A stretch of 64,000 nt of DNA from a virus, in the IMG/VR virus record IMGVR_UViG_3300045922_001133, positions 1,996 to 65,995 of that record. One strand, written 5' to 3'. The notes beneath the pieces were generated by a model that saw only the letters and a program-made list of their open reading frames with translations, did no database searches and was not told the DNA's origin. The position numbers and the translations under genes were made by a program. Positions 1 through 64,000 of this stretch are shown here, piece after piece. The number at the start of each line of letters is the position of its first letter. Position 1 is the first letter of the stretch.

Positions 1-1
1 G

Positions 2-316
2 CACGCCATCCTGCGCCTCGACCCAGCCGTGCTACAGCTTCTCCAGAAACTCAGGGGAGTCCTGAATGCAAAGCTCAAAGAAACAGGACGACAGGAGCTC
101 TTCCTCTCCGACGTCATCGCTCTCGTTGTCTCCGACGCCGTTGTCGCCAACGCCGGAGACATTCAAGAAGAGTCAGGAGCGCTGGGACTCCATCGCCTCG
201 CAGTTCAACTTGCCCCTCTCTTCGGAGCTGACGGGCTTGCCGCCAGTGGTCTTCCCAACGTTCCCGACGGTGCAGGAGCTCGCCGCTTCCGCCCAGCTCG
301 CATCGCCTGGCACTAG
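2..316 (+). CDS. 5'-truncated hypothetical protein (possible ribbon-helix-helix-like small DNA-binding protein)
   Basis: Frame open from base 2 to TAG at 314-316 (HAILRLDPAVLQLLQKL...ELFLSDVIALVVSDA), C/G-ending codons in the first half; overlaps the next ORF by about 250 nt. Confidence 0.35.
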   Translation, partial: HAILRLDPAVLQLLQKLRGVLNAKLKETGRQELFLSDVIALVVSDAVVANAGDIQEESGALGLHRLAVQLAPLFGADGLAASGLPNVPDGAGARRFRPARIAWH

Positions 317-665
317 GCCGACGGGGCTCTTCGAAGAGCTGCTGCAATCGCGGCCGGAGGCGATCTACATCGATATCCTCGACCACCCCGAGAAGTTCGA
401 GGACGGCGTGAAGGAGCTCGTCGAAGAGCTCGTCACCCACCGCCGCGAGCTCACCGCCCAGGAGCGCGAGCTCATGGACCGAGCGGTGCTCGACTTCCTC
501 GCGAAGCCGAAGGACCAGCCAGCGCCGAAGCCCATGCCGAAGAAGGTCGACGAGCGGGCCGAGATGGCCGAGGCGCTCGACGAGGAGCTCCGCGCGGAGA
601 TTGTCGAGCCGCCTGCCGCGGCAGCGGCGAACAACGGAGAGCCGCCCGCCTTCTGGTGGCTCTGA
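66..665 (+). CDS. hypothetical protein
   Basis: 199-aa ORF; strong GC3 bias from about codon 35 onward; ends next to a terminator hairpin. Confidence 0.55.
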   Translation: MQSSKKQDDRSSSSPTSSLSLSPTPLSPTPETFKKSQERWDSIASQFNLPLSSELTGLPPVVFPTFPTVQELAASAQLASPGTRPTGLFEELLQSRPEAIYIDILDHPEKFEDGVKELVEELVTHRRELTAQERELMDRAVLDFLAKPKDQPAPKPMPKKVDERAEMAEALDEELRAEIVEPPAAAAANNGEPPAFWWL

Positions 666-699
666 AAGAGAAACGCCCTCGGTGCTTCCACCGAGGGCG
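664..699 (-). terminator. intrinsic terminator closing the minus-strand late block
   Basis: Perfect 11-bp stem CGCCCTCGGTG/CACCGAGGGCG (674-684/689-699), 4-nt loop, followed on the minus strand by TTTCTCTTTC; lies between convergent genes. Confidence 0.8.
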
Positions 700-723
700 C
701 GCTCTACCGCAGGTCACCGGAGA

Positions 724-1413
724 TCAGACCGTCGGGTCGTATTCGTAGTAGACGGCGTAGTCGTTCGTGCCGTTGGGCGCCGTCGCCGGGGTGTACGAGC
801 TCTCGGCGGCGTTGAGCGTGCCGGTGGTGACCGCCGCGCCGGCAGCGACCTCGCGGATGATCACCGCGAGTCCTGCGCGCTCCTTCGGCTTCTTCGGCAG
901 GTACATCGCGCTACCGATACCGATCGAGACCGTCGCGTCGGTGCCATCGGCGGCCGGGTACTCGATCTTCTCGATGTCCGTCCAGAGCTTCGTGCCCGTC
1001 GCGACCGTGGCCGTCTGCGCGAGGGTCACAGTCTCGGTCTGAGGGACGCCATTCGGGCCCTTACCGGTGATCGTCGCCGTCGCCGGCGCGTCCGACGGCG
1101 TGCTGCCGCCGGTCGTGAAGGTGAGATTGCGCGGCTCGTTCGCGAGCGTCGTGAGCCCGCCCGAGAGTAGGTCGGCCTTCGTCAGTACCACCGGCGCAGC
1201 GACCGTCGCCGTAGCCGCCTTGAGCAGCTCAGCACCGGCAGCGGCCGGGTTGGTGAACTCGACGACGGCGATGGCGGCCATCGGCTCGAGCTCGTCGTTG
1301 ACGTCGTGGCGAAGGTCCGCGACCTCGCCCGCGACGCCACCGGACCCACGCAGAAGGTGAGGCTTCTGCGCGCGCTGCTTGCTCATCAAACCCGAACCCA
1401 CTGAAGTCGACAT
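724..1413 (-). CDS. putative virion structural protein (Thr/Ala-rich, beta-rich)
   Basis: Start placed at MSTSVGSG (GAGGA RBS upstream); 229 aa; last gene of the structural operon. Confidence 0.7.
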   Translation of the reverse strand: MSTSVGSGLMSKQRAQKPHLLRGSGGVAGEVADLRHDVNDELEPMAAIAVVEFTNPAAAGAELLKAATATVAAPVVLTKADLLSGGLTTLANEPRNLTFTTGGSTPSDAPATATITGKGPNGVPQTETVTLAQTATVATGTKLWTDIEKIEYPAADGTDATVSIGIGSAMYLPKKPKERAGLAVIIREVAAGAAVTTGTLNAAESSYTPATAPNGTNDYAVYYEYDPTV

Positions 1414-1423
1414 GGTGTCCTCA

Positions 1424-2557
1424 TTACATGAATGGCGTGCTGCGATCTGGCACACCGTACTGGTTTACCCCGTAGGCAGGAATAGCCCCACCTGCGTTGT
1501 ACTGAGCCGCGTGTGGCTCACGCCCGAGTATCTCGAGACCCTTCTTCGCGCCGGCGTGAAGGGCGTAGAGGCCCGCGGCGCCCGCGGCGATCGCAGGGAG
1601 CTTCCACTTCCACTTCCCATCAGCGAGACCGGTCCTCTGCCAGGCCTTCTGCAGATCGAACCCTTCCTCGCCGGGGGCTGAGGAACCGGCCGCGGCACCA
1701 CCAGGGGGCGCGGCCTGCGCCGGCGGCGGCGGCGGCGGCTGGACTTGCTGCGCCGCAAGAGCCTGGCGCGCCCGGGCGCGCGCCTCATCGATGGCTTTGC
1801 CCTCGTTCAGCATGCGCCGGGTGTTCCCCTGGAAGAAAGAGCCCCGCGTGAGCGGCTCATGAGGAAGGGGCGGGGGCTTGGGGGTGAGGGCGTCGAACTT
1901 GGCCTGCAACCGGCCCGCCGAAGTGAAGTTTCTCTTGATGTAGCTCTTTGCCTTCGAGAGCGACTGCCCCACCACCCCAGGTTTCTGGACTGGAGTGACG
2001 CCCATCTCCTTCGCCGCGCGCAGGAAGCGTGAAGTGGCACCAAAACCGCTCGCGGTCTGGGCCATGCTCTTCAGTCCCGTTCCGAATCCTTTGGCGACGT
2101 TACCGAGAACCTGGCCAATGCCAGCGTCCTTCTCGAGTGCGTAGTGCGCGAGATCGGAGCCGATTGCACTCGCCATCCGAACCATGCCCTCGTCCATACC
2201 GAGCGGGACGTCCTCACCCATGAGCTGCCGGGGGACGCCCTGGAGCGGCGCGCCGAGGCCCACGCCCTCGCCGCGCGCGGCCTGGAGCGCCAGCAGGATG
2301 AGGGGCATCCGGGTGTGCCGCGCGGCCTCGCGGACGGGGGCCATCTTCTGGTCCTCTATCATCCGGAAGATGTGGTTCATCCGCTCGGCCTGCGCCGAGA
2401 GCATCTCCTCGCGCAGGCGCGCGTTGCGCGCCCGGTTCGCCTCCAGGAGCCCAATCGCGAGGCGCGCAGCGAGCTCTTTCCCACCCGCGGCTTTCTCGAG
2501 GAGGACGTCCTCGTTGCCGAAGGCATGAAGCAGGCGGAGGTCGGGGAGGTTCTTCAT
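1424..2557 (-). CDS. hypothetical virion protein with EKxAG motifs and a hydrophobic C-terminal segment
   Basis: 377 aa; LLEKAAG, ALEKDAG; basic Gly-rich C-terminal half ending WKLPAIAAGAAGLYALH. Confidence 0.7.
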   Translation of the reverse strand: MKNLPDLRLLHAFGNEDVLLEKAAGGKELAARLAIGLLEANRARNARLREEMLSAQAERMNHIFRMIEDQKMAPVREAARHTRMPLILLALQAARGEGVGLGAPLQGVPRQLMGEDVPLGMDEGMVRMASAIGSDLAHYALEKDAGIGQVLGNVAKGFGTGLKSMAQTASGFGATSRFLRAAKEMGVTPVQKPGVVGQSLSKAKSYIKRNFTSAGRLQAKFDALTPKPPPLPHEPLTRGSFFQGNTRRMLNEGKAIDEARARARQALAAQQVQPPPPPPAQAAPPGGAAAGSSAPGEEGFDLQKAWQRTGLADGKWKWKLPAIAAGAAGLYALHAGAKKGLEILGREPHAAQYNAGGAIPAYGVNQYGVPDRSTPFM

Positions 2558-2913
2558 TCGTCGGGGTCGAACGGCGGCGGTTTCGTGAGCAGGAGGATGT
2601 TCTGCAGATGCTGGCGGGCTTCGTGCTGGGTGGCGTTGAGCGCGGCGAGCTCCGGGGACTCGGTGAAGGTGGCGAGGTTCAGCGGGGTCGGCGGGATCGA
2701 GGCGGCGCGCTCGATGAAGTCGTCGGTCAGCGCGGCGAAGGCACCGGAGTCGAGCTCGTCATCGGCGGGGTGTTCCTCCGCGGCTTCGAGCGCGACGAGG
2801 CCGTCGATCAGCGCTTCGTCGGTCCCGGGAACTCCCCGGAGGTCGTACGGCGAGAACTCATGGCTCGAAGCCAGCCTTCGATATGCCCCAGGGCGCGACT
2901 GATCTCTTGCCAT
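2554..2913 (-). CDS. hypothetical acidic protein
   Basis: 119 aa; 4-nt overlap with the downstream start; high GC3. Confidence 0.6.
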   Translation of the reverse strand: MARDQSRPGAYRRLASSHEFSPYDLRGVPGTDEALIDGLVALEAAEEHPADDELDSGAFAALTDDFIERAASIPPTPLNLATFTESPELAALNATQHEARQHLQNILLLTKPPPFDPDE

Positions 2914-3347
2914 TGTTCTTGCTGTCCCTTCACGTGCTGCGTGAACGTCTCGTTGAGTTTCTTGATGGCCTCTTCGCAGTTCTGAACCCGGGCCTGAAGA
3001 GCGAGGAAGTTCTCGGTCAGCTTGCTCGTGAGTCGACGCTCCTCCCTGCGTTCCTTCCCTCGCCCCCTCAGCTCGCTGTACAGCGAATCGAACTCTTCGT
3101 TGACGTCCTTCTTGAGATCCTCGATCAGCTTTCTCAGCGCACCAATGTCTTCAGGGTACTTCTTCTCGAGCCACTTCTCCGTGTGATTCTTGACCCAGTC
3201 CTCAGTCTTGGGGAGCCGTTCACGTTCGATGGTACGGAGCCGGTCTTCGAGGTTCTTGGTGACCTTCCAAATCGTGCCCGCAACGCCGCCGACGCCGGAC
3301 AGCACCGGCGGGACGATCTTCCATGCGAGCTCGATGAGACCGGACAC
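2808..3347 (-). CDS. membrane-anchored coiled-coil protein (possible lysis accessory)
   Basis: N-terminal hydrophobic segment LAWKIVPPVLSGVGGVAGTIW followed by long charged helices; 179 aa. Confidence 0.6.
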   Translation of the reverse strand: MSGLIELAWKIVPPVLSGVGGVAGTIWKVTKNLEDRLRTIERERLPKTEDWVKNHTEKWLEKKYPEDIGALRKLIEDLKKDVNEEFDSLYSELRGRGKERREERRLTSKLTENFLALQARVQNCEEAIKKLNETFTQHVKGQQEQWQEISRALGHIEGWLRAMSSRRTTSGEFPGPTKR

Positions 3348-3359
3348 TTCATGACTCCC

Positions 3360-3740
3360 TCAGCCAAGCAGCCACACGCGGACTCGGCCAGCTCCGGTGT
3401 ACGCAATGGACATCGAGGTGATGCCCGCCGAGGGTGTCGGCGAGCCGAAAGCGAAGAACCCGCCGGCCGAGAGCTCGACGGGCTTGTTGCCCCCGTTGAT
3501 GGTGACGTTGATCACGGGCGCGCCGACCGCGGGCTCGTAGACGACGAGCGCCGCCTTCGCGCCCGCCGCCGGCATCGTACCGAAGTCCACCGCCTGCGAT
3601 CCCGCTCCCGCCGGAAAGCTGAACTCGAACTCGGCCTTCGAGTCGTACTGGTTCGAGATGCCGAAGGGCAGCGGCTCGAACGAGAGCCCGGGGGCTCCCG
3701 GCAGGTTCAGCTTCCCGTCGATGGAGAACGGAGTGCTCAT
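3360..3740 (-). CDS. small beta-rich virion protein
   Basis: True start at MSTPFSIDGK (ATG overlaps the TGA of the tube gene); 126 aa; the longer track ORF 3360..4490 is a spurious extension. Confidence 0.7.
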   Translation of the reverse strand: MSTPFSIDGKLNLPGAPGLSFEPLPFGISNQYDSKAEFEFSFPAGAGSQAVDFGTMPAAGAKAALVVYEPAVGAPVINVTINGGNKPVELSAGGFFAFGSPTPSAGITSMSIAYTGAGRVRVWLLG

Positions 3741-4513
3741 CAGCCGACGAGGCCCGGGAAGGTGACGTTGGCGCCGCCGGCGTTGCCGCCGTTGTTGCTG
3801 CCGCTCGAGATGAGTGCGAGCGCGGCGACCTGCACCGGCACGCAGCGCTCGAACTGCACGGCGACCTGCTCCTGTATGAGGACGCCATGGCTGTCGGTCG
3901 CCCAGGTGTGGTTCGGCAGGTAGCAGGCCTCGAAGTACACCGCGCCCAGGGTCTCCTGGTTGACGTCGCGGATGTACATCAGCATGCCGACCGGCTGCGC
4001 GAACAGGTCGGAGGCGAGGTTGAGGTAGATGTTCTCGTACCCCGGCGGAATGACGACGTCGTGCGGGTTCGCCATGACCTTCGCGCCCGCGTTCGGGAAC
4101 ATCGCCGGCACCAGCGTCGGCGGCACGAGGTCCTGGTAGTAGGCGTACAGGATCCGCAGGAGCGAGCTCCCGTGGTAGTACACCCGCCCGAGACCGATCT
4201 GCCCGACCGTGCGGCCACCGATGAAGTAGCTGCGCTCCGACCCGATCTCGAAGAGGCGGGCGAAGTTGCGAGAGTGGCTGAGGGAGAAGTTCTGAACGAT
4301 GCCGATCGGGTAGACGATCTGGTTCGCTGCCTGCCCCGGTGCAGTCGCCCCGCCAATCGCGCCGGCAACCGCCGCCGCCCCACCGATGTTGGCGAGGCGC
4401 GGGGGACCGGCGGCGAGCAGCGTAAACCCCGCGTTGGCGTAGGCGCCGTCGACGAGGCCGCCCTGAACGTACCCCGTGTACGGGGACCAATCACTGAAAG
4501 TGCCGCCGGCCAT
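3740..4513 (-). CDS. putative tail tube protein
   Basis: 257 aa, directly downstream of the sheath; AAGGAG RBS; tube-like segments (SLSHSRNFARLFEIGS...; LGAVYFEACY...VLIQEQVAVQFER). Confidence 0.7.
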   Translation of the reverse strand: MAGGTFSDWSPYTGYVQGGLVDGAYANAGFTLLAAGPPRLANIGGAAAVAGAIGGATAPGQAANQIVYPIGIVQNFSLSHSRNFARLFEIGSERSYFIGGRTVGQIGLGRVYYHGSSLLRILYAYYQDLVPPTLVPAMFPNAGAKVMANPHDVVIPPGYENIYLNLASDLFAQPVGMLMYIRDVNQETLGAVYFEACYLPNHTWATDSHGVLIQEQVAVQFERCVPVQVAALALISSGSNNGGNAGGANVTFPGLVG

Positions 4514-4563
4514 GTAGTTCTCCTTCGAGTTTTTCTTCTTACGGTATCAGACCGAACCGGCCC

Positions 4564-7500
4564 TCAGATGACGAGGGTGAGGCGGATGTAGTTGCAGGGG
4601 TACGGGACATCGAGCGTGACGTCGATGAGCACCGTGTCCGGCGCGTTCTCGTCCTGCACGATGTTGTTCATGTTCGCGCCGATGAGGACGCCGATGTCGG
4701 TCAGGAACTGGAGCAGGCCCTGAACGACGTGCCCGAGGCTGTCGAGGAAGCCCTGGGTGATGTTGAACCGTCCGATGTAGTTCTTCAGGCCGCTGCGCAT
4801 GAACTTCGCGGTGAAGTCCACGACTTTCACGACCGAGTCCGTGCGGGTCTCGATCGAGGTCATGTCCGTCGTCAGCGCCATGCGTGACGTGAGGGGTGCG
4901 CCCTCGACGTCCTGCACGACGATGTAGTTGCCGCCGGCCGCGATGATGTTGAGCTGCTTCTCGGTGAAGTAGCCGTTCGAGCCGATGACCTTCGTGAACC
5001 CCGTCATCGGGAAGTTCGTGAAGGACTGCTGCGGCGGCTGCTGACCGATCATGCCCGCGATGGCCGCGCACAGGTAGAAGCCGTCGACCTCCTGCTCGAT
5101 ACCGCCGATGGTCGCCGCCGCCTTGTCCGGGACGATCGACCAGAAGCGGCGGTTCAGGAAGGACTGGCCGAGATCCTGGTAGGTCTCCGCGATGCCCTGC
5201 TTGTCGAGGGTGCCGTCGGGCTGTGCGAGCGATGCTCCGCGGACGCGCACCGCGAACGGCTCATTGATGAGCGCGCTCGGGAGGGGCGGGTCGTTGAAGT
5301 CGGTCGTCGCGTAGAACCCGTCGTCGTTCTCGCCCGCGGCGAAGGTCGTCCGGATGGTGACCTGGCTGCCGGAGATGGAGGCGATGGAATACCGCTTGTT
5401 GTCCGACGCGATGTCGATGAAGAGGCCCGAGGAGACGGGGATCGTCCCGACCGGGTTGATGCCGGCCGAGAGGACGAGCGCCGGGAGGTTCACGATGCCG
5501 GTGTCGAACACCGTGCCGCTCGAGCCGATCGTGTTGCCGCTGAGGCCCGACGCGACGAGCGTGTCGAGCTTCTTCGTGGGGGCGGAGAAGTTGAAGAGGC
5601 AGATGCGCTCTCCCTTCGCCGCCGGCGCGCTCATCGCGGTCACGTGGGTGTTGAATACCTGCGCGACCGCCTCGTCGTGGGTGAGCGGCGCGATCGCGTA
5701 GACCTCGTACGCCTCGAGGAACTCGGCGGCGCGGGTGAAGGCTTCGACCGTGCCGAACGGGGCGTCGGCGCTGATGGCGTCGACGCCGATGCCCTGGACC
5801 TGGCAGCCCGGCGCATTCTGGAGCGCGAACTGGAGGCCGAGCGCCAGCGGGTTGTTCACGTTCACCGGCGCGAGAAGGCTCTCGAGCTGGCTCGTGTTGT
5901 CGAGCTTCAGCAGGTTCGGATTCCGCGCGCGCGGCGAGACGTCCTGGCGGACCGCGCGGTACGACAGGTAGATCGGCGCCTTGCCCTCGAGCGGGTTGCC
6001 GATCGTGTCGCGGAGGAGGTCGTGCTTGAGCTGCGGGTCACCCTGGAGGTCGACCACGAGCTCGGGGTTCGGCCGCCCGCTGTTGCCCGGCGAGAGGTTC
6101 TTGGCGACCATCGTGAACTTGTCGCCGAGCGCGCTCGTGATCGGGATCTGCTTGTCGAGGCGGATGCGCGCGTTGTTGCCCCCGGGGGCGACCTGCGTGA
6201 TGCGCCCGACGAGCGAGCCGTCGACGTAGAAGTCGTCGCCCGACGCCGGCGGGAACCCGCCGCCGTTGAAGCGGAAGAACTCCCCGCGCTGGTTCACGTC
6301 GAAGCCGAGGAGGAAGGCCGCCTCGTTCGAGCTCGCGGCAACCACCCGGACGTACGCCTTCTGGCCCACCGCCGCGGTGCCATTGAGACGGATGCGGAGC
6401 GCGCCGGAGACGACCTCCGCGGTGCCGTTCGCGCCGAGGGTGGTGTTGAGGGAGGTCGCAACGTCGCTCGCCGTGCTGCCCCCGGTGAGGCCGGAGAAGG
6501 TGTGCTCGACGATCGTCCCGTTGAGGTCGACCCGGAGCTTCTTCGTGTTGAGCGCGGTGAAGTCCGGTGCGATGTCCGCGAGAAGCCGCTGCCCCGTGAC
6601 GCTCGGCACGAGGCCGAGGACCGGGAGAGCGGTGCCCTCGATGATCTTGAACGTGCTCTCCTCGCCGAGGATGTTGGAGGTGAGCACGAGCTGCTGGTTG
6701 CCGTTCGCCGTCGCCGTGAGCTGCCCGCCCCAGAACGCGTTGAGCTGGTCGAGGATCGCCGCCTGGTTCGCCGGCGCGTCGAAGACGAGGGTCTGCGGCT
6801 CGCGACCGTTGACGCTCATCTTCAGGGTCAGGCCGTCGAGGTCGCCCGGGAGGGTGAGGCTCGAGAGGTCGACGAGGCCGGTCACGACCGCCGCCGTGCC
6901 CGGCGCCGTGAGGTTGTAGCCGGTGAGCTCGACGAGCGGGGAGACCGCGTCGCCGTTGCCGTCGTCCACGACCTTGATGCCGCTAGCGCCGCTCGCGGTG
7001 TTGTTCGGCGCGGCGAAGCCGAGCGGGGTGACCGCGGTGCCACCGATGATCTCCACCTTCGAGGAGGCGCCCTGCGTCTTCGACGTGATGCGGAGACCCG
7101 TGGAGATGGAGCCGTAGACGCCGCCGAGCGCGTCGTTGAACTGCTGGACGAGCTCGTTTGCGGACTGCGGCTTGCCGAAGGTGACCGTGATCGGAGCGCC
7201 GCCGTCGAGCTTCACGAGGAGGGTCTTGTCGTCGACCGCGCCCGCGCCGTTGAGCGTGAGCCCGCCGATGCCGAGCGCGGCGTTCGCCGTGCCCGCGCCG
7301 ACCGAGATGACGTCGCCGACCGCGCCCGTGATCCGGAGGTTCGTCGCGTTGATCGACGCCGTGACGCCGGGCCACGTCGATTCGATCGCCGCGAGGAGCG
7401 CCGCCTGGTTGGCCGCGTTCGTCGTGCCGTCCAGAGTGAGCGTCGTCGAGATGCCGTTCCGGACGAGGATGATCGTGAGGCCGTCGAGTGTTCCGCCGCC

Positions 7501-8301
7501 GCCGTAGAGCGCGCTATCGGTCGCATCGGTGTTGCCGGTGAAGAAGGCAGCCGTCGCGTAGGTGAGGCCCGCGAGCGCGACCGCGCCCGTGAGCTGCGCG
7601 GCCGTCCCATTCCCACCGCGGCGGAGGTAGCTCTGCGTGCGCGAGAGCTCGACGAGGTTCGTTCCCGAGCCCATCCCGAGGAAGACGCGGATGGAGGAGG
7701 CCTCGATCGCGAGCTCGCTGAGGTTGCCCCGCGGGTCGGGGAAGGACGCCTGCGGGACCTTGAGGAAGTCCTGGTCGTAGGCGGTCGAGCCGACGAAGAC
7801 GTAGCCAGCGACGAAGCCGAACGCCGCGAGGACCGACGGCGAGGTGGCCGGGCGGACTTCGATCGTCTGGAACTCGCCGACGCCGACGCTCTTGATGCGA
7901 AAGCCGTCGCCGACGACCTCGGCCGTCGCCTCGGTGACACCCTGCGCGAGGAAGGCGGCGAGGATTTGCTCGACCACCGCCGCCGGCGTGAGCGTCGCGC
8001 CGTCGAAGGTGACGGTGACGTCGGGGCCGTTGTTGATGGAGAGCACCAGGTCGTCGCCGTCGATCCCGGCGTACTGCGCCGGGTTCCCCGTGGCGTCCGC
8101 CGCGTGAAGAATCGCCGGGAGCGAGATGAGAGCGTCCGTGTTGATCTGGTTCCCGCCGCCGTCTGCCGGAACCAGAACGTCCACGATCTGCTTGCACACG
8201 CCCACGACGCAAGGCACCAGGGTGGGCGTCACCACGGTCGGCGACGTCGACCGGAAAACCTGAATGACCTCGACTCCGGGACGCGGAAGTTCAGCCGCCA
8301 T
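4564..8301 (-). CDS. contractile tail sheath protein (very large, with repeated inserted domains)
   Basis: 1245 aa; N-terminal LPRPGVEVIQV and C-terminal APDTVLIDVTLDVPYPCNYIRLTL are typical sheath termini; AAAAAGGAG RBS; precedes the tube gene. Confidence 0.85.
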   Translation of the reverse strand: MAAELPRPGVEVIQVFRSTSPTVVTPTLVPCVVGVCKQIVDVLVPADGGGNQINTDALISLPAILHAADATGNPAQYAGIDGDDLVLSINNGPDVTVTFDGATLTPAAVVEQILAAFLAQGVTEATAEVVGDGFRIKSVGVGEFQTIEVRPATSPSVLAAFGFVAGYVFVGSTAYDQDFLKVPQASFPDPRGNLSELAIEASSIRVFLGMGSGTNLVELSRTQSYLRRGGNGTAAQLTGAVALAGLTYATAAFFTGNTDATDSALYGGGGTLDGLTIILVRNGISTTLTLDGTTNAANQAALLAAIESTWPGVTASINATNLRITGAVGDVISVGAGTANAALGIGGLTLNGAGAVDDKTLLVKLDGGAPITVTFGKPQSANELVQQFNDALGGVYGSISTGLRITSKTQGASSKVEIIGGTAVTPLGFAAPNNTASGASGIKVVDDGNGDAVSPLVELTGYNLTAPGTAAVVTGLVDLSSLTLPGDLDGLTLKMSVNGREPQTLVFDAPANQAAILDQLNAFWGGQLTATANGNQQLVLTSNILGEESTFKIIEGTALPVLGLVPSVTGQRLLADIAPDFTALNTKKLRVDLNGTIVEHTFSGLTGGSTASDVATSLNTTLGANGTAEVVSGALRIRLNGTAAVGQKAYVRVVAASSNEAAFLLGFDVNQRGEFFRFNGGGFPPASGDDFYVDGSLVGRITQVAPGGNNARIRLDKQIPITSALGDKFTMVAKNLSPGNSGRPNPELVVDLQGDPQLKHDLLRDTIGNPLEGKAPIYLSYRAVRQDVSPRARNPNLLKLDNTSQLESLLAPVNVNNPLALGLQFALQNAPGCQVQGIGVDAISADAPFGTVEAFTRAAEFLEAYEVYAIAPLTHDEAVAQVFNTHVTAMSAPAAKGERICLFNFSAPTKKLDTLVASGLSGNTIGSSGTVFDTGIVNLPALVLSAGINPVGTIPVSSGLFIDIASDNKRYSIASISGSQVTIRTTFAAGENDDGFYATTDFNDPPLPSALINEPFAVRVRGASLAQPDGTLDKQGIAETYQDLGQSFLNRRFWSIVPDKAAATIGGIEQEVDGFYLCAAIAGMIGQQPPQQSFTNFPMTGFTKVIGSNGYFTEKQLNIIAAGGNYIVVQDVEGAPLTSRMALTTDMTSIETRTDSVVKVVDFTAKFMRSGLKNYIGRFNITQGFLDSLGHVVQGLLQFLTDIGVLIGANMNNIVQDENAPDTVLIDVTLDVPYPCNYIRLTLVI

Positions 8302-8321
8302 CTGCTAGCTCCTTTTTCACT

Positions 8322-9206
8322 TCACACCTTGAACGATGTACTCGTGACGGCCGTAACCGGCGCATCCGATTGTTCCACGGTGCCCCTTTGAATGGGAAGT
8401 ACGCGTCCCCCCATCGAGGGAGGACGAAGCCCCGCGCGATACGGATGTGCGGGCCGAATTACAACCTGCTTCGCGGGATTCAGCGGGTGCGGCACCTTGT
8501 GTTCTTCCACCCCCGGAGCAGAAGTATCGACCTTGTGGCCGGTGACCGGGCCCTTGGAGAGAAAGGTCATGCCGCGCGCGCGAAGCGTGAAGCCGATCTG
8601 ATCGACGATCTCCTTGTTGAGTGGAGTGAAGACCGACGTCCGATGGAACTGGAAGGGCAGCGACGCGGTCGTGGCGTACCACTCATCAGCGCTGTCCGCG
8701 ACCACGAGCGAGCCCGCGGGCGACGGCGCGCCGACGACGAACTGCCGACCGATCTCGAAGAAGCCCGCCTTCATGAGCATCTCGCGGTGCATCCAGAGCT
8801 GCTCGGCGATGAGCCACGCGAGGTCTTCGCTCTCGACGTCGATGCGAGAGCAGACGTTCACGTTCATGATGCCGGAAATGAGGACCGACTTCTTCTTCTG
8901 CCCGGTCTCGAACTTGTAGTCGAGGAGGTCGTCGTGCCCGAGCGTATTCGACTGCACCGGGCCACGAGTGAAGTTCACCGCCGGGCGCTTGCCGACGACG
9001 TCGCCGTGGATGACGTTCTCGTCGGTGATGTAGATCTCCGTCTCATGCGGTACGGGGTGCCACCGATACGAGCCGGCGGGCGCGGCGGAGAAGAGCCCCT
9101 GGACGAAAGAGACGTATAGCGTGCGGACCTGACGAAGCGCGTGCGCCCGCCAGTCGTCCTGCGGGAAGTCACCCTCCGCGCGCGTCGTCTGAATCTTCGA
9201 GGACAT
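8322..9206 (-). CDS. putative tail completion/terminator protein
   Basis: 294 aa between the neck genes and the sheath; assignment by synteny. Confidence 0.45.
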   Translation of the reverse strand: MSSKIQTTRAEGDFPQDDWRAHALRQVRTLYVSFVQGLFSAAPAGSYRWHPVPHETEIYITDENVIHGDVVGKRPAVNFTRGPVQSNTLGHDDLLDYKFETGQKKKSVLISGIMNVNVCSRIDVESEDLAWLIAEQLWMHREMLMKAGFFEIGRQFVVGAPSPAGSLVVADSADEWYATTASLPFQFHRTSVFTPLNKEIVDQIGFTLRARGMTFLSKGPVTGHKVDTSAPGVEEHKVPHPLNPAKQVVIRPAHPYRAGLRPPSMGGRVLPIQRGTVEQSDAPVTAVTSTSFKV

Positions 9207-9480
9207 CCCGTATTGCCTTCTGCTCCCGGGCCTTGTGCATAGCGTACGCGATGCCTGCGCCCGTACCCAACAGGGGCGCCGCGAGGAGGAGGTAGTTCTT
9301 CGGGATGCTCTTGCCGGTGAGGCTGTTGTACGCCTTGTTCGCGAGGTACCCCGCGCCCATACCCGCAGCGGTGCCGGCGCCGTACGCCAGGGCGCCGCCT
9401 CCGATGATCTTCCCGAGCTCGAGGTACTTCTTCGCGTCGGCGATCTTGAGCAGCTCTTCGGCGAATCCGGGGTACATCAC
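9169..9480 (-). CDS. small glycine-zipper membrane protein
   Basis: 103 aa; FAEELLKIA leader, then two Gly/Ala-rich hydrophobic helices (GGGALAYGAGTAAGMGAG; LLLAAPLLGTGAGIAY). Confidence 0.7.
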   Translation of the reverse strand: MMYPGFAEELLKIADAKKYLELGKIIGGGALAYGAGTAAGMGAGYLANKAYNSLTGKSIPKNYLLLAAPLLGTGAGIAYAMHKAREQKAIRDVLEDSDDARGG

Positions 9481-10379
9481 TTCACCCCCGGGTCGGTGTA
9501 CGTCGTGCCGTAGAGGGAGAAGATCTTCGGGATCTCCTCGTCCTCGAAGTTCGAGAGGTTGTGCGGGTTGGTGAAGTTCCGCGCCGGCGAGAGCCAGAGG
9601 TCCTTGAGCGCTTCACCCATGTTGAGCGGGATGTTGTACTCGACGTCGCTCTGAGGAATGCGATGGAGCTGGAGCTCGTAGTGAACCGGCGACCGGACCT
9701 GCTCGGTCTGGTTCACCGCGACGACGCGCCAACGGATGTTCTCCGCTTCGATGAGGAGGTCGCGCGGCTTCACGTTGCCGATGTTCACGATGCGCGCGCT
9801 CGTGTTGAGCTGCTGCGTCGTACCGACCTGCGTGACGATTTCCCTCTTCGTGTCCTGCGCATCAATCTGCGCGAAGACCTCGATCGGGTGGAGGTAGCCG
9901 CGGGTGAAGCCCGTGTCAAAGCAGAGCGTGCATCCCGAGCGCGTACGCTTCTGCAGCGTCTGGTGCCAGCAAGTGCAGCGCTGTCCGAACGTGCGGACGG
10001 GAAGAAGCCAGCAGCGACGCCCAGTGAACTCGCGAAAGAGGAGCGCCATGTGCCGGCGTAGCTCCTTCGCGATGAGGTCGGCTTCCGCCTCCTGCAGCAC
10101 AGGGCCGTAGTCCTTGAAGTCACCGCTCGGAACATGGGTGACGCGGACGACGTAGTGAAGCGCCCGGAACGCGTTGAACGGCTTCGTGAAGCGATCGTAG
10201 AAGATGAAGCGGTCCTGAAAGGGCGACGAGAGCTTGTCCCAAGGGCCCGCCGCGGACTCCGAACGCAAGATCTCGAACTGGTAGTCGAGGACATCCTCCG
10301 CGGTGTCCTTGATCTGCCAGGTGATCTCGGTGAAGTCGACGTCGAGCGACCTCACCTTGATGCGCGAGACCTCCAACAT
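9477..10379 (-). CDS. putative neck/head-closure protein with FN3-like N-terminus and Cys cluster
   Basis: 300 aa; ITWQ...YQFEILRSESAAGPW...YVVRV (FN3-like); RCTC...CTLCFDTGF putative Zn site. Confidence 0.55.
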   Translation of the reverse strand: MLEVSRIKVRSLDVDFTEITWQIKDTAEDVLDYQFEILRSESAAGPWDKLSSPFQDRFIFYDRFTKPFNAFRALHYVVRVTHVPSGDFKDYGPVLQEAEADLIAKELRRHMALLFREFTGRRCWLLPVRTFGQRCTCWHQTLQKRTRSGCTLCFDTGFTRGYLHPIEVFAQIDAQDTKREIVTQVGTTQQLNTSARIVNIGNVKPRDLLIEAENIRWRVVAVNQTEQVRSPVHYELQLHRIPQSDVEYNIPLNMGEALKDLWLSPARNFTNPHNLSNFEDEEIPKIFSLYGTTYTDPGVK

Positions 10380-11401
10380 CAGACCTCGAGGGCCCGCGCC
10401 GCGTTGTAGAACCGGGCCGCCGCCTTCATGCGCTGAACGTTGTTCTTCCCCGGGAGCACGCGCCCGCGAGCCGCGTCGAGGCGATCGAGCGCGCGCATCG
10501 CGTGCGCCCGGAGCGGAGCGTTCTCGGGGAGCGGCGGCTTCGGCATGACGGAGTACTGCGTCGGGTTCTCGGCCTTCCCGATCGCGCCGCGCGCCCTGTC
10601 CGCAAGGCTCTTCACGTAGCTGGCGGTGGCATCGGTGAAGCTCTTGCCGCGCGGGCCCGACATCCGCATCCCGATACCTTTCGCGGCGGCGCCGGCCCCG
10701 GCGCCGAGACCTGCGCCCACGAGCGCACCGCCGAGACGGTTGTCCTTGCCACCGGCGAGCGCGCCGACACCCGCGCCGATGCCGGCGCCGACGAGCTTCG
10801 GGTTCGCCTTCGCGATCGAGAGCGCGGCGTTCAGCATGTTCGAGCCGAGCTTGTCCATGAGGTCGGACAGGTGGACGCCCTGCCGCGCGAGCGCGAGCCC
10901 CTTGCCCGCCTTGGCGAAGGAGAGCTTCTGCGGCTCGGCGTCAGGCCCGGCGTCGCCAGGCGCGCCGGCACCTTGGGCCTCGTCGTTCGGGACAACCGCC
11001 ATCGGCTGCTCGGGACCTTTCGTCGGCGCCACAGAGCCGTCGCGCTGCGCCGCGACGAGGTCGAGGTCGAGCATCTTCTTCTGGAGGCGGATCTGGTCGC
11101 GCGCCCGGTAGATCGCGTCGCTCTGCTCGTGCGGCGCGGTCTGGGCGACCTCCAACTCGAGCTCAGCCTTCTCGAGCGCGAGCGCCTGGTCGAAGAGGGG
11201 CGTGCCCTTGTACTTCTCGAGCCAGGTCCGGCCTTCTTCGTCGGGCGAGCACTCGGCGAACGATAGCTTCACCTCCCCGGACGCGAGCTTGCGGAGGTCC
11301 TCCTCCGGCAGCGTGGAGAGGACGTTCGCGAGCTTCACACTCTCCGACTGACGGAGCTCGTGGTCGTAGGCAACGGTGAGAAAGGTATCGAGCATGGTCA
11401 T
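10379..11401 (-). CDS. hypothetical virion protein with glycine-zipper segment
   Basis: 340 aa; LVGAGIGAGVGALAGG...LGGALVGAGLGAGAGAAAKG; RKLASG motif. Confidence 0.7.
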   Translation of the reverse strand: MTMLDTFLTVAYDHELRQSESVKLANVLSTLPEEDLRKLASGEVKLSFAECSPDEEGRTWLEKYKGTPLFDQALALEKAELELEVAQTAPHEQSDAIYRARDQIRLQKKMLDLDLVAAQRDGSVAPTKGPEQPMAVVPNDEAQGAGAPGDAGPDAEPQKLSFAKAGKGLALARQGVHLSDLMDKLGSNMLNAALSIAKANPKLVGAGIGAGVGALAGGKDNRLGGALVGAGLGAGAGAAAKGIGMRMSGPRGKSFTDATASYVKSLADRARGAIGKAENPTQYSVMPKPPLPENAPLRAHAMRALDRLDAARGRVLPGKNNVQRMKAAARFYNAARALEV

Positions 11402-14142
11402 CCTCGGATGGTGTGGGCGAGTTCACGGATTATCGGGCCGGCCGTCGAGCCGGCCCGGGCGCCGAGCGCGGCGCCGAGAGCGATGGCCGCAGTCGGGTGC
11501 TTCTGCGCGAGCTCGCCGGCGGCGAGGCGCATCTTCGCCTGCGCGATGTTGAGGGCGTTGCCGAAGCTGCCCGATCCGGACTGCTCGGCGGCCTCGAGCT
11601 TCTGCACCTTGCTCCGGAGCTTTTCGTTCGAGGCCCCACGCGACCGGTTCTCGATCGCTGTGACGCCGGCGCCGATACCGGCGCCGACGAGTCCGCCGAT
11701 GAGCCGATCGCGCAAGGCAGCCTCTTTGTACTCCGGCGTCTCGCCGGGAGCGGACTCCGAGTACCCGATCTCCGCCGCCGGCGAAGAAGAGGGGTCGCTC
11801 GCAGTCGGGCTCACGCCGGGGCCATCCTTGCCCGGCGTAGAAGAGCCCGGCGGGGTGCCGGCGTCGCCGCTCGCCGCCGGCGTCCCTGCCTGGTTCCCTC
11901 CCGGGTCCTGACCGCCCATGAGCGCCTGTTCCTGAGCCTGCTGATCGGCCGCAGCCTGATACGCAGAGCCACCCGCCTCCATCGTCGTCGACGGCGGGAG
12001 CTGGGTGTTCACGATCCCCATGAGCTGCTGCTTCAGCCCCTGCATCGCGTCGCGCATCTGCGTCGCGAGCTGCTGCTGCTGCAGTGTCTCGTTCGAAGCC
12101 GCGAGCGACTTCTGCATCGCAGCCGCCGCCGCGGCGTTCGCCGCGTTGACCTGCTGCATCGCCTGCTCCTGGATCTGCTGCGCCTGGGCGAGCGCCTGCT
12201 GGTTCATCTCCGAGCTCATGGCGACCTGCTCCTGGAGCTGCTGGACCTGCTGCTCTGCCGCCTGAAGGCGCTGCATCGCCTCGATGAAGCGCTCGCGGTA
12301 GTACATTCTCTCCGCGGCATCCTGCGCCTGCTGCGCGGCGCTTTCCTCGGCGAGGTAGGCCTCGAGCTCGTTGGCCTCTTCACCCCCGGGCACCGGCGGC
12401 GCCGTCGGCGCGCCGCCCATCTCGGAAAGCGCGCGCTTGAACCGCTCGGCGAGCTTGGTGTGCTGGCCGGCGGCGGGGCCGGAAAGCGGGGGAGGGGGAG
12501 GGGGAGGCGGCAGGACCTTGCCCTGGGCCGCGTCGGGCAACCCCTCCGACTTCTTCTCCTTAAGAGGGCCCTTCGCCTTTCGACGAGCCCTCTGTAGGGC
12601 CGCGAGCGCGGCGATGGTGCCCACGCCGATCGCGGCGGGGGCGGTGCCGGGGCCGAGGGGGCCCTTGGGGCCGAGGAGGCCCTTCGCCTTTCGACCAACC
12701 CTCCGTACCTTTCGACCAACCCTCAGCGCCGCGGTCGCGGCGCTGTCAGCCGCGTTCCGCATGGAGGTACTGAAGGTCTTGTACTTCTTACCGGTCGGCG
12801 TCGCCCGAAGCTCCCGAAGGAGGTCCTCGGCCGAAGGCCCCTTGGCCGCCGCTTCCTTGAGGTTCCCCTCGAGGTCCATCTCGGGGACGAAGACCGTAGG
12901 CGACTTTGAGGCGAGCGCGAGCTTCATCGCCGCGCCGTGGTAGCGGAGCGTGTCGGGGTGGAAGCGCTCGACGCGGGCGGAGGCCTTCTTCTCCTTGGGA
13001 ACACGCGTCCGGACGGAGATCGGGCCGAGCTTCAGGCGCTCCTTGTATTGCGAAGGATCGTCCAACCAAGCCATGTCGCTCTCGATCCGGTCCATCTCCT
13101 TCTCTGCTTTTTCCCCACGAAGGACACGGATGAACGCCGTCTTCGCGGCAACAGCAGCGGTGTCGACAGCCTCGTCAGGCGCAGCAGCCGTCTTCGCCTT
13201 GCCCTCGGACTTCTTCTTGTGGTGAACGGCGTGCGCCGCGTGCGCGCCGCCTATCGCGCCGCCGACGGCGCCGAGCGCTGCCAGGAGAGCCTTCTCTCGC
13301 GGGGACATCTTGATGCCGAGCGCCTTCGAGCCGTAGATGGTGCCGCCAGTCAGGGCGCCGAGCGCGGCGCCGCGAAGTGCCGGATGCTTCTCATCCCCTT
13401 CGGTCATGAGACCGCCGGCGAGCGCGCCGTAGCCGGAACCGGGGAGCGGGTTCAAGAAGCCGTGGCCGAGCGCGTAGGGCTGAACCTCCTCGAACGAGGC
13501 GGCCGTCTTGCCCTCCGGAGCGGCCTCCGGGGTGACCACCGCTTCCTCGGCGGCCCCCGCCTGGGGGTCGACCACCGCCGGGGGCGTGCCCGCCGTCGCC
13601 GCGGTCTCCGCGTGGGGGAGGAGCTGCCAGAGCTCGTCGAGGTGCTCCTGTTCCTTCGTGAGGTACTCCTCGATCTTGAAGCGCGTCGGGTTGTCCTCTC
13701 CGACGAGCTTCCGGAGATGCTGCCAGTTCGCGATGCCTTCCTGCTCCATCTGGATCATCGTCTTGATGATCTCGACGGGGTCAGAGCTTGGCGGGGGCGC
13801 GGGGATGTCCGGGACTTCGACCGCGCCCCCGAGAACGCTCATCCGCCGGAGGAGGAACTCCGCGTGCTCGGTCTCGTGCTGGGCGTGGTGTTGGAGCTCC
13901 TGCGCGATCGAGTGGTGCGCGAGGTCCCGCAACGACTGCGAGTACACGATGTACGCATAGTGCGTCTTGAGCTCGTTCTGCACCATGAGCGCCATGTGCT
14001 CGAGGACTTCCTCGATGGGGGCAGCGAACTGCCCCTCTAGCACGCCCGTCTCGTCTGGAGCCGCGGTCTTCAGCTTCAGGAAGAAGGCAGCGGCCTCGTG
14101 AAGCGGGATACCGTTCTCGATTTTGAACACGGTGCTCATCAT
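11398..14142 (-). CDS. multidomain virion protein: ferritin-like di-iron domain, glycine zippers and a Gln-rich coiled coil
   Basis: 914 aa; aa 44-176 have E57, E90xxH93, E133, E164xxH167 in a four-helix pattern; repeated KTAA/KEAA motifs; GxxxG-rich segments. Confidence 0.75.
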   Translation of the reverse strand: MMSTVFKIENGIPLHEAAAFFLKLKTAAPDETGVLEGQFAAPIEEVLEHMALMVQNELKTHYAYIVYSQSLRDLAHHSIAQELQHHAQHETEHAEFLLRRMSVLGGAVEVPDIPAPPPSSDPVEIIKTMIQMEQEGIANWQHLRKLVGEDNPTRFKIEEYLTKEQEHLDELWQLLPHAETAATAGTPPAVVDPQAGAAEEAVVTPEAAPEGKTAASFEEVQPYALGHGFLNPLPGSGYGALAGGLMTEGDEKHPALRGAALGALTGGTIYGSKALGIKMSPREKALLAALGAVGGAIGGAHAAHAVHHKKKSEGKAKTAAAPDEAVDTAAVAAKTAFIRVLRGEKAEKEMDRIESDMAWLDDPSQYKERLKLGPISVRTRVPKEKKASARVERFHPDTLRYHGAAMKLALASKSPTVFVPEMDLEGNLKEAAAKGPSAEDLLRELRATPTGKKYKTFSTSMRNAADSAATAALRVGRKVRRVGRKAKGLLGPKGPLGPGTAPAAIGVGTIAALAALQRARRKAKGPLKEKKSEGLPDAAQGKVLPPPPPPPPLSGPAAGQHTKLAERFKRALSEMGGAPTAPPVPGGEEANELEAYLAEESAAQQAQDAAERMYYRERFIEAMQRLQAAEQQVQQLQEQVAMSSEMNQQALAQAQQIQEQAMQQVNAANAAAAAAMQKSLAASNETLQQQQLATQMRDAMQGLKQQLMGIVNTQLPPSTTMEAGGSAYQAAADQQAQEQALMGGQDPGGNQAGTPAASGDAGTPPGSSTPGKDGPGVSPTASDPSSSPAAEIGYSESAPGETPEYKEAALRDRLIGGLVGAGIGAGVTAIENRSRGASNEKLRSKVQKLEAAEQSGSGSFGNALNIAQAKMRLAAGELAQKHPTAAIALGAALGARAGSTAGPIIRELAHTIRG

Positions 14143-14606
14143 TCTCCCTCCGGAGCGGGCTCCTCGACGATAACCGCGATCTGCGTGCCGACGCCGAACG
14201 CTTGAACGAGGCAGGGCGCCGGCGTGCCGGGCGCGCCGTACACCAGGGTCTTGCCGCCGCCCTCGTCGCTGAAGCCGAGGAGGGCGTGTCCCTTCGGATC
14301 ACCCGGTTCGGCGAGCTCGACGCCGGCGGCAGTGACCGAGGTGAAGGCGATGCCACGGTCCACCTGCGTGACGAGGAGGCCGCTGACGGCGCCCTCGAGC
14401 TGAGACTTGATCTCGGCGAAGGTGAGGCCGCCGTCGGCGCGATCGCCCTCGACGAAGGTGTACTCCACCGCGTCGGGCTGGACGAACTTCACCTTCGTCC
14501 CAACGAGCCCGTAGACGACCGGCGGGAGCGGCTTGCCCACCAGAGTCCCCGCGAGGAACCGGTTCATCTCGTCGAGGCTGTTGAACTTGTAGGTCTTGAG
14601 CGCCAT
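14139..14606 (-). CDS. hypothetical structural protein
   Basis: 155 aa; GGAGAAG RBS; 4-nt overlap with the next gene. Confidence 0.7.
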   Translation of the reverse strand: MALKTYKFNSLDEMNRFLAGTLVGKPLPPVVYGLVGTKVKFVQPDAVEYTFVEGDRADGGLTFAEIKSQLEGAVSGLLVTQVDRGIAFTSVTAAGVELAEPGDPKGHALLGFSDEGGGKTLVYGAPGTPAPCLVQAFGVGTQIAVIVEEPAPEGE

Positions 14607-14646
14607 GGGTCAGTTCTTCTCCGTCAGCTCAGTGGCACCAGAAAGA

Positions 14647-15144
14647 TCAATATGCTGCGTACGTGGAATTCACCACCCAGTACTCACTCGACACGCCCAT
14701 GTTCGACGACCCCAGAATACCCTCGATGTTGAGAGCGACCTTCACCCTCTGCTTCATCTGGTCGGTGGTCGCCTTGAAGTACTGAAGCCATCGCATCAGT
14801 TCCGGCGCCTTGTCGTTGACGCCGACAGTGATGCCGCCGTTCGAGTAGTTGATGTGGTTCCGCACCTGTAGCATCGCGACCGATTCGAGGATCGAGATGA
14901 CCGTCATGCGGAGCATGAGGTTGTGCTGGTTCCTGTAGAGCAGGTCGTCGAGGGTGAGCGTCGTGAAGGGCGGCGTGCCGTTGAAATCGGCGAGGGCGTC
15001 CATGATGGCCCAGGCGATCTGCCGGTCCGTCGATTCGACGCCCGCGATGAGCCGGTTCAGCTCAGGGAAGTCGCGCAAGAAGAGGCGGACCAACTGAACG
15101 AAGTCCCTGGTCGTCTGCGACACACCCGGCAATCCCTGAATCAT
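14647..15144 (-). CDS. putative head-tail adaptor (neck) protein
   Basis: True start MIQGLPGV (GAGGAG RBS); 165 aa, helical; downstream of the capsid genes. Confidence 0.5.
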   Translation of the reverse strand: MIQGLPGVSQTTRDFVQLVRLFLRDFPELNRLIAGVESTDRQIAWAIMDALADFNGTPPFTTLTLDDLLYRNQHNLMLRMTVISILESVAMLQVRNHINYSNGGITVGVNDKAPELMRWLQYFKATTDQMKQRVKVALNIEGILGSSNMGVSSEYWVVNSTYAAY

Positions 15145-15160
15145 CGCGGGCTCCTCTCGC

Positions 15161-15808
15161 TCAGCGGTTCTTCTTCGACTTGTCCTTCTTCGACGAGCTC
15201 TTCGCCTCGGAGGACTTCTCCTCCGCCTGGGCGACGGCCTCGGTACCCTCCGCGGACTCCTCGCTGGACTTCTCCAGGCCGGCGAGGGTCTCGAGCGGCT
15301 GGTCCACGGGGAGAACGACGTCGGCGGCGGGGTCTCCGAGCTCGAGAAGCCCCGGAGCGGGGTCAGAGGCCTCGGGCGGAAGAACCGGGTTGTCCGTCGC
15401 AGCGACGGGCGGCTCGACCGGCATCGTGAACTCCTTCGGCGGGGCGACCTCGCGCGGGTGGACATTCATGTTGTGGCCGGTGGGCTTGTCGTTGTTCGCG
15501 CTATCGAGCGGAGGCTCGGGGCGCGGGTTCGGAAGAGGAACCGACGGAGCCGCCGGAAAGCGGTCGTCGTAGAGGTTCACGACGCGATCATCCATCGTCG
15601 TGACGTAGAGGATGCCCTCCTTCTCCTTCGTGCGGAACTCCTCGATGTGCTGCTTGAGCTGCTCGAGGCTGATCTGGACGGGGCGACCGCGCACGAGACG
15701 GCGCGTGCCGTTCATGATGAACTGCTTCAGCCCGCCATGCGTGGGCCGCTCTGCGCGCTGAAGACGCGTCGCGGTATCGCGCGCGCCGTTGTGGACCTTG
15801 AAGTTCAT
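15161..15808 (-). CDS. hypothetical protein with acidic, Pro-rich tail
   Basis: 215 aa; AGGAG RBS; directly after the MCP terminator. Confidence 0.7.
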   Translation of the reverse strand: MNFKVHNGARDTATRLQRAERPTHGGLKQFIMNGTRRLVRGRPVQISLEQLKQHIEEFRTKEKEGILYVTTMDDRVVNLYDDRFPAAPSVPLPNPRPEPPLDSANNDKPTGHNMNVHPREVAPPKEFTMPVEPPVAATDNPVLPPEASDPAPGLLELGDPAADVVLPVDQPLETLAGLEKSSEESAEGTEAVAQAEEKSSEAKSSSKKDKSKKNR

Positions 15809-15828
15809 ACTCGGCTCTCCTGGTGGTG

Positions 15829-15874
15829 AAAAGTCGAAGGGCGCCGGCGCGTTACCAGCACCGACGCCCTTCGA
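15829..15874 (-). terminator. intrinsic terminator after the major capsid gene
   Basis: Stem TCGAAGGGCG/CGCCCTTCGA (15834-15843/15865-15874), extended by G-U pairs; followed on the minus strand by CTTTTC. Confidence 0.7.
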
Positions 15875-15899
15875 TGATTCGCCGGGTGGTCTATCCCGG

Positions 15900-17021
15900 T
15901 CAGTAGGTGTTGACCTGCGGGAACTTGAGGCCGGCGTCCACGCGGTTGTTCACCGCGCCGATGGCCTCCTCGGAGACCGGGATGAAGTTCTCGAGGAGCG
16001 CGTCCGCGTTCGTCACCGGGTTGGCGTCGGCGGAGTAGAGCTCCAACTTGCGGCAAGCCGCGATGTTGATGATCCCCATGCCGATGTCCTCCCAGGCCTG
16101 GAACGTGATGAGGTTCGCGATCTTGTCGATGTAGAACTTCGTCGCGTTCAAGACATAGAACTTCCCGAAGAACTCCGGCTTCGTGAAGCAGTACACGTTG
16201 CCCGGACGGAGGATGTCCGTCTTGATGGTGCGGACGTACGGCCGGCCCATCAGGGTGTTGTACTTGTAGCCGTCGACGGCCGTCTCCGACTGGAGGCGAT
16301 CGCCGAAGTCCTCGACCGTCCACTGGAGAAGGTCGTCCCAGTCGACCTCCGTCATCAAGAGACGCTCCGCCCGGAGGCGGTTGCCGTCGAGCATCTTGAA
16401 GAGCCGGACGATGTCCGGGCGCTGGACGGGGCGAACGACCGCGTCGTTGGTCGTCGCGGTGCGAGCGAGCTCTCCCTTCGCGACCGAGAACTCGACCGGC
16501 GGCGAGTTCTGGATCGCCGAGGCGTTGAGCGCCGCCGGCGTACCGCCGTTCGCCTCCACCTGGAGCGCCTGGACGGCCGCCTCCACGTGGATGATGAACT
16601 CGCGGTCCTCGACCTCCTGGATGTCCTTCACCGAGTTCTCCTCGATGATCTTGGTGATGGGCATCTCGTAGGCGAGAAGCTCCTGCTCCGTCTTCTGGAA
16701 GATCTCGCTCGCGATCGTGAAGAACGCGATCTCGGCCTTCGGGCCGCGGATGAAGCGGGCCTTCGGCTGGCCGCGGAAGGTGACGCTCATTGCGCGCGAG
16801 CGGGGCTCGACATCGACGATCTTCACCAGGGTGTCGTGGTTGACCGACCGCTGGCAATCGGCGCGGGTAACCTGTTCCGGTGGCAGGATCTTGCGGGCGA
16901 AGGAGACCTCGCGCAGGCGGTCGCGGATGTACGCGCCGCCGTACTCGGCGATCTTTTCCTTGCCCTCGGCCGACCCGAGCTTGGTCGCGAAGAGGTCGTT
17001 CAGAACACGGGGGGAAACCAT
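15900..17021 (-). CDS. major capsid protein (HK97-fold)
   Basis: 373 aa; AAGGAG RBS; position after protease, scaffold and decoration genes; strong terminator downstream; MCP-like segments (RDRLREVSFARKILP; KIIEENSVKDIQEVED). Confidence 0.8.
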   Translation of the reverse strand: MVSPRVLNDLFATKLGSAEGKEKIAEYGGAYIRDRLREVSFARKILPPEQVTRADCQRSVNHDTLVKIVDVEPRSRAMSVTFRGQPKARFIRGPKAEIAFFTIASEIFQKTEQELLAYEMPITKIIEENSVKDIQEVEDREFIIHVEAAVQALQVEANGGTPAALNASAIQNSPPVEFSVAKGELARTATTNDAVVRPVQRPDIVRLFKMLDGNRLRAERLLMTEVDWDDLLQWTVEDFGDRLQSETAVDGYKYNTLMGRPYVRTIKTDILRPGNVYCFTKPEFFGKFYVLNATKFYIDKIANLITFQAWEDIGMGIINIAACRKLELYSADANPVTNADALLENFIPVSEEAIGAVNNRVDAGLKFPQVNTY

Positions 17022-17066
17022 GTGTTGTTCTCCTTCTTCTTCCTTCTGGTTCTTGCCCGGGTTGCC

Positions 17067-17609
17067 TCAGGTCGTGCCGTTCTGAACGGCCCAGCCCGAG
17101 ATGAACCGGAGCCGGCCGCCGTTGGAAGCGGGGAGACGAGTGACGTAACCGACGATCGGGACGTTCGAGGTGAACGCCCGGCCGACGAGACCGGAGTAGT
17201 TGCGACTGCCGAGGGTGATCGTCATGACGCTCAGCGGCTGGAGCATCGTGTTGATGGCCGCGTTGCCGGAGCCGTTGATGTTCGCGGCGACGTCGAAGAT
17301 ACGCGTCTCGAACTCGTACTGACCGAGCAGGAGGATGGGCATCTTGCGCTCCGCCATCGCCTGGACGTCGTAACGCCCACGCTCGGCGAAGAGGGGAAAC
17401 GAAAGCGTCGTCGCCGCGTCGCCGACGGTCGTCACGTTCGTAGCGCGCACGAGCTTGCCGCTGGAGTTGAACGTCACCCACTCGCCGTCCACGAGGCAGA
17501 CCGCGTTGTCGGGGCTCGCCAGGGTGGGGTCGGCCAGGGGGACGTCACGCCGGTGGATCGACTCGATGGGCGACACCGGCTCGAAGTTGACCTTCTGCAC
17601 CGTAGACAT
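17067..17609 (-). CDS. putative capsid decoration/cement protein
   Basis: 180 aa, beta-rich, immediately upstream of the MCP; TAGGAG RBS. Confidence 0.55.
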   Translation of the reverse strand: MSTVQKVNFEPVSPIESIHRRDVPLADPTLASPDNAVCLVDGEWVTFNSSGKLVRATNVTTVGDAATTLSFPLFAERGRYDVQAMAERKMPILLLGQYEFETRIFDVAANINGSGNAAINTMLQPLSVMTITLGSRNYSGLVGRAFTSNVPIVGYVTRLPASNGGRLRFISGWAVQNGTT

Positions 17610-17659
17610 GTGGTTGTTCTCCTATTCCTTCGTTGCTGCTGACGCAGGTCGGGACGGCG

Positions 17660-18025
17660 TCAGCCGATGCCGCCCAGGATGAATCGTTCGAACTCCGACG
17701 GACCGCCGGAGGTGTGTCCCTCGTCGCTCGTGAGGTGGGCGATCTTCTGGCCCATGTTCGGGCCCACGAGATCGACCGCCTCCGCGATCTTCTCGAGGCG
17801 ACCGCTTGCGGCGGCCTTCTCGAGCTGATCGACGAGATCCTTGATAGGGACGTCGAGGCTGATGCCCTTCTCGTGCATCGCATGCGCGACCTTCTCGGCC
17901 TCTTCCCGCTGCATGCGCGCCTGGGCCTCCTTCTTCCAGAAGTCCCGCTCCGCCGCGAGCTTGCGGAGGGTTTCGGGGACCTGGGAGAGGACCAACTGCA
18001 CCTGCTCTGCGCTCAACTTCTTCAT
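17660..18025 (-). CDS. putative scaffold-associated helical protein
   Basis: 121 aa, coiled-coil; KLSA, KLAA, EKVA, EKAAAS, QKIA motifs. Confidence 0.55.
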   Translation of the reverse strand: MKKLSAEQVQLVLSQVPETLRKLAAERDFWKKEAQARMQREEAEKVAHAMHEKGISLDVPIKDLVDQLEKAAASGRLEKIAEAVDLVGPNMGQKIAHLTSDEGHTSGGPSEFERFILGGIG

Positions 18026-18028
18026 GGC

Positions 18029-19033
18029 TCAGCCCGCCTTCTTGGCGGTAGACTCCGCCATCTTCTTGAGGAGGGCCCGCGCCGCGGCCGTCTTGACCTG
18101 GCCGGAGGACGAGATCTTCACGCCGGCCTCGCCCGTGTGAGCGAACGCCTTCTGGAGCGTGTTGTCCGTCGCCGACGTGAGCGCGGGCTCGTTGAAGTAC
18201 TGCTTCAGCTCCGCCTTGCGGGGAGCGTACGCCGTGCCCTTCTTGTAGTCCTTCGCTGCCTCGTTCGAATGAACGAGGGAGCGGGGACCCTGCGGGGCGC
18301 CGGCGGCGGGTTGACCGCCGGGCTCCTCGGACGCCGACGTCTCCGGGGGGACCGCGGCGCCGGCGGAGATCTTCGCCGGGTTGATCGCGTCCTCGGCGAC
18401 CTTCGTGGACGCGAGGAAGTAGTCGACGAGCGTGGCGGGGGCCGAGGCCTCCTTCTTGTCGTCATCCTTCTTCGCGAACGGGGGCGCCTTCTTGCCGTCG
18501 CCCTTCTTCGGCGGGCACTCGGCCGCCTTCACGCCGGCGAGCTTCGCGAGCCGCGCGCGCGTGATGTCGGTGACGCCCGCCGTCTTGCCCTTGCCGCCAC
18601 TGAGCGCGGTGGTCTGGGTGCCGGGGACATGGTGGTGCGCCGTGTTCTCCATCTGGGTCGCGGCGCCGGCGACGGCCTTCTGGGTGCCGGGGTGCTGCGG
18701 GGGCTGGGCGTGGCCCTTCCCCTGGCCCGACGGCGTGAAGACCTGGGTCTGGCTCTGCTGCGACGCGCTCACGCCGTCGGGCGGAACCGCGGAGTTCGAG
18801 GCCGCCTTCACGATCTCGGGAAGCGCGTACTCGACGGCGTTCGCGAGCTTGATCGCGAACTCCGTGGAGACGGTCTCCTCGTCGAGGGCAGCGGGGGCGG
18901 AAGCTTCCTTGGCGGTGCCCTCCGAGAGGCCCACCTGACGCGCACCCTCGGCCGCGATCGCGGCGGCGCGAGCGTCCTTGGAAAGCGCCTCCTTGACGAG
19001 GTCCTGGATGAGGGGGCGGGACGTCATGTTCAT
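18029..19033 (-). CDS. low-complexity prohead core/scaffold-like protein
   Basis: 334 aa; Ala/Lys/Pro-rich; about ten K-x-A/S motifs; AAGGA RBS. Confidence 0.6.
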   Translation of the reverse strand: MNMTSRPLIQDLVKEALSKDARAAAIAAEGARQVGLSEGTAKEASAPAALDEETVSTEFAIKLANAVEYALPEIVKAASNSAVPPDGVSASQQSQTQVFTPSGQGKGHAQPPQHPGTQKAVAGAATQMENTAHHHVPGTQTTALSGGKGKTAGVTDITRARLAKLAGVKAAECPPKKGDGKKAPPFAKKDDDKKEASAPATLVDYFLASTKVAEDAINPAKISAGAAVPPETSASEEPGGQPAAGAPQGPRSLVHSNEAAKDYKKGTAYAPRKAELKQYFNEPALTSATDNTLQKAFAHTGEAGVKISSSGQVKTAAARALLKKMAESTAKKAG

Positions 19034-19113
19034 GTTCGGGTTCCTTGGGGCGAGACGTCGGAATCTGAAGCGGTGAGGGGCCGGACCCCGGAAGGAGTCC
19101 GGCCCGGATGGGT

Positions 19114-20133
19114 TCAGCTCTCCCAGGTGACCGGGTAGCCCGCCGCCTCGAGGTACTCGAGCGCGCGGACGTCGACGGCGCTGTCAACGTCGATCGCCGC
19201 GGCGACCTTCTCGCTCTCGCCGAGCAGGTCGAGGGTGTGAACCGCAGCGACCCTCTCGGCCGCCTGATCCAGGTCCCAGCCTGCCTCGGCTGCCTTCTCG
19301 ACCGCCGCCACGAGCGCGAGCTCGTCGATGGCGCTCGACTCCTTCTTCCGGCCCGCGTACATCGCCGCGCCGGCGCCAGCCGCCGCCGCGCCCGCAGCGC
19401 CGAGACCCGCGCGCGTCATCGTGACCTTCTTGGCCTCCGACTTCGCCGCCGGCACGTACTTCTTCGCGAGCGCCTGCCAGCCTGTCTGCGTGCTCGAGCC
19501 GCGCTCCTTCGCCTCGCGGGCGGAGCGGATCGCGGTCTCGGCCCTGGCCTTGAGATCCTTCGCCTTCGACCCGGTGACGAGCTCGTCGACGCGCTTGGCC
19601 GCGTCGCCGCCGTAGCGCTTCGCCTTGCCGGCGAGGTACTTGCCCTTGTCGAGCGCCTTGGCGAGCTGCGGGGGCATCGCTGCCTCCTTGCTCTCCTCGA
19701 TCTCCGGGATCTCGCCCGGGTCCATCTCGGCCTCGGCCGAGGCCTCCTTGGAGATCTCGCGGAGCTCGGCGACGAGCGAGTGCGCCATGACCTTACCGAG
19801 GAAGGTCGCCTCGGCCATCTTGGCCATGGCTTCCTTCTTCTCGGCAAGCTCCCGAGCCGCCTCTTCCTTCTTGGCGTCCCCGTCCTCGTCCTCGTCCTCC
19901 TTGTCATCCTCGCCCGCGGTCTTCTCGTAGCCGTCGAACGTGGCGTTCCAGAGGGTGGCGATCTGGTCCTCGGAGAGCTTGTCGAGGTCAATGCCGTTGT
20001 CCGCCGCGAGCTTGCAGAAAAGCTCCATCTGGGCGGTCTTCTCCGCCTCGGCGTCGGGGGCATCCGTCGTGTCGTTGACGAAAGCGGTCTTGGTGTTGCC
20101 GAAGTACTCGGCGAGGAACTGGTCCATGGCCAT
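19114..20133 (-). CDS. scaffold-like acidic protein with a basic internal insert
   Basis: 339 aa; acidic helical flanks with EKTAQ, EKTAG, KEASA, EKVAA; central basic Gly/Ala segment. Confidence 0.6.
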   Translation of the reverse strand: MAMDQFLAEYFGNTKTAFVNDTTDAPDAEAEKTAQMELFCKLAADNGIDLDKLSEDQIATLWNATFDGYEKTAGEDDKEDEDEDGDAKKEEAARELAEKKEAMAKMAEATFLGKVMAHSLVAELREISKEASAEAEMDPGEIPEIEESKEAAMPPQLAKALDKGKYLAGKAKRYGGDAAKRVDELVTGSKAKDLKARAETAIRSAREAKERGSSTQTGWQALAKKYVPAAKSEAKKVTMTRAGLGAAGAAAAGAGAAMYAGRKKESSAIDELALVAAVEKAAEAGWDLDQAAERVAAVHTLDLLGESEKVAAAIDVDSAVDVRALEYLEAAGYPVTWES

Positions 20134-20163
20134 GATCTTGTCCTGTTCTAGATGGGGGTTCGG

Positions 20164-23100
20164 TCACGTGTTCCTCGAGGGGAATCCCCTCTCCACGCCG
20201 GCTCTCGCCTGTTTGGTATCGGGTTCAGCCTGCTCGTCAATGAAGGCCCGATTGAGGTACTCCACCGAGAGCGGACTGAAGACTTCTTCTGGGCTCGCAC
20301 TGGAAAGCTTACGGAACTCGGACGCCGAAGAGGAAGAGACCCCCTTCAACAAGTCCTGCGTGTGAGCTGTTAGTTCCATGAGCTGATCGCGGTACGAGTT
20401 GTACGCAGCACCAATCTTACGCAGCAGATCAGAAGAAAGGGAAGAACACCCCCTCTTCTCCTTGGGCGCTGAAGTGATGCCCCAGAGCAGCCGACGCTCG
20501 AGGGCTGGAGCGATGGCAGACCGCTCCATCAAGAAGGGCAGGAGCAGTCGAACAAGAGCGGGGATGAAGTCCTTCGAATCGAGCTTCAACGGCGCTCGCT
20601 CGTGCGTCTTCGGGAACACCTCGCCCAGCATGTCGAGCTCGTCGGCGACGTCGGGAGCACCGAGCTGCACGAGGATGATGCGCTGGAACTCGCGCGGTCG
20701 AAGAACGATGCCGAGGCCGCCCGTCGACGCGAGAGCGCCCTTCAAGTCGCCCCGGCCCATCAGGTTCAAGAGGTCCCGGGGTAGATCCTGCTCGGCCGCG
20801 TTGAGCGCTGGGATCGCCTTGCCCGCGAACTGCGAGGGGATGACGTCCTTGATGATCTCGCTCTTCTTCGCCTTCGCGTTCTTCCCGAAGGCGGCCTCGA
20901 AGACGAGGTCTTCGAGCGCAGACGCAGTCTTCACCTGCGACGGCTCTTCGCTGTAGCCGAGCTTCTCGGCCATCTCGGCGCTCGGGCCGATGTCCCAGAA
21001 GGCGCTCGGACCGGAGGCGATCTTCATCATCGTCTTGGCCGTCTTGTCGGCGCCGATGAAGACGAACGAGATGTCGAAGAAGCGCGGGTAGTCGTTGTAG
21101 ACGAAGACCTTCCTGCCGTCGGGCAGGATGCGGTTCATCTGCTTCTTGGCGTGGTCGCAGTTGTGCACTGCGTACGAGCCGGCAACGTACGAGTGGTCGT
21201 CCTCGACCTCGAAATTGTAAAGCGGCCCGTCGTACTCCTCGTAGGTCAGCTTGCGAATCGACGTCGCGAGGTAGCCGTTCCAGAGAAAGAGCTTCGATTG
21301 CTGGGCGACTTCTTGCTGCCGTCGCCCTTCGCGGATGGCGAGAGCGGCATCCCCCGAGAAGCTGACGTACCAGATGGTTTGGTCCCCGTAATTGGTTCGA
21401 CGGGCATAGCGGTGAAGCGAGCCGACGACGCCGCAACAGGCGGCGAGAAGCTGCATCTGCTTGGCGAGTTCAAGTGAAGAGGTCGCGACGCGCAACACAC
21501 CCTTGCGCTCATCGTAAGAACCATCGCCGACGGCCCAACCGCGGAGGACCTGATGACAGAACGCCTGCCCCATCTGCCAGACAGCAGGAGACAGGGACTT
21601 GGTACGGCTACCCCTGCCTCCATGCTGCAGTAGCCACTCCGCGACGCGACGGCTGTTGATGCGTAGCTCAAGCGCGTTCTTGTCGCTGTAGGCACGGTAC
21701 TTCTCCGTACACCCCGGGTCCATCGCCTTAGCCGCCAAAGCTGCCTCTTCGAGCAGACTTCTTTCCGAGCCATGGACGGTGAAGCGAACCGACTTGGGGT
21801 AGGTGACACCTGTACTGAAGTTGACGCCGCCCTCGGCCAGGTAGAGCCCGAGCAGGAAGCCGTACGCCGCATCCATCGGCGATTCGTCGGTTAGGCGCGG
21901 TAGGGGGCACAGCACAATGTCCCCTACCTGCAGGTCACCTGCATGGACCCAATCAAGGCGCTCTTGCAGGCTCTGCTCTCGCGCCTTCTTCTTGCGAGGC
22001 CTGGCTGAGAGGAACGGGTGGTTGTCCGTGGCTTGGACAGGCAAAAATCCCCAGGCGTCGATGCCAACGAGTACCGACGGACCCCTACTCGGCAGTAGCT
22101 GCGTGACCGGTTTGCCTACGCCCTTGTGTGTCAGGACTTCGTCGCCGACGTTGATGTCCTCGATGTTCTTGGTTGACCCATCCGCTAGCAGGATCGGGGT
22201 ACCCGGCGGGAAACAGTAGTCCGCGCGCGTGATGGAGAGACCACGGATCTTGTGCTTGTTCTTGTGGAAGGCGAGGACGGCTTCGCCCGGGTGCTTATGC
22301 TTCTTCGGGTCGAACGTCGCCTGCGCCTCGCGATAGAGCTTCCAGTCGAGGCAGATCGAGCAATTGTGAACTGCCCGACCCTCCGCTACGTAGCTCTCGT
22401 CCCGGTCGACGGAGAGGTTGAAGACCTCGACGTCGCCGTCAAGTTCCTCGACAGCCTTTACTGGCGTGAGCCAGTACCCGTTCCAGAAGAAAGACTGCGG
22501 AGATTCCCACCCGACATCGACTGGCGTGACCTTCGTAGAGCGCCCCAAGAACTTCTGACTTTGGGCAGTCGACAGGACGAGGTACCAGAACTCCGAGTTC
22601 ACACCGAAACTGGAGTTCGTGCCGGCGAAGCACACGGTCGCCGTGATGCCCTCCGACAACAGAAGTCGCTGAACGTCGAGCAGAAGTCCTCGATTCACCG
22701 ATGCGATACGGATCTGACCCCTCGCATCGAAGGAACCATCCGTATCGATGTACCCCGCGACGAGCTCGAGCTTCGCTTCACGAGACCAGTAGAACACCTC
22801 CTCGTTGAGGTGCTTCCCGTGAGATGTGCGCCCGCCCCACTTCTGGAGCCACGCCGCGAGGGACTGATCGTACACCGAAACGATGTGCGCCTTTCGATCA
22901 TTACCCGCGTCGTAGACGTTGGGCTCGTTCGCAGCACCAGCCTCGACAATCGTACGAAAAAGACGCTGAAGATGCGCGGTCTCCTCTGAACCAACCGAGA
23001 ACCCGAAACCCACATCCCGGTAGTCGCCGTCTTTCCTCTTTCCCGTGCGCTGCCGGATGATGTAGCCGTCGCCGAGGTAGTAGCCGAGGAGACGTGCTTG

Positions 23101-24063
23101 TGCGGGCGTGACGTCATACTCCGCACGCCTCGTTGAGGGCACCGGAGTAGCGAGGTAGTCCCCAGGCTTCAGCGTCTCAGCGGCGGCCCAGACGAGCTCG
23201 AACTCGGGCGCCTTTCCGCACCGCTTGCACGTTGCGCTGTCCGAGAAAGAATGCCGGAGCCTGTTCCCGTTCGCCGAGCCCTTGCACGTGCGCACCTGTT
23301 CTCGGCGAAGGACCAGGAACGGGTGGTTGTCCGTGGCGTCGATACGGGGAAGACCGGATGCGGTGATGCGGACGAGGCCCTCGGCCTCCCGACGCATCAT
23401 CTGGCGGACCTCCCGGTACGCGCCCGTGTGAGAAAGAACAAAGTCGCCGACCCGAATCTGCTCGATCGGCTTCTGCCCGTCGCGTGTGCGCACCAGCGTT
23501 CCCGCCGGAAAGCACGTATCGTACGGAACTTTGCAGCCCATCGACACGTCCGGGAACATGCCGGCGATGAGCTTGTCCCAGACCTGCGCGCCGCCGTACT
23601 GAAGGCACTTGTCCTTGTCGCAGCGGGTGACGAGCTCGACGCGCTTCATCCTGTCGTTCCACGCCGCGAGCTCCACCTCACCGAACGCGCGCGACGCGTC
23701 CTTGTTCCGGTGGTGGGCGTACGGGTGGGCGAAGTAGAACGTCGGGAAGCCGTACGGCCAATCCTTCGCGCGGATCTTGTCGATAACCGGGTTGCCGTCC
23801 CACCTGTCGGGGCGGTGCATGAGCGCCGCCTCGGGAAAGTAGTCGCCGTTGATGTTCGAGCCGAAGTACTCGCCAGCCCCCATCGCGTTGACGAGGTTGT
23901 AGACGGCATCCGGGCGAGGCCGGAGGCTGTCGATGTACCGGACGACTTCGGGCAGCAGGGAGCTGGCGGTCTTCTCCAGCGCCCCGTCTGTGGTGCGGTT
24001 GAAAAGCGGGACAACGGTGGGCCCCGCTTCCGTCTCCCCTCGAAAGAAGCTGACCTTCAGCAC
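20164..24063 (-). CDS. putative prohead (capsid maturation) protease, with two inteins
   Basis: 1299-aa precursor, 563 aa after removing inteins; GEYFGSNINGDYF...YAHH...DVSMGCKVPYDT|CSIC...Y|CDH...FFDISFVFIGADK; first gene of the protease-scaffold-MCP cluster. Confidence 0.65.
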   Translation of the reverse strand: MLKVSFFRGETEAGPTVVPLFNRTTDGALEKTASSLLPEVVRYIDSLRPRPDAVYNLVNAMGAGEYFGSNINGDYFPEAALMHRPDRWDGNPVIDKIRAKDWPYGFPTFYFAHPYAHHRNKDASRAFGEVELAAWNDRMKRVELVTRCDKDKCLQYGGAQVWDKLIAGMFPDVSMGCKVPYDTCFPAGTLVRTRDGQKPIEQIRVGDFVLSHTGAYREVRQMMRREAEGLVRITASGLPRIDATDNHPFLVLRREQVRTCKGSANGNRLRHSFSDSATCKRCGKAPEFELVWAAAETLKPGDYLATPVPSTRRAEYDVTPAQARLLGYYLGDGYIIRQRTGKRKDGDYRDVGFGFSVGSEETAHLQRLFRTIVEAGAANEPNVYDAGNDRKAHIVSVYDQSLAAWLQKWGGRTSHGKHLNEEVFYWSREAKLELVAGYIDTDGSFDARGQIRIASVNRGLLLDVQRLLLSEGITATVCFAGTNSSFGVNSEFWYLVLSTAQSQKFLGRSTKVTPVDVGWESPQSFFWNGYWLTPVKAVEELDGDVEVFNLSVDRDESYVAEGRAVHNCSICLDWKLYREAQATFDPKKHKHPGEAVLAFHKNKHKIRGLSITRADYCFPPGTPILLADGSTKNIEDINVGDEVLTHKGVGKPVTQLLPSRGPSVLVGIDAWGFLPVQATDNHPFLSARPRKKKAREQSLQERLDWVHAGDLQVGDIVLCPLPRLTDESPMDAAYGFLLGLYLAEGGVNFSTGVTYPKSVRFTVHGSERSLLEEAALAAKAMDPGCTEKYRAYSDKNALELRINSRRVAEWLLQHGGRGSRTKSLSPAVWQMGQAFCHQVLRGWAVGDGSYDERKGVLRVATSSLELAKQMQLLAACCGVVGSLHRYARRTNYGDQTIWYVSFSGDAALAIREGRRQQEVAQQSKLFLWNGYLATSIRKLTYEEYDGPLYNFEVEDDHSYVAGSYAVHNCDHAKKQMNRILPDGRKVFVYNDYPRFFDISFVFIGADKTAKTMMKIASGPSAFWDIGPSAEMAEKLGYSEEPSQVKTASALEDLVFEAAFGKNAKAKKSEIIKDVIPSQFAGKAIPALNAAEQDLPRDLLNLMGRGDLKGALASTGGLGIVLRPREFQRIILVQLGAPDVADELDMLGEVFPKTHERAPLKLDSKDFIPALVRLLLPFLMERSAIAPALERRLLWGITSAPKEKRGCSSLSSDLLRKIGAAYNSYRDQLMELTAHTQDLLKGVSSSSASEFRKLSSASPEEVFSPLSVEYLNRAFIDEQAEPDTKQARAGVERGFPSRNT
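21160..22215 (-). mobile_element. intein 2 in the protease (LAGLIDADG, 352 aa)
   Basis: Starts CFPPGTPI, ends YAVHN, +1 Cys; block B TDNHPF; LLGLYLAEGG and LRGWAVGDGS. Confidence 0.93.
22363..23514 (-). mobile_element. intein 1 in the protease (LAGLIDADG, 384 aa)
   Basis: Starts CFPAGTLV, ends RAVHN, +1 Cys; TDNHPF; LLGYYLGDGY and VAGYIDTDGS. Confidence 0.93.
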
Positions 24064-24067
24064 GGGA

Positions 24068-24685
24068 TTACTGCTGCCCGCCGGCCGGGCCGCCCTGCCG
24101 CCGTCCGAAGTGAGAGAGCGGCCGCTGTCCGAAGTGAGAGCGCGCGACCGGGCCGTCCTGCTGCTGCTGCTGCTGCTGCTGCTGTACAGAGTGAGAGCGC
24201 GCGCCCGGGCCGCCCTGCTGCTGCCGTTGTACGAAGTGAGAGCGCGCGACCGCGCTCGCGTCGTCCGCCAAGCGATCGATAAGCGAGGGGAACGCGTCGC
24301 GGTGGCTGAGGGTCTGGGCGAGGATGCCGCCCGCGTTCATCGGGTTCTCGACCATCTGACGCATGTACGTCCCGGCGACGATCGGGTCCCTCGCGAACGC
24401 CGGGTTCATCGTGTGGAGCGACGTGAACATCTGGTTGAAGCGGCGCGGGTCCGCCTGATGATAGTCGTGCAGGTCGGGGTTGTACTCGAGCATCTGCTTG
24501 AACGCGCGGGACTTCGTCGCCGCGTTCAGGAGCGCCTTCGCGGCGATGGCGCCCACGCCGATCGTGGCGGTGGCGGCCCCGGCGCCGAGGCCATGGACCA
24601 TCGCCTTGCCGAACTGATCATGGAAGCCCGCGGTCTTCTCCGCGGGGCCGAACTCTTCGAGGAACTCGTCGACCGGCGTGCTCAT
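24068..24685 (-). CDS. hypothetical virion protein with a hydrophobic segment and repetitive Gln-rich tail
   Basis: 205 aa; EKTAG leader; GLGAGAATATIGVGAIAAKALL; C-terminal ARSHF repeats. Confidence 0.7.
   Translation of the reverse strand: MSTPVDEFLEEFGPAEKTAGFHDQFGKAMVHGLGAGAATATIGVGAIAAKALLNAATKSRAFKQMLEYNPDLHDYHQADPRRFNQMFTSLHTMNPAFARDPIVAGTYMRQMVENPMNAGGILAQTLSHRDAFPSLIDRLADDASAVARSHFVQRQQQGGPGARSHSVQQQQQQQQQDGPVARSHFGQRPLSHFGRRQGGPAGGQQ
24084..24252. repeat. four imperfect copies of AGTGAGAG(A/C)GCG interleaved with (CTG)n tracts
   Basis: Copies near 24105, 24129, 24184 and 24229; encode ARSHF/RPLSHF and poly-Gln on the minus strand. Confidence 0.85.
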
Positions 24686-25926
24686 CAGTAGCCTCCCATC
24701 CCGCCGTAACCCTGAGCCTCCATCTGAAGCTCGAGCTCCTTCCGGTTGTATTCCGGCGTGCCCGGGACCGCGCCGAGCACGGTCCGCTTCACGCCCTGGA
24801 ACATGGGGTCGTACTTCAGGGTCCGGCGGTAGGTCTCGTGCGCGCCGATGGCGGGCGCCGCGTAGACCATGCCCTTGGCGATGGTCCCGAGGGCCTTGCC
24901 CTTGCCCTCGCCCAGGAGCTTCTCGCCGAGCACCGCGCCCCCGTGCCCGGCCTTGTTCGCCGCGCGCTGGAGCAGGTTGAGACCCTGCGGGAGAAGACCC
25001 TCCTTGCCCGCGTGCTTCAGAACCTCGTTCACCTCGATGAGGCCTTCGCCGGTCGCCTGCTGGATCTCGCGCGTCTCGGCGAGCTTGGAGAGGACCTCGC
25101 AGAGGTCCTTGAAGTCGGCGACGAGCGGGTGCTCCTCGTTCGGAATGCCGACGTGGGCGACCTTCTGGAGTGACTCGGCGACGGCCTCACCGTTCGCGAA
25201 GACGCCGTTCTCGATGAGCTGCGGGATGATCGCGCGGAAGGCGACCTTCACGTAGGCCTCGCTCGGGGCGAAGCGGTTCCAGATCTCGGCGACCTCGCTG
25301 AGCGCGGTGCCCGAGAGAGCGGCCTGCTTCACGTTGTGGAACGTGCGATCGCGCAGGTCGCTGAACATGTTCTCGAGGGTCGAGAGCTGCGCGGTCGCCT
25401 GCTCGAACGCGCTCGCGAGCTTGTCGCGGAGCTCGATGGTGTTCGCCATCGGCTCGGCGAGGGGGAGCGCGGTCTCCCGGACGCCGAACGCCTCGAAGAG
25501 GAGCGCGTCCTCCGCAGCGGAGGCCGTCTTGTCCCTGGCCGAGCTCGTCTTCTCGGCCGGGGGCTGGTTGTAGTCCCCGGTCCCCGGGTCGAAGACGGAG
25601 CCGCCACCGCCGTCGTTCAGATCCTGGAGAACGACCGCGGGGCTCGCAGGGCCGCCAGGCCCGAAGTCGACGACCTTGCTCGCGGCGCCCTCCTTCCGGA
25701 ATTGCGTGAGGTAAGCTTCGGTGTTCGCGAACTCGATGACGCGCTTCACCTGCTCCGGAGAGAGCCCGGCGTGCTTCACCGTCGCGACGACGGCGTCGTT
25801 CAACGTCTTCGCGCGCCCCTCGCACCAAAGCGACGAGGCCTTCTTGCCCAGAACTTCGAGGTGCTCGCCGGAGACTGCCTTCGCGTTGAGCTGCTGAAGA
25901 AGGCCGTAGTGCGGGAGATCGGACAT
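24685..25926 (-). CDS. hypothetical virion protein rich in K-x-A motifs
   Basis: Start at MSDLPHYG (CAGGAG RBS); 413 aa; KKASS, VKHAG, EKTSS, DKTASA, DKLASA, LKHAG. Confidence 0.7.
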   Translation of the reverse strand: MSDLPHYGLLQQLNAKAVSGEHLEVLGKKASSLWCEGRAKTLNDAVVATVKHAGLSPEQVKRVIEFANTEAYLTQFRKEGAASKVVDFGPGGPASPAVVLQDLNDGGGGSVFDPGTGDYNQPPAEKTSSARDKTASAAEDALLFEAFGVRETALPLAEPMANTIELRDKLASAFEQATAQLSTLENMFSDLRDRTFHNVKQAALSGTALSEVAEIWNRFAPSEAYVKVAFRAIIPQLIENGVFANGEAVAESLQKVAHVGIPNEEHPLVADFKDLCEVLSKLAETREIQQATGEGLIEVNEVLKHAGKEGLLPQGLNLLQRAANKAGHGGAVLGEKLLGEGKGKALGTIAKGMVYAAPAIGAHETYRRTLKYDPMFQGVKRTVLGAVPGTPEYNRKELELQMEAQGYGGMGGY

Positions 25927-25972
25927 TCTGCTCTCCTGGGGACACACAAGAAGTACCATGCGGGAGAAAACC

Positions 25973-26653
25973 ATGGGAAGCACGGACCTGTACGTCACGC
26001 CGGCAGAAGCCGCTGAACTCCTCGGCGTATCCGTGGAGATGGTGCACGTCTACGACCGCAAGCAGCTCCTCGAGGCGTACTACCCAAACGGGCGAAAGGC
26101 CGGGAAGCGATTCCTCGCCGAGGACGTCTACGCGCTCGTCGAGCTCCGGCAGGAGCACAAAGGGGACTTCCTCCGAAGGCTTCCGCAGATCGCGATGCGC
26201 GCGGTCGTCACGAGCCGGCGTGTCGAGAAGCGCCTCGACGAGCTCATGCAGTTCCTGGGGTTGAACGACGTGGTCCTCCCCCTCGACGCCACTTCCATCG
26301 CACTGCTGCACTTCCAGGTCGAGAAGGCACTGGCACAGCCGCGCGTCGAAGACCAGCAGGAGCTTCTCGACTGGGCGAAGAAGCTCCTCGCGATCAACGA
26401 AGAGTACCTCGACCTCGTGAAGCTGCATCTCGGCGACGAGTACCCCTGGAAGCCGTACCTGGACCTGGCGCGGAAGCTCTCGGAGGCATGCGGGGGACGG
26501 CAGCGCAGCTTCCTCGAGCACGCGCGGGCGAACCTCCGGAACGTGGCCTACTTCTACGAGCGCTCGTGGCGCGGGCCGAAGGAGGCCGAGAAGCTGTTCC
26601 CGGGGGAACGCTACTCCGGCCGACTCCTTCGGCGCGTGCTGACGGACGCCTAG
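25973..26653 (+). CDS. MerR/excisionase-type helix-turn-helix DNA-binding protein
   Basis: YVTPAEAAELLGVSVEMVHVYDRKQLL...GKRFLAEDV; GGGAG RBS; antisense to the late block. Confidence 0.75.
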   Translation: MGSTDLYVTPAEAAELLGVSVEMVHVYDRKQLLEAYYPNGRKAGKRFLAEDVYALVELRQEHKGDFLRRLPQIAMRAVVTSRRVEKRLDELMQFLGLNDVVLPLDATSIALLHFQVEKALAQPRVEDQQELLDWAKKLLAINEEYLDLVKLHLGDEYPWKPYLDLARKLSEACGGRQRSFLEHARANLRNVAYFYERSWRGPKEAEKLFPGERYSGRLLRRVLTDA

Positions 26654-29600
26654 CCCTGATAGAGCGGTCCGGTGTAACCGGAGTACTGCGGGCCGACGTT
26701 CTCGTACTCCCTCTTCGGCGCGATGATGTCCGGACGCGGGCGCACGATCATCGACCCGAGGAAGCAGTAGAGAATCGAGTGGAACGAGTCATCCGGGCGG
26801 TCCGGGCGGTGCTGGTACTGGATCATCCGCAGCGTCTCGTTGTACTCGCTGAAGATGTTCAGCATGTCCTGCGCGTAGGGCTGGTGGAACTCCTCCCAGC
26901 GGGGGAACTCGAACTGCCCGCGCTTAATAGCGGCGAAGATGTCGCTCATCACCTCGGTGCGGTGCACGAGGAAGCGGGCGAGCCGATCGTCGCGGTAGAC
27001 CTTCTTCTTCACGCGAGCCTGGTATTGGAACTTGTGGAAGCGCGCGGGACCGAACTCGCGGACGAGGACGTTGTTGCTCGCGAAGCCGCCGCCGTAGTCG
27101 GCAGCGATGATGCGGCAGTTGAAGGCCCGGATGATGGCGACGATCTTCGAGATCTGGATCTGCGGGTCGACGTCCTCGCCGGTGAATCGGTGAATCCAGA
27201 AGATGCGGAACCGATGCCCCTCGTAGTATCCGAGCGACATCACGGTGTAGCTGTTCTCGCCGGTGTTGCCTTGGTACGAGATGCAGCCGTTGCGCTCCGT
27301 GACGATGTAACCCGTCGGAACAGAGCAGCAGTACACCTTGCCGTTGTATGGCACCCGCTCAACCGAAGAAGACGGCGTGTTGAGCTGGTAGTCCCTGCCC
27401 TCGGACCAGGACACCCGCCACTGCGCTTTGCGGTTCCCGTTCGCCTCCTTGTGGGGACGAAGTACGGCGCGAAGCCCGAGTCGGATGCAGATCTCCTGGA
27501 AGTCTTCGCAGAGCCCCTTCGAGGTGGAATAGAAACTTCCGCCGGTGTTGCCGGGCCGAGGATCGATAGAACCATCACCGCCGACCATCGCACGCCAGAG
27601 AATCCAGAGCTGGCGCTGGCTGAGCCGAAGGAACTCACGCGGGATACGCTTCTCTGCTCCCGTACGCCCTACGTTCTCGGCGTACCAGTGCCAGTACTGC
27701 TTGCCGTAGATGGTCCAGTTGACGTCACCCGTCTTCGGGTTCAGGAACGCCTTGTACGGTATCTGCATCCGATCGAGGCATGCCTGAATCCGTTCGCAGA
27801 CGTGCGCGTTGACCGTTCTCCGTTGAGACATCTTCAGGCACGAGGGCCTGTCACCGTCGAAACAGAGGCCACCTTCGGTCACGAGGTACCCGAGGAGCTC
27901 AAGCCAGTCGTCCATCGAGAACGTGCGTTCGTCCGAACCGGAGTACCCGGGGCTGATCGGGAGGCCGGGCAGGGTAAAGTAAGGTACTTCTTCACCACGC
28001 CATGTGACCGAACCCACGAACTTCACGTTGCCGCCGCGCTTCACGGTCTCGCCGGCCGCTTCCGTGACCCACTTCCCGCTGGGCAGAGGGTTCACCCGCA
28101 TCCGATGGGTGTCGGTCACCATGAGATCAAGACCATCGCGCGTCTTGAAGTGAAGAAGTGGCCTGTCCCAGTCTCGGATGGTCCGGACCTTCGGGGTCAC
28201 GAACGTCATCTCCCGCGTGTCCGGATCCCACTGCGCAACCTTGTCGTCGGCCTTCAGGTCGCGGAAGTACTTGAAGCCAGTCTCGGTGAGGATGCGCGTC
28301 TCTTCGTCATGGCAGCCCCAGTCGATGCCGGCGAAGACTTCCGTCCCGTTGAGCAGCATCTTCCGCGTGCGCTCGACGGCGTCGGGGTGCATCGTGAGCT
28401 GCGGATTGCAGCAGTCCTTGATCTGCCCCATCGTCAGCGGACGAAGGCCCGAGTCGTACGAGATGCCGAGCACCTCGTTGTAGAACTTGTCGCGAGAGTA
28501 GCGGCTGTAGTCGAGGAGGATCTCGTCCCAGGGCCGCCAGGGGACCATGAGCTGCGGGATGCGGTAGCTCTCGAAGATGCCGTCAGCGACCATCTGCGCC
28601 CACTGCGCCTTCTCGTGCATCGGGTTGATGAGCGACCCGCACTTCTCGCAGATGAGACCCTTGCGACCGATGTTCTTCTCCGAAAGCACGTTCCAGTGCA
28701 TCCCGGTCTCGCCGCCGTGCTTGTCGCAGGGGACGACCCACTCGCCCTGCGTCGACATCGGCTTGCCGTCTTTCGACACGCCGGAGCGGTAGTACTCGAT
28801 GGGGTTGTCGAGGCCCTTTGGCGTACCGGCGTAGATGAACCGCCTCATCTGCTCCGGCGCGTGGGACGTGCACTGCTCGATGACGGGGATGTTGTCCGCT
28901 ATGATGTCCTGGAGCTCGTCGAGCGCGAGCAGCCAGGCAGGGATGCCTCGAGTGTTGTGGATGAACATCCCGTCGACGAGGTAGTTCTCCGTCTCGCTCA
29001 CGGTCAGGTCGTAGGTCTGAGCCTCGCCCGCCGGGTCGATGCTTGTGATGCGCGCCCATCCAAGCTCGCTTTCGGCGAGGCTGGTGAGGTAGGCGTCCTC
29101 GAGCTTCCGGGCAATCTCGGCGAGGACGCGGCGACCGATCGACGTCTTCGTGTTGCCAGGACGGAGCTGGATCTTGTGCTTCATCCACGCCGAATGGGTC
29201 GTCAGACCGTGGGCGCGTTTGAGGTAAGCGCGGAGATCGGCATAGGAAAGCGGGATGCGGTCGGCGTCGTCCTTCTTCCTGCTGACCAGGCACGCGGCCT
29301 GGTACACGGACGCAAAGGCTTCCTCCTTGCCGAGGACGGGGATCTGCTCACAGAAGGCCTTCACGGAGGCCGCGGAGCGGATCGACAGGACGTAGGCGCC
29401 CTGGGCTCCCGCCGTAGACGGCTTCTTCTGGCGGCTGACCCAGGAGACAACGCCGAACCGAAGGAGAAGGACCTTCAGGTCGTGCAGAAGTCCGAGCGAG
29501 TTGGATGCATAGCCGATCTCGAACTGCCGTCGTGAGCTCAAGCTCGCCCAGCCATCCGTCGCATAGATCGCCCCGAGCAGGGCAGCTACCTGCGCTTCGT

Positions 29601-30825
29601 TCCCGGTGAAGAAAGCAGAAGGCACGCGCTTGGTCGCGTGGTTCTGGCCAATGAGGCCAAGCTCCCGGAGGCGCTTCTTGTAGCCCTGGATACCTCCAAA
29701 GATTCCCTGCCGCTTGGTCTCGCTTTCGACCCAGTGGGCGCGGTTGCTGTCCTGGAGTTTCCCGAGCTTGGCTCCGAGGGCCTGGGCGCACCGCTGAAAA
29801 TCGGACATGACGACCGGGCAGCCGTTGAAGAAGGCCACCCCGTTGAACGTCGTCAGCGAGCCGTCTCCCAAGAGGTAGCCCACAAGGCGGTACTCCTCGA
29901 TGGGAATCTCGTTACCGCTACCGTGCGCGGAGCGGCGGGGCACAGCGACGTAGTCCCCGACGTGAAGGTCTTTGACCTGTCGCCAGCCGTTCCACGTCAG
30001 GAGAGGCTGGTTGTCCGTACACGTCGTCTCTGCCCCAGCTTCGAGGCGAACGGTGAAGACGGGGCGTCGACCTTGGTAGACGACGTCCTCGAGCTGGGCA
30101 GGGACCGGCTTGAGGGCTTCGGGATCGGCAGACCAAACCCAGCGGCCCACGTAGCTCGCCGGGTCGTCGTAGATCTCCTTCAGGGTCGCGACCGCACCAT
30201 CCGTGAAGTGCACGCGCGTGCTGCCGATCGCGCAACGGTCGGCGTTGAGGAACGCGTAGCGCATCGTGATCTTGGCGCGGTTCACGAACTGCTTCTCGAG
30301 GATGTTCATCGAGAGCGCGTTCGTCGTGTACGCCTTCAAGATCGGACTGGTCTCGATCGGCTCCTTGATACGGTCGCTCGAGAAGGTCTTCGTCTGCGTC
30401 GCTGACGGCGAGACGTATAGCGTCTTGTAGCCGGGGATGAGGCAGGAGTACGTCAGGATGATGTTGCCGAGGAGCGTCGACTTCTCGACCTGGCGCCCGC
30501 AGAAGAGCAGCACGCGCTTCGCCGGCGTGTTGTAGGGCCGCTTCATGTGACGGCGGCCCTCGAACGTGAAGTTCTCGTAGCCCGTGCCGTCCGCCTTCGG
30601 CATGCGGAAGGCGAACTCGGTGAACTGGCTTGGATAGATCGCGGGGATCTTCTCGAGCTTCTTCGCCTTGAACTCGATGTCGAGGAAGTCCTCGAAAGGC
30701 TCGGGCTCGGGCATCCAGGGCATGCCGTCCTGCATGCACTGGAGCTCTTCGTCGGTGAACTCGACGGGGTCGAGATCCTCCTCCCCCGGCGGCTGCCTCT
30801 CGATGTCTCTCTGGACCGCGTACAT
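26650..30825 (-). CDS. terL: terminase large subunit (gpA-like), with two inteins
   Basis: 1391-aa precursor, 614 aa mature; Walker A region CGRQVEKST; RG...LALDE Walker B; Zn ribbon PCDKH...CEKC; nuclease GIDWG and PDDSFHS. Confidence 0.9.
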   Translation of the reverse strand: MYAVQRDIERQPPGEEDLDPVEFTDEELQCMQDGMPWMPEPEPFEDFLDIEFKAKKLEKIPAIYPSQFTEFAFRMPKADGTGYENFTFEGRRHMKRPYNTPAKRVLLFCGRQVEKSTLLGNIILTYSCLIPGYKTLYVSPSATQTKTFSSDRIKEPIETSPILKAYTTNALSMNILEKQFVNRAKITMRYAFLNADRCAIGSTRVHFTDGAVATLKEIYDDPASYVGRWVWSADPEALKPVPAQLEDVVYQGRRPVFTVRLEAGAETTCTDNQPLLTWNGWRQVKDLHVGDYVAVPRRSAHGSGNEIPIEEYRLVGYLLGDGSLTTFNGVAFFNGCPVVMSDFQRCAQALGAKLGKLQDSNRAHWVESETKRQGIFGGIQGYKKRLRELGLIGQNHATKRVPSAFFTGNEAQVAALLGAIYATDGWASLSSRRQFEIGYASNSLGLLHDLKVLLLRFGVVSWVSRQKKPSTAGAQGAYVLSIRSAASVKAFCEQIPVLGKEEAFASVYQAACLVSRKKDDADRIPLSYADLRAYLKRAHGLTTHSAWMKHKIQLRPGNTKTSIGRRVLAEIARKLEDAYLTSLAESELGWARITSIDPAGEAQTYDLTVSETENYLVDGMFIHNTRGIPAWLLALDELQDIIADNIPVIEQCTSHAPEQMRRFIYAGTPKGLDNPIEYYRSGVSKDGKPMSTQGEWVVPCDKHGGETGMHWNVLSEKNIGRKGLICEKCGSLINPMHEKAQWAQMVADGIFESYRIPQLMVPWRPWDEILLDYSRYSRDKFYNEVLGISYDSGLRPLTMGQIKDCCNPQLTMHPDAVERTRKMLLNGTEVFAGIDWGCHDEETRILTETGFKYFRDLKADDKVAQWDPDTREMTFVTPKVRTIRDWDRPLLHFKTRDGLDLMVTDTHRMRVNPLPSGKWVTEAAGETVKRGGNVKFVGSVTWRGEEVPYFTLPGLPISPGYSGSDERTFSMDDWLELLGYLVTEGGLCFDGDRPSCLKMSQRRTVNAHVCERIQACLDRMQIPYKAFLNPKTGDVNWTIYGKQYWHWYAENVGRTGAEKRIPREFLRLSQRQLWILWRAMVGGDGSIDPRPGNTGGSFYSTSKGLCEDFQEICIRLGLRAVLRPHKEANGNRKAQWRVSWSEGRDYQLNTPSSSVERVPYNGKVYCCSVPTGYIVTERNGCISYQGNTGENSYTVMSLGYYEGHRFRIFWIHRFTGEDVDPQIQISKIVAIIRAFNCRIIAADYGGGFASNNVLVREFGPARFHKFQYQARVKKKVYRDDRLARFLVHRTEVMSDIFAAIKRGQFEFPRWEEFHQPYAQDMLNIFSEYNETLRMIQYQHRPDRPDDSFHSILYCFLGSMIVRPRPDIIAPKREYENVGPQYSGYTGPLYQG
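27265..28314 (-). mobile_element. intein 2 in TerL (LAGLIDADG, 350 aa)
   Basis: Starts CHDEETRI after GIDWG, ends ISYQGN, +1 Thr; LLGYLVTEGG and WRAMVGGDGS. Confidence 0.9.
28954..30234 (-). mobile_element. intein 1 in TerL (LAGLIDADG, 427 aa)
   Basis: Starts CAIGSTRV after NADR, ends MFIHN, +1 Thr; LVGYLLGDGS and LGAIYATDGW. Confidence 0.93.
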
Positions 30826-30841
30826 GCTATCCCTAACTCAG

Positions 30842-31117
30842 ATGTACCCGCCAAAGAGGACCGACGACGTCACCGTGTGGCTCGAGGGACTTCTCGCTTC
30901 GTTGGGCCGCGCGGGCCTCGAGTACGGGAACGACATCGGGCTCGATGAAACGGCAGAGGGCTACGAAGTGACCATACGCCTTCAAGCCCCCATCCCCAAG
31001 GAGGGGTGGGAGCCGCTGAAGGCGTACATACCGTCCTACAGTATCCAGGCCGGGTGGTTCGTCGAAGACCTGCGTCAGACGAGAAGGGTGTTGACCTTCA
31101 AGGCGTCCAAGGCCTGA
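30842..31117 (+). CDS. hypothetical protein
   Basis: About 91 aa (MYPPKRTDD...), globular-looking; antisense between terL and the upstream gene; start uncertain. Confidence 0.5.
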   Translation: MYPPKRTDDVTVWLEGLLASLGRAGLEYGNDIGLDETAEGYEVTIRLQAPIPKEGWEPLKAYIPSYSIQAGWFVEDLRQTRRVLTFKASKA

Positions 31118-31554
31118 TCGAGCTTCTCGAGGAAGGCGTTCGCGCGATCCTCCGGCGCAAGGCCGTGGCCGAAGCCCGAGCAGCGGAGCCACCACGACTT
31201 GAGCTCGTAGTCGTCGATGTACTGCGCCGCGAGGCGCTCGGGGCCGGCCTGGAAGTAGCTGCGCGCGACGACATCGAGCGTCCGTGCGAAGCTGTCGAGC
31301 CAGTACTTCCGGACCTTGTCCTCGAAGTCCTTCAACCGGGCGGGGAACTCGGCGAGCTTTTTAGCCGTCTCGATGACCTCGGGCGGCAAGAAGAAGTGGA
31401 AGATGAGGTCGCCGTCTTCGACCGCGAACTCCGCCCGGAACGTGGTGTAGTCGTTCACCTGAGTGAAGCGAATGGGCTCGACGTTCTGGGCACCCTGCTG
31501 TTTCAGCGTCTCCGTCGCCTGGTCACCCGTCATCGACGCCAGCTGGAAGTTCAT
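31075..31554 (-). CDS. hypothetical protein
   Basis: Start MNFQLASM (AGGAG RBS); 159 aa. Confidence 0.7.
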   Translation of the reverse strand: MNFQLASMTGDQATETLKQQGAQNVEPIRFTQVNDYTTFRAEFAVEDGDLIFHFFLPPEVIETAKKLAEFPARLKDFEDKVRKYWLDSFARTLDVVARSYFQAGPERLAAQYIDDYELKSWWLRCSGFGHGLAPEDRANAFLEKLDQALDALKVNTLLV

Positions 31555-32473
31555 GAGCGATCTCCTTCGGGCCCGTGTCCGTGGTGAAGCTCCCTCCACC
31601 GGCCGTCAGGGCATGTACCGTTGGAATAGCATCATCCGCCGTACGGAGAGCAATAGAAGCGAGCTGCTTGTGGAGGTCCTCGTCGGGCTTGGCGATGTCC
31701 TTGAGCACCGCGGTCATCTTCTCCGCGACGATGGCGAAGTTCAGGGCGTTGCTGGCGGCGCCCTTACCGTTCGACATGAGCTCCTCAGCCGTGCGGATCG
31801 CGGCGAACTTCTGCGCCTGCGCGATGATGACGGCGACGTCGAGGTTCGACGGCATGATGCCCATCTTCATCTGCGAGAGCATCGCGGAGATGGGCGAGAA
31901 GGGCAGGTCGGCCGCCAACTTCCGGGAGTCGTTGTAGTACGCCCGCTTCATCAGGTCGTACTGCCGCCTGATCTCGGGATCGGCGTGGTGTTCGAGCTGG
32001 GCGTAGCGGAGCTGGAGAAGCGCGCGGAGCTCGGTCGCGTCGAGGAGCTGCAGGTTCCAGAAGAACGCGCGGTAGCGCTCGATGACGGTAGGCGTGCACG
32101 TGAACCGGTAGCGGCGAGTCGTCATGAGCGCGATCGCCTGGGAGGGGGCACCGGAGATGAGGCTCGCCTCGACGAACTCCTTGACCCGCGGGAGCTCGAG
32201 GATCTTGAACGCCTTCCGCGCCGCGTCATCGGCGTGGAAGATCGAGTGGAGCCCGTTCATGTACAGGAAGTGCGACGACCGCTGATGGTTCGGGTCGAAC
32301 GGGTAGAACGGAGTCGGCGGCGTGAGGGTCGCCCGAAGACGCGACAAGTACCAGTTGCCCAGGTAGTCGACCTGGGCAAACTGGCAGATCTCGATGATCT
32401 GGGCGTCGGTGTACTTCTTCGGGTGAAGGATGAGGTACTTGAGGTACACCTCCGCCGGGCTGCGGCGGATCAT
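31523..32473 (-). CDS. hypothetical helical protein (candidate terminase small subunit)
   Basis: Start MIRRSPAE overlapping the upstream TGA; 316 aa; upstream of terL; function by position only. Confidence 0.5.
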   Translation of the reverse strand: MIRRSPAEVYLKYLILHPKKYTDAQIIEICQFAQVDYLGNWYLSRLRATLTPPTPFYPFDPNHQRSSHFLYMNGLHSIFHADDAARKAFKILELPRVKEFVEASLISGAPSQAIALMTTRRYRFTCTPTVIERYRAFFWNLQLLDATELRALLQLRYAQLEHHADPEIRRQYDLMKRAYYNDSRKLAADLPFSPISAMLSQMKMGIMPSNLDVAVIIAQAQKFAAIRTAEELMSNGKGAASNALNFAIVAEKMTAVLKDIAKPDEDLHKQLASIALRTADDAIPTVHALTAGGGSFTTDTGPKEIAHELPAGVDDG

Positions 32474-34836
32474 GAACGGGTGAACGCGAGGGTTTTGAGG
32501 CCCTCGATGGTCTCCTCGAGCGCGCGAATGCACTTCTCGAGCGCGGGCACCGGGATGTCCTGAAGCCCGAGGCGTGCGGCGATGAGGAGCTCGCAGAGGC
32601 GCTCCTGGACCTTGTCGATCTGCGGCAAGTACCCGACGAACGTGGTGATGTTCTCCGGGTTGATGAAACCGAGCGAGAGGACGGTGTCGACGGCGACGGG
32701 GTCGGGGAGGTAGGCAGCTTCCTTCACAAGGTCCTGGCGGACGACCGGCATCGAAGCAAGCTTCGCGCCGTACGCGGCGACGGCGCCGTCGAGCGCCTCC
32801 TTCATCGGGACGAGCCGCCGGCCGACCTTCACCGTCACCGGCTTCTGCGTCGCGATCGCCTCCGCGAGCTTCGACGTCGCGTAGGTCAGGTCGGTGCCGA
32901 GGCCGCCGAGGAGGAAGAGCGCGTCGTCGAGCGAGATGAACGAGCGCTCGTCACGCGCGATCTTCGCGAGATAGGGGCTCTCGAGCGTGAAGCTGTTGTC
33001 GCTGCCGGCGCGCACAACGACCGAGGCGAGCTGCTGCATCGCCTCCTTCTGCTGCCCCCATGCGCCGAGCTCGGAGACGAGCTCGACTTCCTCCTTGTCG
33101 CCGAGCGAGAGCCAGACGAAATCCGCCGGGATGAGGCAGACGCCGTCGACTTCCTGCGGGATCTTGAGACCGCCGCCGTCCTGAACGGAGAGCATCATCT
33201 GCCGGCCGTCGTAGGTCTCGACCTGGTACTGCTGCGTATCGACGGAGGCGTAGCCCGCCTTCACCGTGAAAGGGATGGTCGCCTCGCAGGCACCGTTGAG
33301 GACGCGGACGAAACAGCCGTGGCCCTGAGGAGTGTCGCCGAGCGGGAGCTCGGGGACGTCCTCGGTGAGGCGCTCGCCGACGATCGCCTCCTGCACCGCG
33401 GCGTGGACGCCGTCGGTGAAGAGCGCGATCGGAAGCGGCGTGCCGTTCGTGTCGAAGAGGTTCGGGAAGACAAACCCGGAGAGCTCGGTGCCGTCGGTCG
33501 ACTTCACCCTGTAGAAGCCGTAGCCCGAGATGAGCTCGGCGCGGTTCTCCTCCGGGCTAGCCTGGACACCCTCGCCGTCGGTCATCGTCACGGAGCCGGA
33601 GAGGTCGGCTGCGAGAACGACCTTCTCCCCGAAGCGCTTTACCGCCTCGCCGCGGTCGATCTCCTCGACGCTCGGCGCCCACGCGCGGTGGCTCGCCTGC
33701 TTCACCGAGTAGCCCTCGGCCTCCTTGCGGAGCTGGACGATGGAGGGGGTGAGGTTGTCGAGGACGCTCGAGGTCTTCGCCCACTCGTTCTCGTTCGGCT
33801 CGAAGGAAAACAGCCTCTGGATGGCGTCGTGGGTCGCGTGCGCGTTCTTCACGTACGCCGCCTGGAGGCTCTTGTCGAAGCGGTCGGTGAAGGCGACGTA
33901 GTCGGCCACCTCGATCGTCGGAAGAATCGCCTCGAGGATCGAGCCGGTCTTCTCCTTGTGCTTCTTGTACAGATGATGGCCGAGTGCTGCCGCCGCCGCA
34001 GCGGCACTGACTGCGCCAAGGACTTTCCCGGGCTTCTCGGCCTTCTCGATGAAGGATTCGAGCGCCGTACGCTTGTACGCCGGCAGCGGCGGGATGGGTG
34101 CGTCAGCCGCCTTTACCAGGTTCGGCGTCATCGACTTGATGGTGTTCGTCGTCGGGAGCGTGGCCTGCGCGTTCGGGACGCCGGCGGCGCTCGCCGTCTT
34201 CTTCCCCTTGAGCGTCTTCTGCCCCTTGAGCTTGGCGACGTCCGCCGGCGAGAGGCCGAGGACCTTCTCGAGCTTCGCGTGGAAGTGGTCCTGCGTCGGG
34301 AGCTCGCCGCCCGAGGCGGCGGCCTTGCCCATGCCGGCCTGGCCGACCATACCGCCGCCGCCGAAGCCGTAATTCTGGCGGTACGGCGGGTAGAGCTGCC
34401 CGACCATCGACATGTCGCCCGGCGTCCTGCCGGTGACGTCGAACGCCTGCGGGCGGAAAAGCGCCTGGCGAAGCCGGCCCTCGGTGAGCGGGAGCGCCCT
34501 CGAATCCGCGGTGACGAGGACGTCGAAGGGCATGAGCTTCCGGTCTTTGATGATGACCGGGATGCGCACCTGCTGGATGCCGATCACCCGCATCTGCTCG
34601 GGCGAGAGGCCCTGCTGGACCTCGGACTTGTTCTGCACCCCGACGTGACCGAAGCCGTAACCGCGCTCGGCGTCGACCTTGTCCATCACGACCTGCGGGT
34701 CGAAGTCCGCGATGTACGGAACCTGCTTGAAGAGCTCCTGCAGGATCTCGTTCGGCCACGCGTTCGCGTCCTCCGGGAGAGCAACTTCGGCAGCGGACTT
34801 CTCGAGCGTGGCGCTGGGCTGGATGTACAAGTCCAT
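32470..34836 (-). CDS. large hypothetical virion protein with K-x-A-bounded insert
   Basis: 788 aa; EKSAA at aa 12-16; GKAAAS, KKTASA, VKAAD, EKTGS around a basic, hydrophobic insert; GGAGAG RBS. Confidence 0.75.
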   Translation of the reverse strand: MDLYIQPSATLEKSAAEVALPEDANAWPNEILQELFKQVPYIADFDPQVVMDKVDAERGYGFGHVGVQNKSEVQQGLSPEQMRVIGIQQVRIPVIIKDRKLMPFDVLVTADSRALPLTEGRLRQALFRPQAFDVTGRTPGDMSMVGQLYPPYRQNYGFGGGGMVGQAGMGKAAASGGELPTQDHFHAKLEKVLGLSPADVAKLKGQKTLKGKKTASAAGVPNAQATLPTTNTIKSMTPNLVKAADAPIPPLPAYKRTALESFIEKAEKPGKVLGAVSAAAAAAALGHHLYKKHKEKTGSILEAILPTIEVADYVAFTDRFDKSLQAAYVKNAHATHDAIQRLFSFEPNENEWAKTSSVLDNLTPSIVQLRKEAEGYSVKQASHRAWAPSVEEIDRGEAVKRFGEKVVLAADLSGSVTMTDGEGVQASPEENRAELISGYGFYRVKSTDGTELSGFVFPNLFDTNGTPLPIALFTDGVHAAVQEAIVGERLTEDVPELPLGDTPQGHGCFVRVLNGACEATIPFTVKAGYASVDTQQYQVETYDGRQMMLSVQDGGGLKIPQEVDGVCLIPADFVWLSLGDKEEVELVSELGAWGQQKEAMQQLASVVVRAGSDNSFTLESPYLAKIARDERSFISLDDALFLLGGLGTDLTYATSKLAEAIATQKPVTVKVGRRLVPMKEALDGAVAAYGAKLASMPVVRQDLVKEAAYLPDPVAVDTVLSLGFINPENITTFVGYLPQIDKVQERLCELLIAARLGLQDIPVPALEKCIRALEETIEGLKTLAFTRS

Positions 34837-34846
34837 GATCTCTCCG

Positions 34847-35494
34847 TCAGACCAGTAGGGTAGCCTGAATGCCCGCCCACGCGGAGGGGGCCTTGGTCAC
34901 AAGAAGTACACCGTAGACGGTCTCACCCGGAAGGATTGTGTCCGAGCCGAGGGAGAGACCGGTGGAGAAGTCTGCGTTGATCGCCGCGCCGGCGGCGCTC
35001 ATCTGGATGTTCTCCCACGAGATGACGAAGACGGGGCCGGCGGAGAGCGCGGAGGCGAGAGAGCCCGCGAACGACACCGCGGGGATCTTCGCCGCGATGC
35101 CCGCCTGGATGAGCGCCTCGATGCCGCCGATCTGTACACCGAGCGTCGCGGAGAACGCAGCGAGCGCGGAGAGCTGGGCGCCGACCTCGAGGGAGACCGC
35201 CGGGATCGCGCCGGAGAGCGCGAGGTTGATGGTGGCGGAGAGGACGGCAATGCCCGCGAGCGCGGCGGCGAAGCCGGCATAGGGATTCGAGATCCCGAGA
35301 CTGATGTCGAGCGATGCCTGGAGCGCGGCAGAGAGCTGCGCGGAGAGGTTCGCCGAAAGCGCGCCGAGGCCAAGCGACCCGAAGAGGGTGAAGTCGATCT
35401 GCGCGAGCAGCGGATTCAGGACGGCGAGCGAGCCGGCGGCGGCGACGTTGATGTCGACGAGCGTGCCCGCGAAGACTGCGCCGTTGTACGCCAT
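34847..35494 (-). CDS. Ala/Leu-rich hydrophobic protein next to the spike gene
   Basis: 215 aa, almost uncharged; GAGGAG RBS. Confidence 0.7.
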   Translation of the reverse strand: MAYNGAVFAGTLVDINVAAAGSLAVLNPLLAQIDFTLFGSLGLGALSANLSAQLSAALQASLDISLGISNPYAGFAAALAGIAVLSATINLALSGAIPAVSLEVGAQLSALAAFSATLGVQIGGIEALIQAGIAAKIPAVSFAGSLASALSAGPVFVISWENIQMSAAGAAINADFSTGLSLGSDTILPGETVYGVLLVTKAPSAWAGIQATLLV

Positions 35495-35500
35495 GGCTCC

Positions 35501-36697
35501 TCAGGTCAGGACCGTCGGCGCCCCCGTGATGACCGTGCCGAAGAGCACGAGCGGCGGCGAGCCGGGGATGGGGACAGGGGTGTAGGGGATCATGACCTGC
35601 ACCATCGAGCCGAGGTGCGCGACGGGCTTGGCGCCGGGACCGAGGCGGACGACACCGCCCTTCAGGTGCGCGAACGCACCGCCGTCGATGGTCGCGCCGT
35701 TCTTCGCCGTGACAGAGTACTCCGCCTCGGTCTTGAACTGGATGCCTTCATCGGCGGAGATGTGGAGGCGCTTCGCGGTCCGAAGAACGATGCTCCCCTT
35801 CGCGCGGAGGAGGACGTTCCCGGCCTTGTCGAAGAAGAAGCGGAAGACCTGCGAGCTCTTCGCTCCGGGCTCCTGCGCGCCGCTCTGCGGGTTGAACCCA
35901 CCAGGAGCGACGACGACCTCGCACATGATGAAGTTCTCTTTGGTCCCCATCCCGAGCTGGTTGATGTCGCCGGCGGCGCCGTCGTCGGGTTCCACCATCA
36001 GGTCGGTGCACTTGCCTATCTTCACGCGGACGTCCGCGCTCTTGTCGTTCGCGTAGACGCGGAACGAGTGGGTGTACTCCGTAGGGAGCTTGTCGAGGTT
36101 CGCGCCGGTCTGCACGCTCCAGAGGATGGATCCGCCAGCGTTGTGGTGAGCGTAGTTCTCGCTCACGTCCATGATGAAGTTGTTCAGCGGAATGTAGATG
36201 CGCTGAGCGAGCTCGGTTGAGCCGAGCTGGAGGACGCCGCCGCGATGGAGGATGACGAAGTTGTCGTCGCGCGTGCGGAAGAGGATGTCGCCGGGCTTCA
36301 CGCGCGGCCGACCGCCGGCGAAAGACGCACCAACGGACGAGCGGTTCGGCTTCGAGTGGCTCGTCGTGCCCTTCTCCGCATCCGCCGCTGCGAGGTCGAC
36401 GTTCTCGACCGGCATGATGAACGTCGAGACGTAGGGCGGGCTCGAGTCACTCGGGAGCGTGACCATGCACTTCGCCCCGATCTCCGGAAAGATGCTCATG
36501 CCCTCCCCGTTCGAGTAGTGCATGTACGGGCTTCCGACCTGGATGTCGAAGTACTTCTTCCGGTCGAACTGGGTGACGACGTCGACCGTCCAGTTCACCA
36601 GGTTGAGGCCCACGACTTTCCCTTGAACCACCTGCGCGGCGACGTTGCCGGCCTGGCTCGTGAAGGAAGTTCGGAACCGCGGAGTGCCCTCGCCCAT
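35501..36697 (-). CDS. putative baseplate central spike (gpV/gp5-like) with PAAR-like C-terminus
   Basis: N-terminal OB-like GKVVGLNL...VDV...GSPY...FPEIGAKCMV; beta-repeat ISADEGIQFK; C-terminal PVAHLGS...GTVITGAPTVLT. Confidence 0.7.
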   Translation of the reverse strand: MGEGTPRFRTSFTSQAGNVAAQVVQGKVVGLNLVNWTVDVVTQFDRKKYFDIQVGSPYMHYSNGEGMSIFPEIGAKCMVTLPSDSSPPYVSTFIMPVENVDLAAADAEKGTTSHSKPNRSSVGASFAGGRPRVKPGDILFRTRDDNFVILHRGGVLQLGSTELAQRIYIPLNNFIMDVSENYAHHNAGGSILWSVQTGANLDKLPTEYTHSFRVYANDKSADVRVKIGKCTDLMVEPDDGAAGDINQLGMGTKENFIMCEVVVAPGGFNPQSGAQEPGAKSSQVFRFFFDKAGNVLLRAKGSIVLRTAKRLHISADEGIQFKTEAEYSVTAKNGATIDGGAFAHLKGGVVRLGPGAKPVAHLGSMVQVMIPYTPVPIPGSPPLVLFGTVITGAPTVLT

Positions 36698-36700
36698 GCG

Positions 36701-39700
36701 TCAGTAGTGGTGCTCCGGGACGTTCTTCAGGTGACCGAAGCCCGGACGCAGGTGATGGGCCCGCGTGAGCCCAAGCTCGGCGCCGTAGGCGATGGCAGGG
36801 ATGGGGTGAGTGCCGTGGATGTTCGACCGGCTTCCGAGGGCGGCTGCCTCCGCAATGGTCGATCGCAGCTTCTGGTGCTGCAGCTTCGCCATCCAGTCCT
36901 CCTGGAGCGAAAGCGGCATCATGTTGATGCCCTTCAGGACGGGCGTGTGCTCGATCGGGCGTCGGCCGGCCTTCACAAGCTCGCTGTTCTGCTTCTGGAC
37001 GACGGACAAGGGCTGGAACTCCCCGCGAAGAACACCGACGGCGTCCCCGGGGTGGACCACCTTGGTGAGGTTCGACATCGCCTTCACGACGGTCTCGATG
37101 TGCCGGCGCTTGATCCCCTCATCCTTGTACAGGTCGTACATCTCCGAGACCAGGTGGTTCTGCACCTTGTCGATACTACCAGTCGCCTTGTAAAGGTCGT
37201 GGGGGTTCACGAACGTCCGGGCCGGGTCGGAGAGCGGTGAGCCCGCGGTGACGTACTGCCCGACCTTGAGCCCAGTCCAATTCGAGCTCCCGTAGGGCTG
37301 ATGAAGCGGGTGGCCGGCGGCGTCCTTGCCGACGAAGTGCTTCTTGCCATTGATGTAGACATTCGCGCCCGTTGACGTCGGTTCGATCTTCTCGATCTTG
37401 CCGCTCGTCATCGCGAGGCTCGCCGCGTTGGGGATCTTCTTCGGCAGCATGGTGAGCTGCTCGAAACGCGCGAAGCTGTTCAGGAGCTTCCCGCCCGACT
37501 GCTCGACGACGCCACCGGTGTGGAAGCTCTTCAGGGTGAGCTGCACCGCGCGCTCGCCGACGGCGTGCGCCGCGTGGATGCCTGCGTTCGTCCCGACATC
37601 GTGGAAGTCCCCGTGCGATCCGACGCCGAGGCACTTCTGGCAGATACCCTTCTCGTGCTCGCACTTCAGCGGGCTCCGGACGAGGAGCTTGGCGTTCTTG
37701 TCGACCGCCTTGATCTGTCCCGTAATGTCCGGAGTGAGCACGGTGCCCGCCTTCACGTGGAGCTTGCCGTGCGTGAAGTCCTGCGCGAGCACCCGGTCGT
37801 GGATGTCCTTCTCGTGGACGCCCATCGCGATCCCGCGCGTGGTACCGCAGTCCTTGCTGCCCACGAGGAGGTCCATCGTGTTGTTCATGAGGAGCTTCGA
37901 CATGTAGCCGGGCTCCTGGACCTCCTGGACCTTGAGCACGGAGCCGCGGCGAGCGCCGTGCATCTGCGTCCAGTACGAGCCGACGTCGAGGCCCTCGGAG
38001 TAGCTCTTCGTGACCGGCATGGGGATGACCCGGTCGGAGGAGTCCTTCAGCAGCATCGGCGCGAGGACCATCTGCTTGTACTGGTCCCACCCAGGCTTCA
38101 CGCCCGCCTTGTACATCGTGAAGAGATTCGTCGGCTTCTTCTCGAGCTTCTTCTCGTGAAGGGCCTTCATCTCCTGGTCGGCCTTCGAGTAGATGGCGAC
38201 GATCCGCCGGTTCTTCTCTGCCTCGGGGAGAGGCGAGCTCCGGATCGCCGCAGCCTCCTTGTCGGCCTTCGAGAGCACTTGGTTTCGGACGGTCTTGTCG
38301 GCGGCGAAGTCCGCGAGCCCGAGGGAGTGCGTCCCGATCGGGACGAAGACGTTCTTCTTCGGGTCGGTGAGGTTCGCGATCGTCGTGTGTGGCAGCGGAA
38401 CGGCGACGGCGCCGAAGGACGCGTCGTTACCGAGGTCCTTCAGCCTGTTCACCGCGCGGTCGAAGTCCGCCTTGTGGTCCTTGCCGAGGCGGGTGAGCAG
38501 CCCCTCGAGGCCCTTCTTGTCGAGCCGGTGGTCGAGGTTGTAGAGGATGTCGTCCTGCATCGCCGGCGGCAACGCGGTCGAGAGAAGCACACGACCCGGC
38601 GTCGTCTTCTTGCCGTTCAGCGAGACGACATCATCGTGCTTGAGCTTGCCCTGGCGAACCGCGTCGAGCACGGCGCCGGGGTTCGAGAAGCTCTTGCCGG
38701 TGTCCTTGCCGGTAAGCGAGAGCTTGTAGATGCCGAGCGCGCTCTCGAGCGTCGGGCTGAAGGCGATCTTGCCGGTGCTCTCTGCGAAGAGGTTCTGCGT
38801 CGGCTTCATCTTGTGCGCCTCGTTCACCGCCTCACGGGAGATGGGAACGAAGACGCTCATCGTGTTGGACAAGACCACCCCGTCAACGGACATGAAGGTC
38901 TCGAAGCCGGGTACGGTCAAGTCGTAACCGTTCTCAACGATGCCAGTCTTTTCGAAGGACACAACACGGTCCCAGCGAACTCCCATGTCACGCGCAAGAC
39001 AAGACCATCGCCAGAAACACTCGTTCTCGCTGGGAAGGGTTGGAATACGGTCGAGAATCTCCAGAGCGGAAGAACGAGACACGTACTCCCGATCCATCGC
39101 GTTTGACAAAACCACATACACGGACTGACCGAGCGAGGTTCCAATGCGATCCCGGAGCTGCTTCGCCACTCCACGCGGCGTCGGGATGATGTCCAACCGC
39201 GCATGAGCCTGTTTCCGGGAAGGACAAGGCCCTTGAATGAAGGAACGGAATGCCTCCGCCTTCTTTACGTGATTGAGGGGCAGCTCCCCGAGGGTGTGAA
39301 AGTCCACGGTCGAGAAGTTTACCGTCCAAACAGGCTGCTTCTTCAGCGTTTTGCCCGCGGTCATCTTCGCCCGAACAGAAAGAGAACGGGCGAGGGACAC
39401 AACTTCATAGGCCAGTCGCGTACTTGTCGTACTGAGGCTGATGAGGTACTGCGGCTTGTCCTTGGCATTGCTGACGCTGATCGACCCATCCGTGTCGATC
39501 AACCCAGCAAGTAGGCCGAGGCGGAAGTCCCGCGGAGCCGTCAGGAAGAAGGGCGGAAGGTGCTTCTGCGCGGCACCGTGGCCGATCAACGGCGCGATGA
39601 ACTTGGCGGCGGCCGTCGAGTTCACCACGTAACGACGACTCTCGACCGATTCCCCGAAGTCCCCACCAATACGCTCGGTAAGAGACACCAAAGGGATCTC

Positions 39701-42700
39701 CTTGAACAGCGCGAGAAGATCTTGCGTAAAGCCAACAGCAACACTGCTCTCGGCGGCAGCGATAGCCACCCCCTTCAAGGTGCCATTGGCACGAACAACC
39801 CAACCATCCCCGACCAGCGTACCGAGAAGCCGACCCGCTCGAGCATCGAGGTCGAAGGAAGCGCGAAGACGATCATCGCCTTCTGGCAGGGGGAGAGCCC
39901 GACGCGACGTCTTTACTTCCCCGTCCGCCATGACGGGAACAAACAAGCCCAAAGACTCACTCGGGCGCCTCCGCACGAAGTTGAGGTCAGAGTCGAGACC
40001 GTAAACCGCTCGCGGGTCGTCGTCGGTAACGATCTGGCGACCCGACGCCAACGTCACGATCTCCACCAAGCGGCCCGTGTGCCTCGACCAATAGCGCACG
40101 TCAGCAAGAGTCAACTTCTTCGTTTGCTCGTCGAAGGCAAGAACCTGAAGGCCCTCAGGCACAGGATGGAAGTCGATGTGACCTTGGGTGACCTTCTCTT
40201 CAGCGTGGGGGAAGTCCGCCAGGTCGCAGAAGTAGAAGTCCCCCTGGAACACGTACCCAACGAGCTCATGAAACCACGCGGCCATCTCCGGCCCCACCTT
40301 TCGAAGAGACCACCACAGGGCATCCGGCCACGGCGCCTCTCCAAGGTGGGTAGCACGGACTTTCCCTTGGGCAAGTCCGCGTTGCATGACAGAATCGCGG
40401 ACAAACAGGACTACTTGACCAAGTTGCTGGTCGCCGTCGAAGTCAGCGTTGAAGCCGCCGCAGACGAGCGGGTGGATCTTGATGGCGTTGCCCTCGACAG
40501 CCTTCGCCTGGAAGGCCTGCACCGAGTACTTGTGCAGCGCCGGGTCTCGCTTCAGGAGCACCGGACGCTCCTCCATCACCTTGTCGAGCGCGCGCCAGAC
40601 GGGTTCGCTCCTCTGCGCGAGCATCTTCTGGGCGTCGAGCGGCGTCGGCGCGGCGCCCATCTCCTGAAGCTTCTTCACGACGAAGGGCCGGAAGAGGTCG
40701 AGCGCGTGCGTCTTCGGCAGACCGACCTCGTCGAGGCCGAGCGCAGGCTCGGGGACGATCGTCGAGCGCATCGTGAGATCCTGGCGCTTCTGGACGAGAG
40801 CGCGCTGGAAGAACCCGCTCTTCGGGCTCGCACCGGAGAGCATGTGGAGCAAGCCCTTGTGCTCCGCGTCCTTGTACGGGATGCCGTAGCCGATGATGGC
40901 CTTCACGCCATCGTAGAGGTTCCGGCGAAGCTCGCTCTTCCGGCTCTCGGTGAAGTTCCGGAGGATGGTCGGGTCCTTGAGCTGGTCGTTGACCTGCGCG
41001 AAGTCCGAGTAGAGCTGGTTGATGTCGGCGTACTTGATGTTGCCGTCTTGCATCAACGACGCGGGGCGCATCACTGGCGGGATGACCGGGATGTTCTTCA
41101 GGATGTACGCCTCGTGCGGCTTCATCCCGAGCTGGTCGAGGGCCCTGAGGTACTTCACCTTCTTCAGGAGCGGGTCGACGTCGGCAGCCTTCGCGTTGTT
41201 GAGCGCGGTCTGCGCCTTCGAGAGCTCTTTCTTCACGTCGATCTGCTTGAGCATGTGCTCGATCGCGTGACCACCCGTGAAGACGCCCTTGCCGAGGTTA
41301 GCGAGCGTGCCGTTCGGATGGATACCCTTCTCACCGGCGATGACAGCGTTGAAGTCCTTCTGCGATAGCCCGGTGAGCACGCGGATGGGCGTCTCGAAGA
41401 GGGGGTTCGGCACCGGCTCGGCGAGCGGGATGCGCGACCACTTCGTGCCGCCGTGACCACCGGTGAGCTTCTCGTCGAAGAGGCCGCCCGGCCGCGGCTT
41501 GAGCTCGCCGGTATTCTTGTCGATCTTCGCCTCGAGCCGCTCGCCCGGCCTCGGCAGGACGCGATCGCCGGTGAGCTCGAGGATGTGCTTGTCGGTGAGC
41601 GGCGAGAGGACGAACTCGTGGCCCTTCTTCTCGATGTTCACGCCGGCGCCGCGAAGCAGGTCCTCGAACTTCTTGAAGGCGAACGTGGGCTTCGGCGTCG
41701 GCAGCGGCTCGCCCGTCTGGATGGCCTTCCACACCTGGTTGTGCTGGCTCGGCCAGCGCTTCGCCTCGTTCGTCTGCGGGTCCGGGCCTTCGCCCTTCCA
41801 CGTCTGCATCTCGCGCAGGTTTGCCTTCGCGCCGTGCGCGAGGAGCGCGTACATGCCGAGCGTGCCGATGCGCTGCCCGGTCTTCGGCTGCAAGTTGATG
41901 TCGTACTTGTCCGTGGAGGGCAGACCCGGGAGGCCCATGCCCGGCGCGACGGCGACCTTCTTGTCAACCTGGTGGACGAGCTTGAGAATGTGCTGCTTGC
42001 CGACAAGGGCCTTGCCGAGCGGCTGCCCCGTGACCGGATCGTAGATATCCTCCTGGTCGGAGAGGCCGTGCTTCTTCAGCTCGGCCTGCACGTGCGCGAC
42101 CATGTCGGCGTCCTTCTGGAACGACGGCGCGACATAGGACTTGCCGAGCTTCTCGGCGATCTTCGACGCGGCAGTCTCGAGGACCTGGCCGACGTTCATG
42201 CGCCCGGGCACACCCGACGGATTGAGCGCGACCTCGATGTGCTTGCCGTCCTTCGTGCGGGGCATCTCCTTGTCCGGGAGGATCATCGTGACGATGCCCT
42301 TGTTGCCGTAGCGGCCCGCGATCTTGTCGCCGACCTGCATCGGCTCGATGGTCTTCACGTGGACCTGGATGCCGTCCTTGCTCCTCGTGATGCCAACGAC
42401 CTCGCCTTCCCCTTCACCGTCCCAGCGGAGGCTCTTGTCGGTGTGCGTGCCGGTGATGCTCTTGCGGATCGCGGCGACGCCCGTGCGGTCCTTGATCTCG
42501 AAGGGCTTCACGGCGAGGATGAGCGGGTCGCCTGGGCGCACGCGCGCGCCGATCTTCGGCAGGCCGTCCTCCCCGATGTGCTCCATCTGGTCCTTCTTGA
42601 AGAGGCCCGGATGATGGATCTCGAACTTCCGACGCCCGAGGATGGTCTTCTCGTCGACAGCGAGCACCGGCTTGTAGAGGTGCACCGAGGCGAGCTTCTT

Positions 42701-44638
42701 CGCCGCGCTCTCCGAGATGACGACGCCGTCCTCGAAGTTGTAGCCCTTGAACGGGATGTACGCGACGCGGAGATTCGTCCCGAGAGCGAGGGTGCCGTTC
42801 TTCGAGAAGTTCGTGTCGGCGATGACCTGCCCCGCCTTCACGCGGTCACCGACCTTCACCGTCGGTGTCGAGTGGAGAACGCTCTTCGCGTCGTTGAGCG
42901 GGTAGTTGTTGTAGATGTGGACCTCGCGGATCTTGCCATCCTTACCCTTGAGCACGATGGCGTCCGACTTCACCGCGTGAACGACACCATCGATGGGTGC
43001 CTGGTGAGACGCCTGCGTCCCGAGCACGCGCTCGAACGAGTTCATGTTCGGCTTGTCGACGCCCGTCGAGACCTGAACGAGCGGCTCCTCGCGATGGAGG
43101 AGCGAGATGGCCTGCTCGATGTGGCGACTCGCCATCGACGCGCGGTTGCCTGACGTGTTCCCGAGGAACGGGATCAGGTTCGACGTCATGTTGAAGAGCT
43201 GGCTCGGGTGGCGCATCACGTAGTGCGCGTCGTCGAACTTCCCGTCCTTCATCTCGTTGTTCGGCCCGACGATCTTCACCGTCGATCCGATCGGCCTCGG
43301 CTTGCCGTTCTCCCACTTCACCTGATCGGGGAGAACGACGTTCTTCGTCACGAAGTCGCCGGGGGAGACGAGCTCGGTCTGCTGCGTCTTCAAGTTGTAG
43401 AGCGGGATCTTCGGCTCGTTGCCGACCTTCTTCACGCCGAGCGGCAGGCGAAGCGTCACGCCGGTCTTCGAGCCCTCGGGCGTGTGGATCGGGTCGAGGA
43501 AGCCGAGGTGCGACGGGTTGACGAACTTCGCTTCGTCGGTGATCGACTTCTCGCTCTTGATGCCGCCGGGACCCATGATGGTCGTCTGGAGCGAGCTCGA
43601 GACCATCTCCACAGGGTTGATCTGCGTGGCGATGCGCGCGGCGCTGTTCTTGTGGAACGTCTGCTTGATCGGGTCGTTGAAGAGGTCGAACTTGACGATG
43701 TCCCGGATGTCGTTCGCCTGGTTGATCTTGCGCGCGGTCTTCGCCGATATGACCTTCGCCGCGCCCCTGAGCTTGTCGAACACGAAGTCGCCAGCGGAGC
43801 GGAGGTCCTTGAACATGAGGCTGTCGCGGTCGTCCTCCGGGTGACCACTCTGGACCTTCATCAACTTCTGCGCTGCGAGAAGTAGCGCTTCACCGTTCAC
43901 GTGGTCGATGGGCTTGCCGAGCGTGAGCGCCGTCGCCTCGGGGCGCATCTTCGACCCAACGAACGTCTCGTAGAGGTGCTTCTCCGCGATCTCCTTCGAG
44001 GGCGGAGCCTCGCGGCGGTCCGTCTTGTAGAACTTCTCCACCGTGCCGGCGACGCCGCGAGCGTTCTTGTTCGCTTCGAACACCTCCTTGCCGAGCGCCT
44101 TCTCGATCGTGTGGTCGTCGAGACCCATCACCTTGAAGATCGGGTACGCCGGAAGCTTCGCCTTGTTGTACTCGATGACGAACTGCTTCGTGCCCGGATC
44201 GAACACCATGTCGAACGGCGTCTTGTTCGCGACGTTGAAACGAGTCTCGAGCTCGCCGTTCTGGCGACGCCGTGTGTAGGCGCCGGGCTTGAGCTGCCAC
44301 TGGTTGTCGATCTGGTACTCCTGCCCATCGAGGATGTAGGAGTAGCGCTGCGTCTGCTTCGGGATCTCCGCGAGGCGGATACGACGGCGGTCGACCGTCT
44401 TCCCGGTGATGTTGTCGACGAGCTCGAGCTCGCCGAAGACGGGCACGGCGTACGACCCACCCTCGACCTTCGCCTTGTGCTGCAACCGCAGGTCGTCGGG
44501 GTGAAGATCATCCTTCACTTCGATCTTCTTCAGGTAGAGCGTCTGGAGCTTTCCCTTGATCGGGAAGTGGCTCTGGATGCCCTCAATCGTCCTGTCGCGG
44601 AAGTGAGCGAACGCCTCCGCCGGATCCAGGTAGGCCAT
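36701..44638 (-). CDS. phage multisubunit RNA polymerase, beta-beta' fusion, with one intein
   Basis: Start at MAYLDP; 2645 aa. Beta motifs: NPSHLGFLDPIHTPEG, GYNFEDG, GDKIAGRYGNKG, NPSGVPGRMNVGQ, GQRIG. Beta' motifs: PVIPPVMRP, LLKRDPALH, NADFDGD, bridge helix RRGSV...PGYMSKLL, trigger loop GERAVQLTLKSFHTGG. Junction near 41620. Confidence 0.95.
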   Translation of the reverse strand: MAYLDPAEAFAHFRDRTIEGIQSHFPIKGKLQTLYLKKIEVKDDLHPDDLRLQHKAKVEGGSYAVPVFGELELVDNITGKTVDRRRIRLAEIPKQTQRYSYILDGQEYQIDNQWQLKPGAYTRRRQNGELETRFNVANKTPFDMVFDPGTKQFVIEYNKAKLPAYPIFKVMGLDDHTIEKALGKEVFEANKNARGVAGTVEKFYKTDRREAPPSKEIAEKHLYETFVGSKMRPEATALTLGKPIDHVNGEALLLAAQKLMKVQSGHPEDDRDSLMFKDLRSAGDFVFDKLRGAAKVISAKTARKINQANDIRDIVKFDLFNDPIKQTFHKNSAARIATQINPVEMVSSSLQTTIMGPGGIKSEKSITDEAKFVNPSHLGFLDPIHTPEGSKTGVTLRLPLGVKKVGNEPKIPLYNLKTQQTELVSPGDFVTKNVVLPDQVKWENGKPRPIGSTVKIVGPNNEMKDGKFDDAHYVMRHPSQLFNMTSNLIPFLGNTSGNRASMASRHIEQAISLLHREEPLVQVSTGVDKPNMNSFERVLGTQASHQAPIDGVVHAVKSDAIVLKGKDGKIREVHIYNNYPLNDAKSVLHSTPTVKVGDRVKAGQVIADTNFSKNGTLALGTNLRVAYIPFKGYNFEDGVVISESAAKKLASVHLYKPVLAVDEKTILGRRKFEIHHPGLFKKDQMEHIGEDGLPKIGARVRPGDPLILAVKPFEIKDRTGVAAIRKSITGTHTDKSLRWDGEGEGEVVGITRSKDGIQVHVKTIEPMQVGDKIAGRYGNKGIVTMILPDKEMPRTKDGKHIEVALNPSGVPGRMNVGQVLETAASKIAEKLGKSYVAPSFQKDADMVAHVQAELKKHGLSDQEDIYDPVTGQPLGKALVGKQHILKLVHQVDKKVAVAPGMGLPGLPSTDKYDINLQPKTGQRIGTLGMYALLAHGAKANLREMQTWKGEGPDPQTNEAKRWPSQHNQVWKAIQTGEPLPTPKPTFAFKKFEDLLRGAGVNIEKKGHEFVLSPLTDKHILELTGDRVLPRPGERLEAKIDKNTGELKPRPGGLFDEKLTGGHGGTKWSRIPLAEPVPNPLFETPIRVLTGLSQKDFNAVIAGEKGIHPNGTLANLGKGVFTGGHAIEHMLKQIDVKKELSKAQTALNNAKAADVDPLLKKVKYLRALDQLGMKPHEAYILKNIPVIPPVMRPASLMQDGNIKYADINQLYSDFAQVNDQLKDPTILRNFTESRKSELRRNLYDGVKAIIGYGIPYKDAEHKGLLHMLSGASPKSGFFQRALVQKRQDLTMRSTIVPEPALGLDEVGLPKTHALDLFRPFVVKKLQEMGAAPTPLDAQKMLAQRSEPVWRALDKVMEERPVLLKRDPALHKYSVQAFQAKAVEGNAIKIHPLVCGGFNADFDGDQQLGQVVLFVRDSVMQRGLAQGKVRATHLGEAPWPDALWWSLRKVGPEMAAWFHELVGYVFQGDFYFCDLADFPHAEEKVTQGHIDFHPVPEGLQVLAFDEQTKKLTLADVRYWSRHTGRLVEIVTLASGRQIVTDDDPRAVYGLDSDLNFVRRRPSESLGLFVPVMADGEVKTSRRALPLPEGDDRLRASFDLDARAGRLLGTLVGDGWVVRANGTLKGVAIAAAESSVAVGFTQDLLALFKEIPLVSLTERIGGDFGESVESRRYVVNSTAAAKFIAPLIGHGAAQKHLPPFFLTAPRDFRLGLLAGLIDTDGSISVSNAKDKPQYLISLSTTSTRLAYEVVSLARSLSVRAKMTAGKTLKKQPVWTVNFSTVDFHTLGELPLNHVKKAEAFRSFIQGPCPSRKQAHARLDIIPTPRGVAKQLRDRIGTSLGQSVYVVLSNAMDREYVSRSSALEILDRIPTLPSENECFWRWSCLARDMGVRWDRVVSFEKTGIVENGYDLTVPGFETFMSVDGVVLSNTMSVFVPISREAVNEAHKMKPTQNLFAESTGKIAFSPTLESALGIYKLSLTGKDTGKSFSNPGAVLDAVRQGKLKHDDVVSLNGKKTTPGRVLLSTALPPAMQDDILYNLDHRLDKKGLEGLLTRLGKDHKADFDRAVNRLKDLGNDASFGAVAVPLPHTTIANLTDPKKNVFVPIGTHSLGLADFAADKTVRNQVLSKADKEAAAIRSSPLPEAEKNRRIVAIYSKADQEMKALHEKKLEKKPTNLFTMYKAGVKPGWDQYKQMVLAPMLLKDSSDRVIPMPVTKSYSEGLDVGSYWTQMHGARRGSVLKVQEVQEPGYMSKLLMNNTMDLLVGSKDCGTTRGIAMGVHEKDIHDRVLAQDFTHGKLHVKAGTVLTPDITGQIKAVDKNAKLLVRSPLKCEHEKGICQKCLGVGSHGDFHDVGTNAGIHAAHAVGERAVQLTLKSFHTGGVVEQSGGKLLNSFARFEQLTMLPKKIPNAASLAMTSGKIEKIEPTSTGANVYINGKKHFVGKDAAGHPLHQPYGSSNWTGLKVGQYVTAGSPLSDPARTFVNPHDLYKATGSIDKVQNHLVSEMYDLYKDEGIKRRHIETVVKAMSNLTKVVHPGDAVGVLRGEFQPLSVVQKQNSELVKAGRRPIEHTPVLKGINMMPLSLQEDWMAKLQHQKLRSTIAEAAALGSRSNIHGTHPIPAIAYGAELGLTRAHHLRPGFGHLKNVPEHHY
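38864..40429 (-). mobile_element. atypical intein (Gln1, LAGLIDADG, 522 aa) in the RNAP catalytic motif
   Basis: Inserted in NADFDGD|TMSVFVP; ends GYDLTV...GVVLSN, +1 Thr; LLGTLVGDGW and LAGLIDTDGS; lower GC3 than the flanks. Confidence 0.88.
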
Positions 44639-44693
44639 GGGGGCAGGGTACTCCACGCCGCGGAAACGCAGCAAGACGCGCACACGCAGAGAG

Positions 44694-44709
44694 ATAAGGA
44701 CTTCGAGGG
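44694..44709 (+). promoter_or_regulatory. candidate phage promoter motif ATAAGGACTTCGAGGG
   Basis: 14/16 identical to 54373-54388; both lie about 30 nt upstream of the first gene of a plus-strand unit. Confidence 0.5.
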
Positions 44710-44739
44710 CGCACACGAAACGCCGCCCTGGGAGTCGTC

Positions 44740-44847
44740 ATGAATCAGGCACGCAAACCCGAAGAAGAAGAGAACGAGAACGAGAACGAGGACAGCAAGG
44801 GGAAGCGGTTCGAAGACGACATCGACCGCTTGTACAACCCGAAGTGA
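44740..44847 (+). CDS. small acidic peptide (35 aa)
   Basis: GGGAG RBS; MNQARKPEEEENENENEDSK...; stop overlaps the next ATG (TGATG). Confidence 0.45.
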   Translation: MNQARKPEEEENENENEDSKGKRFEDDIDRLYNPK

Positions 44848-45041
44848 TGTGGCGCTTCATCTTGGCGAGCTTCACGGCAGGCTTCGTGAACGGCCTGTAC
44901 GTATGGGTCACCGGGACGCTGGAGGAGGCAGAGCAACAAGATGATCGTGAACCCGTTCCAGCGAAAGGAGATGCTGGCGACGTACGCGGGGACCCGCATT
45001 CTCCAGATGGACTTCGGTCTCGTAGGAACGGTTGTCACTGA
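44847..45041 (+). CDS. small membrane peptide (64 aa)
   Basis: MWRFILASFTAGFVNGLYVWV hydrophobic N-terminus; translationally coupled start. Confidence 0.4.
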   Translation: MWRFILASFTAGFVNGLYVWVTGTLEEAEQQDDREPVPAKGDAGDVRGDPHSPDGLRSRRNGCH

Positions 45042-45531
45042 CCCGTTCAACCAGTACCGACGATGGCGCATCGATGGTCTGTATGCGCCGACCGGCCATC
45101 GTGCCATCGATGGCATCCGGGCGAAGCTCGTTGACGACAAGAGCTTCGTCACCTTCATCAACCAGATGGACCTCGAGGTCCTCCTGGGGATGGGAAGGCC
45201 GGGCGAGACGTGTCGCTGGTCCGGACGGAAGTACGCTGCACCTGGAGACAGCGACTTCTACGGCATGTTCGTTGACGACGATGACCTCGTCGACGACCTC
45301 TACGACCGCGAGCTCTTGCTGCGCGGGGTAAGCGACGCTGGCGTGCTCCACAACAACACCGAGCTCCTTCGCAGGGTACACCTCGAGGAGAAAGTCGACG
45401 TGGAAGAGCTCTGGCTGCTGCTCTGGGACGGTGACCCGGAGACGGGCATCAGTCCGGACATCCGGTTCGAGACCGTCGAGCGGCGATGGAGCCGAGTCGA
45501 GCGAGTGAGGGCGCCATGGGACTGTATATGA
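44941..45531 (+). CDS. hypothetical protein
   Basis: 196 aa; GGAGGAGG upstream; high GC3. Confidence 0.7.
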   Translation: MIVNPFQRKEMLATYAGTRILQMDFGLVGTVVTDPFNQYRRWRIDGLYAPTGHRAIDGIRAKLVDDKSFVTFINQMDLEVLLGMGRPGETCRWSGRKYAAPGDSDFYGMFVDDDDLVDDLYDRELLLRGVSDAGVLHNNTELLRRVHLEEKVDVEELWLLLWDGDPETGISPDIRFETVERRWSRVERVRAPWDCI

Positions 45532-46124
45532 GAGAACAACGGGGATGGATCCCCAAAGAAGAAGAAGAAGAAGAAGAAGAAGACGAGGAGGAGGAGGAGG
45601 AGGAGGACGAGATCCCGCCGCACCGGCGCACGGGGCGCGAATGCGACTGCTGCGGCGAGGGCCTGGTCTATTGCGACGAGGTCTTCGTGCTCGAGGTCGT
45701 TGAAGCGGCCCGGGAAAACGGCCGGATCTTCCACGACATCCTCCGAGACGAAGAGGGGGACTACCTCTACCGTCCCTACATGATGCACATCGAATGCTGG
45801 GAAGAAGTACTCGAGTGCATCGACGAAGCGATCGCCGACCAGCCGCCGATGAAAGCAAAAGAAGCCATCTTGAAGTGCTCGCGGTGTGAGAGCGCCATCG
45901 GTAACTTCGAGCCGTTTGTGGCCTCGACGTTCGGAGAGATCGGCGTCTCGGGCAGGAGCCCCTCGGGGAAACCGAGCGCGGTCTTCCAGCCGATGTCGGA
46001 CATCACGCCGGTCTGTCTCTTGTGCATCGCGCACGTAGCGGAAGACCACCTGGATGAATGGGAGGAGCTCCTCGAGTCACTCCCCGAGATCGAATACCCG
46101 GAAGGAGAGCAGGAAGATGAGTGA
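45528..46124 (+). CDS. acidic Cys-rich (multi-Zn-finger-like) protein with poly-Glu tract
   Basis: Start ATG overlapping the upstream TGA; CDCC-x6-C, HIEC, CSRC, CLLC; (GAA)n(GAG)n at about 45558-45611. Confidence 0.65.
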   Translation: MREQRGWIPKEEEEEEEEDEEEEEEEDEIPPHRRTGRECDCCGEGLVYCDEVFVLEVVEAARENGRIFHDILRDEEGDYLYRPYMMHIECWEEVLECIDEAIADQPPMKAKEAILKCSRCESAIGNFEPFVASTFGEIGVSGRSPSGKPSAVFQPMSDITPVCLLCIAHVAEDHLDEWEELLESLPEIEYPEGEQEDE

Positions 46125-47486
46125 CATCGTCCCGATCGAGAAGCTGCTGTCTGTGGCCTTGCTCGTTCCAATGAGCGACCCCAACGACAAGGACTGCAAG
46201 TGGGGGCTCAACGTGATGCTCTGGGGTGACCCGGGCATCGGCAAGAGCGACCGCGTCGAGGCGGCAAGCGCGATGGTCGGCCTGCCGCCGCGCACGGTCT
46301 ACGCCGCGACGACGCAGCCGGAGGACGTCTCCGGCGCCGCGTTCCCGAACACGACCAAGGGCCTCGCGATGTTCGAGGCCGCCATCGAGGGCATCATCGA
46401 AGAGCTCGGCTCCGACGACTTCGAGAGCGAGCTCGAGAGCACGGGGTTCCTCTCGAGCATCGTGAAGAAGCTCGTGAAGCCGCGCGCGACGAAGGTGCTT
46501 CAGCGCATGCTCGCTGCAGCGAAGCGCTACGGCGGCTCGTCGACGGTCCTCGAACCGCTCCTGCCGGGCGTCTCGGACCTCATGGTCGACGGGTGCGGCG
46601 TGCTCTTCCTCGACGAGCTCTCCTGCGCGCGTCCGGCCGTCCAGGGTGCCTACCTCGGCGTCGCGCTCACCCGGCGCGTCGCCGGGCGGCAGCTCCCTGG
46701 CGGAGTCCGCATCATCGCGGCGGGCAACCCGCCGGAGAGTGCGGCGGGCGGCTGGGAGCTCGAACCGCCGATGGCGAACCGCTTCTGCCACTTCGAGGTG
46801 AAGGTCCCCTCCGTCGAGGAGTGGAACGAGTGGCTCATCAACGAGAGCGGCCACCGCCTCGAGCCGATCGAGGAGGGCGAGCTCCGCGTGAAACAGAGGT
46901 GGGCCGACGAGTGGCCGATCGTGAAGGGCCAGTTCGCTGGCTTCATGCGGTCGGGCGGGGCGAAGCTCCACGACATCCCGCCGGAAGGGCACAAGTCCCG
47001 CGGGCGCGCGTGGCCCTCGCCGCGCACGTGGGTCTTCAGCGCGCGGGCAGCGGCGACGTGCCGGTGCCTCGGGCTCGGCGACGACGTGCGTGACGCCTTC
47101 ATCGAAGGATGCGTCGGTCCCGGCCCGGCGATGGCGTTCTCCGCGTGGGCCGCGAACGCGGACCTGCCGACGCCGCAGGACATGATCCGGAACGGGTGGA
47201 CGCCCGACAAGCGACGCCTCGACCGCACGATCGCGGCGTACACCGGGCTCATCTCCTACGTGAAGGGCAGGCCCACGATGGAGAAACGCCTCGAGGTCGC
47301 CCCCGGCGCGTGGAGGTGCATCCGGCAGTCCGCGGACGCCGGCATGCTCGACATCACGCTGCCGATGGCGCAGCAGCTCGTCCGGGAGCGCCTCGACTCG
47401 AAAGCGGGCCCGGAGATCGCGGCCGAATGCAAACCCGTCCTTTCCCGTCTCGCGAAGGCAGGAATGGCCAACTTCCTCCAGGACAT

Positions 47487-47490
<4 letters not shown>
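46117..47490 (+). CDS. MoxR-like AAA+ ATPase
   Basis: Walker A GDPGIGKS, Walker B LFLDE, AAGNP, ANRF, sensor PSPRTW. Confidence 0.88.
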
Positions 47491-48983
<1,493 letters not shown>

Positions 48984-49037
48984 CCGAAGCACTGAGAGTG
49001 AAGGAACTCCCGTTCCCTCGCTGGTGCACGTAGGCGG

Positions 49038-49065
49038 AGAAGACCCCGAAAGGGGCCTTCTTTTT
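49038..49065 (+). terminator. intrinsic terminator between convergent units
   Basis: AGAAGACCCC-GAAA-GGGGCCTTCT followed by TTTT. Confidence 0.75.
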
Positions 49066-49081
49066 AGCTCCGCGTCGAAGA

Positions 49082-51109
49082 CTAGACGATCGCGGCTTCC
49101 CTTCGCGGCGGTCGCTGCTCGGGCAGAGGCTTCATGTTGATCTGCGAAGCTGCCGCTCCGGCGGCGCCGAGCCCGGGCTGCGCTGCCTCCGCGCGCTGCA
49201 CCGTGACGCCCATCTGCCTCAGCATCTGGACGACGAGGTCGGCGAGCTCGGGCGACTGCATCGCGAGGTTCTCGACAGCCTGCTGCTGTTGCTGCGGGGC
49301 CATGCCGGCGATGACCTTCGCCTGCATCACCGCCAGCGTCGGGAGGTCGACGGCGCCCGCCTGCCCCGGCTGCATCCGCTGCCCCTCGTTGAGGCCGGAC
49401 TGGAGCTCGGGCAGGCCGCCCTGCGTCGCCATCTCGCCCTGCGGCTGCTCAGTCTGGATCACACCGCCAGCCTCCTGGCCGCCGACGGTGCCCGCGCCCA
49501 TCGCCTCGGGGCCTCCGGGCTCCCCCGGCGCCGCGCCGGTCCCCATCGCCTCGATCTGCACCTGCTGCGCCTTGATCTGGTACTTCGCCATGATGAGCTG
49601 CTGCTCGCCCTGGATCTCCGCCATCGCGAGCTGCTGCTTCTTCGTCGCGGCGAGGCGCGACGCCGTCTCCTTCTCCATGATGAGGTTCTCCTCCGCCTGG
49701 TCGTAGTCGCACCCCGCGAGGAGCGTCGTGTCGGAGAGCTTGCCCGCCTGGTTGAGGTTCAGGTCGAAAGCCTTTCGCTGGATGTCGTCGGCCATCTTGA
49801 ACGGCTTGAAGCGCGGCGTCGCCATCGGCCAGCGAAGGAAGTTCGCCACCTCCCGCATCACCCAGCGCGTTAGCGCCTTGTGCCGGAGGATGAAGCCGAT
49901 GAACTGGTTCTCGAGCATGCGCATCGAGACGTTCGTGCCGGCATAGCTCATGCCGCCCTTGATGAACTCGATGGGCACAGTCATGCCGTTGAGGATCTGC
50001 TCCGACCAATGCGCGATCTCCTGCGTCATCAGGAGAGCCCTGCCGTCACCGCCAATGGTCTGGTTGCCGATCGGAAGCGGGAGGATCGGGATGTAGTTCG
50101 GGTCGTAGCGCCAGCGCGCGATCTCTGCGGCGACGTGCTCGCGCCAGTCGACGAGATTGATCGTCGTGAACGGATCGCTCGTGCCGCTCGCGGCCTGCGG
50201 GAAGATGATGCGCAGCGGCACAATGTGCTCGAGGAGGATGGCCTCCTGCGCCTTCTTCATGATCTGGAGGTAGAAGACGTCCTTCAGGACGGGGAGGAGA
50301 AGCGGGATGCCCCAACCCCGGTCGTGCGTCGCGATCGTCGGACGCCGCATGTGGAAGAGGTTGTCCTTCGAGAAGACGATGCCCTTCTGCTGGCGGAGCG
50401 CGGCGATGAAGACCTGCGGGATGCCCTCGAGGACGTCCTTCTTCCCGATGACGATGTCGTTCCGAACGGTCGCCGGGATGGTGTAGAAGTACGTGTACTC
50501 TCCCGTGATGTCGTTGTAGGTGATCTCGATGTCCTCCGGGTTCCAGCGGATCAACTTGATGCCGCTCGGGTTCCGGAAGTAGATGTCCTCCGCGTGCGCG
50601 TCACCGATGATGGAGCACTTCGGACACGTAAGGCGGAAGTTGTAGTTCGTGAAGACCCAGTTCGCGCGGATCTTGTCCGCCGGCGCGGAAAAGCCGCAAC
50701 TCGTGCACTTCAGGTACTTCTTGAACGGGTAGCCGATCGAGATGAACGCGTTTCCGTAGGTGTGGTAGTCGAGACCAACCTCGACCTGGAACGCACGAAA
50801 CCGGAGGTGGTCCTGGAAGTAGTCGGACCACTTCTTCGAGACATCCTTGTTCTCGTGGTCGATGATGAGGTCGGTGACCGGGTACTCGGAGAGCTTGAAG
50901 ACGACCGCGTTGATGAGCGGGTTCGTCAGGAAGTAGTACCGGCACCACCGGAACATCTGCTTGATCGTGGTCGGCAGATAAGTGTGCGCGATGTCGAAGA
51001 ACGGCGACGGGTAGTTGATCCCCGTGGTCGAACCGTTCTGGATGCGTCCACGCGTCGGGCTGAAACGCAACGGTGACGACGCAGACCCGAAGCCGCCAAA
51101 ACCCATCAT
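49082..51109 (-). CDS. portal protein with Zn-ribbon insertion
   Basis: 675 aa; portal-like NPLINAVV, GLDYHTYGNAF, IRWNPEDI, FHMRRP...GWGIPLL; CTSC...CPKC insert; Gln/Gly-rich tail. Confidence 0.8.
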   Translation of the reverse strand: MMGFGGFGSASSPLRFSPTRGRIQNGSTTGINYPSPFFDIAHTYLPTTIKQMFRWCRYYFLTNPLINAVVFKLSEYPVTDLIIDHENKDVSKKWSDYFQDHLRFRAFQVEVGLDYHTYGNAFISIGYPFKKYLKCTSCGFSAPADKIRANWVFTNYNFRLTCPKCSIIGDAHAEDIYFRNPSGIKLIRWNPEDIEITYNDITGEYTYFYTIPATVRNDIVIGKKDVLEGIPQVFIAALRQQKGIVFSKDNLFHMRRPTIATHDRGWGIPLLLPVLKDVFYLQIMKKAQEAILLEHIVPLRIIFPQAASGTSDPFTTINLVDWREHVAAEIARWRYDPNYIPILPLPIGNQTIGGDGRALLMTQEIAHWSEQILNGMTVPIEFIKGGMSYAGTNVSMRMLENQFIGFILRHKALTRWVMREVANFLRWPMATPRFKPFKMADDIQRKAFDLNLNQAGKLSDTTLLAGCDYDQAEENLIMEKETASRLAATKKQQLAMAEIQGEQQLIMAKYQIKAQQVQIEAMGTGAAPGEPGGPEAMGAGTVGGQEAGGVIQTEQPQGEMATQGGLPELQSGLNEGQRMQPGQAGAVDLPTLAVMQAKVIAGMAPQQQQQAVENLAMQSPELADLVVQMLRQMGVTVQRAEAAQPGLGAAGAAASQINMKPLPEQRPPRREAAIV

Positions 51110-52194
51110 GCGCTGAAGCCCTCACCCGCGCCCAACTGCCCAGCGGCGCGATCGGAGATGTATCGTTCGCCGGCGACGGCCTGTCCGCTGTCGGCGGTGA
51201 GATCGGCGGGGCCCGGAGGAGGCGGGGGCAAGAGCTTGCCTTTTCCTCGCCCCGCGGCGCGCCCGATGGCGCCGCCGGCGCGCGAGAGCGCGGTGCCGGC
51301 GACCATCTGACCCGTCATCGTGAGCGGGGAGAGGAGAAAGCCCCCGGCGGTCTGCGCGAGGCTCCGGCCGATGCGCTCGCCCTTCGAGCCGCCCTGCGCG
51401 TCGGGCTCGTCCTTGCTCCACACGGCGCTCGCGAGCTCGGCCGCCGGGAGGCCGACCGTGAGGGCCTTCATCGCGGGGCTCATGCCCTTCCACTGGTCGT
51501 TCACCGCGGTCCGGAGGACCTCGCCGACGGGACGATCGCGGAGCGCCTTGACGTAGCCAGGGATGGACGTGAGCCCCATCTCCTCGGCCTTGCGCCCCGC
51601 GTCGTAGGCGGCGCGCGCGTTCTCGAGGCGCTTCTGCGCGCCCTCGACAGCGGAACGGCCCATCGCGCGATCGACGAGCGACGCCTTGCCCTTACCGGCA
51701 CGCGCGGCGAAGAGCTCCTGCTCCGCCTGCCGGACCGCGCCGAGCCGCGGGGACGCGCCGTGCCCGATCTCGGCGAGCCCACCCTTCGGCTTCCAGCCAG
51801 TGAAAGTGTGCACCTGCCGCTGCCCGAAGTTGGCGCCGGGCAGATTCTTGAGGGCATTCCGGAACTTCTCGCCTGCCGCGGGGTTGATGGCGCCCGTCGC
51901 GCCGCCGACGCCCGCACCGATCGCGCCGCCGATGAGAGCTCCCCGGCCCGCGCCGGCCATGCCGTGGGCGAGGCTCCCGCCGAGGGCCTCGGCGATGCTC
52001 GCGCCCTGCGCGCGCTCCTCGCGGAACTTTCTTCCCCCCTGGACGGCCGCGCCGATGAGGGCACCCCCAGCGGCGCCGACACCGCCGCCGGCCCCGAGCG
52101 CGCCGAGCGCGGAGGAGATGCGGGGGCTGAAGCTGAAGGCGAGCTTCAACTCCCCTCGCAACCCCTCAAGAAGTTGTTCGGACAGCTCAGGCAT
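51106..52194 (-). CDS. Gly/Ala-rich glycine-zipper virion protein
   Basis: 362 aa; ELKLAF leader; GAGGGVGAAGGALIGAA; GALIGGAIGAGVGGATG. Confidence 0.7.
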   Translation of the reverse strand: MPELSEQLLEGLRGELKLAFSFSPRISSALGALGAGGGVGAAGGALIGAAVQGGRKFREERAQGASIAEALGGSLAHGMAGAGRGALIGGAIGAGVGGATGAINPAAGEKFRNALKNLPGANFGQRQVHTFTGWKPKGGLAEIGHGASPRLGAVRQAEQELFAARAGKGKASLVDRAMGRSAVEGAQKRLENARAAYDAGRKAEEMGLTSIPGYVKALRDRPVGEVLRTAVNDQWKGMSPAMKALTVGLPAAELASAVWSKDEPDAQGGSKGERIGRSLAQTAGGFLLSPLTMTGQMVAGTALSRAGGAIGRAAGRGKGKLLPPPPPGPADLTADSGQAVAGERYISDRAAGQLGAGEGFSA

Positions 52195-52978
52195 GTCCCA
52201 CCAAGGGTAGCTGATCTCGGAGTAGAGCTCGATTCTCCTCGACCGCGCTCTCGATGAGAAGAAGCCGGCGCATCTGCTCGCCGAGAATGGTCTCCCCGAG
52301 GGGCGGCATGCGCTTCGTCCGCTTGTAGTTCGCCCAGGCCTCGGCGACCTCCGACGTGTTCACGACGTAGCCGTCATCGTCGACGACTACGAAGTTGAGC
52401 GGCTCGAGCGGGTAGAAGACGCCCTCGAACTTGAAGACCTGAGCGAGGAACGTCTTCACCTCGCTCGACCACTCGACGTCGTCGCGGACCTTCTGCGCGG
52501 TGTAGACGGAGACGGCCGCCTGGGCGAGCGTCGGGACCTGGAGGTTCTCGAAGTCGGGGAAGAGGCCGTTGAGGGCCGCGGTCACCCAGGTGAAGACCTC
52601 CCAACGCTCCCAGAACGTGTCGACGAGGTGGAGCGTCCGGCACGCCTGGATCTTCGCCATGTTGAGGTCGGAGACCTCGGTGGTCTTGAAGTCCTGAGGG
52701 ATGCGGTACTCGAGGGTCTCGGGTTCCCAGAGGAGGAAGTCCGGACCATACTTCTTGAGCAGGAAGAGGTCGAGGACGAGAGGATGCGCGTCAGGATGCC
52801 GGAAGAAATTGAATACGGTCACGTTGCCGACACTCGCGCGCGGCGCCGCATGCTTCTCTTCTTCCGGCTCCTCGACGGTCTCTATCTGCTCGGTCGGTTC
52901 GTCGTCCGCCTGCGCCGGAAGGTTCGCCGCGGCAGCCGCTAGCCGAGCTGCGAGCTTGTCGATGTCGAGCATGATCAC
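52187..52978 (-). CDS. hypothetical protein
   Basis: 263 aa; overlapping neighbours; EKHAA after an acidic leader. Confidence 0.7.
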   Translation of the reverse strand: MIMLDIDKLAARLAAAAANLPAQADDEPTEQIETVEEPEEEKHAAPRASVGNVTVFNFFRHPDAHPLVLDLFLLKKYGPDFLLWEPETLEYRIPQDFKTTEVSDLNMAKIQACRTLHLVDTFWERWEVFTWVTAALNGLFPDFENLQVPTLAQAAVSVYTAQKVRDDVEWSSEVKTFLAQVFKFEGVFYPLEPLNFVVVDDDGYVVNTSEVAEAWANYKRTKRMPPLGETILGEQMRRLLLIESAVEENRALLRDQLPLVGHA

Positions 52979-54336
52979 ACTGGGGAGTTTTCGGTCGCCA
53001 TCCGGATGAGGAGCTTCTTCTGATCGACCGGGAGGCTCTTGTAGATGCCCACCGGGTCTTTGCAGAACTCCTCGCAGAAGTCATCCCCGAACGTGCTCTT
53101 GAGCCCCGGCTTGTTCGACTTCAGGCGCTCGAGGTCCGCGGCGGTGACGTAGTAGTTGCCGATGATGTCGGTGAACGTCTTCTTCTCGTCCTCCGCCGTC
53201 TTGTCGAAGCCGAAGGTCGACGCGAACGGATCGGGCACGTCACGGTCGTAGTAGGCCGCGACGCCGGCGGCCTTGTCGAGCTCGCCGAGCACCACCGCGT
53301 ACTCCTCCGGCGGCATAAGCGCGGCGCTCTTCACGAGCTCGTCGTAGAGGCCGCGCAAGTCCGCGTCGTCGATGAGCGCCTTACGCGCGTCGATCGCGAA
53401 CTGGAGCTCGATCGCCGAGGCGTACTTCTCGGAGCCGTACTTGCGGGCCTCGTCGCTCACGGGGATGCCAAGCTCCTGCGCGCGCTTCACCATGTTCACG
53501 CAGTACTCGTGGCGCTCCGCCGGCGAGAAGCACTTGCCGTACTCGTCGAAGTACGCGCTCGCGCGCTTCACCTGCTCGTAGCTGTCGAGCGGGTACCTCT
53601 CACCGAGAGCGTAGCGGCTGGCCTTCTTCACGGTCGTCTGGGTCATGGCTTCTTTCTCGGTGACGTCGACGACCGGGCGGAGATGGGCGGTCTTCTTCAC
53701 CACGGCCTTCGTCGGCTCGGCCTTCGCGGTTGTATCGCAGGACAGGGGCATCGAGCTCGTGCCGACGACCTCTGCAACGTGCTCCATCCCACCAGACATC
53801 GCGGCAAGTCCGCCAGCGGCGCCACCCATCGCCTCGCCGGCGCGGACCTTGGCGAGGTTCGCCTTGATGTTCTGGCTGGTGCCCTTCGCAACCGAGGGGA
53901 CCTTCATCGCGGTCAACGCGGCGCCGACGGGGTTCTTCGCCGCGGAGCGAAGAGCCATCCCCGCGAGGCCGGCCTCCTTCTCGAGCTCCTCCGGAACATC
54001 GAGACCGTACCAACCGCACGCCACCTTGAGGTTCTCGGCGGCCACCTGACGTGCTTCCGCCGGAAGCTTGTGCGCGTTCTTGAGGAAGTAGAGCACCGAG
54101 AGCGCCGTGTTGCCCTCATCGATACAGGCGAACTTGCGGAGCTTCTCCTCGCCGTTCAGGAGAACGAGCGCGAACACGTCGTCCGGGAGACGAGAGCGCT
54201 CGTCGGCCGTGACCACGTGGGCCTGCTTGACGAAGTTGGGGATCTCGTCGCTCGAGGCGAACATCGTCCGGAGAACTTCGCCACCCACGTCGTCGTAAAC
54301 GTCGAGAACAAGGCCGCTCGTCTGCATGGAGGCCAT
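52975..54336 (-). CDS. hypothetical virion protein with internal repeated helical domains
   Basis: Start placed at MASMQTSG; LPDDVFAL...RKF and RYPLDSYEQVKRASAYF resemble a recurrent phage domain; EKEAG, KKTAH, DKTAE. Confidence 0.65.
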   Translation of the reverse strand: MASMQTSGLVLDVYDDVGGEVLRTMFASSDEIPNFVKQAHVVTADERSRLPDDVFALVLLNGEEKLRKFACIDEGNTALSVLYFLKNAHKLPAEARQVAAENLKVACGWYGLDVPEELEKEAGLAGMALRSAAKNPVGAALTAMKVPSVAKGTSQNIKANLAKVRAGEAMGGAAGGLAAMSGGMEHVAEVVGTSSMPLSCDTTAKAEPTKAVVKKTAHLRPVVDVTEKEAMTQTTVKKASRYALGERYPLDSYEQVKRASAYFDEYGKCFSPAERHEYCVNMVKRAQELGIPVSDEARKYGSEKYASAIELQFAIDARKALIDDADLRGLYDELVKSAALMPPEEYAVVLGELDKAAGVAAYYDRDVPDPFASTFGFDKTAEDEKKTFTDIIGNYYVTAADLERLKSNKPGLKSTFGDDFCEEFCKDPVGIYKSLPVDQKKLLIRMATENSPV

Positions 54337-54372
54337 CTTACCCGCACCGACCAAGCCGCGGAAGAAGACGGC

Positions 54373-54388
54373 ATAAGGACCTCGAAGG
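54373..54388 (+). promoter_or_regulatory. candidate phage promoter motif ATAAGGACCTCGAAGG
   Basis: Second copy of the 44694 motif, 28 nt upstream of the 54416 ATG at a strand switch. Confidence 0.5.
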
Positions 54389-54415
54389 TGGAAGAGATCT
54401 ACCTCCAGGAGAACA

Positions 54416-55045
54416 ATGGTCGATCTGTCGAGAGAGGATCCACCGGACTGCTTCGGCAAGCTCTGGGATCCGAAAGCGAAGGAATGCACGGGTGGCATGG
54501 ACCCGGCGTTCACCGACGAGAACGGCTCTCACGTTCGCGAGAAGTGCATCTTCTTCGAGTCATGCGGAGCTCGACTTCAAGCATCACGAATGGAGCCGGC
54601 GAGGAGCCTCATCGACCCCAAGAGCCTGCTCAAGAACACGCCCCCTCTTCTCAGTCCGGCGAATCCGCCTAGCCAGACGAGCCAGTTCGTCGAACGGTTC
54701 ATAACCGCAGTGGCCAACCGCCCAGTACAACAAGTACAACAAGCGGCCCCGGCCTCCATGAACCAACCCCCCAGGCCGCTATATCTTCCACCCCCGGTGA
54801 TCCCGCAAGGGGTCCCAGTGGCGGGCTACCAGGCGATGATGCCGGTCAACTACCAGATGCCGGGGTACCTCTCGGTCCCTGAACAACGCTATCCGACGGA
54901 GTCGTTCTGGAAGTTCCTCGGAAGAACCGTCTTACGGTCGATAGGGAAGAGCTTGGGCCACTCGATCGCCCACCTCTTCGACACGGTCCCGCTCGGTACT
55001 CAACCCCCTCCCGAGGTGCATGTCGATCACACCGGGAGGGGCTGA
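54416..55045 (+). CDS. hypothetical protein with four-Cys N-terminal domain and Pro/Gln-rich region
   Basis: 209 aa; CFG...EC...KCIFFESC; CAGGAG RBS. Confidence 0.7.
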   Translation: MVDLSREDPPDCFGKLWDPKAKECTGGMDPAFTDENGSHVREKCIFFESCGARLQASRMEPARSLIDPKSLLKNTPPLLSPANPPSQTSQFVERFITAVANRPVQQVQQAAPASMNQPPRPLYLPPPVIPQGVPVAGYQAMMPVNYQMPGYLSVPEQRYPTESFWKFLGRTVLRSIGKSLGHSIAHLFDTVPLGTQPPPEVHVDHTGRG

Positions 55046-55053
55046 AAAAAGAT

Positions 55054-55270
55054 CGCGAACCCCTGGACCCCCCCCACCCCCATTCCAATGGGTCAGGGGG
55101 GGGTCCAGACCCTCGCGGTAATTTTTCTCCCATCTCTCTCTCAAGAATAGATCTACCTGAGAGATGGGAAAAATAAGGCTTTTTCTCTCCGAAAATCGAT
55201 CGCCACAAAAACCTGCTCCCCTTTTTGGGCTCTCCTCGGAGCCTCCCAAGGAGACCCCAAAAAGGGGAGC
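55054..55270. repeat. three consecutive long imperfect inverted repeats
   Basis: IR1 55054-55117 (CTGGACCCCCCCC/GGGGGGGGTCCAG core); IR2 55121-55174 (ATTTTT(CT)CCCATCTCTC/GAGAGATGGGAAAAAT); IR3 55215-55270 (GCTCCCTTTTTGGG...TCTCCT/AGGAGA...CCCCAAAAAAGGGGAGC). Confidence 0.8.
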
Positions 55271-55298
55271 CACTTGCTACGGACGAACCCATAGAGAT

Positions 55299-55631
55299 AT
55301 GACCCACCGGGTACATCTCCGAAAGGATCTGACCGGGGAAGCCTCCGGACGGCTCACCGTTCTAGGCATCTCCGAGAGAACAAGAAGCGGGACCATATGG
55401 CGTTGCCGATGCTCCTACGGGACTGAGGTGAGGGTCTACTCGTTCAACCTCACCAGGGGCCAACAGGTCTCTTGTGGCTGCTTCGAGAACTTCTTGAGGG
55501 ACATGGGACCTCGCCCAGCCCCCAAGCTCACGATCGAGCGCAAGAACAACAACGGGCCGTACGCTCCCTGGAATTGCCGATGGGCTACCCGGAAAGAGCA
55601 GAGGAGAAACGATGCGCGTCGTCCGGCGTGA
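55299..55631 (+). pseudogene. internally deleted HNH homing endonuclease
   Basis: DLTG..GRLTV..WRCRCSYG..L.RG..SCGC joined directly to FENFLRDMGPRP..TIERKNNNGPYAPWNCRWAT; the usual intervening segment appears absent. Confidence 0.7.
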
Positions 55632-57885
55632 TCCCGATAAGGGCTATGTCGATTGCATGTTCTGGGTCCCGAAGAAGTACATCCCGGTCGAGGCAACGAA
55701 GGCCGCCCTGACCTTCTCGACCATGACCGATCGGGTCCAGCGGTTCCTCACGCTCTGGCAGGAGACCGAGCACCACTTGCTCATTCCCCGAGAGTTTTGG
55801 GACCCCGCCTCACAGCCCTTCCCCGTGGTCGACTGTCGGCCAACCCAGTACCCAAAGACCCGCGTCTCGAGCCGCATCCAGCTCGACCTCAAGTCGAATT
55901 TCAAGGAGACGACCCAGCGAGACGCCGTTGCCGCGATGCAGAAGGCTCGAGGTGGGATCCTTCAGCTCGCGTGCGTTTCTGGGGACACCGTCCTCAACAT
56001 CAACCGGGCCAAGGTCGGGAAGAAGATCACCATCGCGCAGCTCTACAAGAAGCTGCACGAGAGCACTCGGGTGGACCACTCCATCCCGACGTACATCCGG
56101 GCGAAGAAGGAAGAGGGCATCGGCCTTCACCTTGTCGAGGACGTCATCTACCGAGGTAAGCGGCAGACGTACGAGATTCGCACCGCAGACGGCAAGAAGC
56201 TCCGTCTGACCCGAGACCATCAAGTTCTGACGCCGACGGGGTTTCGATCGATCGATGAAGGACTCAGTGTGGGCTCTGAAGTCCTAGTGGATTCCAAGGA
56301 TGGGAACCCGAAGAACAACAACATCGACAACCTCGAGGTCCTGCCCCGTGCGGATCATGGCCGCGCGCACGGGAATGCGAAGTACTTCCGCTTCGGGGAA
56401 GTACAGGTCACCCGCATCACGTCGATGCGCGCTCATGGCATCGAAGACGTCTACGACGTCGTTTGCGCAGACCCTCACCACAACTTCGTGGCCAACGGCA
56501 TCATTGTCCACAATTGCGGTAAAGGTAAGACAGTGTGTGCTCTCGAGCTCATCGCCCGAGAGGGCGTACCCGCGCTCATCATTGTCGACAACACTCAGCT
56601 CCTCGAGCAGTGGACGAAGGAGATCCACCGGCATCTCGACGTCCCCGGTGGCGTAGGAACGGTCGCCAGCGGGAAGTTCGATTGGAAGAAGGACGTCGTC
56701 GTCGCGACGTACCACACGATCGCGAACATCGCCGACGACATGCCCGAAGAGATGCGCCGACACTTCGGGCTCGTCATCTGGGACGAGGCCCACCACATGG
56801 CGGCCCCGACCTGGATGAAGTCAGCGGACCTCTTCCCGTGCAAGCGCATCGGCCTCACGGCCACCCCCGAGCGCATCGACGGGATGCACGTCGTCTACGA
56901 CTTCCACCTCGGCCCGGTCCTCTACAAGGACCTCGTCCAAGAGCTGAAGCCGCAGATCTTCTTCACCTGGACGGGCCTCGAGGTCGACACGACCGACCCG
57001 AAGGTGAGGGCGCAGGTCTGCGACGTGAACGGGGAGCTCCACACGTCGATGCTCTCCAGCTACTTTGGTCAGTGGCGCACGCGGCTCGACTTCATCTTGA
57101 ACGAGGTGAGGCTCGCGGCGCAGGCGGGGCGAAAGATCCTCGTGCTCTCGTACTCGGTCGCCGAGCTCGTGAACATGTACGCGATCTGGAACAACGACCC
57201 CGAGCTCTACACGGACATCCCTGACCCGACGCCGCAAGATGTGGGCGAGACGCTCCAGCCGCAGCAGCTTGACGAGCGCACGATGCGGAGGCTGTACAAG
57301 AAGCTTGGCGAGCTCAACGGCATCCTCGCCAACCCGGCGCTCCCTCTCGACCAGAAGCACGGGGCGCAGATGCACAAGAACGACATCCTCGAGAGGCTGA
57401 AGCGGCACGAGGTCTGGAAGAAGATCGAGAACGAGCGCGAGAAGCGTCAGCGCTCGTACGTGAAGGACCGTCTCGAGATGCACGCGAACGGATCCGCCGG
57501 CCTCATGATCGGTAAGATCAAGCCGAAGGAGCGGGCGCGTATGCTCGCGGAGAAGCAGGTCACCTTCGCCATCATGAAGTACGGGCGAGAGGGCCTCGAC
57601 GAGCAGTCGCTCGACACAGTCTTCGTGTGCGAGCCGATGAGTCAGAAGAACGCGCTCCAGCAGCTCATGGGACGCGTGCTTCGCATCAAGGCGGGGAAGA
57701 AGCAGCCGATCGTCATGTTCTTCGAGGACAACATCGGCCCGATGATTGGAATGTGCACGAATCTCCGACGGCACCTGAGATCTTGGCCGCTTGAAGAAGG
57801 GGGCCCATTCGAGTACACGCTGGTCGGTCACCCAAGAAAAGGACAAGGAAGACCAACATGGGGAGTAGCAACAACGGCAACATGA
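55612..57885 (+). CDS. superfamily 2 helicase (UvsW/ResIII-like), with one intein
   Basis: After splicing LACGKGKT (Walker A); DEAHH; GLTATPER; KYGREGLD; QQLMGRVLR. Confidence 0.88.
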   Translation: MRVVRRDPDKGYVDCMFWVPKKYIPVEATKAALTFSTMTDRVQRFLTLWQETEHHLLIPREFWDPASQPFPVVDCRPTQYPKTRVSSRIQLDLKSNFKETTQRDAVAAMQKARGGILQLACVSGDTVLNINRAKVGKKITIAQLYKKLHESTRVDHSIPTYIRAKKEEGIGLHLVEDVIYRGKRQTYEIRTADGKKLRLTRDHQVLTPTGFRSIDEGLSVGSEVLVDSKDGNPKNNNIDNLEVLPRADHGRAHGNAKYFRFGEVQVTRITSMRAHGIEDVYDVVCADPHHNFVANGIIVHNCGKGKTVCALELIAREGVPALIIVDNTQLLEQWTKEIHRHLDVPGGVGTVASGKFDWKKDVVVATYHTIANIADDMPEEMRRHFGLVIWDEAHHMAAPTWMKSADLFPCKRIGLTATPERIDGMHVVYDFHLGPVLYKDLVQELKPQIFFTWTGLEVDTTDPKVRAQVCDVNGELHTSMLSSYFGQWRTRLDFILNEVRLAAQAGRKILVLSYSVAELVNMYAIWNNDPELYTDIPDPTPQDVGETLQPQQLDERTMRRLYKKLGELNGILANPALPLDQKHGAQMHKNDILERLKRHEVWKKIENEREKRQRSYVKDRLEMHANGSAGLMIGKIKPKERARMLAEKQVTFAIMKYGREGLDEQSLDTVFVCEPMSQKNALQQLMGRVLRIKAGKKQPIVMFFEDNIGPMIGMCTNLRRHLRSWPLEEGGPFEYTLVGHPRKGQGRPTWGVATTAT
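55972..56514 (+). mobile_element. intein (181 aa) with HNH remnant in the helicase P-loop
   Basis: CVSGDTVL...TRDHQV...VYDVVC...IIVHN, +1 Cys; internal DGNPKNNNIDNLEVL...HGRAH. Confidence 0.9.
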
Positions 57886-58373
57886 CGGACCTCGACATCA
57901 ACGACTGGGTCGTCGTGAGCACCCCGGGCGGGCGGTACTTCGGGCGCATCGCCGGGGACCTGAACAAGAGCAACATCGGCGGCGTCACCGACCTCGCCGT
58001 CGATCCGGAGAGGTTGAAGGCGTTCCGGCAGAGGGTCGTCGAGGCGGTGAGCAACGGCGACTGCATCGAGCTCTGCCCGGCGCTCGATTTCCTCGCGCCG
58101 CTCCGGCCGGTGCAGACGCCGCAGGGCACGGCGATGCAGCGTGACCCGATCGTCGTGCCGATCGACTTCACCGTGCACGAGACGTCGGTCTTCGTGAAGG
58201 CGGCGTCGATCTACTTCTGCGCCGACCTGAAAGACGCGGACAAGAAGACGTATAAGGAGCTCGCTACCGCGGGACTACGATCCGCTCTCGAAGCACGCGC
58301 CGCAGCCAGCGGCCTGATGCTCGCGAGTGGTCCGGTTCCGCCGAGCGGAAAGGTTGTCCCATCGCGTGGTTGA
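57858..58373 (+). CDS. hypothetical protein
   Basis: 171 aa; AAGGAAG upstream; high GC3. Confidence 0.7.
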   Translation: MGSSNNGNMTDLDINDWVVVSTPGGRYFGRIAGDLNKSNIGGVTDLAVDPERLKAFRQRVVEAVSNGDCIELCPALDFLAPLRPVQTPQGTAMQRDPIVVPIDFTVHETSVFVKAASIYFCADLKDADKKTYKELATAGLRSALEARAAASGLMLASGPVPPSGKVVPSRG

Positions 58374-59226
58374 TGCACGGAAGCCCTTGCCGCTGCTGCA
58401 CAACGAGTGGTCGTCGTGCACGGCATGCGCGCTCGGGCAGCGGAGGCAGGCGGTCGGCGGCGCCTTTGTCGCTGGACACGGTACCCCCGGCGGGATCATG
58501 TTCATCGGCGAGGGTCCCGGCCGCCATGAAGAAGAACAAGGACTACCCTTCGTCGGGCCGTCCGGGCAGCTCCTGAGAGACGCGCTCCGGAAGCTCGCGT
58601 TCACCCACTTCTACATCACGAACATCGTCGCGTGTCGCGCGTGCGAGCCGATCATCGACCCGGCGACGAACACGCCGAAGATCCGGAAGGGCAAGTACGG
58701 GCGGCCCGACGAGATCATCTACCGCGACTGCCCGCCAAAGCCACTCGAGATTCAGGCGTGCATGCCCCGGCTCTACGAGGAGATTTACCTCGTCGACCCT
58801 GTGCTCATCGTCACGCTCGGGGGCACTGCGACCGAAGCGCTCCTCCGGCGCAACGTCGCCATCACGAACGCGCGCGGACGGACGGAGGCCATCTCCATCC
58901 CCGGGGCGACCGCGCGCGCGGTGCACACGGAGAAGAAGAAGGTCTGGGGCCGCAAGGTCCACGGTGAGATGAAGTTCCCCATCGAGCAGAACGAGGTGAA
59001 GTACCTCGTGCTGCCGACGCTTCACCCCGCATACGTTCTTCGCAAGATCGGCGACCGTGGTGCGCACAGCCCCATCCGCCAGTTCGGCGACGACCTCCGC
59101 GCGGCGGTGAAGATCTACGAGTGGTACATGATCAACGTGCGAGGCGTCGATCCTGTGTCGTTCCAGCACTCGGACGCGGATCTTTCGAACATCGGAGCGG
59201 AATATGACGACGAAGAAGGTGGCTGA
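58366..59226 (+). CDS. uracil-DNA glycosylase, family 4 (Fe-S type)
   Basis: GTG start; CTAC; IGEGPG..E..G.PFVGPSG; TNIVACR; QAC; TLHPAY. Confidence 0.9.
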   Translation: MVDARKPLPLLHNEWSSCTACALGQRRQAVGGAFVAGHGTPGGIMFIGEGPGRHEEEQGLPFVGPSGQLLRDALRKLAFTHFYITNIVACRACEPIIDPATNTPKIRKGKYGRPDEIIYRDCPPKPLEIQACMPRLYEEIYLVDPVLIVTLGGTATEALLRRNVAITNARGRTEAISIPGATARAVHTEKKKVWGRKVHGEMKFPIEQNEVKYLVLPTLHPAYVLRKIGDRGAHSPIRQFGDDLRAAVKIYEWYMINVRGVDPVSFQHSDADLSNIGAEYDDEEGG

Positions 59227-59629
59227 GACCGACATCCCCGAGGTGATGCACTTCCTCGCGGTGAAAAAGCAGATCGATGACCTGAAGGAAGGCTACCCCG
59301 AGGTCTTCGAACGCCTCAGGCAGCTCCAGCAGGACTACAACCAGGCGCTCGAGGCCGCTGAGAAGGCGGTGCGCGGCAGGCAGGTCTCCTGCGGCCCGTT
59401 CCACCTCTACCAGTGGCAGACGTCGCTCGACGCCGAGAAGCTCTACGAGGAGCTCGGCAGGGACGAGTTTCTCAAGGTCGGGGGGAAGATCCAGACGGTC
59501 ACCACCTACGACCTCGACAAGAACAAGTTCGAGGCCCATGTCACCGCCGGCACCATCCCCAAGGAGGTCGTCGACGTCGTGAAGAAGGTCTCGCCCCGCT
59601 ACAAGAAGCCCGAGAAGATCAACGTCTGA
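59204..59629 (+). CDS. hypothetical protein (N-terminal coiled coil)
   Basis: 141 aa; GGAG RBS; high GC3. Confidence 0.7.
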   Translation: MTTKKVAETDIPEVMHFLAVKKQIDDLKEGYPEVFERLRQLQQDYNQALEAAEKAVRGRQVSCGPFHLYQWQTSLDAEKLYEELGRDEFLKVGGKIQTVTTYDLDKNKFEAHVTAGTIPKEVVDVVKKVSPRYKKPEKINV

Positions 59630-59958
59630 TGCGTCCGGCGAAGTTCGACGCGATCCGCGTCGCGGAGATCTCGGTGAACTTCCTCGAGACGCCCGCCGCG
59701 GTCACCGCGAAAGCGGCCTTCGTGAACACGAAGTCGGGGGCGACACACGGCTGGACCACAGGCAAGCGGTGGTCCGACGAGACGATGGCGAAGCTTGTGG
59801 AGCTTCGTGAGCTCATGGAGCGCGATCTTTCCGCGGTGCACTTCGAAGATGGTGCCTTCCCGGGCTCACCTACAACATCTAGTGGCAGCCTTCGCGAAGG
59901 CTTCCAGGGATTGGGGGAACACCTCGGGACGCTAGAAGAAGAGGTCCCGCAAGGCTGA
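59629..59958 (+). CDS. hypothetical protein
   Basis: True start MRPAKFDA (TGATG coupling); 109 aa. Confidence 0.65.
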   Translation: MRPAKFDAIRVAEISVNFLETPAAVTAKAAFVNTKSGATHGWTTGKRWSDETMAKLVELRELMERDLSAVHFEDGAFPGSPTTSSGSLREGFQGLGEHLGTLEEEVPQG

Positions 59959-59966
59959 CGCGCCTG

Positions 59967-59996
59967 TTGACATCGAGCCTTCTGACACGTCAGGTT
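59967..59996 (+). promoter_or_regulatory. possible sigma70-like promoter upstream of dnaB
   Basis: Perfect TTGACA at 59967-59972; -10 candidate weak (CAGGTT at 18-bp spacing). Confidence 0.3.
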
Positions 59997-60009
59997 GGGA
60001 GGCCCCTCT

Positions 60010-60060
60010 ACGCCCCGCTCTCCGCCTACCCAAGCCAAGAGCGGGGCGTTGTTCGTTTCA
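60010..60060 (+). terminator. terminator-like hairpin in the dnaB leader
   Basis: Perfect 12-bp stem ACGCCCCGCTCT/AGAGCGGGGCGT, 16-nt loop, then TGTTCGTTTC. Confidence 0.55.
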
Positions 60061-60072
60061 CCTGGAGGCGCA

Positions 60073-61482
60073 ATGGCCAGTGCGGAAATGCAGTTGGTCT
60101 GCAAGATCATCAAGACAGGAGAACTGAAGAAAGTCATCGAGTGGGGGATCACGGAAGACGACTTCCTCATGCTGGAGACGAAAGCGATCTACCAGCAGCT
60201 CATCGCCACCTACTCGGCGACCGAGACCTCGGGCTCCGTCATCGGCCCGCGGCTCGCGCAGACGAAGTTCCCGCAGCTCAATCTCGACGACGTCGATGAG
60301 TCCGTGACGCTCGAACACCTCTGCAAAGAGGTCCGCGATCGACGGCTTTCGAAGATCGTGAAGGAACAGGCGCAGCGGGCGATCGAGATCGCCGACATCA
60401 ACCCGCTCGAAGGGCTCGCAGCGATGCAGATCGCCGTCGGAGAGATTCTCCGCCTCGACGCGGGGAAGAACACCGACGTCGACTTCGGCACGGGCATGGA
60501 GATGGTCGCGCAGCAGTACGAGCTCGCGGTCAACGGGGGCGCGTTCGGGCGACTCGCGTGGCCGTGGCTTCCTGTCCAGGACGAGACGATGGGCATCCAG
60601 GAGGATGACTTCATCGTCTTCTACGGCCGCCCGAAGTCGATGAAGTCCTGGGTCCTCTCCTTTCTCATCGCTTGGGCGGTAGGCCTCGCACCGCAGACCG
60701 TGCGCGTCCTCGTCTACACGAAAGAGATGACGCCGAAGAACATCTACCAGCGAGTCGCGGCGTGCCTCGCTGGCCTGCCGTACTCCGACCTCCGCAAGGG
60801 CAAGCTCACGCCCGAGCAGTGGGCGAACTTGCGGTGGTGGGTAGACGTAGCGAAAGAGCTCGCCGGACAGAACCGGCTCATCGTGCTCTCGGCGAAAGAC
60901 GCGGCCGGGCACGATACCATCCAGTGGCTCCGCTCGAAGATCGAGAAGTACGCCCCCGAGGTCTGCTTCATCGACGGGCTCTACCTCATGACTCCGGAGA
61001 ACCCGAAGATCGTGAAGGACAATGAGCGCGTCGCGAGCATCTCGCGTGCGTGCCGCCAGATGATCTTCGACACGAAGGTCCCCGTCATCGCGACGATGCA
61101 AGCGAACCGCAAGGCAGCCCAGCACGGGCGTGCCGAGCTCGACGAGATCGCGTTCTCCGACGCCATCTCGCAGGACTGCACGATGGCCGCTCGCGTCATC
61201 AAGGACAAGCTGGCGCCGACCATCTCGGTCGTCATCGGCGGCTCGCGCGAGTTCCACATGCCGGGCTTCCGCATCAAGGCCGTTCCGGCGTCGGACTTCT
61301 CGTTCGACAGCATCCTTAGCGAGGCCGACATCCTCAACGCGAAGAGCCTCGACAACCCTGACGATCCGAACGCCGGCAGGGGCGGGAGGAAGCCACCAAA
61401 CAAGATGGTGCACGACGCCAAGAAGGCGGAAGAGAAGAGGCAGTTCGACAAGCAGTACAACGAAGCTCTGGCGAACATGTGA
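60073..61482 (+). CDS. dnaB: DnaB-like replicative helicase
   Basis: GGAGG RBS; P-loop GRPKSMKS; YTKEM; FIDGLY; MQANR; FSDAISQD. Confidence 0.88.
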   Translation: MASAEMQLVCKIIKTGELKKVIEWGITEDDFLMLETKAIYQQLIATYSATETSGSVIGPRLAQTKFPQLNLDDVDESVTLEHLCKEVRDRRLSKIVKEQAQRAIEIADINPLEGLAAMQIAVGEILRLDAGKNTDVDFGTGMEMVAQQYELAVNGGAFGRLAWPWLPVQDETMGIQEDDFIVFYGRPKSMKSWVLSFLIAWAVGLAPQTVRVLVYTKEMTPKNIYQRVAACLAGLPYSDLRKGKLTPEQWANLRWWVDVAKELAGQNRLIVLSAKDAAGHDTIQWLRSKIEKYAPEVCFIDGLYLMTPENPKIVKDNERVASISRACRQMIFDTKVPVIATMQANRKAAQHGRAELDEIAFSDAISQDCTMAARVIKDKLAPTISVVIGGSREFHMPGFRIKAVPASDFSFDSILSEADILNAKSLDNPDDPNAGRGGRKPPNKMVHDAKKAEEKRQFDKQYNEALANM

Positions 61483-62522
61483 TGCTCGAAGACGAGGTGT
61501 TCAACGTCGCGAGCCGGTTCCTTCGCAAGATCCGGCGCGGCGCGAACAGCGAGATCTCCGCCATCTGCCCCTTCCACCGGAAGGCGGACGGCTCGGAAGA
61601 AAAGCACCCGTCCTTCACGATGAACCTGTCGAAGGGCGTCTACTACTGCCACACGTGCCACGAGCGCGGGAACATGCGCACGTTCCTCAAGAACATGGGG
61701 GTCGGGCTCACGGTCCTGCACAACCAGTACGCGCCGCTGCTCGAAGCGCTCCAGAAGAACCACGTCGCGCCGACATTCAACCCGACGCAGGCGCGGCACA
61801 TCGTCACCGAGACGCCCCTCCCGGAGGCCATCCTCGGCCTGTTCGAGAAGTGCCCTCTGCCGATGGTCGACCCGGACTACCGTCTCAACGAAGACGATCC
61901 CGTCTACGACGAAGCACTCCTCCAGAAGTACGACATCGGGTTCGACGAGGTCCACGGGCGTATCACGTTTCCGCTCCGCGATCTCGCCGGCAACCTCATG
62001 GGAATCAGCGGGCGCGCCTGCGATCCAAGCGTGCGGCCCCGCTACAAGGTCTACGACACCGAGTACACGGCGTTCGGCATGCCGGCTCGGGCGCAGACGA
62101 AGAAGAGCTCCATTCTCTGGAACGCGCACAATGTGTATCCACACGTCTATCGCGGCTCATCGAAGGAGCGCGTGGTCCTCGTCGAGGGCTTCAAGGCATG
62201 CCTCTGGCTTCTCCAGGCGGGTATCCCCAACGTCGTGGCCCTCGCGGGCTCGAGCCTCTCGGAGTACCACATCTGGATTCTCGAGCGGATGGGCGCGCAG
62301 GTGCTCCTGATGTTCGACAACGACTTGGCTGGCCAGTCCGGCCTCTTGAAAACCGCGCCTCAGCTAGCACGGTCGCTTGATGTCTTCATCGTGAACTACG
62401 AAGGGCGTCAGCCCACCAACCTGACCCAAGAAGAGGTCCGTCAATCAGTCGAGAAGAACTGCGAAGACTATTACCTCTGGGTCACTAGACAAAAGAAAGA
62501 GCGCAACCATGGCATTCGGTAA
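61479..62522 (+). CDS. dnaG: DnaG-like primase
   Basis: CHC2 zinc finger CPFH...PSF...YCHTC; FPL..L.G..GR; TOPRIM LVEG...FDND. Confidence 0.9.
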   Translation: MMLEDEVFNVASRFLRKIRRGANSEISAICPFHRKADGSEEKHPSFTMNLSKGVYYCHTCHERGNMRTFLKNMGVGLTVLHNQYAPLLEALQKNHVAPTFNPTQARHIVTETPLPEAILGLFEKCPLPMVDPDYRLNEDDPVYDEALLQKYDIGFDEVHGRITFPLRDLAGNLMGISGRACDPSVRPRYKVYDTEYTAFGMPARAQTKKSSILWNAHNVYPHVYRGSSKERVVLVEGFKACLWLLQAGIPNVVALAGSSLSEYHIWILERMGAQVLLMFDNDLAGQSGLLKTAPQLARSLDVFIVNYEGRQPTNLTQEEVRQSVEKNCEDYYLWVTRQKKERNHGIR

Positions 62523-63657
62523 GGACGACAAGAACCTCCAGGCGGTTGGCGGCTTCCGGCAGCAGGCACGGCAGTACCAGGCGGCGCGTCCGCGGTTCGG
62601 CACCGGCGGCGGAAAGCCGTACTTCATCGACCGCTTCCAGCCCTCGCTCGAGGACACGGACAAGATCCGCATCCTCAAGGGGCTTTACGAGGTCGAGATC
62701 GGGCAGCAGGACGGCTCGATCGTGAAGCAGACGCTCTACTACTTCCCGTACATCGAACACTTCCACGGGACGCTGAAGAAGGGCGCCATCTGCTCAGCGG
62801 GCCCGCTCGGCATGTTCAAGGGCAAGGGGCAGCCCTGCCTCGGGCACGAGATCTACTGGGCCGACAAGAATGCCGGTCGGAAGAACGGGCCGATGTCGAT
62901 GACGGAGAAGAACGCCTTCACCATCATCCACTACGCGCCGTACGCCAAGGTCGAGCAGGTCGACGACCAAGGCCAGGTCAAGAAGAACGACAAGGGCGAG
63001 CCCTACTGGAACTGGGTGCGCGTGATGCCCCACCAGCGGCACGACCCGCGGTTCCAGGGCAAGGAGATGCGGGACTTCCACATCCTCCACTGGTCGCTCG
63101 GCTTCGGGCACTTCAAAACGTTGATGGAGTACGACAAGGAGATCAGCCGGTCGTGCAAGTCCTGCGGCGGGCGCGACACGATCGTCTGCGAGGCGTGGAC
63201 CTGCCGGCACTGCGGTGAGGCCCTCATCGAGCCGGCGACGACGACGCTCACGCCGAAGGAGATCGACGAGTTCACGTCGAAGAATGTCCGCTGCGCGAGC
63301 TGCGGAAACGAGGGCATGCTCCAGGAGATCATCTCCTGCACGCAGTGCGCGAATCCCGTGCGTGCGGAGATCTTCGACGTCGACATCAACGTGAAGCGCG
63401 TGAAGTCGAGCGAGGGCGGGAACATGACGAACATCATCATCCCGTCGTGGTCGAACCCCTGTCCGATCGACCAGCGCTACGCGGAGTTCGCGAAGCCGCT
63501 GCCGCTGGACAAGATCTTCCAGCCGACGCCCTACGAGAAGCAGCAGGAGATGTGGGGCGGCGGCGGTTCTCGCATGCCAGTCACCAACTCGCAGCTCTCG
63601 CGGCCCTACGGCGGTGGCGCGCCGACGCTCGGACCGGGCGGCAAGCCCCAGTACTAG
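62509..63657 (+). CDS. putative single-stranded DNA-binding protein (T4 gp32-like) with Zn ribbons
   Basis: 382 aa between primase and polymerase; IRIL...YIEHF..C...CLGH; four CxxC pairs; Gly-rich tail. Confidence 0.55.
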   Translation: MAFGKDDKNLQAVGGFRQQARQYQAARPRFGTGGGKPYFIDRFQPSLEDTDKIRILKGLYEVEIGQQDGSIVKQTLYYFPYIEHFHGTLKKGAICSAGPLGMFKGKGQPCLGHEIYWADKNAGRKNGPMSMTEKNAFTIIHYAPYAKVEQVDDQGQVKKNDKGEPYWNWVRVMPHQRHDPRFQGKEMRDFHILHWSLGFGHFKTLMEYDKEISRSCKSCGGRDTIVCEAWTCRHCGEALIEPATTTLTPKEIDEFTSKNVRCASCGNEGMLQEIISCTQCANPVRAEIFDVDINVKRVKSSEGGNMTNIIIPSWSNPCPIDQRYAEFAKPLPLDKIFQPTPYEKQQEMWGGGGSRMPVTNSQLSRPYGGGAPTLGPGGKPQY

Positions 63658-63665
63658 CCAAAACC

Positions 63666-63707
63666 AGAAGGGCGGTAGGGCTCATCACCCGACCGCCCTT
63701 CTTCTTT
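63666..63707 (+). terminator. intrinsic terminator
   Basis: AGAAGGGCGGT/ACCGCCCTTCT 11-bp stem plus GGG/CCC; followed by TCTTT. Confidence 0.75.
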
Positions 63708-63724
63708 CACCTGGAGTCCCGACT

Positions 63725-63814
63725 ATGTCGGACCACCTACCCACAGATATCTCAGCTCGATTCTGGGCAAAGGTCAACAAGGCTACGGGCGCGCGTCGCT
63801 CAGGAGGGGTGTAG
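63725..63814 (+). pseudogene. 29-aa remnant of an HNH endonuclease N-terminus
   Basis: GGAG RBS; MSDHLPTDISARFWAKVNK matches the RFW.KV start typical of phage HNH proteins; early stop. Confidence 0.45.
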
Positions 63815-63816
63815 CC

Positions 63817-64000
63817 GTGCCCTGGAACGTGAGACTACCCAAGGCCGAATACTACGCGCACGACGACCCTCGTCTAGAAGCCATCATCAACGAGGTCCTC
63901 GACCAGAAGGTCGTGGCCATCGACTCCGAAACGACAGGGCTCACCATCTGGAAGGACGTGCCGCTCTTCTGGTCGCTCGCGTGGGGGGAGAACCGCCGCG
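63817..64000 (+). CDS. family A DNA polymerase, N-terminal 3'-5' exonuclease domain (3'-truncated)
   Basis: AGGAGG RBS; GTG start; VVAIDSETTGL exonuclease I motif; follows primase and SSB. Confidence 0.7.
   Translation, partial: MPWNVRLPKAEYYAHDDPRLEAIINEVLDQKVVAIDSETTGLTIWKDVPLFWSLAWGENRR

Follow-up and report, generated by a model that had tools for sequence, protein, structure and literature searches.

Inteins of the KlbA type (class 2) have Ala at residue 1 and Cys at +1 and retain a functional His in block B (PMC2807308, PMC7664689), and the inteins of archaeal PolD DP2 ("PolII") are inserted between N962 and C963, immediately behind the third residue of the acidic motif in the catalytic loop (PMC7708050, PMC4996933). 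Intein-promoted cyclisation of a flanking Asp, which cleaves the N-terminal junction, is documented according to the account of Minteer 2017 given in PMC7897204, where the reacting residue is the Asp at -1 of PolII inteins. In the window (the whole stretch of viral DNA analysed here, 64,000 nucleotides), the gene of a fused multisubunit phage RNA polymerase (RNAP) carries an insert in its catalytic loop (Table 1). Judging from its residues and those of its relatives, this insert is likely to be an intein that is active and mobile, belongs to a large lineage specific to this site and splices by a route other than those of classes 1 and 3.

Pfam recognizes the domains RNA_pol_Rpb2_6, Rpb2_3, Rpb1_1, Rpb1_2 and Rpb1_5 in the RNAP reading frame, and about 110 intein-free relatives have lengths of ~2120-2160 aa. 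The earlier note on this DNA had placed a 522-aa insert beginning QQLGQVVL at 38864-40429, and translation of the minus strand agrees exactly, giving 522 aa that start with QQLGQVVLFV and end with GVVLSN, flanked by HPLVCGGFNADFDGD before and TMSVFVPISREA after, with the splice-junction codons GAC/CAG CAA ... TCC AAC/ACG. The other residues it had pointed out are also present, namely Gln (codon CAG) rather than Cys/Ser at residue 1, a block B reading IVTDDDPRAV without His, the block-F Asp, an LSN end whose penultimate residue is Ser instead of His, and Thr at +1. That removal of the insert restores NADFDGD-TMSVFVP is borne out by an empty-site allele (P0075/L116) of 2149 aa, i.e., 2671 minus 522, which reads GACTTCGACGGCGAC/ACGATGAGCGTCTTCGTTCC across the insertion site. 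Its DNA is collinear with the window gene minus the insert, without gaps and at equal length (6450 = 6450 nt; 87% nucleotide and 90% amino acid identity), which proves both insert ends to the nucleotide. With a GC content of 0.58-0.60, against flanks at 0.62-0.67, and an AT skew of the opposite sign, the insert is foreign in composition to the host gene.

Table 1. Features of the RNAP gene and its insert (window coordinates; residue numbers are those of the insert).
Feature	Coordinates	Strand	Basis or conservation
Host gene: fused beta-beta' multisubunit RNAP, 2671 aa with insert, 2149 aa without	36701..44716	-	Pfam
N-extein end: NADFDGD catalytic Mg-binding loop	40430..40450	-	Asp-1 = 40430-40432
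Intein, 522 aa: Hint splicing domain interrupted by LAGLIDADG homing endonuclease	38864..40429	-	Pfam, AlphaFold/Foldseek, L116
Residue 1 = Gln (CAG), non-nucleophilic	40427..40429	-	
Hint fold beta-strand 1, residues 2-11, QLGQVVLFVR	40397..40426	-	AF2-model secondary structure; stays on gene 1 in split-gene relatives L005, L031
Variable helical insertion between beta1 and beta2, residues 12-57	40259..40396	-	Low confidence, poorly conserved; breakpoint of split forms
DFPH, residues 72-75, end of beta2	40205..40216	-	F73 98%, P74 100%
W114-S115-R116-H117	40079..40090	-	Ser/Thr115 100%, His117 100%, both clades
Block B, T135-D-D-D-P-R-A-V-Y-G144, in place of canonical T-x-x-H	39998..40027	-	D136/D137/D138/R140 100%
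LAGLIDADG homing-endonuclease domain	39020..39862	-	Catalytic Asp208, Asp314 present
LAGLIDADG motif 1, LGTLVGDGWVV	39800-39835	-	
LAGLIDADG motif 2, GLLAGLIDTDGS	39482-39517	-	
Block F, Y502-D503-L-T-V-P-G-F-E510-T-F	38894..38926	-	F:4 = Asp (100%), not Cys; Glu510 (98%) at usual block-F His position
Block G, GVVLSN	38864..38881	-	Penultimate Ser (96%), terminal Asn522 (100%)
Thr+1 (ACG), first residue of C-extein	38861..38863	-	Invariant in intein-bearing alleles

The AlphaFold model of the insert (pLDDT 89, pTM 0.90, with pLDDT 57 for residues 31-50, two 10-residue blocks within the beta1-beta2 helical insertion) has its best Foldseek matches in TliVMA (7qss, E 2e-19), PI-PkoII, PI-PfuI and PI-SceI, all of which are endonuclease-containing inteins, and Pfam detects LAGLIDADG_3 (E 1.5e-10) together with a weak Intein_splicing match at the C-terminus. 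With Asp208 and Asp314 kept, the endonuclease looks intact. Block F of the window intein reads GYDLTVPGFETF, and the register of block B is uncertain by one residue, so that B:10 is either Asp138 or Pro139, neither of them His. The W114-H117 segment may be a helper of C-terminal cyclisation or an alternative internal nucleophile or base; PI-PkoII also has a His at the column aligned with His117. Five other inteins in the same window, an internal control, are canonical, with Cys1 and a terminal Asn before Cys or Thr.

Profile searches recovered 411 relatives, 138 of them at E<=1e-30 (50%-cluster level), and the same element occupies the same RNAP site in at least 138 clusters (50% identity). 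As for the two features on which the earlier note had proposed to compare homologs, the DDD-x-R block B is conserved but Gln1 is not: among 116 members residue 1 is Q50, E16, A14, D12, L7, Y3, G3, C3, F3, S1, H1, M1, K1 and N1, with Cys or Ser in only 4/116, and the three Cys1/Ser1 members in a tree of 63 inserts are nested deep rather than basal. Residue 1 drifts freely, which speaks for its being unused in the reaction. D136, D137, D138, R140, H117, D503, N522 and T+1 are instead 100% conserved among 54 curated members at 35-55% overall identity; a near-invariant [T/S]DDD[P/E]R block B without His, the F:4 Asp and the SN end run through the family, and Asn522, Thr+1 and the DDD-x-R block B hold throughout the curated set of 54 and the 150 top-ranking representative clusters. 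In sequence comparison this pattern shows that purifying selection acts strongly on a new set of residues ([T/S]DDD[P/E]R, S115/H117, D503, E510, S521, N522 and T+1). Considering that the starting residues of every known intein class are missing in a conserved family, splicing probably proceeds by chemistry not yet described in inteins.

Intein and host identities show next to no correlation (Spearman 0.18): the inteins nearest in sequence (47%) lie in RNAPs that are 33-40% identical, and RNAPs 60-90% identical have no insert, a distribution from which horizontal spread of the element is apparent. In the relatives L005 and L022/L031, and in about 13-21 of 150 representatives, the intein is split between genes, only the first 21-24 residues being on gene 1 and the remainder on gene 2; these split relatives begin with Phe or Leu, and their C-fragment still contains the LAGLIDADG domain.

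A sister clade at the same RNAP site (P0062-P0069, P0118 and P0125; support 100/100) shares with the window lineage the insertion point, the DFP[HR] and [WF]SxH motifs and the endonuclease, but has Cys/Ser/Thr1, an S-x-D-H block B, Tyr/Trp in place of Glu510 and a C-terminal Asp in place of Asn. Replacement of S/T-x-x-H by the acidic cluster and loss of residue-1 nucleophiles fall on one and the same branch. Since the sister clade keeps Cys/Ser/Thr1 and the block-B His, the change took place a single time, at the root of a large clade, and the C-terminal Asp of the sister clade suggests that the scaffold already supported Asp cyclisation.

On the host side, D-5, D-3, G-2 and D-1 do not vary among the aligned hosts (63/63), and Asp-1 precedes the intein in every family member examined. 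Thr stands at +1 in 124/124 intein-bearing representatives, as compared with T41/A28/S3 in intein-free DYDGD-type alleles and T99/A7/V3/S2/Q1 in intein-free alleles of the window's clade (Fisher p = 1e-14 and 2e-4, both optimistic as the sequences are phylogenetically related); the intein-free alleles of phages Arash and D69 have Ala. This argues that Thr+1 may be imposed by the intein as its +1 nucleophile, i.e., for ligation rather than mere cleavage, although a target preference of the endonuclease could partly account for the invariance. Among ~180 intein-free alleles none is split at DFDGD/T, which suggests that chain continuity across this site matters.

The best overall explanation, to which we give a probability of roughly 0.4 from sequence comparison, is an active intein with a canonical second half and a new, Asp-1-assisted first step. 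With neither residue 1 nor block F of the intein supplying a nucleophile, the reaction would start by a substrate-assisted step in which the side chain of the extein Asp-1 cyclises onto its own backbone carbonyl, breaking the Asp-1/Gln1 bond to give a succinic anhydride; this cyclisation may be promoted by Arg140 and the acidic DDD cluster, which take the place of T-x-x-H. Thr+1 would then open the anhydride at the alpha carbonyl and carry the N-extein as an ester, Asn522 would cyclise to release the intein, probably with the help of His117, as neither of the usual His residues is there, after which an O-to-N shift would restore NADFDGD-TMSVFVP, giving a ligated product with the junction peptide ...FNADFDGDTMSVFVPISR. 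Asp-1 cyclisation as the specific first step is proposed tentatively, at somewhat less than even odds. The constant Asp before the intein, the documented cyclisation of a flanking Asp, the Asp end of the sister clade and the single-branch switch to an acidic block B together with the loss of residue-1 nucleophiles speak for it, but the polymerase itself dictates Asp-1, so that its invariance is inseparable from site specificity, and the cyclisation has been described as off-pathway cleavage only, never on-pathway. Moreover, the anhydride could be hydrolysed, resulting in cleavage without ligation, or opened at the beta carbonyl, leaving isoAsp at a Mg-binding residue.

The F:4 Asp and Thr+1 would suit equally well a class-2-like route, in which the Asp-1 carbonyl, its peptide bond still intact, is attacked directly by Thr+1, so that a single step yields the block-G branched ester, to be followed by cyclisation of Asn522 and the O-to-N shift. 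Here DDD-P-R and Asp503 would provide general base and oxyanion support, and Asp-1 would have no chemical role. A non-nucleophilic residue 1 without the class-3 triplet was the original operational definition of class 2 (PMC7664689), direct attack by +1 is established on-pathway for KlbA inteins (PMC2807308), and the constancy of Thr+1 and Asn522 is in line with such a route. However, characterized class 2 inteins combine Cys+1 with a block-B His, whereas here a weak hydroxyl nucleophile stands at +1 and the His is gone, and replacement of T-x-x-H by an invariant acidic cluster is left unexplained. We also know of no class 2 intein with Thr+1, which counts against this route, and we regard it as possible but rather doubtful.

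Self-excision without ligation appears improbable. Both junctions would be cleaved, the N-terminal one by hydrolysis or by Asp-1 cyclisation followed by water and the C-terminal one by Asn cyclisation, leaving a polymerase of two non-covalently associated chains. The conserved Asn522 is compatible with C-terminal cleavage, intein-promoted Asp-1 cleavage is already known as a cleavage reaction (as related in PMC7897204), split-gene relatives indicate that the two halves can be made separately, and phage multisubunit RNAPs are often split elsewhere, e.g., ~88 aa after the loop. Nevertheless, a +1 nucleophile is superfluous for C-terminal cleavage, yet +1 is always Thr in intein-bearing representatives where Ala is common without the intein; none of the ~180 intein-free alleles is split at this point; and, from established RNAP structure, a free alpha-carboxylate beside the third Mg-binding Asp in the barrel core is unlikely to be harmless.

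Less probable still is a class-3-like route, in which Ser/Thr115, activated by His117 and an Asp, would attack the N-terminal junction and hand the N-extein to Thr+1. An internal residue replacing residue 1 has a precedent in class 3, and the two fully conserved residues lie two positions apart on one beta-strand of the model, so that their side chains would face the same way; but the insert lacks the defining triplet (Trp B:12, Cys F:4, Thr G:5), and S115/H117 are equally conserved in the sister clade with its normal Cys/Ser/Thr1 and block-B His, which implies that they were there before the change and did not vary along with it. Slightly less credible still is a non-splicing relic or retained domain, i.e., a dead intein that the polymerase tolerates, that depends on a factor acting in trans, or that knocks out a polymerase gene the virus can do without. 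Like decayed inteins, the insert has neither Cys1 nor the His residues of block B, block F and the penultimate position, and the contig is only ~36% complete, so that a second polymerase is possible; on the other side stand the constancy of junction and block residues across at least 138 diverged clusters, an intact endonuclease with horizontal transfer still going on, an uninterrupted reading frame, insertion inside the buried catalytic loop of a double-psi barrel, and a new invariant motif not expected from decay. The earlier note's alternative of a dead copy among homologs that normally have Cys1 and the block-B His likewise does not hold for the 54 curated members and the top 150 clusters, although the sister clade does have Cys/Ser/Thr1 and the block-B His. 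A sequencing or assembly error at the residue-1 codon, also raised there, is ruled out by the family-wide pattern, the nucleophile being missing in > 100 independent metagenomic relatives (assemblies from JGI, ENA and Logan) and CAG lying three base changes from a Cys codon and at least two from a Ser codon.

If the preferred Asp-1-assisted reading is true, an intein in the RNAP catalytic loop would use a first splicing step new to the described classes. The split relatives L005 and L022/L031 are likened to atypically split inteins with a short N-fragment, although the known ones start, to our knowledge, with Cys or Ser and have no endonuclease. The PolII inteins offer a homologous insertion point in a two-barrel polymerase, but they are class 1 with Cys at the splice junction, their Asp-1 reaction is an off-pathway side reaction, and no sequence relationship between them and the window lineage was detected. 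Class 1 LAGLIDADG inteins (TliVMA, PI-PkoII, PI-PfuI and PI-SceI) resemble the window intein in fold and in a Hint domain split by the endonuclease (Foldseek E 2e-19 to 1e-9), in the F:4 Asp, terminal Asn and Thr/Ser/Cys-type +1, and in a site within a catalytic motif of an essential enzyme; the window intein differs in lacking Cys/Ser/Thr1, the block-B and block-F His and the penultimate His, in its [T/S]DDD[P/E]R block B and in an extra ~45-residue helical insertion between beta1 and beta2. With class 3 (mycobacteriophage Bethlehem DnaB and MchDnaB1) it shares the phage association, a variable non-nucleophilic residue 1, co-variation of the residue-1 loss with changes elsewhere in the active site, and Thr/Ser at +1, but it lacks Trp(B:12)-Cys(F:4)-Thr(G:5), having Arg140 or Ala141, Asp503 and Leu520 at the equivalent positions, and the block-B His, which class 3 keeps, is gone. 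With the Methanocaldococcus jannaschii KlbA type it has in common the non-nucleophilic residue 1, the absent class-3 triplet, the terminal Asn, the F:4 Asp and a +1 residue that probably takes up the N-extein as the first nucleophile; unlike there, residue 1 varies, Thr is constant at +1 and an acidic cluster replaces the His. By the sequence criteria of PMC2807308 and PMC7664689, the window intein fails the definitions of classes 1 and 3 and differs from characterized class 2, in agreement with the earlier note, which had found that it fits none of the three.

The polymerase gene of the window encodes a protein of 2671 aa carrying Pfam Rpb2 and Rpb1 domains on one chain, and is therefore a fused beta-beta' multisubunit RNA polymerase (RNAP); its source is a 66-kb IMG/VR viral contig with an estimated completeness of 36%. 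The earlier note had placed a 522-aa insert with Gln at its first position at NADFDGD/T in this enzyme (slashes mark junctions), which was borne out by the translation, the codons and an empty-site allele. The insert region translates to exactly 522 residues, starting with QQLGQVVLFV and ending with GVVLSN (numbered 1-522 hereafter, Asp-1 and Thr+1 being the last N-extein and first C-extein residues). It is preceded by HPLVCGGFNADFDGD and followed by TMSVFVPISREA, and the junction codons are GAC/CAG CAA on the N side and TCC AAC/ACG on the C side, residue 1 being Gln (CAG). Approximately 110 RNAP relatives lack the insert, the site being NADFDGD/TMSVFVP. The nearest of them (P0075, encoded on contig L116) has 2149 aa, that is, 2671 minus 522, and its gene aligns with the window gene minus 1566 nt with zero gaps (87% nucleotide and 90% protein identity), the empty site reading GACTTCGACGGCGAC followed by ACGATGAGCGTCTTCGTTCC in both. 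The insert also differs in composition from the polymerase gene (window 38700-40500), both in GC content (0.58-0.60 versus 0.62-0.67) and in the sign of its AT skew (+0.08 to +0.21 versus -0.15 to -0.28). Foreign DNA has been inserted here precisely. An intein start further on, at Cys67 (FYFCDLADF), which would leave 66 extra residues before it, is ruled out by the L116 boundary at Gln1, and this column is variably Cys, Val, Ile, Thr or Ser across the family.

The insert contains a LAGLIDADG endonuclease core (Pfam LAGLIDADG_3, E 1.5e-10, and Hom_end), and its blocks F and G resemble those of DnaB inteins. The best PDB matches of an AlphaFold (AF2) model built from a 63-sequence alignment (pLDDT 89, pTM 0.90) were TliVMA, PI-PkoII, PI-PfuI and PI-SceI (E 2e-19 to 1e-9), all of them endonuclease-containing inteins. 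The in-frame position at a conserved host site, the predicted Hint fold with adjacent termini, and the C-terminal Asn followed by Thr+1 (Asn522 in 54/54 curated members; Thr+1 in 54/54 and in 124/124 representatives) are those of an intein in the broad sense.

Homologous inserts at the identical site were detected in 68 RNAPs by a word-based search, and an exhaustive search with a profile of the N-terminal Hint region yielded 411 relatives; at the level of 50%-identity representatives, 138 had E<=1e-30. Family spectra were drawn from the best 150 representatives of the profile search. In these 150, the catalytic loop directly precedes the element (D.DGD, or DFNGD in 10), so that Asp is always found at -1. 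The DFNGD loop was seen in hosts P0270, P0285, P0287, P0292, P0301, P0314, P0320 and P0336, and NFDGD in P0232, Asn thereby taking the place of one of the three Mg-binding loop Asp residues. We could not find the window Hint type at any site other than the RNAP catalytic loop, either among the best 150 or in a scan of viral contigs with back-translated DDDPRAVYG, all 28 loci of which lie at this RNAP site.

The 54 curated members share 32-55% identity with the window copy; D136, D137, D138, R140, H117, D503, N522 and T+1 are kept in 100% of them, and S/T115, E510 and S521 in at least 96%. Within the best 150, block B reads [T/S]DDD[P/E]R in nearly all, and the C-junction is SN/T in 123 of 124 real junctions (HN/T in the remaining one). 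The features previously pointed out in the window copy, namely a block B without His, Asp at F:4 (a block F position), the LSN end and Thr+1, are thus all present and invariant or near-invariant across the family. Residue 1 is much more variable in the same set (Q50 E16 A14 D12 L7 Y3 G3 C3 F3 S1 H1 M1 K1 N1). Of the two motifs whose conservation in homologues had been in question, the acidic block B holds, whereas Gln1 does not (50/116). Since a residue 1 that is not a nucleophile is common across the family (Cys or Ser in only 4/116), an assembly error at this codon is excluded, and so is a dead allele among Cys1/His-B homologues, because the main clade (54 rows) lacks the block-B His and its junction residues are invariant. 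Within the reach of sequence evidence, the earlier interpretation of the insert is supported.

A maximum-likelihood tree resolved two clades with 100/100 support. The main clade (54 rows) has a terminal Asn and no His in block B, whereas the sister clade at the same site (9 rows) has Cys, Ser or Thr at residue 1, S-x-D-H in block B, Tyr or Trp for Glu510 and a C-terminal Asp, the C-junctions of P0062-P0069, P0118 and P0125 being VQD/T and VWD/S. A natural 'before' state of the altered window element is provided by this sister clade. In the main clade, Cys1 or Ser1 occurs in three members, which are deeply nested in the tree and non-basal, implying that residue 1 is unconstrained. In addition, two RNAPs (P0104 and P0188) carry a third, unrelated and fully canonical intein of about 360 aa at the identical DFDGD/T position, which starts with SIDLDTPILL (Ser1) and has SEDHS in block B and VHN/T at the C-junction, indicating that the RNAP site is an intein hot spot.

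The window copy retains both catalytic endonuclease Asp residues (Asp208, kept in 40/54 of the family, and Asp314, in 51/54), and each of its two predicted LAGLIDADG helices ends in such an acidic residue. Intein identity and N-extein identity are nearly uncorrelated (Spearman 0.18): the nearest inteins to that of the window (47% identity) occupy RNAPs that are just 33-40% identical to the window RNAP, whereas RNAPs 60-90% identical to it have an empty site. Such a sporadic, homing-like distribution suggests that the lineage is still mobile. Repeated invasion of the catalytic loop, together with persistence in hundreds of lineages, implies that the element must be removed efficiently.

Several relatives carry the element in split form. 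In loci L005 and L022/L031, gene 1 ends with NADFDGD plus 24 or 21 residues, corresponding to the first beta-strand of the intein, and gene 2 follows 56-86 nt further on, its initial Met lying just before the ...L.D.PH strand, and encodes the remaining Hint/LAGLIDADG element with TDDDPRAVYG and VLSN/T, followed by a C-extein of about 90 aa. The breakpoint lies inside a variable helical insertion that is poorly predicted in the AF2 model. The gene-2 form was found in 13-21 of the best 150 representatives, and residue 1 of the split versions is Phe or Leu, again not a nucleophile. An intron or a frameshift is ruled out by the shortness of the gaps (about 56-86 nt) and by the Met with which each downstream ORF starts; the recurrence of the arrangement in many independent clusters also argues against both. 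Host C-exteins fall into length classes of about 85-95, 640-690 and 1000-1750 aa, and in many host phages beta' is broken about 88 residues past the catalytic loop, the window enzyme being a single chain.

Removal could consist of cutting alone, as Asn cyclisation cuts the C-junction without the need for a +1 nucleophile. However, all 124 intein-bearing representatives have Thr+1, while intein-free alleles vary at this position, both in the DYDGD type (Thr 41, Ala 28, Ser 3) and in the clade of the window (Thr 99, Ala 7, Val 3, Ser 2, Gln 1); the cultured phages Arash and D69 have Ala. The difference is significant by Fisher's test (p = 1e-14 for the DYDGD type and 2e-4 for the window clade), these values being optimistic because the sequences are related, and a target preference of the endonuclease could contribute to the invariance of Thr+1. 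Moreover, in about 180 intein-free alleles we could not detect a split between DFDGD and the next residue, so chain continuity across the loop appears to matter; many of these alleles are split about 88 residues beyond DFDGD. These observations provide evidence that the element is probably removed by splicing and not by cutting alone.

Five further inteins are present in the window, making six in 64 kb together with the RNAP element. The other five have Cys at the start and an Asn end before Cys or Thr. The first terminase intein has Cys1, IHN/T and T-D-N-Q in block B (Gln for His), and the second is canonical (TDTH, QGN/T). Those in the 1299-aa ORF run CFPAGT...VHN/C and CFPPGT...VHN/C, the PHROGs matches of their host protein being restricted to inteins and to families of unknown function, and the helicase intein reads A/CVSGDTVL...LTRDHQVL...GIIVHN/C. 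The RNAP element appears to be the sole aberrant intein among the six. The free-standing HNH gene adds to the evidence that this genome is heavily loaded with selfish nucleases. A 13.6-Mb contig of Pendulispora rubella, a myxobacterium, encodes an intein-free homologue (P0159; C-extein identity 56%); this may reflect an integrated relative, and the phages of this group may have a high-GC host lineage.

Coordinates of the RNAP gene, its insert, split relatives and other mobile elements
Feature	Sequence	Coordinates (nt)	Strand	Remarks
Fused RNAP gene	window	36701..44716	-	2671 aa
RNAP insert	window	38864-40429	-	522 residues
Two inteins in large terminase subunit	window	26650-30825	-	
Two canonical LAGLIDADG inteins	window	20164-24063	-	in 1299-aa ORF
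Canonical mini-intein with HNH nuclease	window	55612-57885	+	in SNF2/ResIII-type helicase
Free-standing HNH endonuclease gene	window	47109-48983	+	624 aa; PHROG 1314, E 7e-56
Split intein locus	L005	3894-6136	+ (oriented)	
Split intein locus	L031	2653-4928	reverse complement	
Further split forms	P0195, P0198, P0200, P0224, P0249, P0255, P0269, P0291, P0302, P0311, P0326, P0337			

With regard to mechanism, the second half of the reaction would most simply be canonical, with an ester on Thr+1, cyclisation of Asn522 and an O-to-N shift. His117 might assist the C-terminal cyclisation, since it is invariant in both clades and both lack the penultimate and block-F His; this column is also His in PI-PkoII, which, with a DnaX mini-intein, is all that sequence-profile searches of the PDB reach (E about 1). 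For the first step, we favour cyclisation of the side chain of the extein Asp-1 onto its own backbone carbonyl, which would give an anhydride. One reason for this preference is that Asp-Xaa bonds are normally cleaved in this way, through intramolecular closure of a five-membered ring; others are that a C-terminal Asp is already in use in the sister clade and that loss of the residue-1 nucleophiles coincides with the change of T-x-x-H into an acidic cluster plus Arg. It is also favoured because intein-promoted cyclisation of an Asp flanking an intein has been reported (Minteer 2017, in the summary given by PMC7897204), and because the archaeal PolD intein is located at the point homologous to this site in the two-barrel catalytic loop (PMC7708050, PMC4996933). 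In the main rival explanation, Thr+1 attacks the amide directly, as in class 2; as an acyl donor to the Thr hydroxyl, the anhydride would far surpass the peptide bond. A relay of Ser115 and His117 starting the reaction is a weaker rival, because neither residue co-varies with the change in block B and residue 1. The complete scheme, in which the host Asp-1 is the initiating nucleophile, the DDD-P-R block B influences its cyclisation, the anhydride is trapped by Thr+1 and the process ends with Asn cyclisation, would constitute a fourth mechanistic class of inteins; we regard this as tentative, with a probability of about 0.3.

If this scheme is true, splicing here would be cysteine-free, histidine-poor and reliant on the very Asp that makes the polymerase active (the third Mg-binding Asp). 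A large, conserved and still mobile lineage that lies in a polymerase catalytic loop without the known requirements points to a further route by which the Hint fold may break and re-make peptide bonds, and a natural test series is provided by its contiguous and split forms together with the sister clade, which has canonical residues. A cysteine-free, redox-insensitive intein whose first step needs only Asp-1 would serve protein ligation and labelling, as would the natural split version with its N-fragment of 21-24 residues. Such elements will be missed, or called degenerate, by gene callers and intein finders that rely on Cys1 and H-N.

To our knowledge, three intein mechanisms are known, and each requires an intein Cys, Ser or Thr or a Cys+1, plus a block-B His. 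We could not find a description of this lineage in the literature searched, most subscription journals being outside it, and an earlier description is possible. Class 1 needs Cys, Ser or Thr at residue 1 (PMC2807308, PMC7664689), whereas the RNAP intein has Gln1 (the 4/116 Cys/Ser members of its family being non-basal) and TDDDPR in place of the block-B T-x-x-H. Block B can be aligned in two registers one residue apart, as MAFFT pairs D136 and P139 with the Ser and His of the sister clade and the alternative pairs T135 and D138 with the canonical T-D-N-H-P of the window's own inteins, so that B:10 is Asp138 or Pro139 and in neither register His. Class 3 is defined by Trp B:12, Cys F:4 and Thr G:5 (PMC2807308), whereas the RNAP intein has Arg140 or Ala141, Asp503 (100% conserved) and Leu520 (98%) at these positions. 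Characterised class 2 inteins (KlbA type) carry Cys+1 and require the block-B His (PMC2807308, PMC7664689), whereas the RNAP lineage has Thr+1 throughout and lacks this His. The claim that the element fits none of class 1, KlbA-type class 2 and class 3 thus holds; class 2 in the broad sense would include the lineage, as residue 1 is not a nucleophile and the WCT triplet is absent. The RNAP element is an intein by kind, but a conserved variant to which no class definition applies in full.
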